From positions 5,047 through 69,046 of the forward strand of contig JAUVZJ010000003.1 of assembly GCA_030602585.1 (NCBI GenBank): a DNA stretch of 64,000 nucleotides, given 5' to 3'. The stretch comes from Candidatus Methanophagales archaeon (GTDB taxonomy: Archaea > Halobacteriota > Syntropharchaeia > Alkanophagales > Methanospirareceae). Of this stretch, positions 1-64,000 are shown piece by piece. Every line of letters starts with the position of its first letter. Position 1 is the first letter of the stretch. The translations under genes were made by a program, and so were the position numbers. Below the pieces are notes generated by a model. The model was not told the origin of the DNA. It saw nothing but the letters and a program-made list of their open reading frames with translations, and ran no database searches.

Positions 1-94
1 TGAGTAAGAGAAGAGCATTATATTAGAAGTGATAGGTGTTCAAGAACTGGTGGGTGTGTATCGGAAGTGCTAAACTATACCTATCGGATGAAGG

Positions 95-889
95 GTGAAA
101 AACATGCTACGAAGAAATCCGTATCTCATCTCTGCTACTTACTTGCTTCTGGTTACCTGCGCGGAGCTGTTGATAATTTACGATCCGAAAGCAGGTATCG
201 CATTACATGCTATCATCCTGTTCGCACTGCTTCTCCATTCCGCGTTGGAATACGATACGGATAAAAATTTATCGAAATTTCTTATGGCTTTTGTTCTCGC
301 TCCACTTATCCGAATACTGAGCTTATCAATGCCGCTTGTTCAGTTCAGCTGGCTCTCCAGGTTCATGCTCATTTCCATACCGATATTCATTGCAATCTTT
401 ACCTGCATGTGGTTGCAAGAGCTCCGTCCAAAGGACGTCGGGCTTTTTACGCCTCATTTAAGAAACACACCAATTGAGGCGGGTGTGATTCTCCTCGCCA
501 TACCTTTTGGAATATTGGAATATCAAATATTGAAACCTGCTCCTTTGCTGGGGTTAGCGTCAGCGTCAGGGTCAGGAGCCATGAATTTTATCGCGGTTTC
601 GCTAATTTTCATCGTATGCACGGGTTTCACAGAGGAATTCGCATTCAGAGGCTTACTCCAATATAACGCAATAAGATTGATGAGTAAATGGAGCGGGATT
701 ATTTTTGTAGCGACTGTTTTCGGTGTGCTTCACGTTGGCAATCTCGCTATTTTGGATTGTCTGCTTGCTTTCTCTGTCGGATTCATCTATTCAATTGTGC
801 GAGAAAAAACAGGTTCGATATACGGAATAAGCGTTTCGCACGGTATTATTAATACTGTTCTGTTTCTTGTTGCACCTCTTTATTTTTAA
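95..889 (+). CDS. CPBP (CAAX/Abi-family) intramembrane metalloprotease
   Basis: Multi-TM ORF with EEFAFRG, FGVLH and SHGIIN motifs; start may be ATG 104. Confidence 0.85.
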   Translation: MKNMLRRNPYLISATYLLLVTCAELLIIYDPKAGIALHAIILFALLLHSALEYDTDKNLSKFLMAFVLAPLIRILSLSMPLVQFSWLSRFMLISIPIFIAIFTCMWLQELRPKDVGLFTPHLRNTPIEAGVILLAIPFGILEYQILKPAPLLGLASASGSGAMNFIAVSLIFIVCTGFTEEFAFRGLLQYNAIRLMSKWSGIIFVATVFGVLHVGNLAILDCLLAFSVGFIYSIVREKTGSIYGISVSHGIINTVLFLVAPLYF

Positions 890-1274
890 TCATCTCATCG
901 TATTCATAAGAAAAATCGCGTGATAACAAATGTAAAGAGAAATTGACGCTGTATTTTTTCACCGTGTTTGCAGGTATTATTATTTCTTCGTGAGCGTCAC
1001 CGCCGTCATTCCACCTTATTGATACGTCTGTATCACCTGAATTATTTAGCGTCACGGTATAGCTGCCGGCAATGCTTGCATGCCATAAATCCACATGTAT
1101 CTCATAATCTGTTAGCTCACAGCCGAGACCGTTTATCTGTATCGCATATTTTTCAATCTCATCACTCGCTAACCTCAATGCAGATGCAGAGTCGAGGTTA
1201 AGCATGAAAACAAAAGGTGTTGCTGTTGCTATTGCAAAGATAAATAAAAACAGCCAGTATTTCTTTTTTTCCAT
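849..1274 (-). CDS. Hypothetical protein with N-terminal membrane anchor
   Basis: 141-aa ORF, hydrophobic N-terminus, co-oriented with exosortase cluster. Confidence 0.6.
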   Translation of the reverse strand: MEKKKYWLFLFIFAIATATPFVFMLNLDSASALRLASDEIEKYAIQINGLGCELTDYEIHVDLWHASIAGSYTVTLNNSGDTDVSIRWNDGGDAHEEIIIPANTVKKYSVNFSLHLLSRDFSYEYDEMIKNKEVQQETEQY

Positions 1275-1312
1275 TTCTCACCGCTTTCCTTTCATTATTA
1301 TATTATATATCG

Positions 1313-2194
1313 TTATTCCATATTCTTTATTATTTGTGGATAGAAGATAATTGCCAGAAGTGCAAGAAATAGCAATACGATTGCCACTTTGCCGGTGACC
1401 GAACCAGAAGCGAGGAGTGTAAAAAGAACTGGGTCTTCCTTTTGTAGCTCAAACATGCAGGGTATGGTATCAGCCATGAACTCCTTTGTTATATTGATAA
1501 TTGCATCGTAAGAGCCTTCGGTAGGTGCGAGTGCTGATACACGAATCATGGTAACGGTATTTGAGGCAAAGGGGTTATCCTTCACGTAGAAATAGAGAAC
1601 TACCCTTCGCTCTGTAACCTTTCCACCTTCTTTTGGTTCCTTTACGACAATGAGCTTCTTGGCTGAAATTGTTTCGTTGAAATATACGCTCTCTTTCGCC
1701 TTTGCCTTCTCCTTCCAGGTAGCGTATAAAGGCTCTTCTGCCCAGCTTACATTCTGCACAGGTATCATCTCTTTGCCTTCTTCCTCTATCGTATAGCCCA
1801 TTGCCGGATAACAGACGGGTGGAGGATGAAAGCTTGAGCGGTTATTTGATTGTATGATGAGGAAGAACACTGGCTGGTATAATCCCGGATGCGAATAAGC
1901 ACGCATGAGCATCACGTCCGCACCGAGGCGTTCTGCAACCCCTGTCGTGTTGTAATCCGACCCTCTCCAATCGCCGATTTTATTTGGAAATGCGCGCATG
2001 TGTTCGTTGTTCCCGAAATCCAGCTTCGCTCTAACAGGTGTTGCATCCTTCGATGCATGCGAGAGCTCGGTGTCTATCGTGGTGATAGATTCGGCAATTA
2101 GCATAGAAGGCGTTGAAAGAAGTATGATAATCATGAAAGAGAGTAAAAGAAGTCCGATAATACTGCAATATTCCTCGAAGAAACTTCTTCTCAT
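1313..2194 (-). CDS. epsI: EpsI-family exosortase-associated protein
   Basis: W-x-G-x-D, LGAD..L.R.Y and FHPPPVCYPAMGY motifs; N- and C-terminal TM; directly follows exosortase; start reset to ATG 2194 after GGGGGTGAGG RBS. Confidence 0.75.
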   Translation of the reverse strand: MRRSFFEEYCSIIGLLLLSFMIIILLSTPSMLIAESITTIDTELSHASKDATPVRAKLDFGNNEHMRAFPNKIGDWRGSDYNTTGVAERLGADVMLMRAYSHPGLYQPVFFLIIQSNNRSSFHPPPVCYPAMGYTIEEEGKEMIPVQNVSWAEEPLYATWKEKAKAKESVYFNETISAKKLIVVKEPKEGGKVTERRVVLYFYVKDNPFASNTVTMIRVSALAPTEGSYDAIINITKEFMADTIPCMFELQKEDPVLFTLLASGSVTGKVAIVLLFLALLAIIFYPQIIKNME

Positions 2195-2222
2195 TTCATA
2201 CCTCACCCCCTGAGACCATGAC

Positions 2223-3053
2223 TTAGCGTTTAACCTTACATCCAATAGTTATACTGACGAGTATCAAAAATATAAATGCAGTGATGATGAGAAAAGGACT
2301 GGAGAAGGTATGGAAGAACTTCATTGCGGCTTCTGCACCATAAGTATTGGCAACGAGCAGTATTGCGACAATCCTGAATATGTTGGCGCCAATTGCAATC
2401 GGAACTGCGGCACAGAAGAGAACCGCTTTTTTGGACGTGTGGCATCTTAGAACGTAAATAAGGATTGCTGCCATTGCCAGTAGCGAAATCAACGTATTCA
2501 TGCCGCTGCACGGCAGTCCGATGATAAAAGCAGCATTTTGCAGGTGTATCTCCGCTCCTATCCTTTCAACTGGAATCCCAACCAGTTCGATGATTGATGT
2601 CGAATAGCGTACTGAGAAGGATTGCAGAACAAAAGTGACTTTTTTCAGGATTGATAGTGGTAATGGGATAGCAAAGATGAGGAAGGATACAGGGAATAGA
2701 AAAGAACGCATCAGGGGTTTTCCATAAAAATAAAGGATTAATCCGCTTGCGGTGAATAAGAACGAGAGCGCGGATAAGAATGGGAAGAGTTTGATATATC
2801 CGACAGTGTAAAGAAGAAGACCGAAAGCGAAGATGAAGATTCCGTGTTTAAAAGGCTCGGGTTCGAACTCGCTCTCCTTATTATGTTTACGGATAATTAT
2901 CCATGCGATAGCGCCAGAGATAATTGGAATCAAGAACCCGTGAGAATAGTAGGGGTCTGTCAACCAAACATTAATTAACCATGTAAAAGTGCGAAAATAT
3001 AAGAGGGATAAGAGGAGTGCGATAAAAATCAGCGTCTTAGTCATGTACTTCAC
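2223..3053 (-). CDS. Exosortase/archaeosortase family protein
   Basis: 8-TM protein with DPYYSHG, PCSGMN (catalytic Cys), NIFR (Arg) and FFH. Confidence 0.9.
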   Translation of the reverse strand: MKYMTKTLIFIALLLSLLYFRTFTWLINVWLTDPYYSHGFLIPIISGAIAWIIIRKHNKESEFEPEPFKHGIFIFAFGLLLYTVGYIKLFPFLSALSFLFTASGLILYFYGKPLMRSFLFPVSFLIFAIPLPLSILKKVTFVLQSFSVRYSTSIIELVGIPVERIGAEIHLQNAAFIIGLPCSGMNTLISLLAMAAILIYVLRCHTSKKAVLFCAAVPIAIGANIFRIVAILLVANTYGAEAAMKFFHTFSSPFLIITAFIFLILVSITIGCKVKR

Positions 3054-3059
3054 TTTATC

Positions 3060-4469
3060 TTATGTTCTATTTGTTCTCTTCTTTGTTAGTAAAACGTATC
3101 CGGCGAGTGCGATTAAGCCTGTGGAGAACAGGATGAACGTAGGAAGTTCTGGCACCGGCGCTAAAATCCCTGCTACCGTAGCTGAATCTATGGCATCCAC
3201 AGCAGTATTGTATGTGTTCTCGCCAGCTCCTGTCTTGTCAAGGACGATGTCATATTCTGTGCAGGTAGCTGGTGCCTCTGATAGTATAGGCCATACCCGC
3301 AGAGACAAATTGTTGCCATTAGCATCAGTGGTCACAGACTCTTGCGATTCTGAGGGGTCATTTTCAGGCACAAGGGCATCGTTCTCACCTACTGGGTTTG
3401 GTTGTATCCATACATTATAATCCGTGCTTGGTGAAAGCCCCAACGCCTTTATATAGACATCGTCACCAGGTACAAACGAATCCTTTTCCGTCCCTCCAGC
3501 GTCGCATGAGATCACCTTCTTTGGCAGGTCAAATTCCGAGTGAAGTGACCAATATTCGATATTGCATTCCCCCCATTTTATCCTGAACCAGCCGTTTTCT
3601 CCCCAACCTGAGCCCCAGCTATTCTTACATATCCAGCACTGTTCCGTGTCATTCCAGCCAACTATGGCGACACAGTGTCCACCAACAGGATCTCCCCAGA
3701 CATATTCATAGACGCCTCCTGTGTAGCCGAAAAAGTCCTCATAGACATCAAAGCCAGTCACCAGAGGCCGGTATTGCAAATATGCTTTTACCTCCTCTAT
3801 TGTTGGCGTTTCCGTTGGGTCAACCCAGCCCCAGCTTGTGATATTCCACATTCTTCCTCCACAATAAGGGCAGGCATTCCCACAAGGAATAGTATCATCT
3901 GCCAGATATGAGAAACAAGCATCATCGGTTGTTCCGGTATCCCTCAGGAAATTCATGGTACTGTGTAAATCCCACCCCTCACAATCACCCTCACTGCATG
4001 ACAACATATACTGCTCTGAAAGGTCTGTATTTACAGTTGGTTCATTTGCCGCAATATCTATCTGCGCCTCCAAAGCAGCCAGTGCGCCGAAAGCCCAGCA
4101 GCTTCCACAACTTCCCTGGTCTTTTATCGAAGTCGTCCAATCCCCGCCATTGTTCCGCCAGTCAAATGAGCTTGGTTGCCCCACAGGTATTATCTTTTCT
4201 TCTTCCACCGCCGCCACCTGAAACGCTTTTTGATCTTTTGGAGCAAACTTTAAACCACATAATCGCTTCTTCTCTTCTGAAGAAAGCCCAGAAACGGATG
4301 TTTCACCTGCGGTCCAATTAGCGCCCTTTTCTTTTATTGCTTTTTGTATTTCAGCCAATTTTGCTTCTTTTGTAGCACTCGCAACCGTTGTAAAAGCTAC
4401 AAATAAGAAGATAACCAGAACTGCAATTGATACTATCTTATGCAACCTGCTTTGTGTCATGGTCTTCAC
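3060..4469 (-). CDS. Secreted papain-family (C1A) cysteine protease with VPEL-CTERM sorting signal
   Basis: QGSCGSCWAFG, GGHCVAIVG, WICKNSWG; C-terminal VPELPTFILFSTGL..TM..KKR. Confidence 0.9.
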   Translation of the reverse strand: MKTMTQSRLHKIVSIAVLVIFLFVAFTTVASATKEAKLAEIQKAIKEKGANWTAGETSVSGLSSEEKKRLCGLKFAPKDQKAFQVAAVEEEKIIPVGQPSSFDWRNNGGDWTTSIKDQGSCGSCWAFGALAALEAQIDIAANEPTVNTDLSEQYMLSCSEGDCEGWDLHSTMNFLRDTGTTDDACFSYLADDTIPCGNACPYCGGRMWNITSWGWVDPTETPTIEEVKAYLQYRPLVTGFDVYEDFFGYTGGVYEYVWGDPVGGHCVAIVGWNDTEQCWICKNSWGSGWGENGWFRIKWGECNIEYWSLHSEFDLPKKVISCDAGGTEKDSFVPGDDVYIKALGLSPSTDYNVWIQPNPVGENDALVPENDPSESQESVTTDANGNNLSLRVWPILSEAPATCTEYDIVLDKTGAGENTYNTAVDAIDSATVAGILAPVPELPTFILFSTGLIALAGYVLLTKKRTNRT

Positions 4470-5173
4470 CTTTTGAATTTGTCACCCCCTCTTAGCTTTA
4501 AATTCTTTCTTCCCAACCCAACATACCCAGCAAGTGCGAGTAAACCGGTTGAGAACAGGATGAGCGTGCTGAGTTCGGGGACTGGGTAGCCGGGGTCTGA
4601 GGGGGGAGTGGTAAGAGTGGAAGGTTTATCCGCAGAATAATAAATCCAAATTGTATCTGTGGAAGACCAAGATATTCTAACTGCTAATCTCTCGCCAGTT
4701 GCAAAGTCTTGACTTCCCACTGGAGAACAAGTGATGTCCGTCTCCGTCTGTCCGCTTATAGTGGTATTGCTTCCAGTGGCTATATGCGTTGGAGTACCAT
4801 CTGGAGCAACTTTATAGACATCAGCCGTAATAGTTTCACCAACTTCTCCAACGACATCCATTTTATCGTGATAGAGGTGTGCACTCCAACTACCCATTCC
4901 AAATGATAGACCACATTCCGCTGCATGCTCAGCATACCACCACATGGTTTTATCAGAAGCAAAGGCAACATGATCATCGGTGGTCTGAGTTTTGCTCATG
5001 ATTTTATCATGGTGATGCGTTGTGCCATCATTTGCTGGAGTTCCCGTATAACTGGTAGGTGTTAAATACCACGTCTGCTCACCCTGTGCCCCCACCACCT
5101 GCACACTCGCGAACACCAACATCCCCAATACCAAAACCCCAATCAATCCTCTATTCGTGTGCATAATATTCAT
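4466..5173 (-). CDS. Surface protein with VPEL-CTERM (PEF/PEP-CTERM-like) sorting signal
   Basis: Signal peptide; C-terminal PVPELSTLILFSTGLLALAGY..GRK. Confidence 0.8.
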   Translation of the reverse strand: MNIMHTNRGLIGVLVLGMLVFASVQVVGAQGEQTWYLTPTSYTGTPANDGTTHHHDKIMSKTQTTDDHVAFASDKTMWWYAEHAAECGLSFGMGSWSAHLYHDKMDVVGEVGETITADVYKVAPDGTPTHIATGSNTTISGQTETDITCSPVGSQDFATGERLAVRISWSSTDTIWIYYSADKPSTLTTPPSDPGYPVPELSTLILFSTGLLALAGYVGLGRKNLKLRGGDKFKR

Positions 5174-5283
5174 GTGAATTTGCTTAGTTGATTATCCCTT
5201 TAAAAGGTTTTCGATTTTTCTCGATGAAAAGTGAAGAAAGAAGCTGGAATATCTATTATTCAAAGAAGGTGCAGCCACATGCC

Positions 5284-5835
5284 TTATCGAGAACTCCATC
5301 TCTGGATAGACATCCAATAAAAACCGAACGTCAACAGGATGGATATGCCAATCCATTCGGAAACAAAAGCGTATGAAAGTCCTGAGCCTGAGGAGAGCGA
5401 ATAAGTCCTGATAAACGCACCGAAAAAGAAATCAAGCCAGTGCTCTTCTACTATACCCTGCGGAAAATCAAATCCAAAGAAGGGATAAAACAATGTCTCT
5501 GGCATGAGCCACATCTGGTCTTCGCAAAGATGAATAAAAGAAGCAAAGCAGAGAACAAAGCCTCCTATTTCTCCGCTTCGCTTGTATTTATATCTATAAA
5601 TATAAAAGCCGATGAGTAACAATATAAAAGTAAAGAGGAGCGTATGAGCAAATAATCTGCCATTTGAAAGAGAATCTGCCAGCAAAATTTCTCCTACCGG
5701 CTTGTCTATTAAATCCGGGAGGATAGCACCTACGAGGACAAAGAGATAAAATCTGCGATTTGGCTTGATTTTTAACACACGTAAAAGCAGAACTGCAATT
5801 CCCAGCGTTATTCCCAGGTGTCCAAAAAGAAACAT
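5284..5835 (-). CDS. Membrane metal-dependent hydrolase (YdjM-like)
   Basis: GHLG, LPDLIDK, RLFAHT, HLCED motifs. Confidence 0.8.
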   Translation of the reverse strand: MFLFGHLGITLGIAVLLLRVLKIKPNRRFYLFVLVGAILPDLIDKPVGEILLADSLSNGRLFAHTLLFTFILLLIGFYIYRYKYKRSGEIGGFVLCFASFIHLCEDQMWLMPETLFYPFFGFDFPQGIVEEHWLDFFFGAFIRTYSLSSGSGLSYAFVSEWIGISILLTFGFYWMSIQRWSSR

Positions 5836-5921
5836 GTTTGATTACCTTCATCAAATGAAGTTATCAGATTTAAAATTACCGCATCGTTCTTTGCCTCACG
5901 AAAACATTTGAAACCATGCTA

Positions 5922-6005
5922 TGCGGGGGGCGTGATTTGAACACGCGGACTCCTACGAGACAGGGTCCTAAGCCCTGCGCCTTTTCCTAACTCAGCAACC
6001 CCCGC
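5922..6005 (-). tRNA. tRNA-Leu (anticodon TAG), no encoded CCA
   Basis: Acceptor stem GCGGGGG/CCCCCGC + discriminator A; anticodon loop CTTAGGA; long variable arm; T-loop TTCAAAT; 84 nt. Confidence 0.95.
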
Positions 6006-6451
6006 TTCTCTTTTCTCTCCACCCTTATCTCATCTATCCACGTATGCGGGTAATTTCCCGTTTCGTCCTTCTCCACCGATTTCACCATGTCCCAAATTGT
6101 CAGCAATGCCACACTCACACCATGCAGTGCATCCATTTCCACACCTGTTTTTCCAACGGATTTCACAGATACCGCCGCTTTTATATCGCCTTCACCCTCA
6201 CTTATCGAGAATTCAACATTTACGCCTTCGATACTTATTGGATGGCATAGAGGAATCATATCAGGCGTTTTTTTCACCGCTAATATCGCCGCAGTTTCGG
6301 CACACCTGAGCACGTCCCCCTTCTTTATTGTCCCACTTTTTATCTTCTCCACAGTGCTGCTCTTCAATTTTATCCTGCCCGAAGCTACTGCTACTCGCAC
6401 GACATCTTCTTTATCGCTTATGTCCACCATGCTCACGCTTTGCTGATGCAT
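5987..6451 (-). CDS. moaC: Cyclic pyranopterin monophosphate synthase MoaC
   Basis: MVDISDK, KKGDVL, IPLCHP, TGVEMDAL, IWDMVKSVEK. Confidence 0.95.
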   Translation of the reverse strand: MHQQSVSMVDISDKEDVVRVAVASGRIKLKSSTVEKIKSGTIKKGDVLRCAETAAILAVKKTPDMIPLCHPISIEGVNVEFSISEGEGDIKAAVSVKSVGKTGVEMDALHGVSVALLTIWDMVKSVEKDETGNYPHTWIDEIRVERKEKRGLLS

Positions 6452-6464
6452 TGTTCAGTTCACA

Positions 6465-6674
6465 TCAAGGTGGCCAGACACCGTAATATATCTCCAGCCC
6501 TATTATCACGACACCAATAAACACGCCTATGAGAAATACCGTCTTCGGCGACATCTTAACCGCAGACTCCTCTACGTCGTAATATCGCATCAAGCCCGCA
6601 GAGGACATAAGCCCACGCTCTTCTCCTCTACCTCCTCCTTTCTTCGCTTTCTTCGTTGCTTTTCCTTTTGCCAT
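6465..6674 (-). CDS. secG: Preprotein translocase subunit Sec61beta/SecG
   Basis: LMSSAGLMRYY..KMSPK + single C-terminal TM; start reset to MAKGK. Confidence 0.9.
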   Translation of the reverse strand: MAKGKATKKAKKGGGRGEERGLMSSAGLMRYYDVEESAVKMSPKTVFLIGVFIGVVIIGLEIYYGVWPP

Positions 6675-6755
6675 AAATAATCTACCAGTTATTTTACTAT
6701 GCATTCATAAATGTAAAAACTATTATAAAGATATATGAGCAAATAAAGAAGAGAG

Positions 6756-7046
6756 GTGAACGAAATGGTAGTATCCTTTGAAGAAGCTGCAAAAATGCTT
6801 GAAATAAAAAAAGAGAAGCTTGCGGAAGAAGGGTTAAAAGCGTATTCGAGAGAGAGACTTCGTGAGCTAAGGGCGGAAATTACGGCAATCTATCTAAGAT
6901 ATGGAGTACCCTCTCTTGAGGAGTTCGACGAGAAGATTAACAGAGGTGAATTGAACGAAAGCGATACGTTTGATGATTTCACCAAGCTTGATTATTTGGA
7001 GTGTGAGGAGGAGAAGCTAAGAAAAATCCTGGAGGAATTAAAGTAA
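6756..7046 (+). CDS. Putative antitoxin partner of the DUF6516-like gene
   Basis: Small acidic helical ORF, 1 nt from downstream gene; resembles 50270..50545 (FE.K...G.L....F). Confidence 0.55.
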   Translation: MNEMVVSFEEAAKMLEIKKEKLAEEGLKAYSRERLRELRAEITAIYLRYGVPSLEEFDEKINRGELNESDTFDDFTKLDYLECEEEKLRKILEELK

Positions 7047-7047
7047 A

Positions 7048-7404
7048 GTGATCTACAGTGAACTGATTGAGATTGCAGAAAAAGAGTTTCCTGATGTTGT
7101 TCTTCACGCGCAAATTATTACAGAAAAACTTCGTTTACACATCGTGGATGAAAGCTATCTGGACATTTGGTTCTCCAAGAGGATAAAAGGAAGGTTTGCC
7201 TATCACTGGGAAAGGAGAGGGGTAGATGGCAGGGTTTATAGGTATGATAATCGTCCTCATGAAGAATTAAAGCACATGAGATGCTTTCCCAAACACTTTC
7301 ATAATGGAAGTGATGAGAAAATAATAGAAAGTGAGTTCAGCGAAGATCCGAAAGAAGTTTTGAGAGAGTTCTTACGAATCGTTAGGGTGAAAATTCATCA
7401 ATAA
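7048..7404 (+). CDS. DUF6516/TumE-like putative toxin
   Basis: LRLHIVDESYLDIW, YHW, RYDNRPH, FPKHFHNG. Confidence 0.65.
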   Translation: MIYSELIEIAEKEFPDVVLHAQIITEKLRLHIVDESYLDIWFSKRIKGRFAYHWERRGVDGRVYRYDNRPHEELKHMRCFPKHFHNGSDEKIIESEFSEDPKEVLREFLRIVRVKIHQ

Positions 7405-7421
7405 ATGGTGTCCGCTAACGC

Positions 7422-9863
7422 CTAACTAATTATTACCACTTTTACTTCCGTGCCTTCAACATCAATAATATCACCCTCGCTGCTTTTAATTTCACTCATA
7501 CTTTTGCACAGCTCCACCTTCGTTGCCGTCGCATTCTCTATATCCGCGGTATCCAGACTTTCCGCATCTACGTATATCTCTATTTTACCCAGCGGTGCAC
7601 TTAGCGGAATACCACGCTCAGATTTGTATCTTCTGACTGCCCGGGCAATATCAGCGATTAAGTCTCCCTCCTTCTCCGCTTCTGAGTCAATCATATCCGG
7701 CTTTACCTCCAGCCATTTCGCCTTATGCACGCTCTTTTCTCTTTCTCCTTTTGCGATGTAGGAATGCATCTCTTCGGCATAAAAAGGAATGAAAGGTGCA
7801 AGCAGTTTAGAAAGCGTATCGAGCGTCTCATACAATGCATATTTAGCGGATTCCTTATCTTCCTCCCCCGACCGTCCATATAACCTCGACTTTACCAGTT
7901 CAACGTAATCATCTGCAAGCACGTTCCATGCAAATGCTCTTATATCCTTCATCGCCTCGTCGAACTTGAAGTTCTCCATCGAGTCCGTCACCGACAGGAT
8001 GAGCTTGTTCAGTTTCGAGAGCAGCCATTTATCAACAACGCGTAGATTTGCCTTCCCTTCTTCGTATTCATAATCCGATAGGTGAATCATAGAGAATCTG
8101 AGAATGCTCCAGAGTTTTTGCATGAATTTACTCGCGGCTACTATATCCTTCCACCGGAATTGCACGTCTGAGCCTACCGCACCGCCAATTGCCGCCCACT
8201 GCCTGAAAACATCCGCACCGTGTTTTTGGATCACCTCGTTTGGTGAAATAACGTTATTTCTCGATTTGCTCATCTTATACCCATCCTCACCCAATACCAT
8301 CCCGTTTATTATGATGCTACGCCAGGGTATTTTCTTGGTAAGAGCGAGAGAGCGAAGGATGGAGTAAAAAGCCCACGTTCTTATGATGTCATGTCCCTGT
8401 GGTCTCAGTTCTACGGGTTCATATTCAATTCCTGACGATGCGTTGAGGTCCCATCCAGCCGCCCAGAGCGCGGTTAGCGAAGAGTCCATCCACGTATCTA
8501 ACACGTCTTTCTCACCCTCGAATTCTGCACCGCCGCAATTAACACAGGGCGCATTCGGGCTTGTCATCAAAGGGTCCACGGGTACTTCGTCTTTCTCGGC
8601 AACCTTCACGGCACCACATCTTTTGCAATACCAAACAGGAATAGGCACGCTGAAAATCCGCTGCCGCGATATACACCAGTCCCACTCCATGGATTCAACC
8701 CAATTTTTAAGTCTGATGAAGAAATGCGCCGGATACCATTTTATCTCACTCGCCGCTTCTATTATCTCATCCTTTCTCACACGCACAAACCACTGCCGCG
8801 TAGAAATGATTTCAATTGGTGTTTTACACCTCCAACAAACACCCACGTTTTGTTTCAGCCTTTCACGCTTCTTAAGCAACCCTTTTGCATTCAAATCCTC
8901 TATTATCTTCTGCTTGCATTCTTCTACGCTTAACCCCTCATATCCACTTGCTACTTCGGTCATCCGCCCTTTTTCGTCTATCGAAGCCTTTAAGGGAAGT
9001 TTATGCAATTGCCACCATCTCACATCCTGCCGGTCACCAAAAGTGCATATCATCACAACACCGGTTCCAAACTCCGGGTCAACGCTTTCATCTTCATATA
9101 CCGTCACTTTATGCTCAAATATCGGCACTTCCAGTTCCTTACCCATGATTGTCTTATACCGATCGTCATCAGGATGCACCGCAACGGCAACACAACTCGC
9201 AAGCAGTTCTGGTCTCGTAGTCGCAATCTCTACATAATCCGCTTCGTTTTCTACTCCTACCTTTCTGAACAGTACATAATTCAAATAAGCAGCTCTATCT
9301 TCATATTCCACCTCTGCAAATGCGATTGCAGTCTCACATCTCGGACACCAGTTCACAGGATGTTCTGCTTGATATATTAACCCATCATGATACATTTTTA
9401 AGAATGAAAGCTGAGTATATCTTTTGTAACGGTCGTCCATCGTAACATACTCCTTGCTCCAGTCTATGGACATGCCAAGCCTTCTCATCATTCCCTTCAT
9501 CTGCTCTATATTCCCGCTCGTAAGTTGTCTGCAAAGCTCTCGGAACTCCTGCGGGCTCACCTGATGCTTGGATATGCCGTGCGTCTCTTCTACCTTCACT
9601 TCCGTCGGCAGCCCATGACAGTCCCACCCCTGCGGAAACATCACCTCGTAACCTCGCATTCGCTTATATCGAGCGATGAAATCAATGTAGCACCAGTTTA
9701 ACGCATTACCTATGTGGAAATCACCGGTAGGGTAAGGTGGTGGCGTATCTATGATATAAGGCGGCTTATCCGAAGGCGCATCGAAATAGTATAGCGAATC
9801 GTTCCAGCTCTCCATCCACTTCTTCTCTACTATCTCCGGTTTGTATTTCTTTTCCATTCCCAT
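7422..9863 (-). CDS. valS: Valyl-tRNA synthetase (archaeal type)
   Basis: [26 protein letters not shown]. Confidence 0.97.
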
Positions 9864-9934
9864 GCGCTCTTTGAATCTCCCCTATTAAGATTACTTTATT
9901 TGCTTTTAAAGATTGTATATATTTTTGAAGAGCT

Positions 9935-10306
9935 ATGCGAAAGATACTCAGCAAACCGCAAAAAGAATATAAGCAGTGCATGGTAATCCGAGAAGATTTG
10001 AAGCTTTCAAAGGGTAAGGCAGCAGTGCAAGCCGCTCATGCTTCTATATTGAGCTATGAACTCGCTTCTATGCGTGATAGAAAGAGTTGGAAAGAGCAGG
10101 GTCAGAAGAAAGTCGCTCTGAAAGTGCATAGCCTTGAAGAGCTATACAGCGTACGCGATGACGCTGAGAAGCTGGATCTGCCGTGTGCAATTGTGGAAGA
10201 TGCAGGGCTTACCGAAATTCCACCGGGAACGGTGACTGCCCTTGGAATAGGGCCTGCACGCGCTGACGAGATAGATAAGGTAACTAAAGATCTGGAACTG
10301 TTTTAA
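9935..10306 (+). CDS. pth2: Peptidyl-tRNA hydrolase Pth2
   Basis: GKAAVQAAHA, DAGLTEIPPGT.T.LGIGP. Confidence 0.95.
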   Translation: MRKILSKPQKEYKQCMVIREDLKLSKGKAAVQAAHASILSYELASMRDRKSWKEQGQKKVALKVHSLEELYSVRDDAEKLDLPCAIVEDAGLTEIPPGTVTALGIGPARADEIDKVTKDLELF

Positions 10307-10328
10307 TGGTGGGGGGTGGACGAACGGC

Positions 10329-10943
10329 ATGAAGAAATACCTGCTTAGTGCTTCTAAGGAAGGACCTACAAAACTTTTTATCGGCGGTCTGCACGGAAAA
10401 GAAGGTTTATACACAGCACCTATTCTTGTGCGTTTGGCAAAGGAGGAACTATACTCTGGAGAGGCGATAATCGTCCCCAGCCTTGTCGAAAACAGCAAAT
10501 ACATAGACGTTTTATCCTGGGAATACTACCGTAGCAAAGAAGGCATGAATTTGATTCGCCTTATCGAAAAATACAAACCTTCTTTTTATTTCGAGCTACA
10601 CGCTTATGGAAAGCAGTCATATTCCAGGCTTACTGACCCAGAACGAGAAAAGAGAATAGGAGTTCCTCCTTTCGTTGATTTGCGAGTAGGGATTCTCATA
10701 GGGTCTATCGCACCTATACTGAGGAGTAAATTCAGCGAGAACGATTTTTGCATGACCATAGAAGTCCCAAATTGGAAAAGCGATAAAGTTAGAGCGGAAA
10801 TTTTACAGATTTTGAGGCTTGCACTAAGTAAAGAAAAGAGAGAGGATGTGATGGAGGCGCTTAGAATGAGGTATCCGATGCAAATAAAAAAGGCGGAACT
10901 GCTGTTTCGACAATACTACCGTAACAGGTTGAAACCGTTTTGA
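10329..10943 (+). CDS. DUF2119-family (carboxypeptidase-like) protein
   Basis: LFIGGLHGKEG, YFELH motifs typical of this methanogen family. Confidence 0.7.
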   Translation: MKKYLLSASKEGPTKLFIGGLHGKEGLYTAPILVRLAKEELYSGEAIIVPSLVENSKYIDVLSWEYYRSKEGMNLIRLIEKYKPSFYFELHAYGKQSYSRLTDPEREKRIGVPPFVDLRVGILIGSIAPILRSKFSENDFCMTIEVPNWKSDKVRAEILQILRLALSKEKREDVMEALRMRYPMQIKKAELLFRQYYRNRLKPF

Positions 10944-11240
10944 GTGTCAATGTTTATAGAATCTCCTCTCAAACTCATCCCATTACGCTGTCAGAATTGC
11001 TTGCGTGAAGCATAAGCATATCAACTAAAAATCCCTCTTCTTACACCCTTCACTTCAAAGCCAGTAAGGAGGATAAAAAAAGTCATGGCGCGGTTGACCC
11101 TTATTTATCTTTCTCCCCGACTTTTTCTTCTTTCCAATATCAAGGTTTGTTTTTATTTTTATATTAATTATGCCTTCTCATATAAAAATAGTTTTTACAT
11201 AAAAAAGCTTTTAAATACTCGGTTACAATAAGGATATACG

Positions 11241-11531
11241 ATGAAAATCGAAGATGATCTTTTAAAGGACGTCCGTGTACTTTTGCATCCGATAAGGTTT
11301 AGGATTGTGAAGCTGCTTGCTGAGAAGCCGATGCACGTAAAAGAGATAAGTAAAGCGCTGGGAGAAGAAAGGCGGCTTGTTTCTTATCATCTAAATATTA
11401 TGGAGAAATATGGGTTCTTGAAAAGTGATTATGAAATATCTGAGCTGCCGAAGTTAAAGGGGAAAGCGATAAGGAAATACAGGGTAACAGCGAAATTGGA
11501 AGAGATGATTTTATCGCTTAAAAAGATTTAA
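11241..11531 (+). CDS. ArsR-family winged-HTH regulator
   Basis: LLHPIR..IV.LL, SYHL..MEKYG. Confidence 0.75.
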   Translation: MKIEDDLLKDVRVLLHPIRFRIVKLLAEKPMHVKEISKALGEERRLVSYHLNIMEKYGFLKSDYEISELPKLKGKAIRKYRVTAKLEEMILSLKKI

Positions 11532-11619
11532 AGTTCATTAAACATGCTTAACTTTTTATAGTCATGGTAACATTCAATATATGCTTTTTTGCCTTCGTTT
11601 GCGTAATTAGGGATGCTAA

Positions 11620-13545
11620 ATGGTAAAAACTAATTTCTCGCTTTTTCCTTTCTCTTCGATAAGAAAAGGGCAAAGGGAGTTTATGGAAGACGTTAAGGAT
11701 GCCGTAGAGTGCGGGAAAATCCTTGTCGCTCATGCACCTACCGGGATAGGGAAAACCGTTGCTGCTCTCGTTCCTTCTTTACAATATGCCGTCGAAACCG
11801 AAAAAACGGTCTTTTTCCTCACTTCCAAGCGCAGTCAGCACAAAATTGCGGTTGACACGCTAAAGTTGATAAAAAAGCATGCGAAACTCGATTTCGTGGC
11901 TGTTGACGTTACTTCAAAGCAATCCATGTGCCCAAGAGCGACGTCCGTATACCAGGAGTACTATTCCGTATTCAACGAATTTTGCAAGTCCGAACAGAAG
12001 AATAAAAGGTGCCGTTATTTCTTGAACCACGATGAAGAAGCGCTTCAGCGGATAAGAGATGAGATAATGCACGTGGAGGATTTATGTAGCTGGTGCACCA
12101 GTAGAGGTGTATGTCCTTACAAGGCGGCTCTGGAGGTGGCTGAAAATGCTGATGTGCTCGTTTGCGATTATAATTATCTCTTTTCCGCAGGCATCACAGA
12201 AAAGGTGCTGGAGAAAATAGAAAAAGGGCTGGAGGACCTTATTGTAATCGTTGACGAAGCTCATAACCTGCCAGACCGTATAAGGAACAATCTCAGCAGT
12301 GAATTGCGAATGAGCACCGTAACAGGTGCAGCACGTGGTCTCCGCCATACAAACCGTGAGATGCATGGAAATCTTATGGAATTGGAAAGGATTTTCACTA
12401 AATTGGCTATGGAAGCGAGTAAAAACAATAAGGAAGAAATAAACGTGGATAAGGGCTTTCTGCTGGAAGAGATGGAGAAGGTGTTGAGAAGGCGAATAGA
12501 AGCGATGAGTTATGAAGATTTCATAGACTCGCTTAAAAGCATTGCCGAAGACTTTGAGACTACGAGAGGCGTTAAGGCTAAGGCTGCGGACGGCGGGAAA
12601 TATAAAAACGAGATAGTGCAGAGGAACGTTCTCAGTGTTGCGGATTTCCTCGATGGCTGGCGAACAAGAGAGAAATGCTTACGGATTTTTTCGCTCTCGC
12701 AGAAGGAAAATCCATCCCTTTACTTCAAACTGCTCGACCCCTCGGTAATAAGCGAACCTATATTCGCAAGGGCGCATTCAACCATAATGATGAGCGGCAC
12801 GTTATGCCCAACAGAGATGTATGCCGATGTTTTAGGCGCAGCTCCTGATAGGATAAAAGGAAAAGAAATAGTTCTGAGGGAGTACAAATCGCCTTTTCCA
12901 AAGGAGAACCGGGTGATTGTCGTTACAAAAGAGCTTACAACGAAATATACGAAAAGGAGCGAGGAGATGTACAGGAAGGTAGCCGGGAAGATTGCCGAAG
13001 TGGCTAAATACGTAAGAGGCGGCATGGCTGTCTTCTTTCCTTCTTATGCGCTTCTAAAAAACATTTCTGCGTATTTACCAGAGGGAGTAAGAAGAAGGAC
13101 GATAGTAGAGAGGAGAGAGATGAAGAAAGAGGAGAAAAATAGGTTATATGAGATGCTGAGGGAAGATAATGAGGGAATATTACTTGCCGTGCAGGGAGGT
13201 TCGTTTTCCGAAGGCATGGATTATGAATCCAACACGCTAAAGGCGATTATCGTGGTTGGATTGCCGTTAAGTCCGCCAACGCTGGAGGTAAAAACGATAG
13301 AAGGCTATTATGCAGGTAAATACGGAGCGGAAAAGGGACGGCTTTACGGTTATCACTACCCTGCGATTACAAAGGTGCTGCAAGCGGCTGGTAGGGGCAT
13401 AAGAAGCGAGCAAGACCGTTGCATCATCATTCTGATGGATTACCGATTCGCACAATTCCCGTATAAAAAATGCCTGCCCTCGGATTTCAATATGACCTTT
13501 ACAGATAGAGCGGAAGAGTTCTGTATAAATTTCTTTTCAAAATGA
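11620..13545 (+). CDS. xpd: XPD/Rad3-family Fe-S DNA helicase
   Basis: APTGIGKT, DEAH, Fe-S cysteines (MCP..FCK..CRY..CPY), QAAGRGIR. Confidence 0.9.
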   Translation: MVKTNFSLFPFSSIRKGQREFMEDVKDAVECGKILVAHAPTGIGKTVAALVPSLQYAVETEKTVFFLTSKRSQHKIAVDTLKLIKKHAKLDFVAVDVTSKQSMCPRATSVYQEYYSVFNEFCKSEQKNKRCRYFLNHDEEALQRIRDEIMHVEDLCSWCTSRGVCPYKAALEVAENADVLVCDYNYLFSAGITEKVLEKIEKGLEDLIVIVDEAHNLPDRIRNNLSSELRMSTVTGAARGLRHTNREMHGNLMELERIFTKLAMEASKNNKEEINVDKGFLLEEMEKVLRRRIEAMSYEDFIDSLKSIAEDFETTRGVKAKAADGGKYKNEIVQRNVLSVADFLDGWRTREKCLRIFSLSQKENPSLYFKLLDPSVISEPIFARAHSTIMMSGTLCPTEMYADVLGAAPDRIKGKEIVLREYKSPFPKENRVIVVTKELTTKYTKRSEEMYRKVAGKIAEVAKYVRGGMAVFFPSYALLKNISAYLPEGVRRRTIVERREMKKEEKNRLYEMLREDNEGILLAVQGGSFSEGMDYESNTLKAIIVVGLPLSPPTLEVKTIEGYYAGKYGAEKGRLYGYHYPAITKVLQAAGRGIRSEQDRCIIILMDYRFAQFPYKKCLPSDFNMTFTDRAEEFCINFFSK

Positions 13546-13651
13546 AAAAATGAAATAGCAAAGCGCTTCTTCAATTTGCACTTTGCATTTTGCACCGGGT
13601 TATATTTGCCTATTCCTCAGGTGAGATTTTTGATTTATAGTAGAACTAGAA

Positions 13652-14029
13652 CTACAACTCCTCCTCAAGCCCTTCGAGTTCTTCACCGAACTCCTCTTCT
13701 ACTTCTTTCTCCAGCTCAGTATCAGCGTCGGTACCTAAAGCAGCTTCTATTAACTCCCTTATGGAATTCCACGTTGCAAATGCCTTTTCCTTATCATAAG
13801 GGAAATTAAAAGACTTCCTTGCCCAGTCGCTTTCCACTATCTTTTTACCTTCCATCCTTCGCACCCAGTGCTGCTCTATGGATATAAACTTACCATATTG
13901 CCCCTCTTTTATAAGGCACTTCCATACTTTCCTTGGACTACCATCCTCATTTTTCATAATCTCCCTATACCCGACATCTTTTAACGTTCTTATACTCGGT
14001 CTTATTTCGCTCATGGCTTCTTCTTTCAC
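13652..14029 (-). CDS. Hypothetical protein with acidic C-terminal tail
   Basis: 125-aa ORF after RBS-like GGTGA; no motif recognised. Confidence 0.6.
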   Translation of the reverse strand: MKEEAMSEIRPSIRTLKDVGYREIMKNEDGSPRKVWKCLIKEGQYGKFISIEQHWVRRMEGKKIVESDWARKSFNFPYDKEKAFATWNSIRELIEAALGTDADTELEKEVEEEFGEELEGLEEEL

Positions 14030-14090
14030 CTATACCCCTTATCGCTTTATATCCCTATTTATATTTTTATTTTTGTTAACTACATTAAGT

Positions 14091-15101
14091 TTATGAGTAA
14101 ATCCTTATTATATCGGAGAGAATAGCACTTGCCGCTTCGATAGGTCCTGCGCCTTTTCCGATGACCGCGATATCGCCAGCCAAATCTGTTTTTATGGTTG
14201 CAACGTTCAGCGTGCCTCCAACGTTCAGCGGGTCTTCTTTTGGAACTAACCGGGGCGCAACTTTCAGGCATCCCTCCCTATCCACTTCTCCTATCAATTT
14301 TATCATGTAGCCTGCATCATTAGCCAGCTTCAGTGCATCAGGTGTTATCTCCGTGATGCCTGTTACCTCTACATCCTCATAAGTCGCATTCATATCAAAA
14401 ACGGAATTAGCTAAGATCACGAGTTTCACCGCAGTATCTATTCCTTCAACATCTTTGGAAGGGTCAGTTTCAGCTATTCCTATCTCCTGCGCCTCCTTTA
14501 ACACATGCTCGTATGGTAGCCCTTCTTCTGCCATCCGCGTTAGAATATAGTTGCAAGTGCCATTCAAAATGCCCTCTATGGATATTATCCCGTTGCCTGC
14601 GAGATTTTCCCGTATCAGCGAAATTATCGGCATAGCACCGCCTACCGCTGCTTCAAATCTTATTTCCTTTCCTCGCTTCGCTGCGAGTTCCATCAACCTT
14701 CTATACTCTAACGCCAGCGGACCTTTATTCGAGGTCACCACATGTCTATCGGATTCCAATGCTGTAATTATATGCGTTAATCCCGGCTCGCCATTCTCGA
14801 CGTTCGTTGGCGTTGCTTCTACCATAATCTCGTGCTCTATCTCTTTTATTACATCCCGGCTCGTCATATCTTCCGGCTTTTCCCCTGTCTTGAGCTTCAT
14901 TATCTCATCTTCACTCAGTCCATTCTCATTTACAATAACACCTCTCAAGTCCGCTATGCCGACAATTTTTATATCTATACCGTGTTTTCTCGCTATCTCC
15001 TCACGTTTCCGCCTTATTACTTCCGCTACGCCGCGCCCTACGTTCCCAAACCCGATTATCGAAATCCTTACCGTTTTTGGTTTTGTCTTCATTTTCCACA
15101 C
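14091..15101 (-). CDS. hom: Homoserine dehydrogenase
   Basis: [35 protein letters not shown]. Confidence 0.95.
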
Positions 15102-15109
15102 ACTCCAAA

Positions 15110-15601
15110 TTAAACCGATGAGATAACCATGATGCCCTTCTTGTTCGCCGTACGCTCTAATATACCCAGAGCTTCTCTCAGTTCTTCTTTTCCTATTGCA
15201 CTGAGCGTAACCGAAGCAGAGGATTTCTTATCCACGCCGGGCATGGAAAGAGAAAGCTCCACCACTTCCGCAAATCCCGTGCTGTCTATACTATCTATCG
15301 TCTCTCTTATATCAGAATGCACTATATGCCCGATTAGCAAAACAACCATTGATTCCTTCAGTCGCTCTTTCCCTATTCTTACCACGTTCACGCCTCTTTC
15401 CTTTAACATTTCCACCAATCTATCCAATCCCCTTTCCTCTATCTCAAGTACCAGTTGAACAGGTATTCGCCCTGAAGGTGTCTTTTTATCACGCTGATGC
15501 AACACGCTGAGAATATTACCTCCAAAATCCGATACCGGCTGCAATGCAAGCACTAACTGACCCGGTATGTCTTTCAGTTCGATGTCCATGGATATTTTCA
15601 T
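15110..15601 (-). CDS. ACT-domain protein (hom-associated)
   Basis: [16 protein letters not shown]; conserved neighbour of hom in methanogens. Confidence 0.8.
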
Positions 15602-15604
15602 TTT

Positions 15605-15838
15605 TTATACCTTCATCCCCTTCCTCACAAGTTCGACTTTTGAAAACTTAAAACTCATCTCTGCAACTGAAGAAGGACTTAACCTCTTTTTCGCATCCAG
15701 TATCTCTATTCCAATTATTTCGTTATTTTTATCAAGATCAATGATTATCCCTTCCCTGATCTCCTCGCTTATTTCATATTCCCCTTCTCTGAGTTTTATA
15801 TACATTGCATCCGCTTCAGGATCGTATCGTATTTCCAT
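15605..15838 (-). CDS. DUF2283-family protein (putative antitoxin)
   Basis: YDPEADAMYIKL...IIGIEILDA. Confidence 0.85.
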   Translation of the reverse strand: MEIRYDPEADAMYIKLREGEYEISEEIREGIIIDLDKNNEIIGIEILDAKKRLSPSSVAEMSFKFSKVELVRKGMKV

Positions 15839-15842
15839 CTTT

Positions 15843-16079
15843 TCACCTCCTTAAATACCTCTTCGGGTCAGTTCTATACGCAGAAACAACAGTTATTTTG
15901 TCTTCCTCCTTTTCATAAATAACCCTTAACAGTTTATTATCAAATACTTTGTGTGCTATTTTCCGATTACCACACCCGTTAACAACCTCTGTTGGATTTT
16001 TTATAGTCATTTCCACTTCTTTTTTACTTATTTTCCGCTCCTTTATTTGGTCCTCTGCATGTTTGTAATAGTTTATCAT
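15843..16079 (-). CDS. DUF4258-family protein (putative BrnT/RelE-like toxin)
   Basis: Y.KHA..QI.ER.I, LRVIY....ITVVSAY; paired with DUF2283. Confidence 0.8.
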   Translation of the reverse strand: MINYYKHAEDQIKERKISKKEVEMTIKNPTEVVNGCGNRKIAHKVFDNKLLRVIYEKEEDKITVVSAYRTDPKRYLRR

Positions 16080-16126
16080 TCTTTATATTTCATAGCCCTT
16101 TTCTCTTAAACTCATTCTAAATATCC

Positions 16127-17833
16127 TCACACCTCCACGCGCTCGAACAATTTCTTCGGCTTTTTCAGTGTTTGTCCACTCGCTATCGGCACCATCATCT
16201 CATCAAGCTTCACCGAATGCACGTCACTTTCCATGCCCAATTGCGACCATACTTCTTCCATCTTGTCCGGCATCACCGCCTCCATTAATATACAAACAGC
16301 TTTTATTATTTGCAGCACGTTCTTTACTATTTCCTCACATCTTTCTCTCTCTTTTTCACCCTTTTTTATCAAATGCCAGGGCTCTTCTCGCTGAAAAAAA
16401 CTGTTTCCAAAATCCGCCAGCTTCATCGCCGAATCAACGAGCTTCTTGAATTCGTATTCCTCCACCGCTTTTATCACTTCATCCCTCGTCTCTTCTATCT
16501 TGCCCAAGACCTCCTCTTCTATATCGCCTTCGGGAACCACGCTGAAATTTTTATACGCAAATGATACAACCCGCTGGACGAGGTTTCCCAGAACCGCCAA
16601 TAGCTCATTGTTTACACGCATGGAAAAAGAGTCCCAGGAGAAATCCAGCTCCTTCGTGTGGCTTGATTGCGCCACTAAATAATACCTTAACGTATCGGGA
16701 TGGAATCGTTCTAAAAACTCTTCCACCCATACCACGTCCCCCCTGCTCTTTGAAAACGTCTTTCCGTCTATTTTCACCATACCCGAAGCAACGACGGCAT
16801 CAGGCAGTGAATAATCCGCTCCTTTTAGCATCGCAGGCCAGAATATGCAGTGATGATATATAATGTCCGTGCCTATGAAATGCACAATAGTGGCTTGGTT
16901 TTCCGTCCAATATTTCCGCCATTCATTCTCTTCCGTTGTATAATATTTCTTTGGTAAAGCTTTCTTATAAGCCCTTACAGGGCTTGCGGGGTCGTGGGGC
17001 GGAGCCCCACATAAAGAAAGGTTTTTCATCAACTCTTCCGTAAATGAGATATACCCAATAGGAGCGTCAACCCAGACATAAACGACCAAATCATCCCTAC
17101 CCGGGAATTTCACGCCCCATTCCAGATTCCTCGTTATACACCAATCCCTCAGTTCCTTTTTCACCCATTCCTTCGCATAGTTCCTTGCATTTAGCGTCCC
17201 TCCCAATTTATCTAAATATGCAACGAGGAAATTGGCAAATGATGCGAGTTTGAAGAAGAACTGCTCCTGCTCCTTGAAATCCGCTTCGCTTCCGCAAGTC
17301 TTGCATTTCGGCTCTATTATCTCCCCGGGTTCGAGATGCTTACCACAGCCCTGGTCACATTCATCGCCTCTTGCAATCGCTCCACAGTGCGGGCATTCTC
17401 CCTCCACGTATCTATCAGGTAGAAACCGCCCGCAGGTATTGCAAAACGCCTGTTTTGTCTCCTCCTTATACACATACCCGTTCTCTATCAACTTCTTTAC
17501 TATCTCTTCCGTCCTTCTATGGTTGCTTTCCGAATCGGTTTGTCCATAGTAGTCGAAATCCACGTTCAGTTCTTTAAAAATTCGCTTGAAATGCTCATGG
17601 TATTTCTCAACTACCTCGTCTGGTGTGATGCCCTGCGCTTCTGCACTCAGCACAATCGGCGTTCCATGCGTGTCCGAACCACTTATAAAAAAGGCATCAT
17701 AACCCATCTTTCGGAGCATCCTCGTGTATATATCCGCGGGGACGTAAGTCCTGAGGTGCCCTATATGACACTCACCATTAACATACGGCAACGCAGAGGT
17801 TACCAGGACCGGCTTCTCGATTGGTATCTTCAT
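16127..17833 (-). CDS. metG: Methionyl-tRNA synthetase carrying an in-frame repeat insertion; no C-terminal tRNA-binding domain
   Basis: ALPYVNG..HIGH, Zn-knuckle Cys motifs, [14 protein letters not shown]. Confidence 0.95.
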
Positions 17834-17971
17834 TTGTTTTTGGTTAGCGATAGCATCAATATCATATCAAAAATGATAGATTTATAATACTTTTGCTTTT
17901 TAACAACTTTTGATTTGGCAAGTAAAACTCTAAAAACTCGAAATAAAAAATAAAAAAGAGAGGAGAATTAT

Positions 17972-18646
17972 TTAGCCTCTTCTCCTCAAGAGATACGCCA
18001 CTGCCAGTAGTCCTGCAACTGCGAATACTGCCTCGAATCCAGGTGCCTTGCCCTCCCCTTCTGGAACCTCCGTAGTTTCTTCTGGCTCTTCTTCAGCAGG
18101 AGGTGCCGCACCACCACCTAAGGCTGCGATTCCTTTGTAATCAATTGAATTGGCAAATGAGTATAGCGTGTCTCTGTCGCTACTTGTACTGATAAACACC
18201 ATAAATCGGTCGTTTATGCCAACATATAAGCTATAATCATTCGAACCTTTGTCATAAATCTCCCCTGCGGGAAATCCTTTAACCTCTGTGGTCTTTGCAT
18301 ATCCTTCAGTCGATTCCCAGGCATAGAATCCTTGCCATAATGCCCACCATCCAACCTGATAGAACGCAGAATCCATAATTCCTACTTCAGCAGTTATATC
18401 TTCTGCGCCAGATTTTGTGTAACTTTCTGTTACCATGCTCCACGTTCCTTCTTCGATGGTATACATCATCCCAAATGGTTCTTCTCCTTCCCAACCAGAA
18501 GGAGCGGCTGGCAAGAATGCAATCAGCTCACTAAAATGTACCGCTTCTGTTGCTGCACTAACTGTACACAACCCCGTAGCTCCCACAAGGAGCATCACTA
18601 TCAGGACTAAAATACTTATTTCTTTCACTTTTTTCATACACCTCAC
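17972..18646 (-). CDS. PGF-CTERM cell-surface protein
   Basis: Signal peptide; C-terminal APGFEAVFAVAGLLAVAYLLRRR. Confidence 0.85.
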   Translation of the reverse strand: MRCMKKVKEISILVLIVMLLVGATGLCTVSAATEAVHFSELIAFLPAAPSGWEGEEPFGMMYTIEEGTWSMVTESYTKSGAEDITAEVGIMDSAFYQVGWWALWQGFYAWESTEGYAKTTEVKGFPAGEIYDKGSNDYSLYVGINDRFMVFISTSSDRDTLYSFANSIDYKGIAALGGGAAPPAEEEPEETTEVPEGEGKAPGFEAVFAVAGLLAVAYLLRRRG

Positions 18647-18657
18647 CTCCTAATTTT

Positions 18658-18984
18658 TTATTTTGTTTGGGCTTCTGCAAAATCGCCTACAATCGGCAGC
18701 TTATACATCTCTCCCTGATACGCCTTGAACATCAGTATCAACCACAGTATCAAAGATAATATCCCGATCAGCGATGAAATCACAATGCCAATGAAAGGTA
18801 TCCATCCAATTATCCACGCTATTATCATTAGTGGTAGGAACGTTGCGATAGACTGCATTGCATGAAACCGAACGAATTTGTTCTCCTTCTCCAGCACCAG
18901 GAATACAATGCCTGTTAGCCAGCCCAAAACATAGCACAAAAGCCCCGCTATATTCTCTTCCAAACCCATAGATGTTTTTTCCAT
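18658..18984 (-). CDS. DUF4870-family membrane protein
   Basis: GLEENIAGLLCY, FVRFHAMQS, YKLPIVG. Confidence 0.85.
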   Translation of the reverse strand: MEKTSMGLEENIAGLLCYVLGWLTGIVFLVLEKENKFVRFHAMQSIATFLPLMIIAWIIGWIPFIGIVISSLIGILSLILWLILMFKAYQGEMYKLPIVGDFAEAQTK

Positions 18985-19149
18985 TTTTTGCCTCCCAGTA
19001 TTTCATTATTAAAAGGGTTTTTAAACTTTTCGGTTGGGGGCATAATTCATAGACATCTCCTTGCATACCAAAAGTATTGAATATGCACTTTTTCAGGATA
19101 ATTTCTATTAAACAAATACAGGGTTAGATTTTTCTTCGCACCTTTCACG

Positions 19150-19917
19150 TCATCTTGCGAGAGACCCAGGAGCATGAGCAATCTTTATCAACGCCTCTTT
19201 CTCTACGAAATGCAGTTCACCGGGGACGACGAGCACATGTGGAAGTTCACCGAACTCATAGCTCTTCAATGCATTCAAATAATCTGCTTTCACCACCGGC
19301 ATATCCGACCCTGCCCTCGCTATCCCGACAATTATTGATTTTTTCAGCACTTCCCCTTTCCTTTTTTCCTCAACTGCTTCCAGCAGCCTTAACGCATCTT
19401 TTATACGCATCGGAATATCAAGATAGAGCAGAGTATGCAACCCACGCTCTTTGTTTGCTATTATCGTGTCGTATGGCACTTCTGATATAACCCCTTTGTA
19501 AGCTGGAGAGACCGTAGCGGATTTACCAAACTTGTAACTCTGGAGACCGCATACTCCCGCAACCGCCGATGAAATGGAAGGTGCGTGTATTATCCTCGTC
19601 TCTATTCCCATGTCTATCGCTCTAAGCCGCAAATCAACGTGCGTGGTTGCAATCATCGCATCTCCACCGCTAAGTAGAACCACTTTTTGTGTCTTTGCAT
19701 GCTTTAAAATCACCTCCTCCGCATTTTCCTCTATGCCCCCTCGCTCCAACACAAAAATTCGCTTGCCATACACCACCTCCATCCGTTCTACCGTTTTTCC
19801 GCCTAATGGCGAGGTGTAAAATTCGGCATACACTACATCCGCATCTCTTATCGCATCAACCCCCTTCAAGGTTATGTCCTTCTCGTCGTATAATCCAAGA
19901 CCAATAAAAGTAAGCAT
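19150..19917 (-). CDS. dph5: Diphthine synthase
   Basis: MLTFIGLGLYDEKDIT, EFYTS, GD.MIATTH, YKFGKS, GLHTL.YLD; start reset to 19917. Confidence 0.95.
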   Translation of the reverse strand: MLTFIGLGLYDEKDITLKGVDAIRDADVVYAEFYTSPLGGKTVERMEVVYGKRIFVLERGGIEENAEEVILKHAKTQKVVLLSGGDAMIATTHVDLRLRAIDMGIETRIIHAPSISSAVAGVCGLQSYKFGKSATVSPAYKGVISEVPYDTIIANKERGLHTLLYLDIPMRIKDALRLLEAVEEKRKGEVLKKSIIVGIARAGSDMPVVKADYLNALKSYEFGELPHVLVVPGELHFVEKEALIKIAHAPGSLAR

Positions 19918-20000
19918 AAATAAACTTCTCATCTACAAAAAGAAAAGTTTCAGTAACCGAAAAATTTATAATAACGCTCACATAATTATTAAGTGTCAAA

Positions 20001-21137
20001 ATGAAACGATTTGTATGTTTGTTTGTAATCGCCGTTTTAATATGTGCAATATTCCCGGTAATGGCAGAGGAAGAATTGCAAAGTCCGGGATTGCTACCTG
20101 ACCATCCGTTCTACGGAGTTAAAAGGTGGTCTGAAGGAGTTCATAAGTTCTTTACTTTTGATGATGATGCTAAAGCAAGACTGCATACACGTTTCTCTGA
20201 AGTAAGGTTAGCAGAAGCAAAAGCAATGACACAGCTTGGGAAAACGGAGTGGGTTGAAGATTTGATGGAAGATTACGTGGAGGAACTTGATGAGACCCAT
20301 AGATGCATGCAAAGACAGAGACAGAAGGGGGGACATATAATGGATTTAGCCGAGCACATGTGCAATGCAACGGATGAACACGCAGTGATTTTATCTGATT
20401 TAATAGATGAAGTTCCTGAACGTGCAAGACCACGTATAGAGCGTGCAATTAATGCCTCTTCCACGGGGCATATACGGGCATTGGAAGCAATCGAAGAAGA
20501 GAAACCTGAGCGGGCTGCTCGACTTTCTGCTAAATTTGCAGAAAAAAGAATGATACGAGCAAGGGAGATGTTCGAAGTTGGAAGACATGAACAAGCGCAA
20601 AGAATGCTCCGTAGATATAATGAAAGCATGGAAGAAGCTGAAGAAGCAATGAAGATGGCAGAAAAGCGTGGCTTAAACGTTACAGAGTTAGCTGAGCACG
20701 TCGGTAACATGACCTATAAACATATAGAAGTTCTTGAAGCGTTGTTGGAAAAAGTTCCTGAACAGGCTAAGCCACACATAGAGCATGCAATTAACGTGTC
20801 TATACATGGACACGAAACGAGTGTAAATAGAACACAAATGAGAATAAGACGAGTAACGGGTGAAATAGAAAAAACAAGTTGTGAAAGTGATGCCGATTGT
20901 AGAGCGCTAATTTGTCCACTGGTTATTGGCAGTGATACTCCTATTTGCAAGGATGGCAGATGCCTGTGCGGTGGTAAGTGGCAGTTAAATGTAACAGAAT
21001 GGCAAGAACGATTCAACGAAATGCCGGCAAATGTAACACAAAGAAGACTGCAAAGGATGGCTGAAAAATATAACAAGACCGGAATAGGCAGAATAGTAAG
21101 AGAAGCTACAATTCCTCTGAGGGAAAGAGGAACATGA
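20001..21137 (+). CDS. DUF5667-like secreted helical protein with C-terminal Cys-rich module
   Basis: Signal peptide, PGLLPDHPFY.VKRW.E; internal repeat (VPE.A.P.IE.AIN.S); CESDADC...C...C....C.C. Confidence 0.7.
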   Translation: MKRFVCLFVIAVLICAIFPVMAEEELQSPGLLPDHPFYGVKRWSEGVHKFFTFDDDAKARLHTRFSEVRLAEAKAMTQLGKTEWVEDLMEDYVEELDETHRCMQRQRQKGGHIMDLAEHMCNATDEHAVILSDLIDEVPERARPRIERAINASSTGHIRALEAIEEEKPERAARLSAKFAEKRMIRAREMFEVGRHEQAQRMLRRYNESMEEAEEAMKMAEKRGLNVTELAEHVGNMTYKHIEVLEALLEKVPEQAKPHIEHAINVSIHGHETSVNRTQMRIRRVTGEIEKTSCESDADCRALICPLVIGSDTPICKDGRCLCGGKWQLNVTEWQERFNEMPANVTQRRLQRMAEKYNKTGIGRIVREATIPLRERGT

Positions 21138-21157
21138 TAGAATTTCTTGTTATACTT

Positions 21158-21269
21158 GTTTACCGCTGAGCCCGCAGAGAACACAGCGAGAGAGTCAGGA
21201 AAATCATTTATCCTGTTGTGTTTCTCTTTTTTCGTCATTCCAGCGTTCTCCGTGATCTTGGCGGTAAAC
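21158..21269. repeat. REP-like palindrome family B (TTTACCGC...GCAGAGAACAC...GCGGTAAA)
   Basis: Copies at 21158-21269, 27224-27323, 48181-48264, 50118-50206; same core inside the 166-bp MITE. Confidence 0.8.
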
Positions 21270-21513
21270 AAACAGAATTCAGTTTTTATTTCACATAGTT
21301 GAAATAATTTTGATTTATACATCCTGAAAATCTACGCTAAAGGGTTGAAATATGAAAATAACGTCTGAAATTGCTTTGTTGATATGAAATATTTAAATTC
21401 CGAAAGGTTATTATAGGTGGTTAAAGCAAAAGAGTTATACGGATGGACATAAGTTAGGGTAAATAAGATGATGGTCATCTCATCAAGAGGGGGATGATAA
21501 AAAAATTTAGGAG

Positions 21514-22305
21514 GTGATAAAAAAAATGAAAAGAAAAACTTTGGCATTAATGGGGATTGTAATGACAGCAATTTTAGTGCTTTCTGGGATGGTAGTAGCA
21601 TCACCACCAAATCGAGGAACTGACACAGCAAACGCTCCACCAGAATTTGTTGAGGATTTACCAGAAAGTAAACTAACAAAGATAGTTTTCATTAGATATG
21701 CGCCAGGATTTCAAAAAGAAAGACCATGTGATGGTGATGGCGTTTGTGGCCCAGATGAAAAATGGCAGTTTTGTTCTGACTGTTCAAAACCAGGAGGAGA
21801 GGAAGAAAAACCAACAGCTTGTTACGATTTTCTAGCAGGCTCAAAGCCAAGATGGAATTGGGTAGAAGACTATTATTACAGTGATTCAACATTAGAAAAT
21901 CCATCTGATTCTGCGGTATCTACATGGGAAGGGGCCACCTCAGGGGACATATTCGGAAATGGAGTTTCTGAGTCCAATCCGTGGGGAGTCTACGACAACA
22001 AGAACGCAATATCTTTTGGGAACTATGAAGATCCAAATGTGATAGCAGTAACAGCAATTTGGTTCAGAGGAAAGAACATATACGAATACGATATAATGTT
22101 CGACACAGACTACTTTCCCTCTTCTCACATTGATTTGCCGACTGTTGTATTACACGAATTCGGTCATGCTGCAGGATTAGGTGATTTATATGATCCTGTT
22201 TGTGTAGACAACGTAATGTACGGATACCTTAGTGAAGACGAAGTAAAAACAACTTTGCGTGACGGTGGCACTGCCGGTATTCAGACACTATACGGAGAAG
22301 CTTAA
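21514..22305 (+). CDS. Secreted matrixin-like (metzincin) zinc protease
   Basis: HEFGHAAGLGD and Met-turn NVMYG; signal peptide. Confidence 0.8.
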   Translation: MIKKMKRKTLALMGIVMTAILVLSGMVVASPPNRGTDTANAPPEFVEDLPESKLTKIVFIRYAPGFQKERPCDGDGVCGPDEKWQFCSDCSKPGGEEEKPTACYDFLAGSKPRWNWVEDYYYSDSTLENPSDSAVSTWEGATSGDIFGNGVSESNPWGVYDNKNAISFGNYEDPNVIAVTAIWFRGKNIYEYDIMFDTDYFPSSHIDLPTVVLHEFGHAAGLGDLYDPVCVDNVMYGYLSEDEVKTTLRDGGTAGIQTLYGEA

Positions 22306-22433
22306 ACCCTTTTTCTTTTTTTATTTTTTCCTCTCTTTCACTTCATATTCCCCACAACATATCGCTTTTTTAATTTGTCCGCTTTTCGTCATAAAAACGC
22401 CCATCTCGTGCTCATCTATCCCTTCACGACTCA

Positions 22434-23270
22434 TCACGCAGAAGTATCTGTCAAAAAATCAGCAATATTAGAAACCAACTGATTATTATCCAGAACGTTA
22501 TACGGCTCTGTTAAAAAGGTCAGGTCGCCGATAGCCAACACATTCGAACCCGTGAGTACAACGGGTGAATATCGCCCCGGCACTTCTCTTATTGACGAAT
22601 ACGTGTTTTCATCGGTGAATATCACTCCTTTCTCCGAAGGGCTGATTGAACCCGCAGTATAGAAAACCAGTTTATTTAAGTTCTTCGTTATGCCATTATC
22701 CTCAAAATCAGTAAGATAAATATATCTAAAGTTTCCGGCATTTTCCTTTAAGTTGTATAGGTAATCGTTCCGATAGACGATTCCAAACTCTGTTGACAAC
22801 GTATTCATTTTGTCTTTCGATTCTGGCGCAGGTCTGGTTGGGTCATCAATCAGCATCAGCCTTCCACCATTGTCAACGAAATTTCTTATTTCTTCCACTT
22901 CTTCCCATGAGAATGCAGTTGCTGGCGATATAACGATATATGCGCTGGCATTTGCTAATCGCTCTTCTAAGCTCTCACTATCTTCCAGATACTCTATCGA
23001 ATAGCCTCTTGAAATAATTCTATACGCAAGTAGGTTCAATTCTTCTAATTCGAAACCATTATCATGTGATGAATCTATTAGAACAGTTCCCTCCCCCGTT
23101 CCATGCACGTCAATGAATTCGGTCGGAAGATGCAAGGAAACCTGTATATCCTCAATATCACATATATTCATTGGTGGCGCAGAGTATATTCCGCGATAAA
23201 AAACCAGAGTTTGTGCTCCTATCACAATACATACAATTAGCACCATGAACACTATTTTTCTCATAACCAC
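22434..23270 (-). CDS. DUF4350/GldG-like (IFT52-type) domain protein
   Basis: VLIDSSHDN, FV.NGGRL, VLAIGD; adjacent to S49 peptidase. Confidence 0.6.
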   Translation of the reverse strand: MVMRKIVFMVLIVCIVIGAQTLVFYRGIYSAPPMNICDIEDIQVSLHLPTEFIDVHGTGEGTVLIDSSHDNGFELEELNLLAYRIISRGYSIEYLEDSESLEERLANASAYIVISPATAFSWEEVEEIRNFVDNGGRLMLIDDPTRPAPESKDKMNTLSTEFGIVYRNDYLYNLKENAGNFRYIYLTDFEDNGITKNLNKLVFYTAGSISPSEKGVIFTDENTYSSIREVPGRYSPVVLTGSNVLAIGDLTFLTEPYNVLDNNQLVSNIADFLTDTSA

Positions 23271-24128
23271 TCACACACCCATATAAAAATAGTAATTATT
23301 AGTTGGCACTGCGTTTGTTTTTGTTTTAGATAAGGTATCATTCGAATACGAAGATATGAGTTCTGGAGCATATTCGTTGATGCTTACCGCTTTGTTAATA
23401 TCAACAAATCCGTAATTGGCAATATACGCATAACTCGCTGCCTTTTCAATCGCATCGGACCTCGTGCCTATCCCATCTATAAGTCCGTATCTCATTCCCT
23501 CGATACCGGTATAAGTCCCCGCCTTGGATAGATCCTCTTTATCAATGTTCAATCTATCACTTCTCTGAGCAATGATAGACTCGACAAAATATTGCTTTGC
23601 CATCTCAACCTGGCTTGTATAATGCTTTTTTGACTGCGTTGACTTGTATGGACCAGTAATTATGCGTTCCTCGTCTAAACTCTCTGGCTCGGGAAGCCAG
23701 GAAATAACACCTATACCGCCAACTTCGGATGATGGTTTCGCATAAATAAAATTTGAAGCTGCTGCAATGTAATATCCCCCCGATACACCCCTCTCATCTA
23801 TTGAAGTAATGACCGGTTTTTCGCTTCTGAGTCTAAGTACCTCAAGATAAATTTCCTCAATCTTTGAAACCTCTCCACCCGGACAATTCATATCTAACAC
23901 AACCGCTTTTATTGAATTGTCGTCTCTTGCATATCTTAACGTCTTAACAATTTCATCCTTGGTTTCTTCGTCCATAATATGCGTATCAATGGTAATTACT
24001 CCGACATTCGGTATTTTTATAAAGAAATTGAAGATAAAAATCGCTATGATTATTGAAACAATAGCCAAAAAAATATACGAGTTACTTAAACGCGAGATAC
24101 CACGAAGCGAAACTCGACTGTTTGTCAT
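23271..24128 (-). CDS. sppA: S49-family signal peptide peptidase (SppA-like)
   Basis: IKAVVL..NCPGG, SGGYYIA, VGGIGV. Confidence 0.85.
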   Translation of the reverse strand: MTNSRVSLRGISRLSNSYIFLAIVSIIIAIFIFNFFIKIPNVGVITIDTHIMDEETKDEIVKTLRYARDDNSIKAVVLDMNCPGGEVSKIEEIYLEVLRLRSEKPVITSIDERGVSGGYYIAAASNFIYAKPSSEVGGIGVISWLPEPESLDEERIITGPYKSTQSKKHYTSQVEMAKQYFVESIIAQRSDRLNIDKEDLSKAGTYTGIEGMRYGLIDGIGTRSDAIEKAASYAYIANYGFVDINKAVSINEYAPELISSYSNDTLSKTKTNAVPTNNYYFYMGV

Positions 24129-24230
24129 ATTGTTCTCCCATTAATGTTATGTAAACCACTATTTAAATAAAGATGTGTTTGACATTTGTCAACGGCTTTC
24201 TGTGTCTTTTTGTTTTTTCCACTCTTTTAC

Positions 24231-24396
24231 CTTGACATTGTCAGATTAACCGCAGAGTTCACGGAGAACGCAGAGGAGGTAGGTTTAGAGGTTTAGGTTT
24301 TAGGGTTACTAATACCTGACAACTAACCCCTAACCCCTTATTTTCTCTGTGAACTCAGCGTTCTCGGCGGTAAATTTTAAATATGACAAAGTCAAG
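24231..24396. mobile_element. 166-bp MITE copy 1
   Basis: Imperfect TIR CTTGACATTGTCAGATT / CTTGACTTTGTCATATT; flanking TTAC duplicated; long internal hairpin. Confidence 0.85.
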
Positions 24397-24456
24397 TTAC
24401 TTCGTATCACCATAACATATCGCTTTTTATCTTCCACCATCACATATTAAAAAAAC

Positions 24457-26151
24457 ATGTTTCTCGAATTCAAAAAGGAAGTTGAGCAAGTGCTGAAGAA
24501 AGCATTGAAAAGGGCTTCTTATGAATATACGGAATTGGAATTAGAAGAGAGTGAACATGCGGATATTTCATCCAATGTCGCTTTCTCTTTAGCTCGCACT
24601 TACAAAAAGTCACCTGCTGTCGTGGCAGAAGAAATTGTAAGATACTTGGAGATACCTTCTGATTCAGACGATACGTTAATATCAAAAGCAGTTGCTGCCG
24701 GTCCCTATATTAACTTCTATGTGAGCGATTTCTTCTTGCATGAGACCGTGCGGAAGATAAAAGAAGGAATAGAGCACGTAGGGGAGAAGAAAGGTAAGAT
24801 TATTATTGAGCATACATCTGCGAATCCTGATGGTCCACTCCACATAGGGCATCTGAGAAACGCTATTATTGGTGACGTGCTGGTGCGCGTGTTAAAGCGT
24901 GCTGGGTTCGACGTGGAAACGCATTATTACGTGAATGACATGGGGAGGCAGATAGGAGTGGTAGTATGTGGTGCGGAAAGAATTGCCTTCGCTGCGAATA
25001 AAAAAGCCGACCATGCCGTTGCTGACGTTTACATCGCGGCAAACAGGCTGGTAGATGCGAATAGTGAATTTTTGAAGGATGTGGAAGCGTTAATGAGGAA
25101 ATACGAGTCGGGAGATGAAGCGGCGGTGAGGAAATACGAAGCAGTAGTGAAGAAATGTCTTTCTGGAATACAGACGTCTTTGCAACGGTTAAATATTCGG
25201 CATGATTTATTCGTCTGGGAGAGTGAATTTGTGAGAGGAGGAGCGGTAGAAGCGGTGATGGAAGAGTTAAAGCAAAAGGGGGATATTAAATTCGATGGCT
25301 CTGGTTCTGCTCTTTTACTGAAACTGGATGGTATAGAAAAAGAGCTGGTAATACAAAGGACTGACGGAACTTCACTTTACACCACGAGAGACCTCGCATA
25401 TCACAGATGGAAGAGCGATAGATGCGATAGGGTGATAGATGTGTTCGGTAAAGACCACGAGCTGGTATCGCAACAACTGTCAAAAGCGCTGGAAATATTG
25501 CGAGTAAAAGTGCCGGAATTTGTTATTTTCGAGTTCGTTTCTTTGCCAACCGGTTCTTTATCCACTCGTGCTGGTAGATATATCGCGGCAGACGAGCTAA
25601 TGGAAAAAATCGAGCAAAGGGCGTATGAAGAAGTGGATAAGAAGAGGAAAGATTTGGACGAAGGTAAGAAGCTCGAAATCGCAAGGAAGGTCGGTATAGG
25701 CGCATTAAGGTATGATATGGTGAAAGTATCGCCGGATAAGCATATAACGTTTGTTTTTGAGGATGCGCTGGACATAGAAAAGAAAGGTGCTCCGTTCATT
25801 CAATATTCGCATGCACGTGCCTGCAGCATATTAAGGGCTGCGGAGGAAAAGGGCTATGTTATAGCTGACGATTACGATGCCTCTCTGCTGCGTGAAGAAA
25901 GCGAAATGGAATTGATAAAGAAGTTATCCAAACTCGGATATGTCATAGGGTCTTCGGAGTTAAAGCCGCATCTGGTTGCTAAATATGCAAGAGAACTTGC
26001 GGAAAGTTTTAATTTGTTTTATAAAGATTGTCCGGTGTTAAATGCCGAGGAAGAGCTGAGAAATGCAAGGATGGTTCTTGTGGACTGTGCAAAAATTGTT
26101 TTAAGTGACGTTTTAGATGTGTTGGGTATTGAAGCGCCGGAAGAGATGTAA
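24457..26151 (+). CDS. argS: Arginyl-tRNA synthetase
   Basis: EHTSANPDGPLHIGH, RTDGTSLYTTRD, QYSHARACSI. Confidence 0.97.
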   Translation: MFLEFKKEVEQVLKKALKRASYEYTELELEESEHADISSNVAFSLARTYKKSPAVVAEEIVRYLEIPSDSDDTLISKAVAAGPYINFYVSDFFLHETVRKIKEGIEHVGEKKGKIIIEHTSANPDGPLHIGHLRNAIIGDVLVRVLKRAGFDVETHYYVNDMGRQIGVVVCGAERIAFAANKKADHAVADVYIAANRLVDANSEFLKDVEALMRKYESGDEAAVRKYEAVVKKCLSGIQTSLQRLNIRHDLFVWESEFVRGGAVEAVMEELKQKGDIKFDGSGSALLLKLDGIEKELVIQRTDGTSLYTTRDLAYHRWKSDRCDRVIDVFGKDHELVSQQLSKALEILRVKVPEFVIFEFVSLPTGSLSTRAGRYIAADELMEKIEQRAYEEVDKKRKDLDEGKKLEIARKVGIGALRYDMVKVSPDKHITFVFEDALDIEKKGAPFIQYSHARACSILRAAEEKGYVIADDYDASLLREESEMELIKKLSKLGYVIGSSELKPHLVAKYARELAESFNLFYKDCPVLNAEEELRNARMVLVDCAKIVLSDVLDVLGIEAPEEM

Positions 26152-26152
26152 A

Positions 26153-26328
26153 CACACTTTTTCTTTTTAGAAAAAAGAAAACCTGTGCTAAAAGAAAAAC
26201 AAAAAAGTTCTTTTGGTAAAGCTTTTCTTCCTAAGAAAAGGTTTGTGCTAAAAGAAAAACTAAGAGAATGTTTTTAGTCGAGGTTTTTACCGAAGGTAAA
26301 AAAGTTGTTGGTAAAGCTTTTTTACGCA
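26153..26328. repeat. AT-rich composite repeat family C (AGAAAACCTGTGCTAAA / TTTGGTAAAGCTTT..AAAGGTTTG)
   Basis: Also ~35176-35275, 36079-36214, 36757-36822 (inverted), 52021-52210, 53150-53232, 16946-17023. Confidence 0.75.
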
Positions 26329-26336
26329 TCGCTACG

Positions 26337-27188
26337 TTACGGTCGAGTTCTTTTAAAGGGTAAGCGAAGCTCTTTGCCCATTCCACGCCGATAATCTCGG
26401 AACCAGAAAATCCCCGCGGAGAAGCTGGACATTGATTGCTGCTTCCTCCAGTAAGTTGTATGTCGGAATTTTCTCATGATATTCTCTAATCTCTTCCTTT
26501 GCTCCTCTGAAATTCCCTGCTCCTTCTCGTCTTTGCCTTTGCCTTTACCTTCAACATCATGATAGAGTTTCTCCAGGCTGTTAAATATAGCTTTTAGCTC
26601 CTTGTCGTCCAGATAATAACTCACGAGTTCACTCAGTTCATCGAACACTTCTTTCAGTCTTTCCTTGTAGCTCTCCACATCTTTTTCCGCTAAGAATACT
26701 TCGCAGCCGCTTAAAGACCGCTCAAGCCTGTCAAGCGTCCATCCACTTGCTAAAACACGCACCTCTGGATAAAAGCTCTTTATACACTCCGGCTGCATTG
26801 TCAATATGTTTCTAACGCTTACAATGCCCACGAGCACGCCGTTTTTAACTACCGGCAGCCTTTTTATACGCTTCTTTGATGCGAGTTCACATGCTTCATC
26901 TACCGGTGCTTCTGGCTCGATGGTGACCAGAGGGGAAGACATCACTTCTTTCGCTTTTACTTCACTTCCCATTTTGTTCTTCAATAGAACTTTCAATGCT
27001 ATATCGCGCTCAGTGATTATTCCCGCGGGTTTACCTTCTGAGGTTATAACTACGCTCCCTATCCCCAAATCTTCCATATCTTTCGCTATTTTAATGACCG
27101 CCGTGTCTTCATCTTCGGTGATGATTGGACTGCTCATGATGTCACGAACTTTCATTTTTACTTTTCCTCCTTTTGTGCTTATTTCCAT
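26337..27188 (-). CDS. CBS-pair protein with C-terminal helical extension
   Basis: VRDIMS, GIITERDI, IKRLPVV, LVGIVS. Confidence 0.85.
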   Translation of the reverse strand: MEISTKGGKVKMKVRDIMSSPIITEDEDTAVIKIAKDMEDLGIGSVVITSEGKPAGIITERDIALKVLLKNKMGSEVKAKEVMSSPLVTIEPEAPVDEACELASKKRIKRLPVVKNGVLVGIVSVRNILTMQPECIKSFYPEVRVLASGWTLDRLERSLSGCEVFLAEKDVESYKERLKEVFDELSELVSYYLDDKELKAIFNSLEKLYHDVEGKGKGKDEKEQGISEEQRKRLENIMRKFRHTTYWRKQQSMSSFSAGIFWFRDYRRGMGKELRLPFKRTRP

Positions 27189-27354
27189 CTTATCACATTT
27201 ATAGCTATTCTCATTTTGTATTTGTTTACCGTCGAAAGCACGGAGAGCGCGCGCTGAGATGAGATAAATGATTTTTCTGACTCTCTCTCTGTGTGTTCTC
27301 TGCGGGCTCAGTCAGCGGTAAACAAGCCTATCTAATAAATCGAGCACTTTTATT

Positions 27355-28440
27355 TCATTCAGAACCGGGTAGTTTAACAATAAATTTAGTTCCCCTGCCA
27401 ACTTCACTCTCCACCGCTATTTCTCCTCCATGCGCTTCCACGTATTTCTTGCATAGAGAAAGCCCCAAACCAATGCCCGTGGCTTTTGTGGTAAAAAGGG
27501 GTTCGAAGATTTTTTTTATGTTCTCCTTCGGTATCCCTTCCCCGGTATCGGCTATGCTTATCTCTATATTTCCTTTCTCTTTCTCCTTCGCCTTTTCCTC
27601 CTCTGTTTTTAGCTTCAGCGAGCCACCTTCAGGCATTGCCGATATTGCATTTCTGATAAGGTTCGAGCACGTGCGCAGAATTTGGTCGAAGTCCGCGTGA
27701 ATCGTGGGAAGGGTTTCCTTTAACTCCTTTTTTGCCTCTATGTTCTCAGGAATCTCGATGGAGGATAGGGCTTCTTCTACTATTTGATTAACGTTACATA
27801 CCTTCAGAGTTGGTACCGGCATGCGAGCAAAGTCCAGTAAATCCATAATTAAGCGATTAGCACGTTTCACTTCTTTTTCCATTATCGCAAGGTGCCGCTT
27901 TACCTTCTCATCCGCAACCTCCTTCTCCTTCTCCCTCTCCTTGAGCTTCATGCCGAGGTAATAAACAGAGTTGCTTATCACTCCTAATGGTTGTCTGAGC
28001 TCGTGTGCAACTCCCGAAGAGAATTCGCCTATTGCAGCAAGTCGTTCTGCCTGGAGAAGTTTTTCCTCCAACTCTTTTCGCTCCTCGCTAACAAGCCCGG
28101 TAACATACGCCACTGCTATAAAAATAGCGAATCTTCCACACGCCATGATAAGACCACCTGCTACGCCAGTAAGGGAGTTCTCGATGATTGGATGGGAGAA
28201 GTATGTCATAACAATATGGATCACACCGAGAAGTAGCGCAACGTAAACCGCCTTCCTCTGATACCACATGCCTGCTAAAAGAATGGGAACATAGAAAAAA
28301 TGTGTATAGAGAACCGTTATACCCAGGAAGAAGTTAATATAAATAGCTAAATTGACACATAGTATTACTGTAAAAGCCAGTATAGGCAGTTTATCATCTT
28401 GCTTTGCAGATACACCGGGAAGGTCGCTATCTTCAGTCAT
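27355..28440 (-). CDS. Membrane-bound sensor histidine kinase
   Basis: H-box AHELRQPL, N-box NAIS, DTGEGI, FEPLFTTK, GLGL; N-terminal TMs. Confidence 0.9.
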   Translation of the reverse strand: MTEDSDLPGVSAKQDDKLPILAFTVILCVNLAIYINFFLGITVLYTHFFYVPILLAGMWYQRKAVYVALLLGVIHIVMTYFSHPIIENSLTGVAGGLIMACGRFAIFIAVAYVTGLVSEERKELEEKLLQAERLAAIGEFSSGVAHELRQPLGVISNSVYYLGMKLKEREKEKEVADEKVKRHLAIMEKEVKRANRLIMDLLDFARMPVPTLKVCNVNQIVEEALSSIEIPENIEAKKELKETLPTIHADFDQILRTCSNLIRNAISAMPEGGSLKLKTEEEKAKEKEKGNIEISIADTGEGIPKENIKKIFEPLFTTKATGIGLGLSLCKKYVEAHGGEIAVESEVGRGTKFIVKLPGSE

Positions 28441-28580
28441 GTAATTAAGTTATGAAAATATGTAAAAAAAGCTTACTTATACTTTAAATTTTTTTGATAA
28501 CCTTGGCGTTTTTTTTTACTACTAAGCATATATTTATTTAAAAATGTTACTTATCAAAATATTGAAATGGAAACTGGTAT

Positions 28581-30185
28581 ATGGTGAAAGAAAACCGGAA
28601 GGGAATCCTGCGATTAGGGGGAAGGAAAAGGGAAAAAGAAGAAAGAGAGAGTGAAAGTGACGTAAAAGTAGTAGAAAGTGAAGAGGAGATAGAGCTCCAG
28701 GTCCAGGTCCAAGTCCCGGTCCAGGAAGCGATAGAAGAGAATGAAAAGAATGAGATAGAGCGATATGCCGTTAATGAGCCTTATGCATATATCAAAATTA
28801 TAGATTCTTCTCCTCCTCTTTACGAAGTTCTGGAGCCTGGGCTATCGGAAGGTGAGGAAGAGTTATTAGAAGAGATAAAAAAACACCTTTACGAGACGAT
28901 AGCCGTGAGTTTCGGCGGTGTTACTAACCCGGATGAGTTCCTGCGGGAAAAGGTGGAAGCACTGGTTAAGGATTTATACATGGAAATAAGCCCTGAGAGA
29001 ATGGATAGGATAATGTATTACGTAAGGAGGGATTTTATTGGATATGGTAAGTTAGACCCGATTATGAGGGATAAAATGGCAGAGGACATTTCGGCTGATG
29101 GTCCTGGAATTCCTTTATTTGTGTATCATCGAAATTACGAGTCAATAGAAACGAACATAAGATTTGATAAGGCAGAATTAGATTCTTTGATTTATAAATT
29201 GGCGCAGCGATCAGGCAGACACATCTCGATGGCAAAACCACTCTTAGATGCTTCTCTTCCCAGCAAGGATAGATTACAATTAAGCATAGGAACTGAGATT
29301 ACAACGAGAGGCTCAACTTTTACCATAAGGAAGTTTAAAGAGATACCTATTACGCCGTTAGAGCTTATAAATTATGGGACGTTCTCCGTGGAAATGATTG
29401 CCTATCTCTGGATGGCAGTAGAGAATGGTTTTAACATTCTTATATCTGGTGGCACAGCCACGGGGAAAACGACGGTTTTAAACGCTGTTTCTATGTTCAT
29501 ACCGCCGGGAAGTAAAATCGTATCCATAGAAGACACGAGAGAGATAAATCTATCACATGAGAATTGGATTCCAGCAGTCACCAGGGAGGCAGAGGAGGGC
29601 GGACATTCAATAGAAATGTTTGATTTGCTGCGTGCTGCGCTCAGACAACGCCCCGAATACGTTCTGGTTGGTGAAGTGCGAGGAAAAGAAGCGTATACAC
29701 TTTTCCAGGCGATGGCAACCGGACACATCACCATGTCAACGGTTCATGCGGATTCCGCGGATGCGGTAGTAAAACGGCTGACAAAAGCACCGATTGATAT
29801 CCCATTGATGCTGCTTGACAGCTTAGACATAATACCCATCCAGAGGTCGGTGAAAGTGGAAAATAAAAGAGTGAGGAGATGCGCACAAATCATAGAAGTA
29901 ACCGGCGTTGATTTTGATAATGATGCGCTAAAAACGAACGAACTGTTCAGTTGGCGGCCTGATGAATTTTCGTTTAAGGGAGAATCGAGCGTTTTCGTTG
30001 AGATAATGGATATGCTTAACATGAATGAGAAGGAGCTATCAGAGGAGTTTGCACGCAGGGGAAGGATTCTGGCGTGGATGAGAAAGAAAGGCATGAATGA
30101 CTTCCACGCGCTAAGTAAGATTGTATTTGAGTATAATATAAACCCGGAAGAGGTGGAGAAGAGGCTTGAGTATGAACGTGAATAG
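28581..30185 (+). CDS. Type IV pilus / type II-IV secretion assembly ATPase
   Basis: GGTATGKTT, IEDTRE, LRQRPEY.LVGEVRG, STVHA. Confidence 0.95.
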   Translation: MVKENRKGILRLGGRKREKEERESESDVKVVESEEEIELQVQVQVPVQEAIEENEKNEIERYAVNEPYAYIKIIDSSPPLYEVLEPGLSEGEEELLEEIKKHLYETIAVSFGGVTNPDEFLREKVEALVKDLYMEISPERMDRIMYYVRRDFIGYGKLDPIMRDKMAEDISADGPGIPLFVYHRNYESIETNIRFDKAELDSLIYKLAQRSGRHISMAKPLLDASLPSKDRLQLSIGTEITTRGSTFTIRKFKEIPITPLELINYGTFSVEMIAYLWMAVENGFNILISGGTATGKTTVLNAVSMFIPPGSKIVSIEDTREINLSHENWIPAVTREAEEGGHSIEMFDLLRAALRQRPEYVLVGEVRGKEAYTLFQAMATGHITMSTVHADSADAVVKRLTKAPIDIPLMLLDSLDIIPIQRSVKVENKRVRRCAQIIEVTGVDFDNDALKTNELFSWRPDEFSFKGESSVFVEIMDMLNMNEKELSEEFARRGRILAWMRKKGMNDFHALSKIVFEYNINPEEVEKRLEYERE

Positions 30186-31065
30186 GAGCATGGATATAAA
30201 TGAAATAGCATTTGGTATATTCGGTGACTATTTCAAAAGGAAAAGAGCGAAATTCGGTTCAGTACGCAACAATCTTATGAAAGCGAGGATATACGTTCCC
30301 GTGGAGCGATGGCTATCAACTGCTGCCTTTTATTCCGTTATAGGCGTGATTTTTGCACTCGTTATATATTTACTCATGAAGATTATGCTATCTGTTATAC
30401 TAAAATCTGGCTTCCTGTCTTCTTTTGGGTTAATAGACATCATTCTCATTCCCTTGGGTATTGTAATCGCCTTTATTTCTGTTTTCTTCAGTTTTTATTT
30501 CTTACCGCAAATAAAGGTATGGGAAAGGAGAGGAAAAATAGAAGAGCTTCTTCCTTATGCCATCGGTTATATATCTTCGATGGCTGCCATTGGCGTGATT
30601 CCTTATGAGATATTCAAGAAGCTATCGGAGATGGGGGATAACTACGGCGAGGTAAGCATGGAAATGAAGCAGATAGTGCGTGACGTAGAATTGCTTGGAT
30701 TTGATTTCATAACTGCATTAAGAAACCTGGCAACGATAACAGCTTCTCCACAAATGAGGTCTTTCATGCAAGGAGCAGTAACAACAACTCTTTCCGGTGG
30801 TGAAATGGGCGCGTACTTCATTAGTGCAGCAAAGATGTATATGGAAGAAAGGAGAAGGAAATACGGCGATTTCATCACAATGCTGGGCTTGTTTGCCGAG
30901 TTTTATGTTGTAGGATTGGTTGCAGGACCGCTACTGATTGTGGTGGTGATGGCGATAATGTGCTTCTTAGGCTCTGCTTCTTTAGCATCACTTGCTGCGA
31001 TTGTGTATATAATCATTCCGCTTGGCTCTGCGGGGTTTATCTTTTTGATTGGTCTGTATTCGTAG
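30166..31065 (+). CDS. TadC/GspF-like pilus platform membrane protein 1
   Basis: T2SS-F architecture (LPYA..YI, DFITAL); overlaps ATPase stop. Confidence 0.85.
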   Translation: MSMNVNRSMDINEIAFGIFGDYFKRKRAKFGSVRNNLMKARIYVPVERWLSTAAFYSVIGVIFALVIYLLMKIMLSVILKSGFLSSFGLIDIILIPLGIVIAFISVFFSFYFLPQIKVWERRGKIEELLPYAIGYISSMAAIGVIPYEIFKKLSEMGDNYGEVSMEMKQIVRDVELLGFDFITALRNLATITASPQMRSFMQGAVTTTLSGGEMGAYFISAAKMYMEERRRKYGDFITMLGLFAEFYVVGLVAGPLLIVVVMAIMCFLGSASLASLAAIVYIIIPLGSAGFIFLIGLYS

Positions 31066-32017
31066 AGGTGAACGAAAAATGGAGGATGAGTTTCTGAAGA
31101 GATTGGAAAAAAGGAAGAGGGAGGAAAGCCTGATGAAATTCCTCAGGGACCCTATGGAACTCATCCGGGGTAACCCTGTAAGATTGGGCTACATATCGGG
31201 AGTTATTGGCGGATTTCTCATGCTTATTTCATATATCTACGAGTTGGAGTTTGTTGCACCGTATGATGCATACATCTTAGCGGGCATCGCGGCGTTTATT
31301 CCACCGGCATATTATATTTACAGTGAGCAAAAGATGGTAAGGAAAGCGGAGGATGCGTTTCCGGAATTGCTTCGTGACCTTGCACAGGCAAAGAGAGCAG
31401 GGCTATCGCTGATAGATGCCGTTACGCTTACCGCGGAGGGGGAATACGGGATGCTTACGGACGGGATAAGAACGATTAGCACGCAGCTATCGTGGGGTGT
31501 TCCTTTCGAGGATGCACTGCGTATATTTGCAAAGCGTTATCCCACACGAATAATAAAACGTTCAGTAGAAATGATCATAGAGGGATACAAGACCGGTGGA
31601 GAGGTGGGTGAGGTTCTTAAAATCGCTGCGGATGACGTTATGGAGTTAAAATCGCTGGAGAAAAGAAGAATCGCGGATATGAGCCCTTATGTAATGGTTT
31701 GCTACGTCACTTTCTTTGTTTTCTTAGGCGTCTTAATGGTGCTGTATCACTCGTTCATTCCTACGATGGTGGAAGCGAGTAAATCAGTAGCGGAAGCAGG
31801 AGCAGGTGGAAGGGGCGGTGTAATGATCAAAGGAGTGAATGTGGAAATGCTGAAGATGATTTTCTTCCATTGTGGCGTTATCCAGGGAATTTGTTCGGGA
31901 TTAGTAGCAGGGAAGTTAGGAGAGGGTAAAATTGTCGCAGGACTGAAACATGCAGTGGTGTTAGCAGCAGCAGCGTTTGGACTTTTTGCGGTTTTGACTT
32001 TTATGCCGACGCTTTAG
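31049..32017 (+). CDS. TadC/GspF-like pilus platform membrane protein 2
   Basis: FPELLRDLA, GVPFEDAL, SGLVAGK..G...GLKH. Confidence 0.85.
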   Translation: MVCIRRGERKMEDEFLKRLEKRKREESLMKFLRDPMELIRGNPVRLGYISGVIGGFLMLISYIYELEFVAPYDAYILAGIAAFIPPAYYIYSEQKMVRKAEDAFPELLRDLAQAKRAGLSLIDAVTLTAEGEYGMLTDGIRTISTQLSWGVPFEDALRIFAKRYPTRIIKRSVEMIIEGYKTGGEVGEVLKIAADDVMELKSLEKRRIADMSPYVMVCYVTFFVFLGVLMVLYHSFIPTMVEASKSVAEAGAGGRGGVMIKGVNVEMLKMIFFHCGVIQGICSGLVAGKLGEGKIVAGLKHAVVLAAAAFGLFAVLTFMPTL

Positions 32018-32087
32018 GCCAGGTCAGGCAAAGTTTATAGTCTCGATGTGGGTTACGGATAATACTCAGCCTTCCTTAGCTTGCTAT

Positions 32088-32340
32088 TTATTCTGGTGCG
32101 ATTATCTCCAGAAAATCAACTCGCTTAAAATCGGGATCAAAGGTTGCTATTTTATTAATTCCGTAATGTTTGCACGTCGCTGCGATCAAAGCATCATTTG
32201 GGAGTAAGCCATATCTTTTCGATATTTTAACAGATGACATAAAAATTTCATGTTTTATCTCTAAAACTTTTAAATACCCATCTTGCACTAAAAAATCGAC
32301 GTATTCTTCAAAGAACATAATCTAAAAAAATATCAACCAT
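32088..32340 (-). pseudogene. vapC: PIN (VapC) toxin, internally deleted
   Basis: Start MVDIFLD overlaps antitoxin stop then hits TGA; intact 3' part LLPNDALIAATC..FD.DF is in another frame; too short for a PIN domain. Confidence 0.75.
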
Positions 32341-32545
32341 ACATCTCTTCCTCTATTTTATTGAGAACCTTTCTCAGCTCTTCTTTTTTAAAATTTAATT
32401 TCAGTATTCCAAAATATTTATCAGAAAGCTTTTTTATTTTATCTTCTTTTATCTCCATCTCTATTTTTTCCCCCTGCCTCAAATTTACCTTCTCCAACGG
32501 CTTAAACACTCCATCTTCATAAATCACCTCGATTGTTTTTTGCAT
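32333..32545 (-). CDS. DUF104/AF2212-family antitoxin (copy 1)
   Basis: [20 protein letters not shown]. Confidence 0.9.
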
Positions 32546-32610
32546 ACGGCATCACCGCTCTATTTCATCCTTGATTTTAAAATATTATTCTTGTATATAA
32601 ATAAAAAGAG

Positions 32611-32650
32611 TTTTTGCATTTTTCATTTTGCACTCTGCATTTTGCAATTA
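32611..32650. repeat. 5x7-mer block R1 (TTTTGCA-TTTTTCA-TTTTGCA-CTCTGCA-TTTTGCA)
   Basis: Near-identical copies at 36825-36864, 39919-39958, 44490-44528, 45252-45291. Confidence 0.9.
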
Positions 32651-32656
32651 CGTTAT

Positions 32657-34873
32657 TTATATCTCCACCTCAATCACGGTCTTTTCCAGATACAACTGGA
32701 CACCGTGCTCATGTCCATAAAACTCAACAGACACAGTTTTTGCAGCAGCATTAACACTGACATTATAGTCGTGAGAATCGTCTAATCCTGATTCTTCAAG
32801 CTCCTTATTGAACCACTTATCCCAGATGGACGGATACTCAGTGGTAAGGTTGAGGGTTAAATTATCGAATTTATTGCTGAAGCTATCGTAGTCATTGTAG
32901 AAATTTTCCACCGAAGTTGTAGTTGCACCGGCGTAAGAACACCTGGCGCCGGTCAAATCAATCATAGAAATCTCTATTGCAGGGATGCCACTCTCGCTGG
33001 TGATATTAATAGGAGGTGGGTGAAGCATGAATCCGCCTTCCGGCTGCCATTTAATCACCGCACCGTGCTCATAGACAATCTCTTGGTTGGGGTAGTAGAG
33101 GTAATTGGTTTTGAATTTGATGATACCTGATGCCTCTTCCACAGCAGGACTACCACCTACTGGGTTGGAGGAGGAGTAATTTATGCGGACGGAATCCAAA
33201 ACTGGAGTCATAGAGTCATCATAAGTGCTCAATTCTGCACGATATTGAATATACTGATGCCAATCAAATGCAGAGGATAAATCGGAGATGACCTGTCCAT
33301 TTGAGACTGCGGGGCAGTTTTCCCACAGCGAGGCATTCCCCTTCATGACAGGAGACCTGCTTGTTCTTACTTTCATTACAATAGATGTATATTCATCTGT
33401 ATAAGCGTCCCAGGTCATATTACCGTAACAGGTGGTGGTATTCCCGGTGTCATATACACGTGAGACATAGTAACCGGCTGAATAATGAGGGACCGTAGAG
33501 ATGTAAGTGGTTGGATCTTTGTCAATGAGAGGAGTACCTCCGTTATCTCCGTTATCTCCGGAAGGACTGCCGGTACCGCCAGCGCCACCGGTGCCACCAG
33601 TCACCACATAATTTGCACCGACTTCGTTTATGCTTTCATAAGATATCTTGATTCTTCCACCTGCTCCGCCACCACCGCCACCACCGCCACATCTACTTGG
33701 CGGGGATCCACCACCACCAGCTCCTCCATGACCACCTTGAGCAGATAGCGTACCTGATATTGATACGCCAACTCCTCGAATGATGATGGCTCCGCCACTG
33801 CCACCGCCACCACCGCCGCCTGCTATTTCGGCTTCAGCGCCATCCATACCATTTGACCCGTCAGCGAAAATGTCACCCGCAATCGTTATCTGCGCAGCAT
33901 CCAGTAACACTGCACCACCTCCGTCACCTCCATCTCCTCCAGCTGCACCACTGAAAGGATTAGCGTGATGTGCTTCGCCATATCCACCACCACCACCAGA
34001 ACCAAATTCTATGGATGACGAAGTACTATCGCCATAAGAGCCGCCGCCTGTTCCAGCATCTTCCTCTGAAGTGGTGTTTCCTCCCAGACCGCCGTCACCA
34101 CCGTTTTCACCGTAGCCGGCACCACCGCCACCACTACCGCTATAGCCGAAACTTCCATAGCCCGCGCCGCCCCCTATTTTACCACCGTCACCGCCTAAAA
34201 AACCTCTATCATCCGCGATTATTTTGGATGTGGAATCTATGGTGATGGTATTGGCATAGAGCTTCAGGTAATAGCCGGGAACGAGGTATATGATGCTGTT
34301 ATTCGTGATTTCTACCTTATCGTAGTGATACTCACCGCTTAGGGTTGTAATCGCATTATCAAGGATGAGATCGCCATGCATAGTAAGTCGTAAAAGTTTA
34401 ATCGCGTTGAAAGTGGTGTCCACATTAACTCTAACTGTCTCGGCATCCGTAAAATCAGCGGTGGTGGTCTCTTCCCAGGAGTCGGGGGCAGGAGGCGGTG
34501 GTGTTGGTCCTCCAGTAACAGTGGGTGAAACCTTGAATATTTCAGTATCGGGAAGGAAGTTAAGGCTCGAGCCCGGAGGTGTCATGCCGAGGATAGGAAC
34601 TTTATCAGGCGCCATTTTTACAGGTATTGCGCCTCCAGCAAGTTCGCTCTCGCCCTTTTTCAACACGATTCCATCAATGAGTGTTTTCAGTTCTGAGAAG
34701 TCATCTGTGACCTCGGCTGTATGTAGCGCTTCAAAATCCTTGGTCCAGTCAGGGATATGAGAGGCAAAATAACTGGTTGATGCAACAATAAGGATAGCCA
34801 TAACGAGGACGGCACCAATCACCGTTGATTGCGCATCTTCAGATTGCAATAAATTTTTATTTCTCTCCTTCAT
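32657..34873 (-). CDS. Gly-rich pilin-like surface adhesin P1 (class III signal peptide)
   Basis: EDAQ|STVIG + hydrophobic helix; central GGxGG repeats; C-terminal NYLYYPNQEIVYEHGAVIK domain shared with P2-P4. Confidence 0.8.
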   Translation of the reverse strand: MKERNKNLLQSEDAQSTVIGAVLVMAILIVASTSYFASHIPDWTKDFEALHTAEVTDDFSELKTLIDGIVLKKGESELAGGAIPVKMAPDKVPILGMTPPGSSLNFLPDTEIFKVSPTVTGGPTPPPPAPDSWEETTTADFTDAETVRVNVDTTFNAIKLLRLTMHGDLILDNAITTLSGEYHYDKVEITNNSIIYLVPGYYLKLYANTITIDSTSKIIADDRGFLGGDGGKIGGGAGYGSFGYSGSGGGGAGYGENGGDGGLGGNTTSEEDAGTGGGSYGDSTSSSIEFGSGGGGGYGEAHHANPFSGAAGGDGGDGGGAVLLDAAQITIAGDIFADGSNGMDGAEAEIAGGGGGGGSGGAIIIRGVGVSISGTLSAQGGHGGAGGGGSPPSRCGGGGGGGGAGGRIKISYESINEVGANYVVTGGTGGAGGTGSPSGDNGDNGGTPLIDKDPTTYISTVPHYSAGYYVSRVYDTGNTTTCYGNMTWDAYTDEYTSIVMKVRTSRSPVMKGNASLWENCPAVSNGQVISDLSSAFDWHQYIQYRAELSTYDDSMTPVLDSVRINYSSSNPVGGSPAVEEASGIIKFKTNYLYYPNQEIVYEHGAVIKWQPEGGFMLHPPPINITSESGIPAIEISMIDLTGARCSYAGATTTSVENFYNDYDSFSNKFDNLTLNLTTEYPSIWDKWFNKELEESGLDDSHDYNVSVNAAAKTVSVEFYGHEHGVQLYLEKTVIEVEI

Positions 34874-34937
34874 TGTCTGTCGTGGTCTTAGATTTCAAAT
34901 AAACGCGATATTCATTTTCTTCTTTTGTTCGCCATAA

Positions 34938-35020
34938 ATATAAATGTATCCATTATTTGTAAATTATCTTTCATTAGTAGATATAAATGTATCCAATACT
35001 TATGAATTATCTTTGAATGA
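34938..35020 (-). promoter_or_regulatory. Tandem 43-bp promoter-like duplication upstream of P1 (also P2, P3)
   Basis: ATATAAATGTATCC units start at 34938/34981, 42287/42330, 39121/39165; each has TTTATA on the coding strand. Confidence 0.55.
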
Positions 35021-35452
35021 TAGACAAAAACGAGAAGAAGCAAGGTAATAACTGATGCGTTCAATGGTTCAATGGCGGCATGTAAAGAAAAGAGGTGAGA
35101 GTGCTTTATTGCATTTTTCTATTTGCATCAATTTGCACTCTTTTTAACTACAAGAACACACAGATTTTCATACAAACTTTCTTTTGAAAAGAAAGTGTTT
35201 TGTGAAAAAGAAAACCTGTGCTAAAAGAAAAACTAATTTCTTTGGTAAAGCTTTCTTTTTTAAAGAAAGGTTTGCTGTCGCATACCTTGTGCTCAGGAGC
35301 AGGAAGTAAGAGCAAAGCGAAAAAAAATCGAAAAAGTTTTTGAGGGGGAAAGGTTTTTATATTCTTTTTTATATATCTTTTATTATTGTTTAATTGAATA
35401 TGACTATGACTACAGTGGCAGAGATTCCAAAGGAAAGTAAGAGGTCTTTAAA

Positions 35453-35674
35453 ATGTCCGAGACAATGGGTATAAAGATATCCAAGGATTTGAAGGAAGAG
35501 ATGGTGAAATTTGAAGTAAATTGGTCAGAATACATCCGTGAATCAATAGATGAGAAATTAAAAGAATTAAGGAGGAAAAAAATAGCCGAACACTTGGATT
35601 CGATTAGAAAGAAAACCGCTGGTAAAAACATAAGCATGGCTAAAGAGATAATAGAATGGAGAAGGAAGCATTAG
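35453..35674 (+). CDS. vapB: RHH-type VapB antitoxin
   Basis: IKISKDLKEEM...NWSEYIRESI; overlaps PIN gene. Confidence 0.8.
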   Translation: MSETMGIKISKDLKEEMVKFEVNWSEYIRESIDEKLKELRRKKIAEHLDSIRKKTAGKNISMAKEIIEWRRKH

Positions 35675-36078
35675 TTTTAGATGCATCGGTAATAGTGAAG
35701 TGGTTTTGTGAAGAAGAGTATACGGACATTGCGCTGAGGATAAGAGATAGATTTTTTGGAGGGGAACTCAATGCTGTTGTTCCAGAATTAATGTTTTATG
35801 AAGTTTCAAATGCAATAAGATATAACGGGGTGCTGTCAATGGAAGAAAAACTTGAACTGATTGACGATGTGTTCTCAATGGATTTTGATGTAGTAACATC
35901 CAATAAGAAAATCCTATTAGAGGCAATGGAATCCGCATTAGATACGGATACGACGATTTATGATAACGTATATTTAGCAGTCGGTAGATTCAAAAGATGT
36001 AATCTTATTACAGCAGATAAGGTATTTCGAGACAAAATTAATACTAATGAAGTCATATTTATTGGAGAGTTGAAATGA
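35656..36078 (+). CDS. vapC: PIN (VapC) toxin
   Basis: VLDASVIVKW, YEV.NA, TIYD.VY, LITAD. Confidence 0.9.
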   Translation: MEKEALVLDASVIVKWFCEEEYTDIALRIRDRFFGGELNAVVPELMFYEVSNAIRYNGVLSMEEKLELIDDVFSMDFDVVTSNKKILLEAMESALDTDTTIYDNVYLAVGRFKRCNLITADKVFRDKINTNEVIFIGELK

Positions 36079-36220
36079 CACTTTTTCTTTTCAGGAAAAA
36101 GAAAACTAAGCCCTTACAGGGCTTGCGGGTAAACCCTTACAGGGTTTTCGGAGTGGTAGGGGGCGGAGTCCCTACATGGGGCAGAGCCCCACAGAGGTAA
36201 AAAAGTTGTTGGTAATTAAT

Positions 36221-36410
36221 ATGGCAACAACAATTACAATTAAGGAGGATACGAAGAAGGTTTTAGCAACGTTGAAGGGGAATAAGGACTGGGATTCTTT
36301 TTTGAAAGAGCTTGCCTTTGAATCAGGCTCTTTAGCGACAAGAAGGGAGCTTATAAGAAAGAGGTTGGAAGAACTTTTTGTTGAATAAATTCGGGCTAAA
36401 TCTGAAGAAA
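36221..36410 (+). pseudogene. Deleted copy of the 44616-45172 VapBC module (antitoxin 5' part fused to toxin 3' end)
   Basis: Identical to 44616-44780, then continues with 45133-4515x sequence; junction TTGAA. Confidence 0.9.
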
Positions 36411-36470
36411 TAACAAATAAACTTATTTATAGTCTCATGACCTTCTATTATTAGGTGATGGAAAAAGGAA

Positions 36471-36632
36471 ATGGAAATGGAAAAAAGGTTTGAATACGTG
36501 ATAAAAATTGATGGGAAAGATGTCTGGCATGGACTGAATCCTGAGAAAAAATTTGATGAAATAGTGGCAAAAAACCCTGAAAAAAAGGTTTCAGTGGCAT
36601 GGCGGACACATGAAAAGGTTTTAATATGTTAA
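36471..36632 (+). CDS. Small protein (DUF5678-like), absent from the ORF track
   Basis: MEMEKRFEYVIKIDGKDVWHGLNPEKKFDEIVAKNPEKKVSVAWRTHEKVLIC (53 aa) after TAGGTG RBS. Confidence 0.5.
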   Translation: MEMEKRFEYVIKIDGKDVWHGLNPEKKFDEIVAKNPEKKVSVAWRTHEKVLIC

Positions 36633-36639
36633 ACTGAAC

Positions 36640-36760
36640 ATGGAAAAAGAATTTGATTATAAACCGGAAAAAAGCGATGGATTTGGTGGTGTCAAAAGAC
36701 CAAGGATAGATATCCAAATCTTTTCAAAAAAGAAAAATAAAATCTTAAAAGTTATCTTTT
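36640..36760 (+). pseudogene. N-terminal fragment of a retropepsin-like aspartic protease, cut by an AT-rich repeat
   Basis: FDYK..S..FG.V.RP.I.I motif; runs into repeat sequence before any DTG motif. Confidence 0.4.
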
Positions 36761-36824
36761 TCGGTAAAGCCTTTTTCTTTAGAAAGAGGGCTTTAGCACA
36801 GGTTTTCTTTAAAAAGAAAAAGTG

Positions 36825-36864
36825 TTTTTGCATTTTTCATTTTGCACTCTGCATTTTGCAATTA
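36825..36864. repeat. 5x7-mer block R2
   Basis: Same block, 16 bp beyond P2 stop. Confidence 0.9.
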
Positions 36865-36880
36865 GTTACTTACTAACTAC

Positions 36881-39025
36881 TCATATCTCCACCTCAACCG
36901 CGGTCTTTTCCAGATACAACTCAACACCACCCTCGTTACCGTAAAACTTTACTTCCACATTTTTACCTGTAACACTGACATCAAAATAAGAATCGTCTAA
37001 TTCTGATTCTTCAAGCGTCTTATCAAACCAGTTACCCCATACGGAAGGATAGTCAGTGGTGATATTGATAGTCAAACCTGGGTATTTCAAACCGTCAGCG
37101 AGCAAAGTGTAGCTTTTGAAACGGTTTTTCACAGATGTCGAAGTTCCACCAGAGTAAGAATAGTTGGCGCCGGTCAAATCAACCAGAGAAATTCTTATTG
37201 TCGGGATGCCACTCTCGTTGGAGATAAGAATAGGAGGAGCTTGAAGCATGTATCCTCCTTCATTTTGATACTTAATCACCGCGCCGTGCTCATAGACAAT
37301 CTCCTGGTTTGGGTAGTAAAGGTAGTTGCTTCTGAATTTGATGCTTCCGGAGGCGTTTGCCAGAATAGGACTTTGAGCAGGGAAGGAATAATTGACTTTA
37401 GTTCGGGTCAAAGCAGGTGTCTTACTGTCATCATCGGTGGACAATTCCGCACGATACTGAATGTAGCGATGTGCAACCGGGGATACTGAGCCTACATCCG
37501 ACAAATCAATTACGTTTTCTCCATTATCCGATGAGAGCCCGGGGCAGTCATCCCAGGGAGTTGCGTAAACCATGTTTTCATTCCAGTCTGTTCTGACCTT
37601 CATAACAATGTCTTGACCTGCCAAAGTAGCGTCCCAGGTCATCTCGCCATAACCTACGCTGTCATCTCCCGTATCATGCACGGTGGAAACGAAGTAACCG
37701 GATGAATAGTAAGTGACATCGATGGAAGAGGTGTCGTAAGCCTTTTGCTCCTTGTGATAGGTACCATCATCTCCCTTACTACCCGCTGGACTTCCACTAC
37801 CTTTTTCTCCACTATCCACTGACCACGTTGGACTAACACTTCCTATTTCATAAAATACTTTGATTCTTCCGCCGGCTCCACTTCCACCACCATCACCTTT
37901 ATCGTTACCATCTCCTCCATCACCACCGTTTGCAGAAAGCGTGGCTGTGCCTGAGATTGTAACGTCTTTTCCATGTATCAGAATGCCGCCTCCACTGCCT
38001 CCACCACCACCGCCTGCATCATCCCTGTTAGAGCCAATGCCATCCTCAGCATCTACACCGTTGGCAGAAATGGTTCCGTCAATGGTTATTTCTTCGGCAT
38101 TCAGCCAGACGCCTCCACCGCCTGTTCCACCAGCTCCACCAGTTCCCTGATCATCTCCACCACCACCACCACCGGAGCCCATTTGTATGATTACGGAAGT
38201 TTCATCGCCATACAACACTCCTCCATCTCCTGCTTGACTTCCACCACCGTCTCCGCCATCTCCACCATAACCAGCACCACCACCTCCGTCATCGTCATCT
38301 CCTGCTTCTCCGGCACCTGTGCCAGAACCCGCTACCTCATTGTTACCACCGGAATACCCGCTGCCGTCGGTATCTATTTTTGAGCTGGCATCTATGATGA
38401 TGTTGTTGGCGAAGATTTTCAAAACTCCCGAAGCAGGAGTAACGGATAAAACGCTATTGTTTGTGATTATGACCTCCTCGTAGTAATGAATATATGGGTA
38501 GTATATGTCTCCTGTTATCTCCATCTCCGTATTATCTATGATTAAATCAGTAGTGGTAGGCGAAGAAAGCATTACCGCGTTAGAGAGGACACTCACCCTA
38601 CTGGAGTTATCATAGTCGTAATAATCGGTGAAAGTTGAATTAGGCACTGTCCAATTTCCGCTTCCGCCACCACCACCTCCAACCGGGACTATGAGCTCGA
38701 ATTTTTCTGCTTCCGGCTCGAAGACCATGTTTGACCCTGGCGGTGAGATACCGAAGATAGGGACTTCCTCAGGACACATTTTTATGTTTGAAGTTCTCTC
38801 AAAAAGCTCTCCTTTTATTCCATCAATTAGCGTTTTCTGTTCTGAGAAGTCATCTTCGACGTCGGCGGTATGTAGAGATTCAAAATCCTTCGTCCACTCG
38901 GGGACTTGAGTGGCGAAATAAATGGATGATGCAGCAATAAAGATACCCATAATTAGGACGACACCAATCACCGTTGATTGTGCATCTTCCGATTGCAGTA
39001 AGTTTTTATTTTTTTTCATGGGCAT
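36881..39025 (-). CDS. Gly-rich pilin-like surface adhesin P2
   Basis: Same N- and C-terminal domains as P1, divergent Gly-rich middle. Confidence 0.8.
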   Translation of the reverse strand: MPMKKNKNLLQSEDAQSTVIGVVLIMGIFIAASSIYFATQVPEWTKDFESLHTADVEDDFSEQKTLIDGIKGELFERTSNIKMCPEEVPIFGISPPGSNMVFEPEAEKFELIVPVGGGGGGSGNWTVPNSTFTDYYDYDNSSRVSVLSNAVMLSSPTTTDLIIDNTEMEITGDIYYPYIHYYEEVIITNNSVLSVTPASGVLKIFANNIIIDASSKIDTDGSGYSGGNNEVAGSGTGAGEAGDDDDGGGGAGYGGDGGDGGGSQAGDGGVLYGDETSVIIQMGSGGGGGGDDQGTGGAGGTGGGGVWLNAEEITIDGTISANGVDAEDGIGSNRDDAGGGGGGSGGGILIHGKDVTISGTATLSANGGDGGDGNDKGDGGGSGAGGRIKVFYEIGSVSPTWSVDSGEKGSGSPAGSKGDDGTYHKEQKAYDTSSIDVTYYSSGYFVSTVHDTGDDSVGYGEMTWDATLAGQDIVMKVRTDWNENMVYATPWDDCPGLSSDNGENVIDLSDVGSVSPVAHRYIQYRAELSTDDDSKTPALTRTKVNYSFPAQSPILANASGSIKFRSNYLYYPNQEIVYEHGAVIKYQNEGGYMLQAPPILISNESGIPTIRISLVDLTGANYSYSGGTSTSVKNRFKSYTLLADGLKYPGLTINITTDYPSVWGNWFDKTLEESELDDSYFDVSVTGKNVEVKFYGNEGGVELYLEKTAVEVEI

Positions 39026-39267
39026 GGTCCAGGATTTTAAATAAAAGAAATATCCAATACCCCTTTCGTTCAGAATTAAACGTAAGAGTATGCTCTATTA
39101 TATAAAAAGTAAATACTAATATATAAATGTATATGTTATTATATAAATTATCGTTCAATAATGAATATAAAAGTATCAAATATCTGTAAAATCTTTAAAT
39201 GATAGAATGATAGACAAAACGAGAAGAAGCAGGTTAAAGGAATTATCGCAGCTTTGAAAAAATAGGT

Positions 39268-39693
39268 TTATTCTGGTGTGATTATCTCCAAAAAATCAAC
39301 CCGCTCGAAATCAGGATCAAATGTAGCAATTTTATTGATGTCATAATGTTTGCACGTTGCTGCGATTAATGCGTCATTTGGAAGTAAGCCATATTTCTTG
39401 ATGAGCCCTTCTGCCTCACTCTTGACAGCCTCACCGACATCAAGCGTCCTGTATCTTCCCAGTAACTCCACGATGTCATTGAGTTCAACTGACTTCACGA
39501 GCGCAGGCTGTTTCTTCAATTCGTAGGACTTCTTCCCCGTTTCCGCCTTAATATAGACGAACAAGACTTCCGAAAAGACGATGTCATTGATACACCCTTC
39601 GAGACCTGAATACTCCTCGAGAAGTGTTTTTGCCTTTTCTTTCCCTTCTAAAAAGTCCAGGAAGACGCTTGAGTCAATAAATACCCCATTCAT
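39268..39693 (-). CDS. vapC: PIN (VapC) toxin, intact
   Basis: FIDSSVFLD, VFSEV, LLPNDALIAATC, FDPDF. Confidence 0.9.
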   Translation of the reverse strand: MNGVFIDSSVFLDFLEGKEKAKTLLEEYSGLEGCINDIVFSEVLFVYIKAETGKKSYELKKQPALVKSVELNDIVELLGRYRTLDVGEAVKSEAEGLIKKYGLLPNDALIAATCKHYDINKIATFDPDFERVDFLEIITPE

Positions 39694-39862
39694 CTTCGGT
39701 TTCCTCTAAGAGCTTCGCTAAATCTTTTCCACGGAAAATCCCAAAAAGATTCTCAGGCAACTTCTTTATTTCGACCTTTATCTTTTCCCCTTCCTCAAGT
39801 TCTACCTTTTCCAGTGGCTTAAACACGCCATCCTTATACACTACCTCAATCGTTTTTTGCAT
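39674..39862 (-). CDS. DUF104/AF2212-family antitoxin (copy 2)
   Basis: [20 protein letters not shown]; overlaps toxin start. Confidence 0.9.
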   Translation of the reverse strand: MQKTIEVVYKDGVFKPLEKVELEEGEKIKVEIKKLPENLFGIFRGKDLAKLLEETEDEWGIY

Positions 39863-39918
39863 CTGCCATCGCCTCTCTATTTCATCCTTGATTTTAAAAT
39901 ATTATTCTTTCATATAAG

Positions 39919-39958
39919 TTTTTGCATTTTTCATTTTGCAATCTGCATTTTGCAATTA
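39919..39958. repeat. 5x7-mer block R3
   Basis: Same block. Confidence 0.9.
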
Positions 39959-39959
39959 T

Positions 39960-40125
39960 CTTGACATTGTCAGATTAACCGCAGAGTTCACGGAGAACGC
40001 AGAGAATGTAGGTTTAGAGGTTTAGGTTTTAGGGTTACTAATACCTGACAACTAACCCCTAACCCCTTATTTTCTCTGTGAACTCAGCGTTCTCGGCGGT
40101 AAATTTTAAATATGACAAAGTCAAG
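39960..40125. mobile_element. 166-bp MITE copy 2
   Basis: Near-identical to copy 1; flanks TTAT/TTAG. Confidence 0.85.
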
Positions 40126-40140
40126 TTAGTTACTTACTAC

Positions 40141-42264
40141 TCATATCTCCACCTCAATCACTGTCTTTTCAAAATACAACTCAACACCATCTTCTTTACC
40201 GTAAAACTTTACTTCCACGTTCACATCGGTAACACTGACATTAAAATAAGAAGTGTCTAATTCTGATTCTTCAAGCGTCGTATTAAACCAGCTACCCCAT
40301 ACGGAAGGATAGTCAGTGGTGAGATTGATAGTCAAATTCGGGTATTTCAAACAGTCAGCTAACAATGTGTAGCTTTTGTAACTGCTTTTCACCGATGTCG
40401 TAGTTGCACCGGAGTAAGAATAGTCGGCGCCGGTCAAATCCACAGTGGAAATGCCTATTTCGGGAATGCCGCTTACTTCGTTTTTGGTGATTTCAATAAG
40501 AGGAGGTTGAAGCATGATTCCGCCTTCTCTTTGATACTTAATCACCGCACCGTGCTCATAGACAATCTCCTGGTTGGGGTAGTAGAGGTAGTTGCTCTGG
40601 AACTTGATGCTTCCGGAGGAGGTTGCTACGGTAGGACTTTCCGCGGATAAGGAATAATTGATTTTGACCTCGCGCAAAACTGGTGTCGTAGCGGTATCGT
40701 CGGTGGATAATTCCGCACAATACTGAACGTAGCGATGACCATCGGATACAGAGGATAACCCGGAGATGTCCGAACCATTTGATACTGCGGGGCAGTAAGC
40801 CCAATCGGGAGAGGCACGCATGTCATCAAACATGTCTGTTCGGACTTTCATTACAATGGTCTGGTTGTTCAAAGTAGCGTCCCACGTCATTTCGCCGTAA
40901 CATGTGCTGTCGCTTGTCGTATTATATATCTCGGATATGAGGTGACCGGATGAGTAGTGCGTGATGGAGGAGGTGTATGTAATAGTTTCGTTATGAATGC
41001 TTCCACTTCCACCACCTGCTCCACCAGCTATCACATAATTTGCACCGCTTTCGTCCAGGGTATCATGAAATATCTTGATTCTTCCACCTGCTCCAGCTCC
41101 ACCATCACCTCCAGTTCCCCCTCCACTAGCTCCACCATTACCACCTTTCGCGGAGAGTGTGCCGGAGATTGTAACGTTTTTTCCACGAATCAGAATTTCA
41201 CCTCCACTGCCTCCGCCGCCGCCTCCATCATTTGACTTTGTACCCGGCAGCCCATAATCACCATCAGCATAAACGATTCCGAAAATGTTTATTTCCTCGG
41301 CGTCCAACCAGATTGCTCCACCACCGCTTCCGCCACTTCCCCCTCCAGCGTTTCCAGTGCCGCCGCCGCCACCACCGGAGCCTATTTCTATGGAAACGGA
41401 TGTTTCATCACCATAATAGCTTCCGCCCTCTCCTCCAGACGTTCCACCACCGTCACCACCGGAAGCACCGTAGCCAGCGCCACCGCCTCCACTACCACCA
41501 GATCCAAGCCCCCCATAACCGGGACCAAAGCCTACTCTATCACCAGTACCACCCAGATACCCCACAAGATCGGCAGTTATAATTGCGCCGGAATCTACGG
41601 AGATGTTACTTGCGTGGATTTTCAAAAATCCTGTAACATGAGAAACATACAAAATAGCAGTGTTTTTGATTATAACCTGATCATAGGAATGCTCACCTCC
41701 TAATTGTATAGTATCTCCAGGCTCTAAAATCAAATCTCCTTCAGGAGTGAGCTTTGAAAGCTTCACCTCGTTAGAGTAATTATCCACCTGATAGGCAACT
41801 TTATAAGGAAAACCAGTAGTTGCATTATGCTCCCACGTCCCACTGCCACTGCCGCCACCGCCCCCAGTGGGGACTCCAAGCTCTAATTTTTCATCATGAG
41901 GATTAACGATCAGGTTTGACCCTGGCGGGGACATACCGAAGATAGGGACTTTATCAGGCACCATTTTTATAGGTATAGCGCCTCCGGCAAGTTCGCTCTC
42001 GCCCTTTTTTAACACGATTCCATCAATAAGCGCTTTCAGTTCTGATAAGTCATCTGCGACTTCGGCTGTATGTAGCGCTTCATGATCCTCGGTCCAATCA
42101 GGGACTTGAATGGCGAAATAAATGGACGATGTCGCAATAAGGATACCGATAATCAGGACGAAGCCAATCACCGTTGATTGTGCATCTTCGGATTGCAGTA
42201 AGTTTTTATTTTTCTCCTTCATTGTCTGCCGTGGTCTTAGATTCCAAATAAAAGAAGTATTCAT
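40141..42264 (-). CDS. Gly-rich pilin-like surface adhesin P3
   Basis: As P1; true start probably ATG 42222 (MKEKNKNLLQSEDAQ). Confidence 0.8.
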   Translation of the reverse strand: MNTSFIWNLRPRQTMKEKNKNLLQSEDAQSTVIGFVLIIGILIATSSIYFAIQVPDWTEDHEALHTAEVADDLSELKALIDGIVLKKGESELAGGAIPIKMVPDKVPIFGMSPPGSNLIVNPHDEKLELGVPTGGGGGSGSGTWEHNATTGFPYKVAYQVDNYSNEVKLSKLTPEGDLILEPGDTIQLGGEHSYDQVIIKNTAILYVSHVTGFLKIHASNISVDSGAIITADLVGYLGGTGDRVGFGPGYGGLGSGGSGGGGAGYGASGGDGGGTSGGEGGSYYGDETSVSIEIGSGGGGGGTGNAGGGSGGSGGGAIWLDAEEINIFGIVYADGDYGLPGTKSNDGGGGGGSGGEILIRGKNVTISGTLSAKGGNGGASGGGTGGDGGAGAGGRIKIFHDTLDESGANYVIAGGAGGGSGSIHNETITYTSSITHYSSGHLISEIYNTTSDSTCYGEMTWDATLNNQTIVMKVRTDMFDDMRASPDWAYCPAVSNGSDISGLSSVSDGHRYVQYCAELSTDDTATTPVLREVKINYSLSAESPTVATSSGSIKFQSNYLYYPNQEIVYEHGAVIKYQREGGIMLQPPLIEITKNEVSGIPEIGISTVDLTGADYSYSGATTTSVKSSYKSYTLLADCLKYPNLTINLTTDYPSVWGSWFNTTLEESELDTSYFNVSVTDVNVEVKFYGKEDGVELYFEKTVIEVEI

Positions 42265-42430
42265 TTCCTTCTTTTGTTCAGGATAAATATAAATGTATCC
42301 AGTATTTGTAAATTATCTCTCATTAATGGATATAAAGGTATCGGATATTTGTAAATTATCTTTAAATGATAGACAAAAACGAGAAGAATCAGGTTAAAGG
42401 AATTATCGCAGTGTTGAAAAAAAAATAAAT

Positions 42431-42923
42431 TTATTCTGGTGCGATTATCTCCAGAAAATCAACTCGCTCGAAATCGGCATCGAATGAAGCAATCTTTCTG
42501 ATTCTTTGATGCTTGCAAGTTGCGGCGATTAATGCGTCGTTTGGAAGTAAGTGATATTCCTTAATAACTTCCTTAGAAACATCGAAAATTTCTTCGTTCA
42601 ATTCTAAGACAACCAACTTATCCTTTATTGAATTAAGCAGATGTAGCCTATCTACTATTAACTTCTTCCCTCTGCCTTTCTCGAATTCCTTTTTCATTCT
42701 GAAAAAACTGTATTTCTCGGTGTTTAATTCGTCTAAAACGCTACTAACAATGATTTTGAAACTTGCCTCTTCAAGAACATTAACGGGTATGTGCAAAAGA
42801 TAGATGGAGAGTTTTCTTAGAACTTCGAGTTCGCCTTCAAGTATAACTTTCAGATTGCGAAGCATTTTGATCAAACTTTCCTAAAGTTTGAACGGTTGTA
42901 TCAATCAAGCATTTTTCCTTCAT
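42431..42923 (-). pseudogene. vapC: PIN (VapC) toxin frameshifted by a 37-bp hairpin insertion
   Basis: [11 protein letters not shown] (42923) joins LKVILEGE only if 42854-42890 is removed; 3' end LLPNDALIAATC. Confidence 0.8.
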
Positions 42924-43128
42924 AGTACATTTCATCTAATTTTTGCGGACTGATTCTTACCTTTGGCAAGGTTTTAATTGCTTTTTTTATTTCTTTAATG
43001 TCCTCTAATGTGAGAATTCCCTTTTCCTTCTCTATTATAATTTTTGCTTTTCCCCCTTCCTTCAATTCCACCTTCTTCAGCGGCTTAAACACGCCATCCT
43101 CATAAACCACCTCAATCGTTTTTTGCAT
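42901..43128 (-). CDS. DUF104/AF2212-family antitoxin (copy 3)
   Basis: [20 protein letters not shown]. Confidence 0.9.
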
Positions 43129-43288
43129 CTCACAACACCTCCTTCTCTATATTATATTAGTGATTCTCAAAATATAAAATGTTTCATCGTGTAGATAGGA
43201 TATCCAACAATTACCTAACAACCAATAATCTGATGCCATATTATTCTTAAACTGCTTAAGTTCATTTCCACCGCTCAACCGATATAAT

Positions 43289-44014
43289 CTACAAAGAAAC
43301 TGAAAACGTTTCCCCTTTATTTCTTCTATTGAACTCATTTTGGCACTCCCTCATCGCATCCTTGAAATATCCTGTGTTATTCAAGAAGTGAACGAGAACC
43401 CGAAATGCTGCTGACACAATCGGCTGATCCATCTCCGACTGATACCCCTTTTTACCATGAAATAGATTGCATCGCACAAAATATAAAGCAGCAAGGGTGT
43501 GTGGCCAATCGAGCGGCACATCCTCTCCTGCATCTTGATGGCGTTTCCAGCATTTTGGCTAAAACTTGGCGACTCCTCTTCCTGCACTCAGGTAATGCTC
43601 TACAATTTCACGCCGAATTCTTTTTGATGGCAACGTTACTCGCGGTAATGATTGAACTTTGAAAATTGGCCAGAGTTCGTGAAATTCGTTAGCATAACTG
43701 TGTAGAGGGGATTTATTGTCTGAGACATGGCTGTTAAACTTCTGACAAATAGATTGGTCAAGCATTAGCGCATCCAGCCAACCACCTCGCTCATTGTCGA
43801 GTGTGGTGATGCAACTACCCCACCCATTAAGAGCAATCCATGCAAATATGAAAGGTTCAAAACTTTCTTCTTCTGGTGGGTAATCTTTCTTATCCCAGGC
43901 ACGCTTGAACCAGCCGACTATTAGACATTTTCCATCATGGTGCAAATGTTGGAAACGATTAAAATCTACACTGCCAATCAACTGCTCATTCCTAACCAGT
44001 TCTGGACATACCAT
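43289..44014 (-). pseudogene. HEPN-domain protein with one in-frame TAG
   Basis: FEPFIFAWIALN...LYFVRCNLFHG (RxxxxH); two track ORFs are in frame across TAG 43559-43561. Confidence 0.7.
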
Positions 44015-44153
44015 GGTTCAATATCTCCCCCAAACGATTCGTCTCTCTACAAACATCATTTACATCAAACGTTGCAATGTAAAAAGCTTTTGGTCAATTA
44101 AAAATAACTTTCGCTTGAAACTACATTAACCCTTCCTCTTTCGCTTTTAGATG

Positions 44154-44243
44154 TTAATCAACATTTATCTTCCTCGCAATGTCAGTTTCATCTGTTTCCA
44201 AAATTATGCTAAGAACGAAAGCGGTATCTAAAAAGACGACCAT
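44154..44243 (-). pseudogene. vapC: Truncated PIN toxin (first 29 codons)
   Basis: [14 protein letters not shown]... overlapping the antitoxin stop, then TAA. Confidence 0.65.
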
Positions 44244-44431
44244 AGTTCACTCCTCAATTCTTCTATTTTTTCGACGGAGATTTTGTTTTTTAGTTTTATC
44301 GGTTCAAAATCAATTTCTCCCTTTTTCTTCTCTTCCATTCTGATTTTCGCATGTTCACCTTCCTTCAATTCCACCTTCTCTAATGGCTTAAACACACCAT
44401 CCTCATACACTACCTCAATCGTTTTTTGCAT
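44228..44431 (-). CDS. DUF104/AF2212-family antitoxin (copy 4)
   Basis: [20 protein letters not shown]. Confidence 0.9.
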
Positions 44432-44489
44432 CTGGCATCGCCTCTCTATTTCATCCTTGATTTTAAAATATTAATTTCTTTCATATAAA

Positions 44490-44528
44490 TTTTTGCATTT
44501 TTCATTTTGCACTCTACCTTTTGCAATA
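44490..44528. repeat. 5x7-mer block R4
   Basis: Same block with 2-3 mismatches. Confidence 0.85.
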
Positions 44529-44615
44529 ATCACCGCTCTTTTCATTTTGGCACCTCTTAATTTATCTTATCTCGTTTTGTTATACTTTTATATAGCCTTA
44601 AATTAAGTAATTATT

Positions 44616-44816
44616 ATGGCAACAACAATTACAATTAAGGAGGATACGAAGAAGGTTTTAGCAACGTTGAAAGGGAATAAGGACTGGGATTCTTTTTTGA
44701 AAGAGCTTGCCTTTGAATCAGGCTCTTTAGCGACAAGAAGGGAGCTTATAAGAAAGAGGTTGGAAGAACTTTTTGTTGAAGAAACAAGGGTGAGAGGATG
44801 GGCGAGGGATTATTGA
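44616..44816 (+). CDS. vapB: VapB-type antitoxin
   Basis: Small ORF overlapping PIN gene; TTTATATA box upstream. Confidence 0.8.
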   Translation: MATTITIKEDTKKVLATLKGNKDWDSFLKELAFESGSLATRRELIRKRLEELFVEETRVRGWARDY

Positions 44817-45172
44817 TAGATACCGATATTCTCATAGATTATGTGAAAGGCAGGCAGGAACTCCCGGATATTCGGATACTCATCTCGGAAGTGACTCTCT
44901 ATGAGTTTATAAGAGGCACAAAAGACATACCAGAGGCAAAAAAGTTGATTGAGGAAGGCTTTATCATCCTTTACCATGATAACCAAATAATCAGAAAAGC
45001 TTCAGAGATATGGGTCTCGATGAAAAAGACTGGTGAAATGATAGATGACCGAGACATACTCATAGCAGCGGCAGCCATCTCAAAACAAATTCCCTTATTC
45101 ACCAGAAATGTGAAACATTACGAGAGATTGAATAAATTCGGGCTAAATCTGAAGAATGATTTTTCTGTGTAA
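44798..45172 (+). CDS. vapC: PIN (VapC) toxin, intact
   Basis: LLIDTDILID, TLYEF, DDRDILIAA, LFTRNVKHY. Confidence 0.9.
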   Translation: MGEGLLIDTDILIDYVKGRQELPDIRILISEVTLYEFIRGTKDIPEAKKLIEEGFIILYHDNQIIRKASEIWVSMKKTGEMIDDRDILIAAAAISKQIPLFTRNVKHYERLNKFGLNLKNDFSV

Positions 45173-45251
45173 TAAAAATCTGCACACCATGCTTGATTTG
45201 TAACTGCTCAATATTCGGTGGACTTATAAATCCCAAACTCTAAACTAAGTG

Positions 45252-45291
45252 TTTTTGCATTTTTCATTTTGCACTCTGCATTTTGCAATTA
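45252..45291. repeat. 5x7-mer block R5
   Basis: Same block. Confidence 0.9.
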
Positions 45292-45431
45292 CCTTGACAT
45301 TGTCAGATTAACCGCAGAGTTCACGGAGAACGCAGAGAATGTAGGTTTAGAGGTTTAGGTTTTAGGGTTACTAATACCTGACAACTAACCCCTAACCCTT
45401 TATTTTCTCTGTGAACTCAGCGTTCTCGGCG

Positions 45432-45999
45432 GGCTTTGCTAATAAAGTACCTTTTGCTCGTAAAGTCTGATGTTTGCTCATAATGTAGAGGTGGAAGAGG
45501 CTTTACACTTTTATTCGGAAGGTTGTGCCTAAAGTCAGTGAGGTTGCAGGTTAATTGAAAAACTTATATAATCAACATCCGTAGAATTGTTTTACGCATG
45601 ACAAACTTTTTATCTGAAAACGTATGTAGTATTTATGGCGGATAAGGGGGTGGAAATGTGAGTATGGGAAAAAGAGGTCAACATCTTAGAGGAAGGTACT
45701 TTGCTACCAATTACATAATGGAGGAGAAAAGAAGAAAGAAGATGACGGAAGAACAAAAAAGGGCAGAGGATGTACTTGTATTGATACTCGGGGCTTTACT
45801 CATCGCTTTCTGTTGCTGTATTGCATTATAGATTTTTTGAGGCAGTCAACAAATATGCTCTCAGGATACTCAAAATTTCTGCACTTCTATTCATCTAAAG
45901 TTAGTATTTTAGGTGCAAAGCCGCTTTCCGTCATCTTGCTCATAATCTCTTTCGCCTGCTCACAAAGTCGCCTATTTTTTCGACTTTATTAGCAAAGCC
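45432..45999. mobile_element. Non-autonomous IS903-like (IS5 family) element, 568 bp
   Basis: Perfect 17-bp TIR GGCTTTGCTAATAAAGT; 9-bp TSD TTCTCGGCG (45423-45431, 46000-46008); no transposase ORF. Confidence 0.9.
45664..45831 (+). CDS. 55-aa passenger ORF with C-terminal TM and CCC motif
   Basis: MGKRGQH...VLVLILGALLIAFCCCIAL; purine-rich coding-like 5' half; not in ORF track. Confidence 0.45.
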   Translation: MGKRGQHLRGRYFATNYIMEEKRRKKMTEEQKRAEDVLVLILGALLIAFCCCIAL

Positions 46000-46050
46000 T
46001 TCTCGGCGGTAAATTTTAAATATGACAAAGTCAAGTTACTAACTAACTAT

Positions 46051-48297
46051 TTATATCTCCACCTCAACCACGGTCTTTTCAAAATACAACTCAACACCAT
46101 CACCTTTACCGTAAAACTTTACTTCCACGTTCGCATCGGTAACGTTGACGTCAAAATAAGAATTGTCCAATCCTGATTCTTCAAACGTCTTATTAAACCA
46201 GTTACCCCAGACGGAAGGATAGTCAGTGGTGACGTTGATAGTCAAATTCGGGTATTTCAAACCGTCAGCTAACAAATTGTAGCTTTTGAACCGGTTTTTC
46301 ACCGACGTGGTAGTTGAACCTGAGTAAGAACAGTTGGCGCCGGTCAAATCCACAGTGGAAATGCCTATTTTTGGAATCCCGCTTTCTTCGTCTTTGGTGA
46401 TGTCAATAGAAGGAGGTTGAAGCATGAATCCGCCTTCACTTTGATACTTAATCACCGCGCCGTGCTCATAGACAATCTCCTGGTTGGGGTAGTAGAGGTA
46501 ATTGGTTTTGAATTTGATGCTTCCGGAGGACATTGCTAAGGTAGGACTCTGTCCGGAGAAGGAATAATTGATTTTAACCTCGTGCAGAACAGGTGTTTCC
46601 GCGAGACTATCAGTGTATAATTCCGCACGATACTGAACGTAGCGATGACCATCGGATACCGAGGATAAATCGGAGATGTCCGAACCATTAGATACAGCGG
46701 GGTAGTTTTCCCAATCAAGAGAGGGGGGCATGTCCTCAAACATGTCCGTTCTGACTTTCATTACAAATGTCTGGTCGTTCAAAGTAGCGTCCCACGTCAT
46801 TTCGCCGTAACACGTGCTGTCGCTTGTCGTATCATGGACCGCAGATGTAAGGTAACCGAACGTGTGCTGCATGATAGAGGTGGTGTACTCTTCTTCGTAC
46901 ACGTAAACCCCTGATTCTCCTCCTGTTCCTCCTGCCACGCCTATTGCATCCACACCTGAATCAGCAGCACGTTCGAGAATGTTAACAGAACCGGACTCAT
47001 AGAATATCTTTATTCTTCCACCTGCTCCACCTCCGCCCCCTGTTCCACCGCCTGTATTACCATTACCACCAGCACCACCGGTTGCCGAAAGAATGGCTGT
47101 GCCTGAGATTGTAACGTCTTTTCCACGTATCATAATGCCGCCTCCACTGCCTCCGCTCCCTGCACCATCGTTACTGTGTGAACCAGATAGCCCATCTTCA
47201 CCATTGGCAGAAATGGTTCCTGCGAAGTTGATTTGCTCTGCATCTAATAAAATGGCTCCACCACCGCTCCCGCCACTTCCCCCTCCAGAGTGTCCAGTGC
47301 CACCAGCACCACCACCAGAGCCCATTTCTATGGTTAGACTTCCATAAGTGATTCCACCTGCACCACCACCATCTCCAGCACCCGCACCACCATTTCCACC
47401 GTAGCCTGCTCCGCCGCCTCCTTTACCCTTAGTACCTCCCGCACCACCTTTTCCTGCGCCCAATCCAACTCCATCTTCACCATTTTCAACTGCTCCTTCA
47501 CCGCCACTGAACCCCACGTAATCGGCGATTATTTTTGAGCCGGACTCTACGGTGATGCTGTTGGCATAGATTTTTAAAGTTCCGGTGGCAGGAGAAACGT
47601 ATAAAGTGCTATGGTTTTTGATTACGACCTGATCGAAGTTGTGCTCACCATCCAGCACCCTAATCTCGTTAATCTCGTCAACACCTAATCCCAGGTTTCC
47701 TTCAGGAGTGAACTTTGAAAGCTTCACCCTGTCAGAGGCGGTATCCACGTTTATCTGTTTAATTGCGGCATTAAAATCAGACGTTGTATTCTGCACCCAC
47801 GTTTCAGTTCCACTTCCACCGCCCTCAGCGGGAACTACGAGCTCGAATTTCTCAGCCTGCGGACTAAAGATCAGGTTTGACCCGGGCGAGGACATGCCGA
47901 AGATAAGGACTTTATCAGGCGCCATTTTTATTGGTATTACGCCTCCGGCAAGTTCGCTCTCGCCCTTTTTTAACACGATTCCATCAATAAGCGCTTTCAG
48001 TTCCGAGAAGTCATCTGCGACAGCGGCTGCATGTAGCGATTCATAAACCCCGGTCCACTCAGGGAGTTGAGCGGCGAAATAAATGGATGATGTCGCAATA
48101 AGGATACCTATAATCAGGACGAAGCCAATCACCGTTGATTGCGCATCTTCATCGTGAAGTAAGTGTTTATCTTGTATTTGTTTACCGCCGAGAGCACGGA
48201 GAGCGCTGAGATGAGCTAAATGATTTTTTCGACTCTCTGTGTTCTCTGCGGGCTCCGCGGTAAAGAAGTACATTTTTCTCCTCTTCTTCAAGGTCAT
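46051..48297 (-). CDS. Gly-rich pilin-like surface adhesin P4 (REP-like insert in leader)
   Basis: DEDAQ|STVIG; same conserved ends as P1-P3. Confidence 0.8.
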   Translation of the reverse strand: MTLKKRRKMYFFTAEPAENTESRKNHLAHLSALRALGGKQIQDKHLLHDEDAQSTVIGFVLIIGILIATSSIYFAAQLPEWTGVYESLHAAAVADDFSELKALIDGIVLKKGESELAGGVIPIKMAPDKVLIFGMSSPGSNLIFSPQAEKFELVVPAEGGGSGTETWVQNTTSDFNAAIKQINVDTASDRVKLSKFTPEGNLGLGVDEINEIRVLDGEHNFDQVVIKNHSTLYVSPATGTLKIYANSITVESGSKIIADYVGFSGGEGAVENGEDGVGLGAGKGGAGGTKGKGGGGAGYGGNGGAGAGDGGGAGGITYGSLTIEMGSGGGAGGTGHSGGGSGGSGGGAILLDAEQINFAGTISANGEDGLSGSHSNDGAGSGGSGGGIMIRGKDVTISGTAILSATGGAGGNGNTGGGTGGGGGAGGRIKIFYESGSVNILERAADSGVDAIGVAGGTGGESGVYVYEEEYTTSIMQHTFGYLTSAVHDTTSDSTCYGEMTWDATLNDQTFVMKVRTDMFEDMPPSLDWENYPAVSNGSDISDLSSVSDGHRYVQYRAELYTDSLAETPVLHEVKINYSFSGQSPTLAMSSGSIKFKTNYLYYPNQEIVYEHGAVIKYQSEGGFMLQPPSIDITKDEESGIPKIGISTVDLTGANCSYSGSTTTSVKNRFKSYNLLADGLKYPNLTINVTTDYPSVWGNWFNKTFEESGLDNSYFDVNVTDANVEVKFYGKGDGVELYFEKTVVEVEI

Positions 48298-48505
48298 TGT
48301 CCCGGTTCAATCCTAATTATAATAAATGAATAAGCAATATTTCATATAAAGCTATAACTATTTGATAAAAATATAACTAATATCTGTCATTTTTTTTCAA
48401 TCAATGGAAAAATCTAAATAGGGTATGCCACTACTGTTATAACGTTGAGATATGGTAGTGGAGACTGGTCGCCGAAAAAAGGCGTATAAAAAGTTAGGAG
48501 GTGAT

Positions 48506-49004
48506 ATGAAAAAAGTGAAAACGAGAATAAACAGACTAAGGGAGCTAATAAAGAACGAAGCAGCGGTTTCGCCTGTTATTGGTGTTATTCTGATGATTGC
48601 CATTACCGTTGTGATTGCGGCAGTTGTAGCTTCTTTTGCTTACGGCATCATCGGTGGCGTGGCAAAAGCGCCGAACTCTGCATTAGTTATTGAAGATGCC
48701 CGTGTAAGTGCTGGCACTACAAACATAACTGTGATTCACCACGGTGGAGATACGATTGTCGATGCGTTTACTGTTTCTGGCACTGCCCCTGACATTACCC
48801 TGACTACGTGGGATAATCTAATAGTGAAGCTTGGAGGTGTAGATATTCCTGAAGGAGACGTAAGAGTAGGTGGCAATAATGACACGAACTTTGTGAGTGG
48901 TGAGGAGCTAACCATCACCCTTGCAAAGCTTGAATCTGGCGATACAATCACAGTGGTTTACACTGCAACGGGGGGACATAATGCAAAGAGTGAAGGTGGC
49001 GTAG
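48506..49004 (+). CDS. Archaeal type IV pilin; natural C-terminus is out of frame at a G6 tract
   Basis: GGAGGTGA RBS; NEAA|VSPVIGVILMIAITVVIAAVV; removing one G at 48970-48975 gives TATGDIMQRVKVA-stop (49004); as written it reads through to 49114. Confidence 0.8.
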
Positions 49005-49145
49005 GCAGTAATTGCTCAATACCTTGCGGACTACAAATCCTGAATCCGAACTCCATTTGGTGCTTTGGATTGAGGATTTTTCGCTCTTTATTGAGCACGC
49101 TCGTTCGTTCGTAAGGAAAAGCGAAGAAAAGGGAGGACGCCAATC

Positions 49146-49640
49146 ATGGAAGAACCGAAAACGATGTTCAGGCGTTCGAGCGGTGCTCAGGCTATTGGTG
49201 AGGTGCTGTTGATTGCAATTGTTGTAGTAGTGGGAGCAATGGTGGGGACGATAGCTACTGTTTTCACGTCCGGAGTGTTCTGGAGTACGGTAAGTGATAA
49301 CCCGTCCGTTTCCATAGTAATAGAAGACGCAAGACCAGGGGCATCAAACATAACTCTGGTTCACCTTGGCAAGGAGAAAGTAGAAAATGCTTTTGCACCT
49401 TCTTCTCCTCCTTCCTATTTTGTGGATGCCGTGATATTTGAAGATATAGAGGTAAGAATAAACGGTTTGGTTTACGAAGGCTGGGCATCGCTGAACCGAG
49501 GTGAAATAGCAAAGCCCGGCTTTGAGGTTGGTGATGAGTTTGAGCTTGGTTTAGGGTCCGGTTGGACGCTTTCTCCGGGAGATAGGATTATGGTTATTTA
49601 CGTGCCAGGCGGTCACGTGCTGGCAGCTCAGAATGTGTAG
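49146..49640 (+). CDS. Type IV pilin-like protein
   Basis: SGAQ|AIGEVLLIAIVVVV; IEDARPG..NITLVH.G shared with 48506 pilin. Confidence 0.75.
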   Translation: MEEPKTMFRRSSGAQAIGEVLLIAIVVVVGAMVGTIATVFTSGVFWSTVSDNPSVSIVIEDARPGASNITLVHLGKEKVENAFAPSSPPSYFVDAVIFEDIEVRINGLVYEGWASLNRGEIAKPGFEVGDEFELGLGSGWTLSPGDRIMVIYVPGGHVLAAQNV

Positions 49641-49661
49641 TGTAAAGAATAAAAAAAGTCT

Positions 49662-50102
49662 ATGGAAGAACGTGTTATTACGAAGGTGCTGTTGATTGTA
49701 GTGATTGTGTTCGTGGTAGCTTTCACATCTGGAGTATTCCTGAGTACGGTAATTAAACTGTCCGTTACCATACTAATAGAAGACGCAGAAGTGGGGGCGT
49801 CAAACATAACCATTGTTCACCTTGGCAGGGACGTAGTAAGAGATGCTTTTGCTCCTTCCTCGCCTCCCTCTTATTTCGTTGATGCCACGATATTTGAAAA
49901 TATAGAGGTAAGAATAAACGGTGTGGTTTACGAAGGTTGGGCATCGCTGAACCGAGGTGAAATAGCAAAGCCCGACTTTGAGGTTGGTGATGAGCTTGAG
50001 CTTGGTTTAGCGTCTGGGTCTGGTTGGACGCTTTCTACGGGCGATAAGATTACTGTTGTTTACGTGCCTGGCGGTCAAGTGTTGGCAGCTCAGAATGTGT
50101 AA
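49662..50102 (+). CDS. Tandem paralog of the 49146 pilin with altered N-terminus
   Basis: C-terminal ~100 aa almost identical to 49146 ORF; no G/A-Q cleavage motif. Confidence 0.7.
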   Translation: MEERVITKVLLIVVIVFVVAFTSGVFLSTVIKLSVTILIEDAEVGASNITIVHLGRDVVRDAFAPSSPPSYFVDATIFENIEVRINGVVYEGWASLNRGEIAKPDFEVGDELELGLASGSGWTLSTGDKITVVYVPGGQVLAAQNV

Positions 50103-50269
50103 AGAATAAAGTACTTATTTACCGCTGAGCCCGCAGAGAACACAGAGAGATAGGAAAATCAGTTATCCTGTTAAGTCTCTCTTTTTCCGTCATCTCCGCG
50201 CTAAACAAATTCAGCCACTTAATCTCCTCTAACTTCTTTTCCACCTCGCTAAAATACTCACGAATCATA

Positions 50270-50545
50270 TCATATCGGTATCTCTTCTATGAGTTTTAGC
50301 TTCTTTCTCACATGTTCATAAGCTCGGTAAGCGAACAGAAAATCAAACCACTTTGCATCGTCACCTAAATCACCGGATTCAAACTTTTGAATAAATACCG
50401 CACTCGACATTTTATATTTCCTCTCAAAAGTCTCCAAATCCTTTTTATATTCGTCTAAACTTATTTTCAATATATTCGCTTCAATCGCCAGACCTGACTT
50501 GACGATAGGTATCGCCTCTTCCTTAATTGTAATTGTTGTTGCCAT
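50270..50545 (-). CDS. Orphan putative antitoxin (similar to 6756..7046 type)
   Basis: FERKYKMSS..F..KFESG.L.D...WFD; start reset to ATG 50545. Confidence 0.6.
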   Translation of the reverse strand: MATTITIKEEAIPIVKSGLAIEANILKISLDEYKKDLETFERKYKMSSAVFIQKFESGDLGDDAKWFDFLFAYRAYEHVRKKLKLIEEIPI

Positions 50546-50671
50546 AATAAACCCATTTGATTTAAGGCTATATAAAAGTATAATAAAGTTAGTATCGGAA
50601 TTTTTTATAAATTCCAAGTTGTCTATTCTTCCTCAACTATCCCAAAATATCAATCATCCAAAACAGATTGC

Positions 50672-51946
50672 TTACTGTTTTACGAGCTCATAAGCAACCT
50701 CGCTCGCCTTATCCTTTATCTCCTCCTCACCCTCTACCTTCCTTCCAGCCATTAAAATCTTTCCATCACATATTACCGTATCAACGCAACTACCATTCGC
50801 AGAATAGACAATATTTGAAGTCAAATTATGGTTCGGCACGAGTTCCACCTTCTTTAAGTCCAGCAGGACAACGTCAGCCAGTCTTCCCGCTTCGATTACG
50901 CCTGAATTCAACCTGAACATTTTTGCTGCGTTACGTGTCGCAAGCGCAAAAGCTTCTTCTGCCGGCATGCTCGTCGGGTCGCCGGAAAACGCCTTATGAA
51001 CCAAAGAGGCTATCTTCATCTCTTCAAACATATCAAGGTTGTTGTTAGAAGCACAGCCATCTGTTCCGAGTGCGATATTTGAGTATAAACCCGCCTTTTT
51101 CAGCTCCTCATAAAGCATCCGCCCCGCGGCTAATTTCATATTCGACACCGGATTATGCACTATCTTCACGTCGTTCTTCTTCAACAATTCCATTTCTTTT
51201 ATGCTCAGATGAACGCAATGGCAGGCAATCGTCCTCGAACTTAAAAACCCGATTCCTTCGAGGAACTCCACTGGTCGCACCCCATACCTCTTTATGCACT
51301 CCTTCACCTCATCCTCTGTCTCCGATAAGTGAATATGAATCAGGAGGTCGTTTCTCTCTGAAAATTCTTTCACCCAGTAGAGGCTTTCCTCCGAAACCGT
51401 GTAGATTGCATGCGGTCCAAGCGCAAAAATAATTCTGTCCGCTAAATTTTTACTTGCCTCGTATAACGCTTCATTCCTTCTTATCTGCTCTTTTGCCTTC
51501 GTTTCGTCAAATCCATCAATAAAAACAGCGGATAACGCCGCCCTTATTCCAGATTCCGCAACTGCTCTCGCACTGCCTCCCCAGTGCCAATACATGTCGT
51601 TAAAAAAGATTGTGCCCGATTTTATCATCTCCAAACATGCTAATTTCGTTCCCCAATAAACGTCCTCTTCGGTCATCCTCGCCTCTACCGGCCATATCTT
51701 CGTCGAAAGCCATTCATGAAGCGGCATGTCATCTCCATATCCACGTAGTAAAGTCATTGCCGCATGTGTATGCGCATTGAAAAGACCGGGAATTGCCGCC
51801 TTTCCTTTACCATCAATCACAAATTCCGCTTCTTCTACCTTCTCTTTACTACTACCGGCTTCGCTAATCGCTTCTATCACATTTCCCGCGATGTAAATAT
51901 TCCTCTCCTTCCCTCCCACCAGCACGTTATTTATCAGAACTGACAT
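50672..51946 (-). CDS. mtaD: 5-methylthioadenosine/S-adenosylhomocysteine deaminase-like amidohydrolase
   Basis: NAHTHAAM, PHAIYT, HIHLSET, HNP.SNMKLA, GTDG..SNNNLDM. Confidence 0.8.
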   Translation of the reverse strand: MSVLINNVLVGGKERNIYIAGNVIEAISEAGSSKEKVEEAEFVIDGKGKAAIPGLFNAHTHAAMTLLRGYGDDMPLHEWLSTKIWPVEARMTEEDVYWGTKLACLEMIKSGTIFFNDMYWHWGGSARAVAESGIRAALSAVFIDGFDETKAKEQIRRNEALYEASKNLADRIIFALGPHAIYTVSEESLYWVKEFSERNDLLIHIHLSETEDEVKECIKRYGVRPVEFLEGIGFLSSRTIACHCVHLSIKEMELLKKNDVKIVHNPVSNMKLAAGRMLYEELKKAGLYSNIALGTDGCASNNNLDMFEEMKIASLVHKAFSGDPTSMPAEEAFALATRNAAKMFRLNSGVIEAGRLADVVLLDLKKVELVPNHNLTSNIVYSANGSCVDTVICDGKILMAGRKVEGEEEIKDKASEVAYELVKQ

Positions 51947-52198
51947 GTCAACACCACCTCGATATTTATATTTAGTATCTGTATAACTCTTTAAAAATCA
52001 CAAACTCCAATAGATACCAATAAACCCTTTCAGGGCTTGCGGGGTCGTGGGGCGGAGCCCCACAGTGCTAAAAGAAAACATTGTTTCTTTGGTAAAGCTT
52101 TCTTTTTAAAAGAAAGGTTTGCGATGAGCCAGAAGATAGCGAAGCAGGCGCAGCATTTTTGGTCAAACTTTTTTTAAAAGTTTGTTGATCAAACTTTC

Positions 52199-52322
52199 CT
52201 AAAGTTTGATGCCGGAGCCGGCGGATGTTACGGAAGAGAGCATAAGGAAGTAAGCGTTCTTAAACAAAGGGTCGTTCAGGTGTTGCTTGAGTTCCGTTAG
52301 GTTTTTGGGTAGCCAGAGGGTC
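52199..52322 (-). pseudogene. 5' fragment of a Wzx-like polysaccharide flippase
   Basis: DPLFKNAYFLMLSSVTSAGSG ends at a CAAACTTT hairpin repeat. Confidence 0.4.
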
Positions 52323-52356
52323 ATTTTATCCTTGGGGAAAGGGGGGTGGCAAATGG

Positions 52357-52542
52357 CTAAGGGCAAAAGGTTTTCGAGCGTGCCGAAATCAATTTTGAAT
52401 TTGAAAGCATACTTGATATTTCTATACATCCTTTCTCTATCTCCTTAAATAAAAGTTTCTTTTTGGATATTTGATAGATGTAAACAGCAAGGTCTTTACC
52501 CTTCTGCCAAACTCTAAGTTCTTTAAAACCTCCTTTACCCAT
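52357..52542 (-). pseudogene. Four-helix-bundle (TIGR02436/IVS-type) gene, internally deleted
   Basis: FKELRVWQKGKDLAVYIY joined directly to C-terminal CIEISSML; ACCACAGATTACACAGATT repeat upstream. Confidence 0.6.
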
Positions 52543-52631
52543 TAGCCTTTCGTCTCTTGCCTCTTATCGGACATTTTTTAACCACAGATTACACAGATTT
52601 ATTTATTTTCAAGGGGCTCTCAGGGATTTAA

Positions 52632-53123
52632 ATGCTCGTTTTTGATGCCACACCACTCATATACCTCACAAAGGTTGGAAAACTTCATTTAATCGGGAAT
52701 ATTAGCGAGAAGAAGGTAATTCCCGGGAGTGTTTTTGAGGAAGTTGTTGTTAAAGGTAAAGAGGCTGGAAAAACGGATGCCGATAAAGGATGTTATTCTT
52801 ACGAAAAAAGTGATGTGGCACATAGAGAAACATGGGGTCACAAGAGAAGAAATAATGGACGTTTTAAACAGCTTCAAATATATAAGAAGAAAGCGAAATG
52901 ATATATGATGAAGAAAGTGAAGATAAAGACGGAAGAGGACTTAGAAAACCTGCCTGAGGGTGAAGTCGTAGAGGTCGAATCATGTGATATCTGATTCAGA
53001 TTGATCGAAAGGGGGAGTTTGCACACCGAGGTCTCTGTATCTGAAGAAGAAGCGAAAATACCTCTACCTGAAGAGTTATATGAAAAGGTCAAAGGTAAGA
53101 GGGTTGTGATAGTGCCTAAGTAA
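52632..53123 (+). pseudogene. Fused TA fragments: DUF3368/PIN N-terminus, BrnT-like piece, small ORF with in-frame TGA
   Basis: VFDATPLIYL.K.G.L; in another frame VILTKKVMWHIEKHGVTREEI; 52905-53123 has TGA at 52992. Confidence 0.5.
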
Positions 53124-53264
53124 CCCGTCAAAAGTTTTGTCCTCAACCTGCAAAAAACTTTACTAAAAACACTTACGCATAAAACTTTTTAGAAAACACT
53201 TTTTCTTTTTAGAAAAAAGAAAACCTGTGCTAAATTTATGAAAAGTGAACAAATGCCGAAAAGG

Positions 53265-53340
53265 TTTCTTTTGGAGTACCTCAGGTTCTAACCTGTTGTT
53301 GTGGTTTTTTATGAACACTTTTTAAACATATTTCTCAGTG
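53265..53340 (+). promoter_or_regulatory. Conserved upstream element shared by tusA and sod operons
   Basis: TTTCTTTTGGAGT, TACCTCAGGTTCTAAC (53277; 60301) and TTTCTCAGTG blocks in the same order in both. Confidence 0.55.
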
Positions 53341-53368
53341 GCGGAGGAAGCGAAATTTGGAGGTCTTG

Positions 53369-53614
53369 ATGATGGATTCGGATATTATTCCCGATGCAGA
53401 ACTGGATTGTGTGGGTCTCTACTGCCCGATGCCAATTGCCATGACGAAGGAGGAAATAGAAAAGATCGAGGTGGGACAGGTGTTGAAGGTAGTGGCGGAC
53501 GATCCCGCGGCGGAAGAGGACATAAAACGATGGGCTGAGAGGTGGGGACACGAGCTTCTGGAATTTGAAAAGGTGGGGACAATACTAACCTTCCTTATAA
53601 GAAGAATGATATGA
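53369..53614 (+). CDS. tusA: TusA/SirA-family sulfurtransferase
   Basis: LDCVGLYCPMP, LKVVADDP. Confidence 0.9.
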   Translation: MMDSDIIPDAELDCVGLYCPMPIAMTKEEIEKIEVGQVLKVVADDPAAEEDIKRWAERWGHELLEFEKVGTILTFLIRRMI

Positions 53615-53627
53615 GGAGGAGGATGAG

Positions 53628-53987
53628 ATGAGTAAAATACTCTATATACAAACAAGTGGCGTAGATACGCCAGAAAGGTTGTATGCGCCGTTCATACTTG
53701 CGACGACCGCGGTTGCTATGGAAATAGATGCAGAGATTTATTTCCTGATAAAAGGTGTGACTGTTGTCAAGAAGGGTGAAGCAGAGAAGATTAAAATAGG
53801 AACCTTCCCAAGCCTTAAGGAGGTCATGGAGCAAGCGATAGCCGCAGGCGTGAAGTTATTCGTATGCGAGCAGAGCACGCAACTCCTTGGGATACCGAGA
53901 GGCGATTTCATTCCTGAGGCAAAGATAGTTGGCGCTGGTACGCTAAACGACCTTGCGCTCGATGCCGACGCCGTCCTTAACTTTTAG
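53628..53987 (+). CDS. DsrE/DsrF-family protein
   Basis: APF.LA..A, IYFL..GV, GVKLFVCEQS, VGA. Confidence 0.8.
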   Translation: MSKILYIQTSGVDTPERLYAPFILATTAVAMEIDAEIYFLIKGVTVVKKGEAEKIKIGTFPSLKEVMEQAIAAGVKLFVCEQSTQLLGIPRGDFIPEAKIVGAGTLNDLALDADAVLNF

Positions 53988-53997
53988 AGGCGAGCCT

Positions 53998-55152
53998 ATG
54001 AGGATGATATATTTAGACCATGCAGCGGCGATGCCAATTAATCCAGGGGTATTGGAGTTTGCCAAACGGTATCTTCAAAGTGACTTCGGAAATCCTTCGT
54101 CCCTCTATTCAGCAGGATTAGAAGCGAAAAGGATTATCGAAGATGCCCGGAAAAAAATTGCAGAACTTATTAACGCAGAGAATGAGACCTGTATTGTCTT
54201 TACCAGCGGCGCAACGGAATCCAACAACTTAGCAATCAAGGGAACCGCACTCAGGAACATAGGAAAAGGTAAAAAGGTCGTGGCAAGCGCCATAGAACAC
54301 ATTTCCGTTCTCAATCCCATGAAAGAGCTTCAGAAAAGTGGTTTCGAACTGACCATTATACCGGTTGATTCAACGGGTATCGTTGATATTGAGGAACTCG
54401 ATGATAGTTTGACCAAAGATACCACTGTAACCTCGATAATGTATGCAAACAATGAAATAGGGACAATAGAACCTATCAAGGAGATAAGTGAGATAGTTCA
54501 TGAAAAGGGCTTATATTTGCACGTGGATGCAACTGCTGCCGCAGGGCGTTTACCGGTAGATGTACAAAATGATGGGATAGACCTGTTAACACTATCATCT
54601 AACGATATGTATGGGCCTCAAGGCGCAGGTGCATTGTATATAAAACCGGGTGTAAGGCTTCAATCAATCCTTCCCGGCGGTGGACAGGAACGTGGGCTTA
54701 GATCCGGGACAGAGAACGTATTCGCCATTGCTGGGATGGGAGAAGCGGCGAGGATAGCAAAGGATGAAATGGCTCAGGAAAGCAAGAGACTCCGGGGAAT
54801 AAGGGATGGACTCATCAGTGAGATATTGAAGGTCGAGGAATCATATCTCACGGGACATCCTACCCAAAGGCTTCCTCACCATGCAAGTTTCCGGTTCAGT
54901 CGTATAGAAGGCGAGAGCATCCTATTGAACATGGATATGAAGTACAATGTACAGGTATCCACGGGGTCAGCCTGCACTTCCAGGATGTTGGAACCCTCAC
55001 ATGTTCTAATAGCAATAGGTTTGAAACACGAAGAAGCACATGGCTCAATGGTTTTAACCCTGGGACGGTCAAATGAGGTTGAAGAGATACCTATAATCAC
55101 AAAGGCTATTAAGGAAACGGTTCAAAGGTTGAGAGAACTTACACCGCTGTAA
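53998..55152 (+). CDS. iscS: IscS/NifS-like protein with Asp at the PLP-lysine position
   Basis: FTSGATESNN, ANNEIGT, SSNDMYGP (canonical SxHKxxGP), STGSACTS. Confidence 0.9.
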   Translation: MRMIYLDHAAAMPINPGVLEFAKRYLQSDFGNPSSLYSAGLEAKRIIEDARKKIAELINAENETCIVFTSGATESNNLAIKGTALRNIGKGKKVVASAIEHISVLNPMKELQKSGFELTIIPVDSTGIVDIEELDDSLTKDTTVTSIMYANNEIGTIEPIKEISEIVHEKGLYLHVDATAAAGRLPVDVQNDGIDLLTLSSNDMYGPQGAGALYIKPGVRLQSILPGGGQERGLRSGTENVFAIAGMGEAARIAKDEMAQESKRLRGIRDGLISEILKVEESYLTGHPTQRLPHHASFRFSRIEGESILLNMDMKYNVQVSTGSACTSRMLEPSHVLIAIGLKHEEAHGSMVLTLGRSNEVEEIPIITKAIKETVQRLRELTPL

Positions 55153-55162
55153 AATAAGAGAG

Positions 55163-55555
55163 GTGATGAGTATGGCGCAGATAGGTTATAGTAAAAAAGT
55201 ATTGGAACATTTCATGAATCCGAGGAATGTGGGTACGATAGAAAACCCTGATGGATATGGTAAGGTGGGTAATCCCGTCTGCGGAGACCTGATGGAGATG
55301 TTTATTAGCGTAAAAGACGATATTATCACTGATATAAAGTTCAGAACCTTCGGCTGCGGTTCGGCAATTGCAACGAGTAGCATGGTGACTGAATTGACGA
55401 AAGGGATGCATATAGATGAAGCAATGGAAATAACACGTGACGCCGTGGCTGATGAACTCGAAGGTCTGCCTCCACGGAAGATGCATTGTTCCAACCTGGC
55501 AGCCAGTGCACTTCACGAGGCAATTAAAGATTATAAAAGGAAGGAGGAAGATTAA
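55163..55555 (+). CDS. iscU: Fe-S scaffold IscU/NifU-N
   Basis: HF.NPRNVG, CGD, FGCGSA, MHCSNLA. Confidence 0.95.
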   Translation: MMSMAQIGYSKKVLEHFMNPRNVGTIENPDGYGKVGNPVCGDLMEMFISVKDDIITDIKFRTFGCGSAIATSSMVTELTKGMHIDEAMEITRDAVADELEGLPPRKMHCSNLAASALHEAIKDYKRKEED

Positions 55556-55669
55556 AATGCCCCGTAGTTATGGGTATTTATTATATTAACGACATTGCTT
55601 GCATGACCAGAAGGAATACAAAAAGTTTTTAATGATGGAGAATTACTATTAAAATAGTGGGAAAAGCTT

Positions 55670-56014
55670 ATGAAGGTGCAAGAGTTAATAAATGTGAAAA
55701 GAAAGGAAAGGATAGAAATGCTGAATAATGAATTAGAAAGGATAAGAGAAGAGCTAATTTCTCTGGGTGCGGTGAAAATAATCCTTTTTGGCTCTGCCGT
55801 TAGGAATGAACTGGGCATTTTCAGCGACTTAGATATTATAGCGGTAATGAAGAGTGATTTGAGTTTTATTGATAGGGTGAAGCATGTGTATGAGATAATA
55901 AAACCCAGGTCCGCGGATATTTTGGTTTATACTCCGGAGGAGCTGAAAGAAGAGAGACCTTTTATAACAAATGCCTTAAAAGGGAGCAGGGTTATCTATG
56001 AGAAAGAGCCATGA
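55670..56014 (+). CDS. Minimal nucleotidyltransferase (MNT) antitoxin
   Basis: LFGS.VR, SDLDI, ADILVYTPEE. Confidence 0.9.
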   Translation: MKVQELINVKRKERIEMLNNELERIREELISLGAVKIILFGSAVRNELGIFSDLDIIAVMKSDLSFIDRVKHVYEIIKPRSADILVYTPEELKEERPFITNALKGSRVIYEKEP

Positions 56015-56402
56015 GGAAGAAGGTCTAAGATGGCTGGAGCAAGCAGAGGAAGATTTAATAACTGCGAACTATCTTATGGAGAAGGAGCGGTACTATATGG
56101 TCTGCTTTCTATCTCAGCAAATAGTGGAAAAGTCCTTGAAAGCATATCTCTATTTTAAAGGAGAAGAGCTGGTGATAGGTCATTCTGTTCAGGAACTATG
56201 CGAGTGGGCAGAGAGGTTTGATCGTGAGTTTGCTGAAACAAAGGAAAAAGTTGCGATATTAGACAGCTACTACATGCCAACGAGATACCCTAATAGCTTG
56301 CCTTCGAGCATACCTGCAAAGGTTTTTAGAAAAGTACCCGCAGAAGAAGCTTTGAAACTTGCAAAAGAAGCATTTGAGCTGGTTAAAACTAAAACAAAAT
56401 GA
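55998..56402 (+). CDS. HEPN-domain protein (MNT partner)
   Basis: WLEQAEEDL, QQ.VEK.LKA, GHS, YMPTRYP. Confidence 0.9.
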   Translation: MRKSHEEEGLRWLEQAEEDLITANYLMEKERYYMVCFLSQQIVEKSLKAYLYFKGEELVIGHSVQELCEWAERFDREFAETKEKVAILDSYYMPTRYPNSLPSSIPAKVFRKVPAEEALKLAKEAFELVKTKTK

Positions 56403-56772
56403 GCATAATAAAAAAGTATTGGAACATTTCATAAATCCGAGGAACGTAGGTACGATAGAAAACCCTGACGGATATGGTAAGGTGGGTAATCCCATCTGCG
56501 GAGACCTGATGGAAATGTTTATTAGCGTAAAAGACAATATTATCACAGATATAAAGTTCAGAACCTTCGGCTGCGGTTCTGCAATTGCAACGAGTAGCAT
56601 GGTGACTGAATTGACGAAAGGGATGCATGTAGATGAAGCAATGAAAATAACGCGTGACGACGTGGCTGATGAACTCGAAGGTCTGCCTCCACGGAAGATG
56701 CATTGTTCCAACCTGGTAGCCAGTGCACTTCACGAGGCAATTAAAGATTATAAAAGGAAGAAGGAAGAATAA
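56399..56772 (+). pseudogene. iscU: Second iscU copy, 1-nt deletion in codon 3
   Basis: ATG AGC [T]AT AAT AAA AAA GTA restores MSYNKKV; ~16 substitutions vs copy 1 over ~365 nt. Confidence 0.75.
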
Positions 56773-56806
56773 AAAATGTAGCAGTTGCGGAAAGACAACG
56801 TGAGGT

Positions 56807-59341
56807 ATGACAGAAGAGAATAGAAATAAGACGGAACTCCGGATTTCGGGAATGACCTGTGCAACATGCGTAAAAACAATTGAGAACGCCCTCAAAAGAT
56901 TGAATGGAATCGTTAGTGTTAGTGTTAATCTCGGCGCGGAAAAGGCGTATGTCACCTTCAACCCCGGAATGACAACAGTGGCGGACATGAAAAAAGCCAT
57001 TGAAGAAGCGGGCTATCAATATCTTGGTGTAGAGGGAGAAGAAGCAGAAGATTTAGAAGAAGTAGCAAGGGCACGAGATTTAAGAGAAAAACGCAACAGG
57101 TTTATTGTTGGTTTTGCCGTAGGCGTGCCTCTAATGATTCTCGGTTACGTTTACGTTTCAATTGATTTTCCAGTGGCATATCTGATGCTGGTTGTTTCTG
57201 CTCCTGCCTTCATTTATGTAAGTCATCCGATATTCAGTGCTGCCCACCGTTCTCTTAAAAATAGGAATCTCAGCATGGATGTCATGTATTCCATGGGAAT
57301 AGGAGTTGCATTTGTAGCAAGCATTTTAGGCACTTTTGAGTTTATACTTTCACGTGAATTCTTGTTTTACGATACTGCGGTTCTTCTTGCTGCATTTCTT
57401 ACGATAGGGCGGTACATGGAGGCAAGGGCAAAAGGTAAAACCTCAGAAGCGATAAAAAAACTGATGGGGTTACAACCAAAAACTGCTGCGGTTTTAAAAC
57501 CCAAAGATATAGACATAGAAATTTTATATTTTGAAGATTGCCCAAACTACAATAAGGCGATAGAAGAGGTAAAAGATGCTCTAAAGGAAGTGAATGTTAC
57601 CGTTCCTCTCAAACTAACGAAGGTAAGCGAAGAAGATTTCCAGGAATATCCCTTTTTCGGATCACCGACTATTTTAATAAATGGAAGAGATTTGGAGGGA
57701 AGGGTTAATAAAACATTTGGCTGCAGGCTTTACAATTACAACAATAAATATTTTGGATTTCCTCCGAGAGATATGTTGATTGATAAATTATTAACGGCTT
57801 TTGAAGAGCAGGAAATACCGATAGAGGACGTTCAAGTAAATGACATAGTAGTGGTTAAACCTGGAGAAAAAATACCGGTAGATGGTGAAGTCGTTGATGG
57901 TGAAAGTTACGTAGATGAGTCAATGATTACAGGGGAACCTATTCCGGCTTTTAAGCATAAAGCTGACAGTGTTGTCGGTGGAACGCTGAACAAAAACAGC
58001 GTAATCAAATTCAGAGCAACGAAAATAGGGCGCGATACCGTATTATCTCAAATCGTAAAGCTTGTGGAATCCGCTCAGGGCTCAAAACCGCCTGTTCAGA
58101 GAATTGCAGATAAAGCAGTGAGTTATTTCATTCCAACAGTGCTGACAATTGCAGTTCTTTCCTTTGTTGTATGGTATTTAATTCTCGGTAATACACTGCT
58201 TTTTGCGCTAACAGCCTTGATTTCTGTCCTTGTTATCGCATGTCCATGCGCGCTTGGACTTGCAACACCTACTGCTGTAACGGTAGGCGTTGGGCGTGGA
58301 GCGGAACTCGGCGTTCTCGTTAAGAAGGGCGAAGCGCTTGAAATATCCGAGAAACTGACAACGATAGTGTTCGATAAAACCGGAACGCTTACAAAGGGAA
58401 AACCGGAAGTTACAGATATAATCGGTATTGGAATTGACGATGGTGCGTTGCTAAAGTTGGGAGCAAGTGTTGAGAAGAATTCACAACATCCTCTCGCAGA
58501 GGCTATCGTGAGAAAAGCAGAGGAAAAAAATATTGCGATGGAGGAGAGTGAGAGTTTTGACACCTTTGGTGGTAAGGGCGTAATAGCAAAAGTAGAGGGA
58601 ATAGAGGTGCTTATAGGGAATAGAGCACTTTTTAAAGAAAGAGATATTTCGTACCAGAAGGTTGAGGAGAAGATAATTCAACTGGAAAAAGAAGGAAAGA
58701 CGGTCATATTAATCGCTATTGATAACGAGATATGTGGCATGGTCGCTATTGCTGACACATTAAAGGAAAGAACAAAAGATGCAATTAAGGCGTTCAAAAA
58801 CATGAAGTTTAACGTTGTTATGATTACAGGTGACAATGCAAGGACTGCATACGCAATTGCAAAGCAAATTGGAATCGAGAATGTGTTGGCTGAAGTCTTA
58901 CCGCAGGATAAAGCTAATGAAGTAAAGAAACTGCAAGAAAAGGGCGAGGTGGTTGCTTTTGTGGGCGATGGCATTAACGATGCACCGGCACTTGCACAGG
59001 CTGACGTGGGTATTGCAATAGGCAGCGGGACGGATGTAGCAATAGAGAGCGGTGAGATCGTACTTATAAAAGACGACCTTATGGATGCGGTTGCAGCGGT
59101 GCAATTGAGTAAGAAAGTAATGTCGAGGATAAAGCAGAACCTGTTCTGGGCTTTTGCTTATAATACTGCACTCATTCCGGTGGCGGCAGGAATACTATAT
59201 CCATTTTTTGAAATTACTTTTAAACCAGAACTTGCGGGGCTTGCAATGGCTCTGAGCTCCGTAACGGTCGTAACGCTTTCCTTGACGTTGAAAAGATATA
59301 TGCCGCCCGCAAAGAGGGGTGAAAAAAACGAAAGGAGGTGA
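56807..59341 (+). CDS. copA: P1B-1 Cu(+)-translocating ATPase with inserted thioredoxin-like domain
   Basis: GMTCATC, TGEP, CPC, DKTGT, HP, GDGIND, YN, MALSS. Confidence 0.95.
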
Positions 59342-59349
59342 AAAAAAAC

Positions 59350-59499
59350 ATGGCTATAGATCCGGTATGTAAGATGGAAGTGGACGAAAAGACGGCGAAG
59401 TTTAAGAGCGTGTATAAAGGAGAAACATATTATTTCTGTGCGCCGGGATGTAAAAAGGCATTTGAGGAGAAGCCTGAGGGATATATTGGACAAGAATAG
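59350..59499 (+). CDS. YHS/TRASH-domain metal-binding protein (not in ORF track)
   Basis: MAIDPVCKMEVD...YYFCAPGCKKAFEEKPE (49 aa), GGAGGTGA RBS. Confidence 0.9.
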   Translation: MAIDPVCKMEVDEKTAKFKSVYKGETYYFCAPGCKKAFEEKPEGYIGQE

Positions 59500-59605
59500 T
59501 GATGTCATGAGCACCAAATGATATTTTCTGGTTGCTTCGCGCCGCAGCAGACACGCAAACCGATAAGCACATAAACTTGTGCTACAAAAGAGATATACGA
59601 AGGAC

Positions 59606-60163
59606 ATGATTACCATTTTATTTATCGCATTCGGATTGGCAATGGATGCTCTGGCCGTATCTATCACAAGCGGAATAACGATAAAAGACCTGAGAACCAG
59701 TAACGCCTTAACGATTGCGCTATTCTTCGGCTCGTTTCAGGCTTTCATGCCGGTAATGGGCTGGCTGGCAGGACTTGGTGCGAGAGAGTTCATCACCGGT
59801 ATTGACCATTGGATAGCCTTTGGGCTTCTGAGTTTGATTGGTGGTAAAATGATTTTTGAATCTACCAGGATAGGGTCAAAGGAAAAAGAAATTGACCCAC
59901 TGAATATCTATGTGTTATTGATATTAGCGATTGCAACAAGCATTGATGCGTTAGCTGTTGGGCTTAGCCTATCATTTTTAAAGATGGCTATTGTAATTCC
60001 TGCAATAATAATTGGAACTGTGACATTTTCACTCTCGTTTATTGGCGTTTTTGTCGGTAACATATCAGGACACTTCTTTGAGAATAACATTGAGATCATC
60101 GGCGGGCTCATCTTGATCGGTATCGGCATAAAAATATTGATCGAACATGCCGTTATGGTGTAA
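59606..60163 (+). CDS. mntP: Manganese efflux pump MntP
   Basis: GLAMDALAVS, DHWIAF, ATSIDALAVG. Confidence 0.9.
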   Translation: MITILFIAFGLAMDALAVSITSGITIKDLRTSNALTIALFFGSFQAFMPVMGWLAGLGAREFITGIDHWIAFGLLSLIGGKMIFESTRIGSKEKEIDPLNIYVLLILAIATSIDALAVGLSLSFLKMAIVIPAIIIGTVTFSLSFIGVFVGNISGHFFENNIEIIGGLILIGIGIKILIEHAVMV

Positions 60164-60415
60164 AGGGCAGCTTCGAGAATGGTGTTTTGATCAATACGGA
60201 TTAATTTAATAAATGAATGCTTTACCCTCTAACTGAAAGTTCCTCGTAGGTTTTGTTGTAGCTGCAGTTAATAGCAGAATTTTCTTTTGGAGTTAAATCT
60301 TACCTCAGGTTCTAACTTTTGGTTCTAACCAGATATTACCGTTTCTTATGTACAACGTCTAAACCTCTTTCTCAGTGCCTTAGAGGAAGAGCACTAAAAT
60401 TTAGGATGTGATAAA

Positions 60416-61030
60416 ATGGAAACCAAGTTTTACCTTTTACCAAAACTGCCTTACGAATACAAGGATTTAGAGCCACATATATCTGAAGAACAATTAGGGA
60501 TACACCACGATAAACATCATCAAACATACGTTAATGGTGCAAATGCGATACTTCAGAAGCTCGATAAAGCACGGAAAGAGGGTGCTGATCTGGACGTTAA
60601 ATCTACTTTAAAGGAGCTATCGTTCAACGTAGGAGGGCATTTACTACACTCGTTGTTCTGGGGCAATTTAGCACCTGCTGGCAAGGGCGGTGGAGAACCA
60701 GGCGGAGTTTTGGGCGATGCCATAGAGGAGGAGTTTGGGAGTTTTGAACGGTTCAAAAAGGAATTCACTCAAGCTGCTGTTAGCGTAGAAGGTTCTGGAT
60801 GGGCAGCACTAACCTTCTGCACGCAAACTAATAGACCGGTAATAATGCAGATAGAGAAGCATAACACTAACATTTACCCGATGTTCGGGATTCTGATGGT
60901 TCTCGATGTCTGGGAGCATGCATACTACCTTGATTACAAGAACGAACGAGCAAAATATGTCGAGGCTTTCTGGAATATCGTTAACTGGGGTGAGGTAAAC
61001 AAAAGGCTTGAAGAGTTGTTGAAAGAGTAA
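60416..61030 (+). CDS. sod: Fe/Mn superoxide dismutase
   Basis: [23 protein letters not shown]. Confidence 0.95.
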
Positions 61031-61062
61031 AGCTAAAATCTAAATAAGAAGGAGGTACAAAA

Positions 61063-61707
61063 ATGAGGGTTCTAATTGTCTATTATTCCACGTATGGGCA
61101 TGTTCACCGTATGGCAGAGGCTGTTGCGGAAGGCGCTAATGAAGTGGAGGGTATGGAGGTAGAACTCCGCCGCGTTCCAGAGACGTTATCGCCAGAGGTG
61201 CTCGATAAAATGGGTGCAGTCGAAGCACAGAAAGCATTTGCTCATGTCCCGATATGTAGCTTGGGAGAGTTAGCAGCCGCCGACGCGGTTATCTTTGGCA
61301 CGCCGACGCGGTTTGGGAATATGTGCGGACAGATGCGCCAGTTCCTTGATGCTACCGGTCGGATTTGGAAAGAGGGGGCACTCGTCGGCAAGGTAGGAAG
61401 TGTATTTACGAGTTCTGCTACACAGCATGGGGGTCAGGAATCTACCATTCTTAGTTTTCACATTACGCTTCTCCATCATGGGATGATAATTGCGGGCTTA
61501 CCATATACCTTTGAAGGTCAGGAGCGTATTGATGAAGTTATCGGTGGGTCTCCCTACGGCGCGTCAACGATTGCTGGTAACACTGGAGAGCGCATGCCGA
61601 GCGAGAATGAGTTAGCCGCGGCACGGTTTCAGGGGAAATATGTCGCAATGATAGCTTCCAGGCTTGCAAAATATCGGAAAGAGATAATCGATGCTATTTG
61701 TGAGTGA
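61063..61707 (+). CDS. wrbA: NAD(P)H:quinone oxidoreductase WrbA
   Basis: [31 protein letters not shown]. Confidence 0.95.
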
Positions 61708-61797
61708 GTAAGCCCTGAACCATCTTTGAGGCTTCACATGATAATGTGTTTGCAATTCCCTTCGCAGGAAGGAATGAAATGAGAGGAGTGATATGAA

Positions 61798-62208
61798 ATG
61801 GAAGTCCCTGCTCTTTGGCCATACCATGCTGTTCTAATGATAACGGGATTCTTATTACTCTCCACAGGTATGCTTATCGCAAGGTACATGAAAAGAGAAC
61901 AATGGTGGCTGAAGGTACATGAAACGATAGCGATATCGGGCGCAATAATTGTCATATCAGGACTTTTAATGGCAATCTACATGGTCTCTTCGTCCACCGG
62001 TATCCATTTCAGAGTACCTCATACTTATCTGGGCGCGATTGTAATTATCTTTGTTGCTATGACCCCTATACTGGGATATGCACAGTTAAAGTCCGAAAGT
62101 ATAGGGATGAAAATACGCACTATCCATCGCTGGTCTGGCCGTATTGCTCTGGTTTTGATATTCCTCAATATGCTATCCGGGATTTTGCTGGTGGGTATAA
62201 TAGGATAG
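61798..62208 (+). CDS. Cytochrome b561-like 4-TM protein
   Basis: One His per helix (YH, VH, PH, IHRW.GR). Confidence 0.6.
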   Translation: MEVPALWPYHAVLMITGFLLLSTGMLIARYMKREQWWLKVHETIAISGAIIVISGLLMAIYMVSSSTGIHFRVPHTYLGAIVIIFVAMTPILGYAQLKSESIGMKIRTIHRWSGRIALVLIFLNMLSGILLVGIIG

Positions 62209-62386
62209 GTAAGTAAGAACCCGGAAGCATTATCACAATCGGTGGCGGATATATCGCACCGGAATACGGATCTACGGGAGAATACGGGGTACAAACCAAA
62301 GGCTTTCTCGAAGCTTAGTGAAGTGGTAGTTAGAGAAACACAGTACTAAGATAAAAGGTTTTTAACGTTATACGCCCATACTTATT

Positions 62387-63142
62387 ATGTGTATGAACAA
62401 GAAAATAGGCTTCGCTGCGGGTATTCTGCTTGGAGTAATTGCCGTAATAGTTTTAGCTATGTTCTTTACTCCATCGCTCTCAGAGCAGCAGGCGTTTAAC
62501 AAAACAATAGAGGTAAGCGGGAGTGGCGTTGTTAAAATTACTCCGGACGAGGCACACGTAATGATTGCAGTAGTGAGCGAAGCGTTAACGGCTAAAGATG
62601 CCGCCGCGATGAATTCGGAAAACATGACGAACGTTTTCGATGAACTGGAAAAGGCGGGAATGGCAGATGTGAAAACACGGCAATATTCAATAACTCCTAT
62701 CTACAAGTGGGTTGAAGAGGAAACGCTGAAAGGGAAAGAGCAAAAAACTGTAATTGTTGGATACCGCGCAACGAACTTGATCGAAGTGGTATGCAAGCCA
62801 GAAGATGCGGGGAAGGCAATAGATGCTGCGGTAATGGGTGGTGCGAATAGAATTGATTCAATCACGTTCCAGCTTTCTGATTCGTTAAGGGAGAACGCAT
62901 ACAGCGATGCGTTAAGCAAGGCGGTTAAAAATGCCCGGAGCAAAGCAGACGTTGTGGCTGGAGAATTGGGGATAGTGAGTATATATCCCGTAAAGATTTC
63001 TGTGACGGATTACTACCCACCAATCGTTCGCATTCCAATGGCTGTTGAGGCCCTCCCTATCCCAACACCTGCCCCTACACCCATAACACCTTCAGAGGTT
63101 GAGGTTAGCGCCAGCGTTAGAATCGTTTATGCATTTCAGTAA
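62387..63142 (+). CDS. SIMPL (DUF541) domain protein
   Basis: VSGSG.V..TPDEA, GYRATN, A..GAN.I..I.F. Confidence 0.9.
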   Translation: MCMNKKIGFAAGILLGVIAVIVLAMFFTPSLSEQQAFNKTIEVSGSGVVKITPDEAHVMIAVVSEALTAKDAAAMNSENMTNVFDELEKAGMADVKTRQYSITPIYKWVEEETLKGKEQKTVIVGYRATNLIEVVCKPEDAGKAIDAAVMGGANRIDSITFQLSDSLRENAYSDALSKAVKNARSKADVVAGELGIVSIYPVKISVTDYYPPIVRIPMAVEALPIPTPAPTPITPSEVEVSASVRIVYAFQ

Positions 63143-63245
63143 TAAGCGATGACGGCGAGAGGGTCTGCAAATTTTTGGCTGTTCATTATAAAGATTGCAA
63201 TATGCAGTGGCTTCAAGAACGTCACCATCAACAGAGGTAACATCC

Positions 63246-63833
63246 TCACTCTTCGTGTATCTCTCGACTCTGGATGTAAGCGCCGTGCCAATTGTGGTAC
63301 CAAACAGTGCCATCGTAGCCGTGGACGCTGAGCATACCGTGTATCGCTCCGTCTTTTGTGACGTGAATCGTATAGTATCCATAGAAGGGATGTGGATCTT
63401 CTGCAACGGTCCCGGGTAAATACCTGTCAAGAAATTCCTGCGCTATTGATACAGCTTCATCCTGGTTGATGGACATCTCGCCCGATGGAACCTGGCGCCA
63501 ACCCCCCATCATTCCTGCATGACCATATTTCGTGTTCCACATCATATTCGGTCCATATTCAGGAAAGATTCGTCCTGTATCTTTGTCAATGAGCATCTCG
63601 AATGCTCCAATCCCTGTTGATTTTTCATAGTAAATCACATAGAAATTCTGCTCGAACTCCATAATCTCATCAATAGCAAGGTCAGAGCTGTCCAACGATG
63701 CCAAATACCCCTCAGCGATGTTTAAGGCAAGGTCAATGCTGGTTGTTCTTAGCTGGGAGACGCCAAACATCAATAGGCCTATTACGCTGACCGAAACCAG
63801 AACAATCCCTAAAGCCAACCTTTTCCTGTTCAT
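63246..63833 (-). CDS. Membrane-anchored PepSY-like hypothetical protein
   Basis: N-terminal TM; EYGPNMMWNTKYGH; VHGYDG.VWYHNWHG. Confidence 0.6.
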   Translation of the reverse strand: MNRKRLALGIVLVSVSVIGLLMFGVSQLRTTSIDLALNIAEGYLASLDSSDLAIDEIMEFEQNFYVIYYEKSTGIGAFEMLIDKDTGRIFPEYGPNMMWNTKYGHAGMMGGWRQVPSGEMSINQDEAVSIAQEFLDRYLPGTVAEDPHPFYGYYTIHVTKDGAIHGMLSVHGYDGTVWYHNWHGAYIQSREIHEE

Positions 63834-64000
63834 GATTCCAACTCCTCTTTCATCTTCAAGTATTCTTCCCTTGTGATTTCACCGCTTGCATATCTTTCTT
63901 TGAGTATCTCGAGAGTTCTTTCGCTATGGCTTGGTACCGCTCTCTCTGTTCTCGTAAATTCTTTAAGGAGGTAATAAACTCCGAGCACGAGCAGCACCAG
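63830..64000 (-). CDS. SHOCT-domain membrane protein (partial; 5' end outside window)
   Basis: LEILKERYASGEITREEY; stop overlaps next ATG. Confidence 0.8.
   Translation of the reverse strand: MVLLVLGVYYLLKEFTRTERAVPSHSERTLEILKERYASGEITREEYLKMKEELES

Follow-up and report, generated by a model that had tools for sequence, protein, structure and literature searches.

In-frame nested palindromic repeats in the methionyl-tRNA synthetase gene and other genes of ANME-1 archaea

One of the classic oddities of Rickettsia is selfish DNA that sits in frame within protein-coding sequences. The Rickettsia palindromic elements (RPEs), reportedly described by Ogata and colleagues in 2000, resemble the repeats reported here in that they are small and palindromic, in that many lie in frame and free of stop codons in unrelated housekeeping genes, where the peptide falls at a site compatible with the protein fold, and in that others are intergenic. 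RPEs have been reviewed (PMC10969869). The repeat with which we are chiefly concerned, a 44-nt sequence that we call the GC element, shares these traits: it is multi-copy, is found both between and within genes, keeps the reading frame, and occupies fold-compatible sites in methionyl-tRNA synthetase (MetRS; by structural model) and AlaRS (by comparison with PDB entry 2zze). It differs in belonging to an archaeon and in being 44 nt long, compared with roughly 100-150 bp for RPEs. Moreover, it is used in three frames on both strands, it nests in hairpin loops, and it is a group II intron homing site. Host and length set it apart from families RPE-1 to RPE-10, to which no sequence likeness was noticed by eye.

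Other small repeats offer further comparisons. The PATEs of Haloquadratum walsbyi are related to IS200/IS605 (PMC3119063). Like REPs and PATEs, the GC element carries a hairpin close to each end, lacks terminal inverted repeats and any evident target duplication, and is too short to have coding capacity; PATEs, however, have not been reported in frame within genes. A second group of Haloquadratum repeats, SMR-A, lacks a transposase and inserts preferentially into palindrome-bearing elements (PMC3119063). Nesting in other palindromic elements is thus common to SMR-A and the GC element, and neither encodes a transposase, but SMR-A is ~110 bp long with inverted terminal repeats, targets PATEs and IS605, and has no described in-gene, in-frame copies. 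Intragenic ERIC and other MITEs make in-frame fusions (PMC10969869). The composite insert described below looks like a MITE, with inverted AT-rich arms around a core, multiple copies and a sometimes intragenic location, but is unlike MITEs in that no target-site duplication was found and in that its arms are also met by themselves, as a hairpin repeat in their own right. Bacterial group IIC introns target stem-loops, such as terminators and attC sites, and insert at a fixed few bases after the hairpin. The introns that we find here are similarly fixed after hairpin 1 of the GC element, whereas their target is a dispersed repeat that also occurs inside genes. In the open full-text literature, we found nothing on ANME-1 repeats and no palindromic elements described as lying in frame within genes of Archaea.

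The ANME-1 archaea, which have not been cultured, play a central part in the oxidation of methane in marine settings. If the pattern described below holds, they would provide a second independent natural experiment in the tolerance of essential enzymes to random loop insertions; the enzymes concerned would include three aminoacyl-tRNA synthetases, PolD and ABCE1, and the insertions would seed new protein segments. Under the same proviso, the nesting and the intron homing site would offer handles for finding the archaeal mechanism that mobilises the elements. At a practical level, and again if the pattern holds, repeats of 44-81 nt break short-read assemblies inside genes and inflate apparent indel variation in marker proteins, and they can mislead the annotation and phylogenomics of ANME-1 MAGs. 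Our preferred reading, to which we assign a probability of roughly 0.78, is that the inserts are tolerated, translated selfish elements as in Rickettsia, carried as passengers that MetRS does not need.

A composite insert in the MetRS gene

The window, by which we mean the whole 64-kb stretch of DNA analysed here, encodes a MetRS whose nearest kin, on sequence comparison, are the MetRS proteins of ANME-1/Methanophagales MAGs. The gene and its insert are made up as follows.

16127..17833, minus strand: MetRS gene, 568 aa (open reading frame; HIGH and KMSKS-type, FSKSRG, motifs).
16946..17026, minus strand: composite insert, 81 nt or 27 codons (K270-K296), in frame, counted from the first Lys codon.
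16946..16966, plus strand: TTTCTTTGGTAAAGCTTTCTT, left portion of the AT-rich hairpin repeat (identical copies at 35237 and 52084).
16956-16966, plus strand: stem half of the AT-rich hairpin, AAAGCTTTCTT, pairing with the right arm.
16967, plus strand: single A between the AT left part and the GC element (from the sequence).
16968..17011, plus strand: 44-nt GC element, TAAGCCCTTACAGGGCTTGCGGGGTCGTGGGGCGGAGCCCCACA, nested in the AT-hairpin loop (from repeat copies and folds).
16971-16983, plus strand: hairpin 1 of the GC element, GCCCTTACAGGGC (from the fold).
16994-17010, plus strand: hairpin 2 of the GC element, GTGGGGCGGAGCCCCAC (from the fold).
17012, plus strand: single T between the GC element and the AT right arm (from the sequence).
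17013..17024, plus strand: right arm of the AT-rich hairpin, AAAGAAAGGTTT (from folds; pairs with 16956-16966).

A preliminary description of this DNA had placed an in-frame insert of 78 bp at this point. The frame was correctly read; with the first Lys codon as the starting point, the corrected length is 81 nt, or 27 codons (16946-17026). Whether taken as RNA or as single-stranded DNA, this segment is predicted to form a three-way junction, in which an AT stem on the outside encloses two GC hairpins of 7 bp each (fold z-scores, -3.4 and -4.5). The two 7-bp hairpins (TAAGCCCTTACAGGGCTTGCGGGGTCGTGGGGCRGAGCCCCACA) belong to the GC element, and the AT-rich hairpin family to which the outer arms belong is ~37 nt long. 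If the frame is read through, the insert peptide is a 27-residue Pro/Lys-rich loop.

Both repeats recur elsewhere in the window, where no Rfam family was matched:

26215..26243, plus strand: AT hairpin of a second subfamily, GGTAAAGCTTTTCTT-CCT-AAGAAAAGGTT (from the sequence).
35237..35273, plus strand: uninterrupted AT hairpin, intergenic, with a 3-nt loop (exact arm copy).
36107..36193, plus strand: degenerate tandem cluster of GC-element modules (from module comparison).
52021..52064, plus strand: GC element, intergenic; the AT hairpin at 52084 follows 20 nt downstream.
52084..52120, plus strand: uninterrupted AT hairpin, intergenic, closing directly with a 3-nt loop (exact arm copy).

The AT hairpin had been said to recur at ~35237 and ~52085, and exact copies of its 21-nt arm are indeed present at 35237 and 52084 (chance expectation, 0.01); a total of three was reached in none of 100 shuffles. 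For the GC element, the recurrence proposed at ~52025 is real (one mismatch; chance expects 0), whereas that proposed at ~36111 is instead the degenerate tandem cluster. Similar clusters occur in L041, L062, L096 and L104, and the AT-hairpin family is present in many ANME-1 MAGs.

The insert enlarges one particular loop of the enzyme. Between the DAPIGY and HFIG motifs, the preliminary description had noticed extra residues, and comparison with ~90 ANME-1 relatives bears this out: the loop is 56 aa long in the window MetRS and 23-32 aa long in most of the relatives, so that it exceeds most ANME-1 orthologues by 26-29 residues. Alignment of orthologues had been proposed as a check, and most of the relatives without the repeat have this shorter loop rather than one of equal length. 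In just seven other relatives is the loop 33-56 aa long, and four of these seven have element sequence in it; the same loop also varies in length among relatives without any element. When compared with the MetRS structure in PDB entry 1rqg, the window MetRS aligns in two pieces (E 2e-117) with the break exactly at the insert, and the P. abyssi enzyme (1rqg) has no counterpart of residues 273-300.

The structure of the window MetRS was predicted with AlphaFold2 from a 40-sequence alignment (pLDDT 90, pTM 0.90), and the model superposes on P. abyssi MetRS (1rqg) with a TM-score of 0.88. Confidence falls below a pLDDT of 50 only at residues 276-278 and 280-301, with helices at 253-275 and 300-309 on either side. 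Modelling of the loop, another proposal of the preliminary description, thus gives a disordered insert in a MetRS that is otherwise confidently modelled. The insert is accordingly predicted to be a disordered surface loop on an otherwise complete enzyme, placed in the model between two helices in the second half of the Rossmann fold. The synteny of the locus is conserved between the window, L001 and L006. Outside the insert, the window and L001 genes differ with a dN/dS of 0.13 at a dS of 0.19, and, as judged from the sequences, the host gene is under purifying selection and functional.

We considered the possibility that assembly had mis-threaded a multi-copy repeat into MetRS, or had joined two contigs at the repeat. 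The element certainly invites such errors: its summed depth in the source metagenome is ~25,000, compared with 148 for the flanks, and because it is so extremely multi-copy there, the Logan contigs break inside it. Nevertheless, in two DNA runs that contain 99% of the words of the region, unique Logan contigs run into the element from either flank at the expected end, one spanning 16600-16975 (3′ part of MetRS to element) and one spanning 16995-17400 (element to 5′ part of MetRS). A third DNA run, from another study (X3, 2015), has a contig over the left junction between flank and element. No contig that joins the MetRS flanks without the insert was seen among the Logan contigs of these DNA runs. 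The Logan contigs cover the junctions, and the central ~20 nt of the insert are bridged by the assemblies alone. In addition, an independent MAG (L001; GCA_017883965.1), whose MetRS gene is ~94-95% identical, carries the same composite at the same codon, related alleles have variants of the element at that codon, the reading frame is open, and its two halves model as one MetRS. An assembly artefact is, in our judgement, extremely improbable.

Alleles of the MetRS loop and their history

The MetRS genes of related genomes present several states of the loop, and all of the variants that we examined are in frame and free of stop codons:

L007, L009, L010: no element at the MetRS codon.
L006: left arm only (KNRSL).
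L004/L005: diverged hairpin alone, KNRSLEKNALSEN.
L154: intact AT hairpin alone, in frame, KNLSLKKKALPKK.
L002/L003: the same AT arms with a second, different AT hairpin nested in the loop.
Window, L001: AT hairpin with the GC element nested in the loop.

The L154 allele came from a metagenome scan with a pattern for the junction between MetRS and the arm, which returned 66 matches, 65 of them unrelated chance matches and one L154. The DNA of its hairpin, AAACCTTTCTTTAAAAAAGAAAGCTTTACCAAAGAAA, is that of the intergenic repeat. Two alleles support the view that the composite is nested: in L154 the hairpin stands alone, and in L002 it is interrupted at the same point by a different hairpin. The view of the preliminary description that the insert is composite, nested and in frame therefore gains from L154, from the other nested hairpin of L002/L003 and from the identical composite of L001. 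From a comparison of these alleles, the AT hairpin very probably preceded the nested element in MetRS. In L004, the AT-hairpin allele has diverged by 24%.

In a DNA tree built without the loop, the carriers do not form one clade (AU test, p = 0.0003). L154 is sister to the element-free L007 (100/100 support; 95.8% identity), and around the loop L154 resembles the lineage of the window. A history with a single insertion is ruled out by the AU test and by the grouping of L154 with the element-free L007. Given the non-clade distribution of carriers, together with the pairing of L154 and L007, recombination between lineages or repeated loss or replacement of the loop must have taken part.

The insert itself differs between the window and L001 at one of 81 nt, and this change is synonymous, against ~15 changes expected at the synonymous rate of 0.19. 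One change in 81 nt is too few for a neutral loop. Its conservation could reflect either gene conversion by the many genomic copies or selection on the sequence itself. Gene conversion would explain not only the conservation of the insert, but also the identical junctions of the composites and the mosaic tree.

In our preferred reading, two families of small non-coding hairpin repeats populate the genomes of ANME-1 (Methanophagales). The AT hairpin would have landed directly behind the EELM codons, in a MetRS surface loop that naturally varies in length, and would have happened into one of its two stop-free frames, so that the enzyme survived. The GC element would later have entered the hairpin loop, whether it inserted there directly or was brought in through gene conversion by one of the many pre-formed composite copies elsewhere in the genome, and its arrival would have added 42 nt and kept the frame once more. 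Across the lineage, insertions that break the frame would be purged, and those that are in frame and stop-free in permissive loops would remain. We infer both the neutrality of the insert and this order of events.

In-frame copies in other ANME-1 genes

To take a census of the GC element, GTDB species genomes were scanned with its 20-nt core. The scan returned at least 116 copies, nearly all of them in ANME-1 MAGs. Viral contigs were searched as well, and no copy was found in them. Among the matches listed, the copies come from approximately two dozen MAGs, most of them labelled Methanophagales, ANME-1 or with vaguer archaeal names; a few carriers bear the database labels Syntrophoarchaeum, Bathyarchaeia or 'Nitrosotalea', which we give as they stand. 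Seven of the matches listed are chance occurrences of the core pattern in bacterial genomes (Alloprevotella, Prevotella, Imperialibacter and Rhodocyclaceae), and the ANME-1 MAG L105 has one core-pattern match without the rest of the element. The consensus is almost identical across distant MAGs. About 15 of the copies listed share the composite arrangement, in which the GC element interrupts an AT hairpin at one and the same junction. In the 15 composites, 4 of the 11 pairs of the outer stem show compensatory changes; overall, 94.7% of cells are paired and five pairs change on both sides, a level reached in none of 500 shuffles. These compensatory changes therefore support the three-way-junction fold.

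Approximately 28 of the copies among the matches listed (about a quarter) lie inside long open reading frames. Comparison with Pfam shows that the hosts are real genes, most of them with domains to either side of the element; two of the frames have no Pfam match. A scan of other genes for the repeat, as the preliminary description had proposed, thus turned up in-frame copies in further ANME-1 genes: besides MetRS, at least 17 gene families of ANME-1 MAGs contain the GC element in frame. The analogy to RPEs that had been drawn from MetRS is apt and is strengthened by these families. The hosts are:

PolD DP2, Lhr helicase, LeuRS, AlaRS, ABCE1 and GMP synthase (GuaA): in-frame GC element.
Aspartate-semialdehyde dehydrogenase (ASD), TiaS, MGMT/Mut7-C, CDP-alcohol phosphatidyltransferase and others: in-frame GC element.
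NAD(P)HX epimerase/dehydratase (Nnr): two copies of the GC element.
FAD-linked oxidase and RmlD: full composite, in the same reading frame as in MetRS.

Where open reading frames of at least 80 aa flank the element on both sides, one open frame is kept in 23 of the 25 copies among the matches listed; of the other two, one belongs to a tandem cluster and one is a chance match in a bacterium. Three reading frames of the element are in use, on both strands, giving three peptides that are encountered repeatedly across many enzymes; a fourth open frame is never used among the matches listed. Such a pattern would be expected of translated elements under selection that eliminates every insertion which breaks or poisons the protein. 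One copy is read in a frame that normally starts with TAA, and its T has been lost.

For ASD and GuaA, pairs of orthologues carry the element at different sites; since a site filled in one member is empty in its partner, the two act as empty-site controls for each other. The net gains at these sites are 39, 45, 48 and 48 nt, all multiples of three, with ragged junctions; in MetRS, the nested GC element adds a net 42 nt. In AlaRS, the copy is a clean 14-residue loop insertion relative to PDB entry 2zze. When PolD DP2 is compared with PDB structures, the region is variable and the limits of the insertion are not definable there.

Archaea splice a few mRNAs at bulge-helix-bulge motifs, and an element as strongly structured as this one, with group II introns associated with it, might conceivably be removed from the transcript by such an intron or by some other excision, to leave a protein without the insert. 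However, the fold contains no bulge-helix-bulge (there are no 3-nt bulges flanking a 4-bp helix), and an outer helix is altogether absent from the GC-only copies that lie within genes. Furthermore, frame and stop codons would not matter to an excised element, yet 23 of 25 copies are in frame and the net sizes are all multiples of three. RNA contigs bear on the same question. In two metatranscriptomes that contain the organism of MAG 1244-F3-H4-B6, RNA contigs enter the in-frame element of ASD from both sides, and no RNA contig that skips the element was seen in either of them. The support that this lends is weak, because contigs show presence and not absence, and because carry-over of DNA is possible. 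Taken with the points from fold and frame, it leaves excision very unlikely. We infer that the MetRS insert is translated from the conservation of frame in 23 of 25 copies, from the low dN/dS of the host gene, which indicates purifying selection, and from the ASD RNA contigs of a relative. The RNA run from the same sample as the window contains none of the MetRS gene. The RNA runs with matches (X22-X25) contain relatives of the window organism; a 'skip of 102' in runs X22 and X23 was considered as splicing and ruled out, as it is the loop of a P0003-type relative, which has no insert of its own.

The inserts might also have been put to use. The insert could have been exapted as an mRNA three-way junction (-27 kcal/mol), with a role in slowing translation or in binding a factor, or as a peptide tag shared by core enzymes. 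Such a role would fit the single synonymous change in the insert, against a dS of 0.19 in the rest of MetRS, and the near-identical consensus in distant MAGs, with hairpins maintained by compensatory changes. It would also fit the recurrence of three peptides in many enzymes, the avoidance of one open frame, and the persistence of the AT-hairpin allele for long enough to reach 24% divergence in L004. On the other hand, close relatives (L007, L009 and most of the clade) manage without the insert, and disorder is predicted for the peptide. The element is hosted by unrelated enzymes, at sites that differ between orthologues, as would be the case for random survivors, and recent spread or gene conversion could equally give the conservation. 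We therefore regard exaptation as unlikely, and favour the reading of the inserts as tolerated, translated passengers.

Introns, insertion junctions and movement

Group II introns are found in seven copies of the GC element, in each case directly after hairpin 1 plus TTGCGGGG; one such intron, matched with Rfam, lies just downstream of MetRS in L007. Since the introns sit at a fixed point in seven copies, the GC element is a homing site for them, and this suggests a link between the intron homing site and the spread of the element. One could go further and propose that the GC element is an actively spreading mini-element, confined to ANME-1 and their near kin and tied to homing group II introns (for example, through an intron reverse transcriptase that copies and inserts ligated-exon RNA), and that selection, in addition to conversion, keeps the copies in genes near consensus, writing three peptides or an mRNA junction into surface loops of core enzymes as a shared regulatory or interaction module. 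We consider this combined proposal quite unlikely.

The filled and empty junctions of the ASD and GuaA pairs are fuzzy and vary in net size, and no fixed target-site duplication was found in them; a simple cut-and-paste mechanism with a fixed target duplication is unsupported by these junctions. No recurrent gene was found beside the elements in 0.9 Mb of loci, where no family had more than five members, and these loci thus point to no obvious autonomous partner. The composite has inverted AT arms, whereas the GC element alone has no terminal inverted repeats. TA is present at both ends of the composites, which is compatible with a TA duplication. Lastly, among 126 copies of the GC element, 113-120 retain a 5′ TAAG, which is the sole hint of a target or cleavage motif.

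Group II introns within the GC element

Among the matches listed, GC elements (44-nt repeats with two 7-bp hairpins, hairpin 1 and hairpin 2) hold group II introns at L007, L008, L012, L017, L027, L049, and L114, the insertion point being directly 3′ of ...CAGGGCTTGCGGGG. One of these introns lies beside the element-free MetRS allele:

L007:11729-13060, group II intron in a GC element, directly downstream of MetRS (Rfam Intron_gpII at L007:12948-13022)

Here, an AT arm (half of the AT-rich hairpin repeat) and hairpin 1 together form a composite on the 5′ exon side, whilst the 3′ end of the intron is followed by hairpin 2, with the 3′ side belonging to a different element subfamily. The presence of group II introns in GC elements after ...CAGGGCTTGCGGGG shows that the dispersed element acts as an intron homing site.

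Flanks, clusters, and abundance of the element

The sequence contexts of further loci place the GC core between TCTCGTGAAAT and ATGTGTAATCTTGTGGTTA, in opposite orientations in two sets of loci:

L078, L091, L092, L103: GC core between TCTCGTGAAAT and ATGTGTAATCTTGTGGTTA, one orientation
L021, L039, L060, L076, L085: GC core between TCTCGTGAAAT and ATGTGTAATCTTGTGGTTA, opposite orientation

This arrangement suggests either site-specific insertion, both ways, into another repeat, or an inversion. One subfamily has ...CTGTGTTAAT as its left flank and GTTAATCTGTGTC... as its right flank in all copies among the matches listed:

L029, L030, L046, L053, L064, L070, L109, L115, L122: subfamily flanked by CTGTGTTAAT / GTTAATCTGTGTC

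This places GTTAAT as a direct repeat at both sides of the subfamily, which would reflect a target duplication of 6 nt or else an insertion into a target that was already tandem. Partial modules also occur in tandem clusters of repeated hairpin-1 and hairpin-2 units (window 36107-36193; also L041, L062, L096, L104, and L019), and local duplication of, or recombination between, modules may take place.

In the Logan contigs of two DNA sequencing runs, X1 and X2, the summed contig depth for window 16951-17031 is ~9,000-25,000 over the element, compared to ~150-240 for the flanking MetRS sequence, which implies that the organisms of this sediment metagenome together carry a very large number of copies of element-like sequence.

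In-frame copies and MetRS loop alleles

A single ANME-1-THS gene (YjeF_N + Carb_kinase) contains two in-frame GC elements:

L040:2193-3938, NAD(P)HX epimerase/dehydratase, elements at ORF residues 91 and 413

Many GC elements are found in a MAG labelled "Nitrosotalea sp. BE2011_44_29" (DYFG01...; L015, L018, L060, L075, L082, L090, L116, L118, and L126 among the matches listed), including in-frame copies inside AlaRS and Lhr, and the Lhr insertion site is shared with the Methanophagales MAG Kmv05. An ANME-1-type genome appears to have been misassigned, or misbinned, under this label.

The MetRS genes of L154 (11281-12948), a metagenome allele with an uninterrupted AT hairpin in frame, and L007 (10001-11653) are 95.8% identical, but their loops are entirely unlike: that of L007 is GDKEEGEREQEW, whereas L154 has a different 22-residue sequence at the same place. 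Near the loop, L154 MetRS is similar to the window's lineage, and its loop region looks like a short recombination patch.
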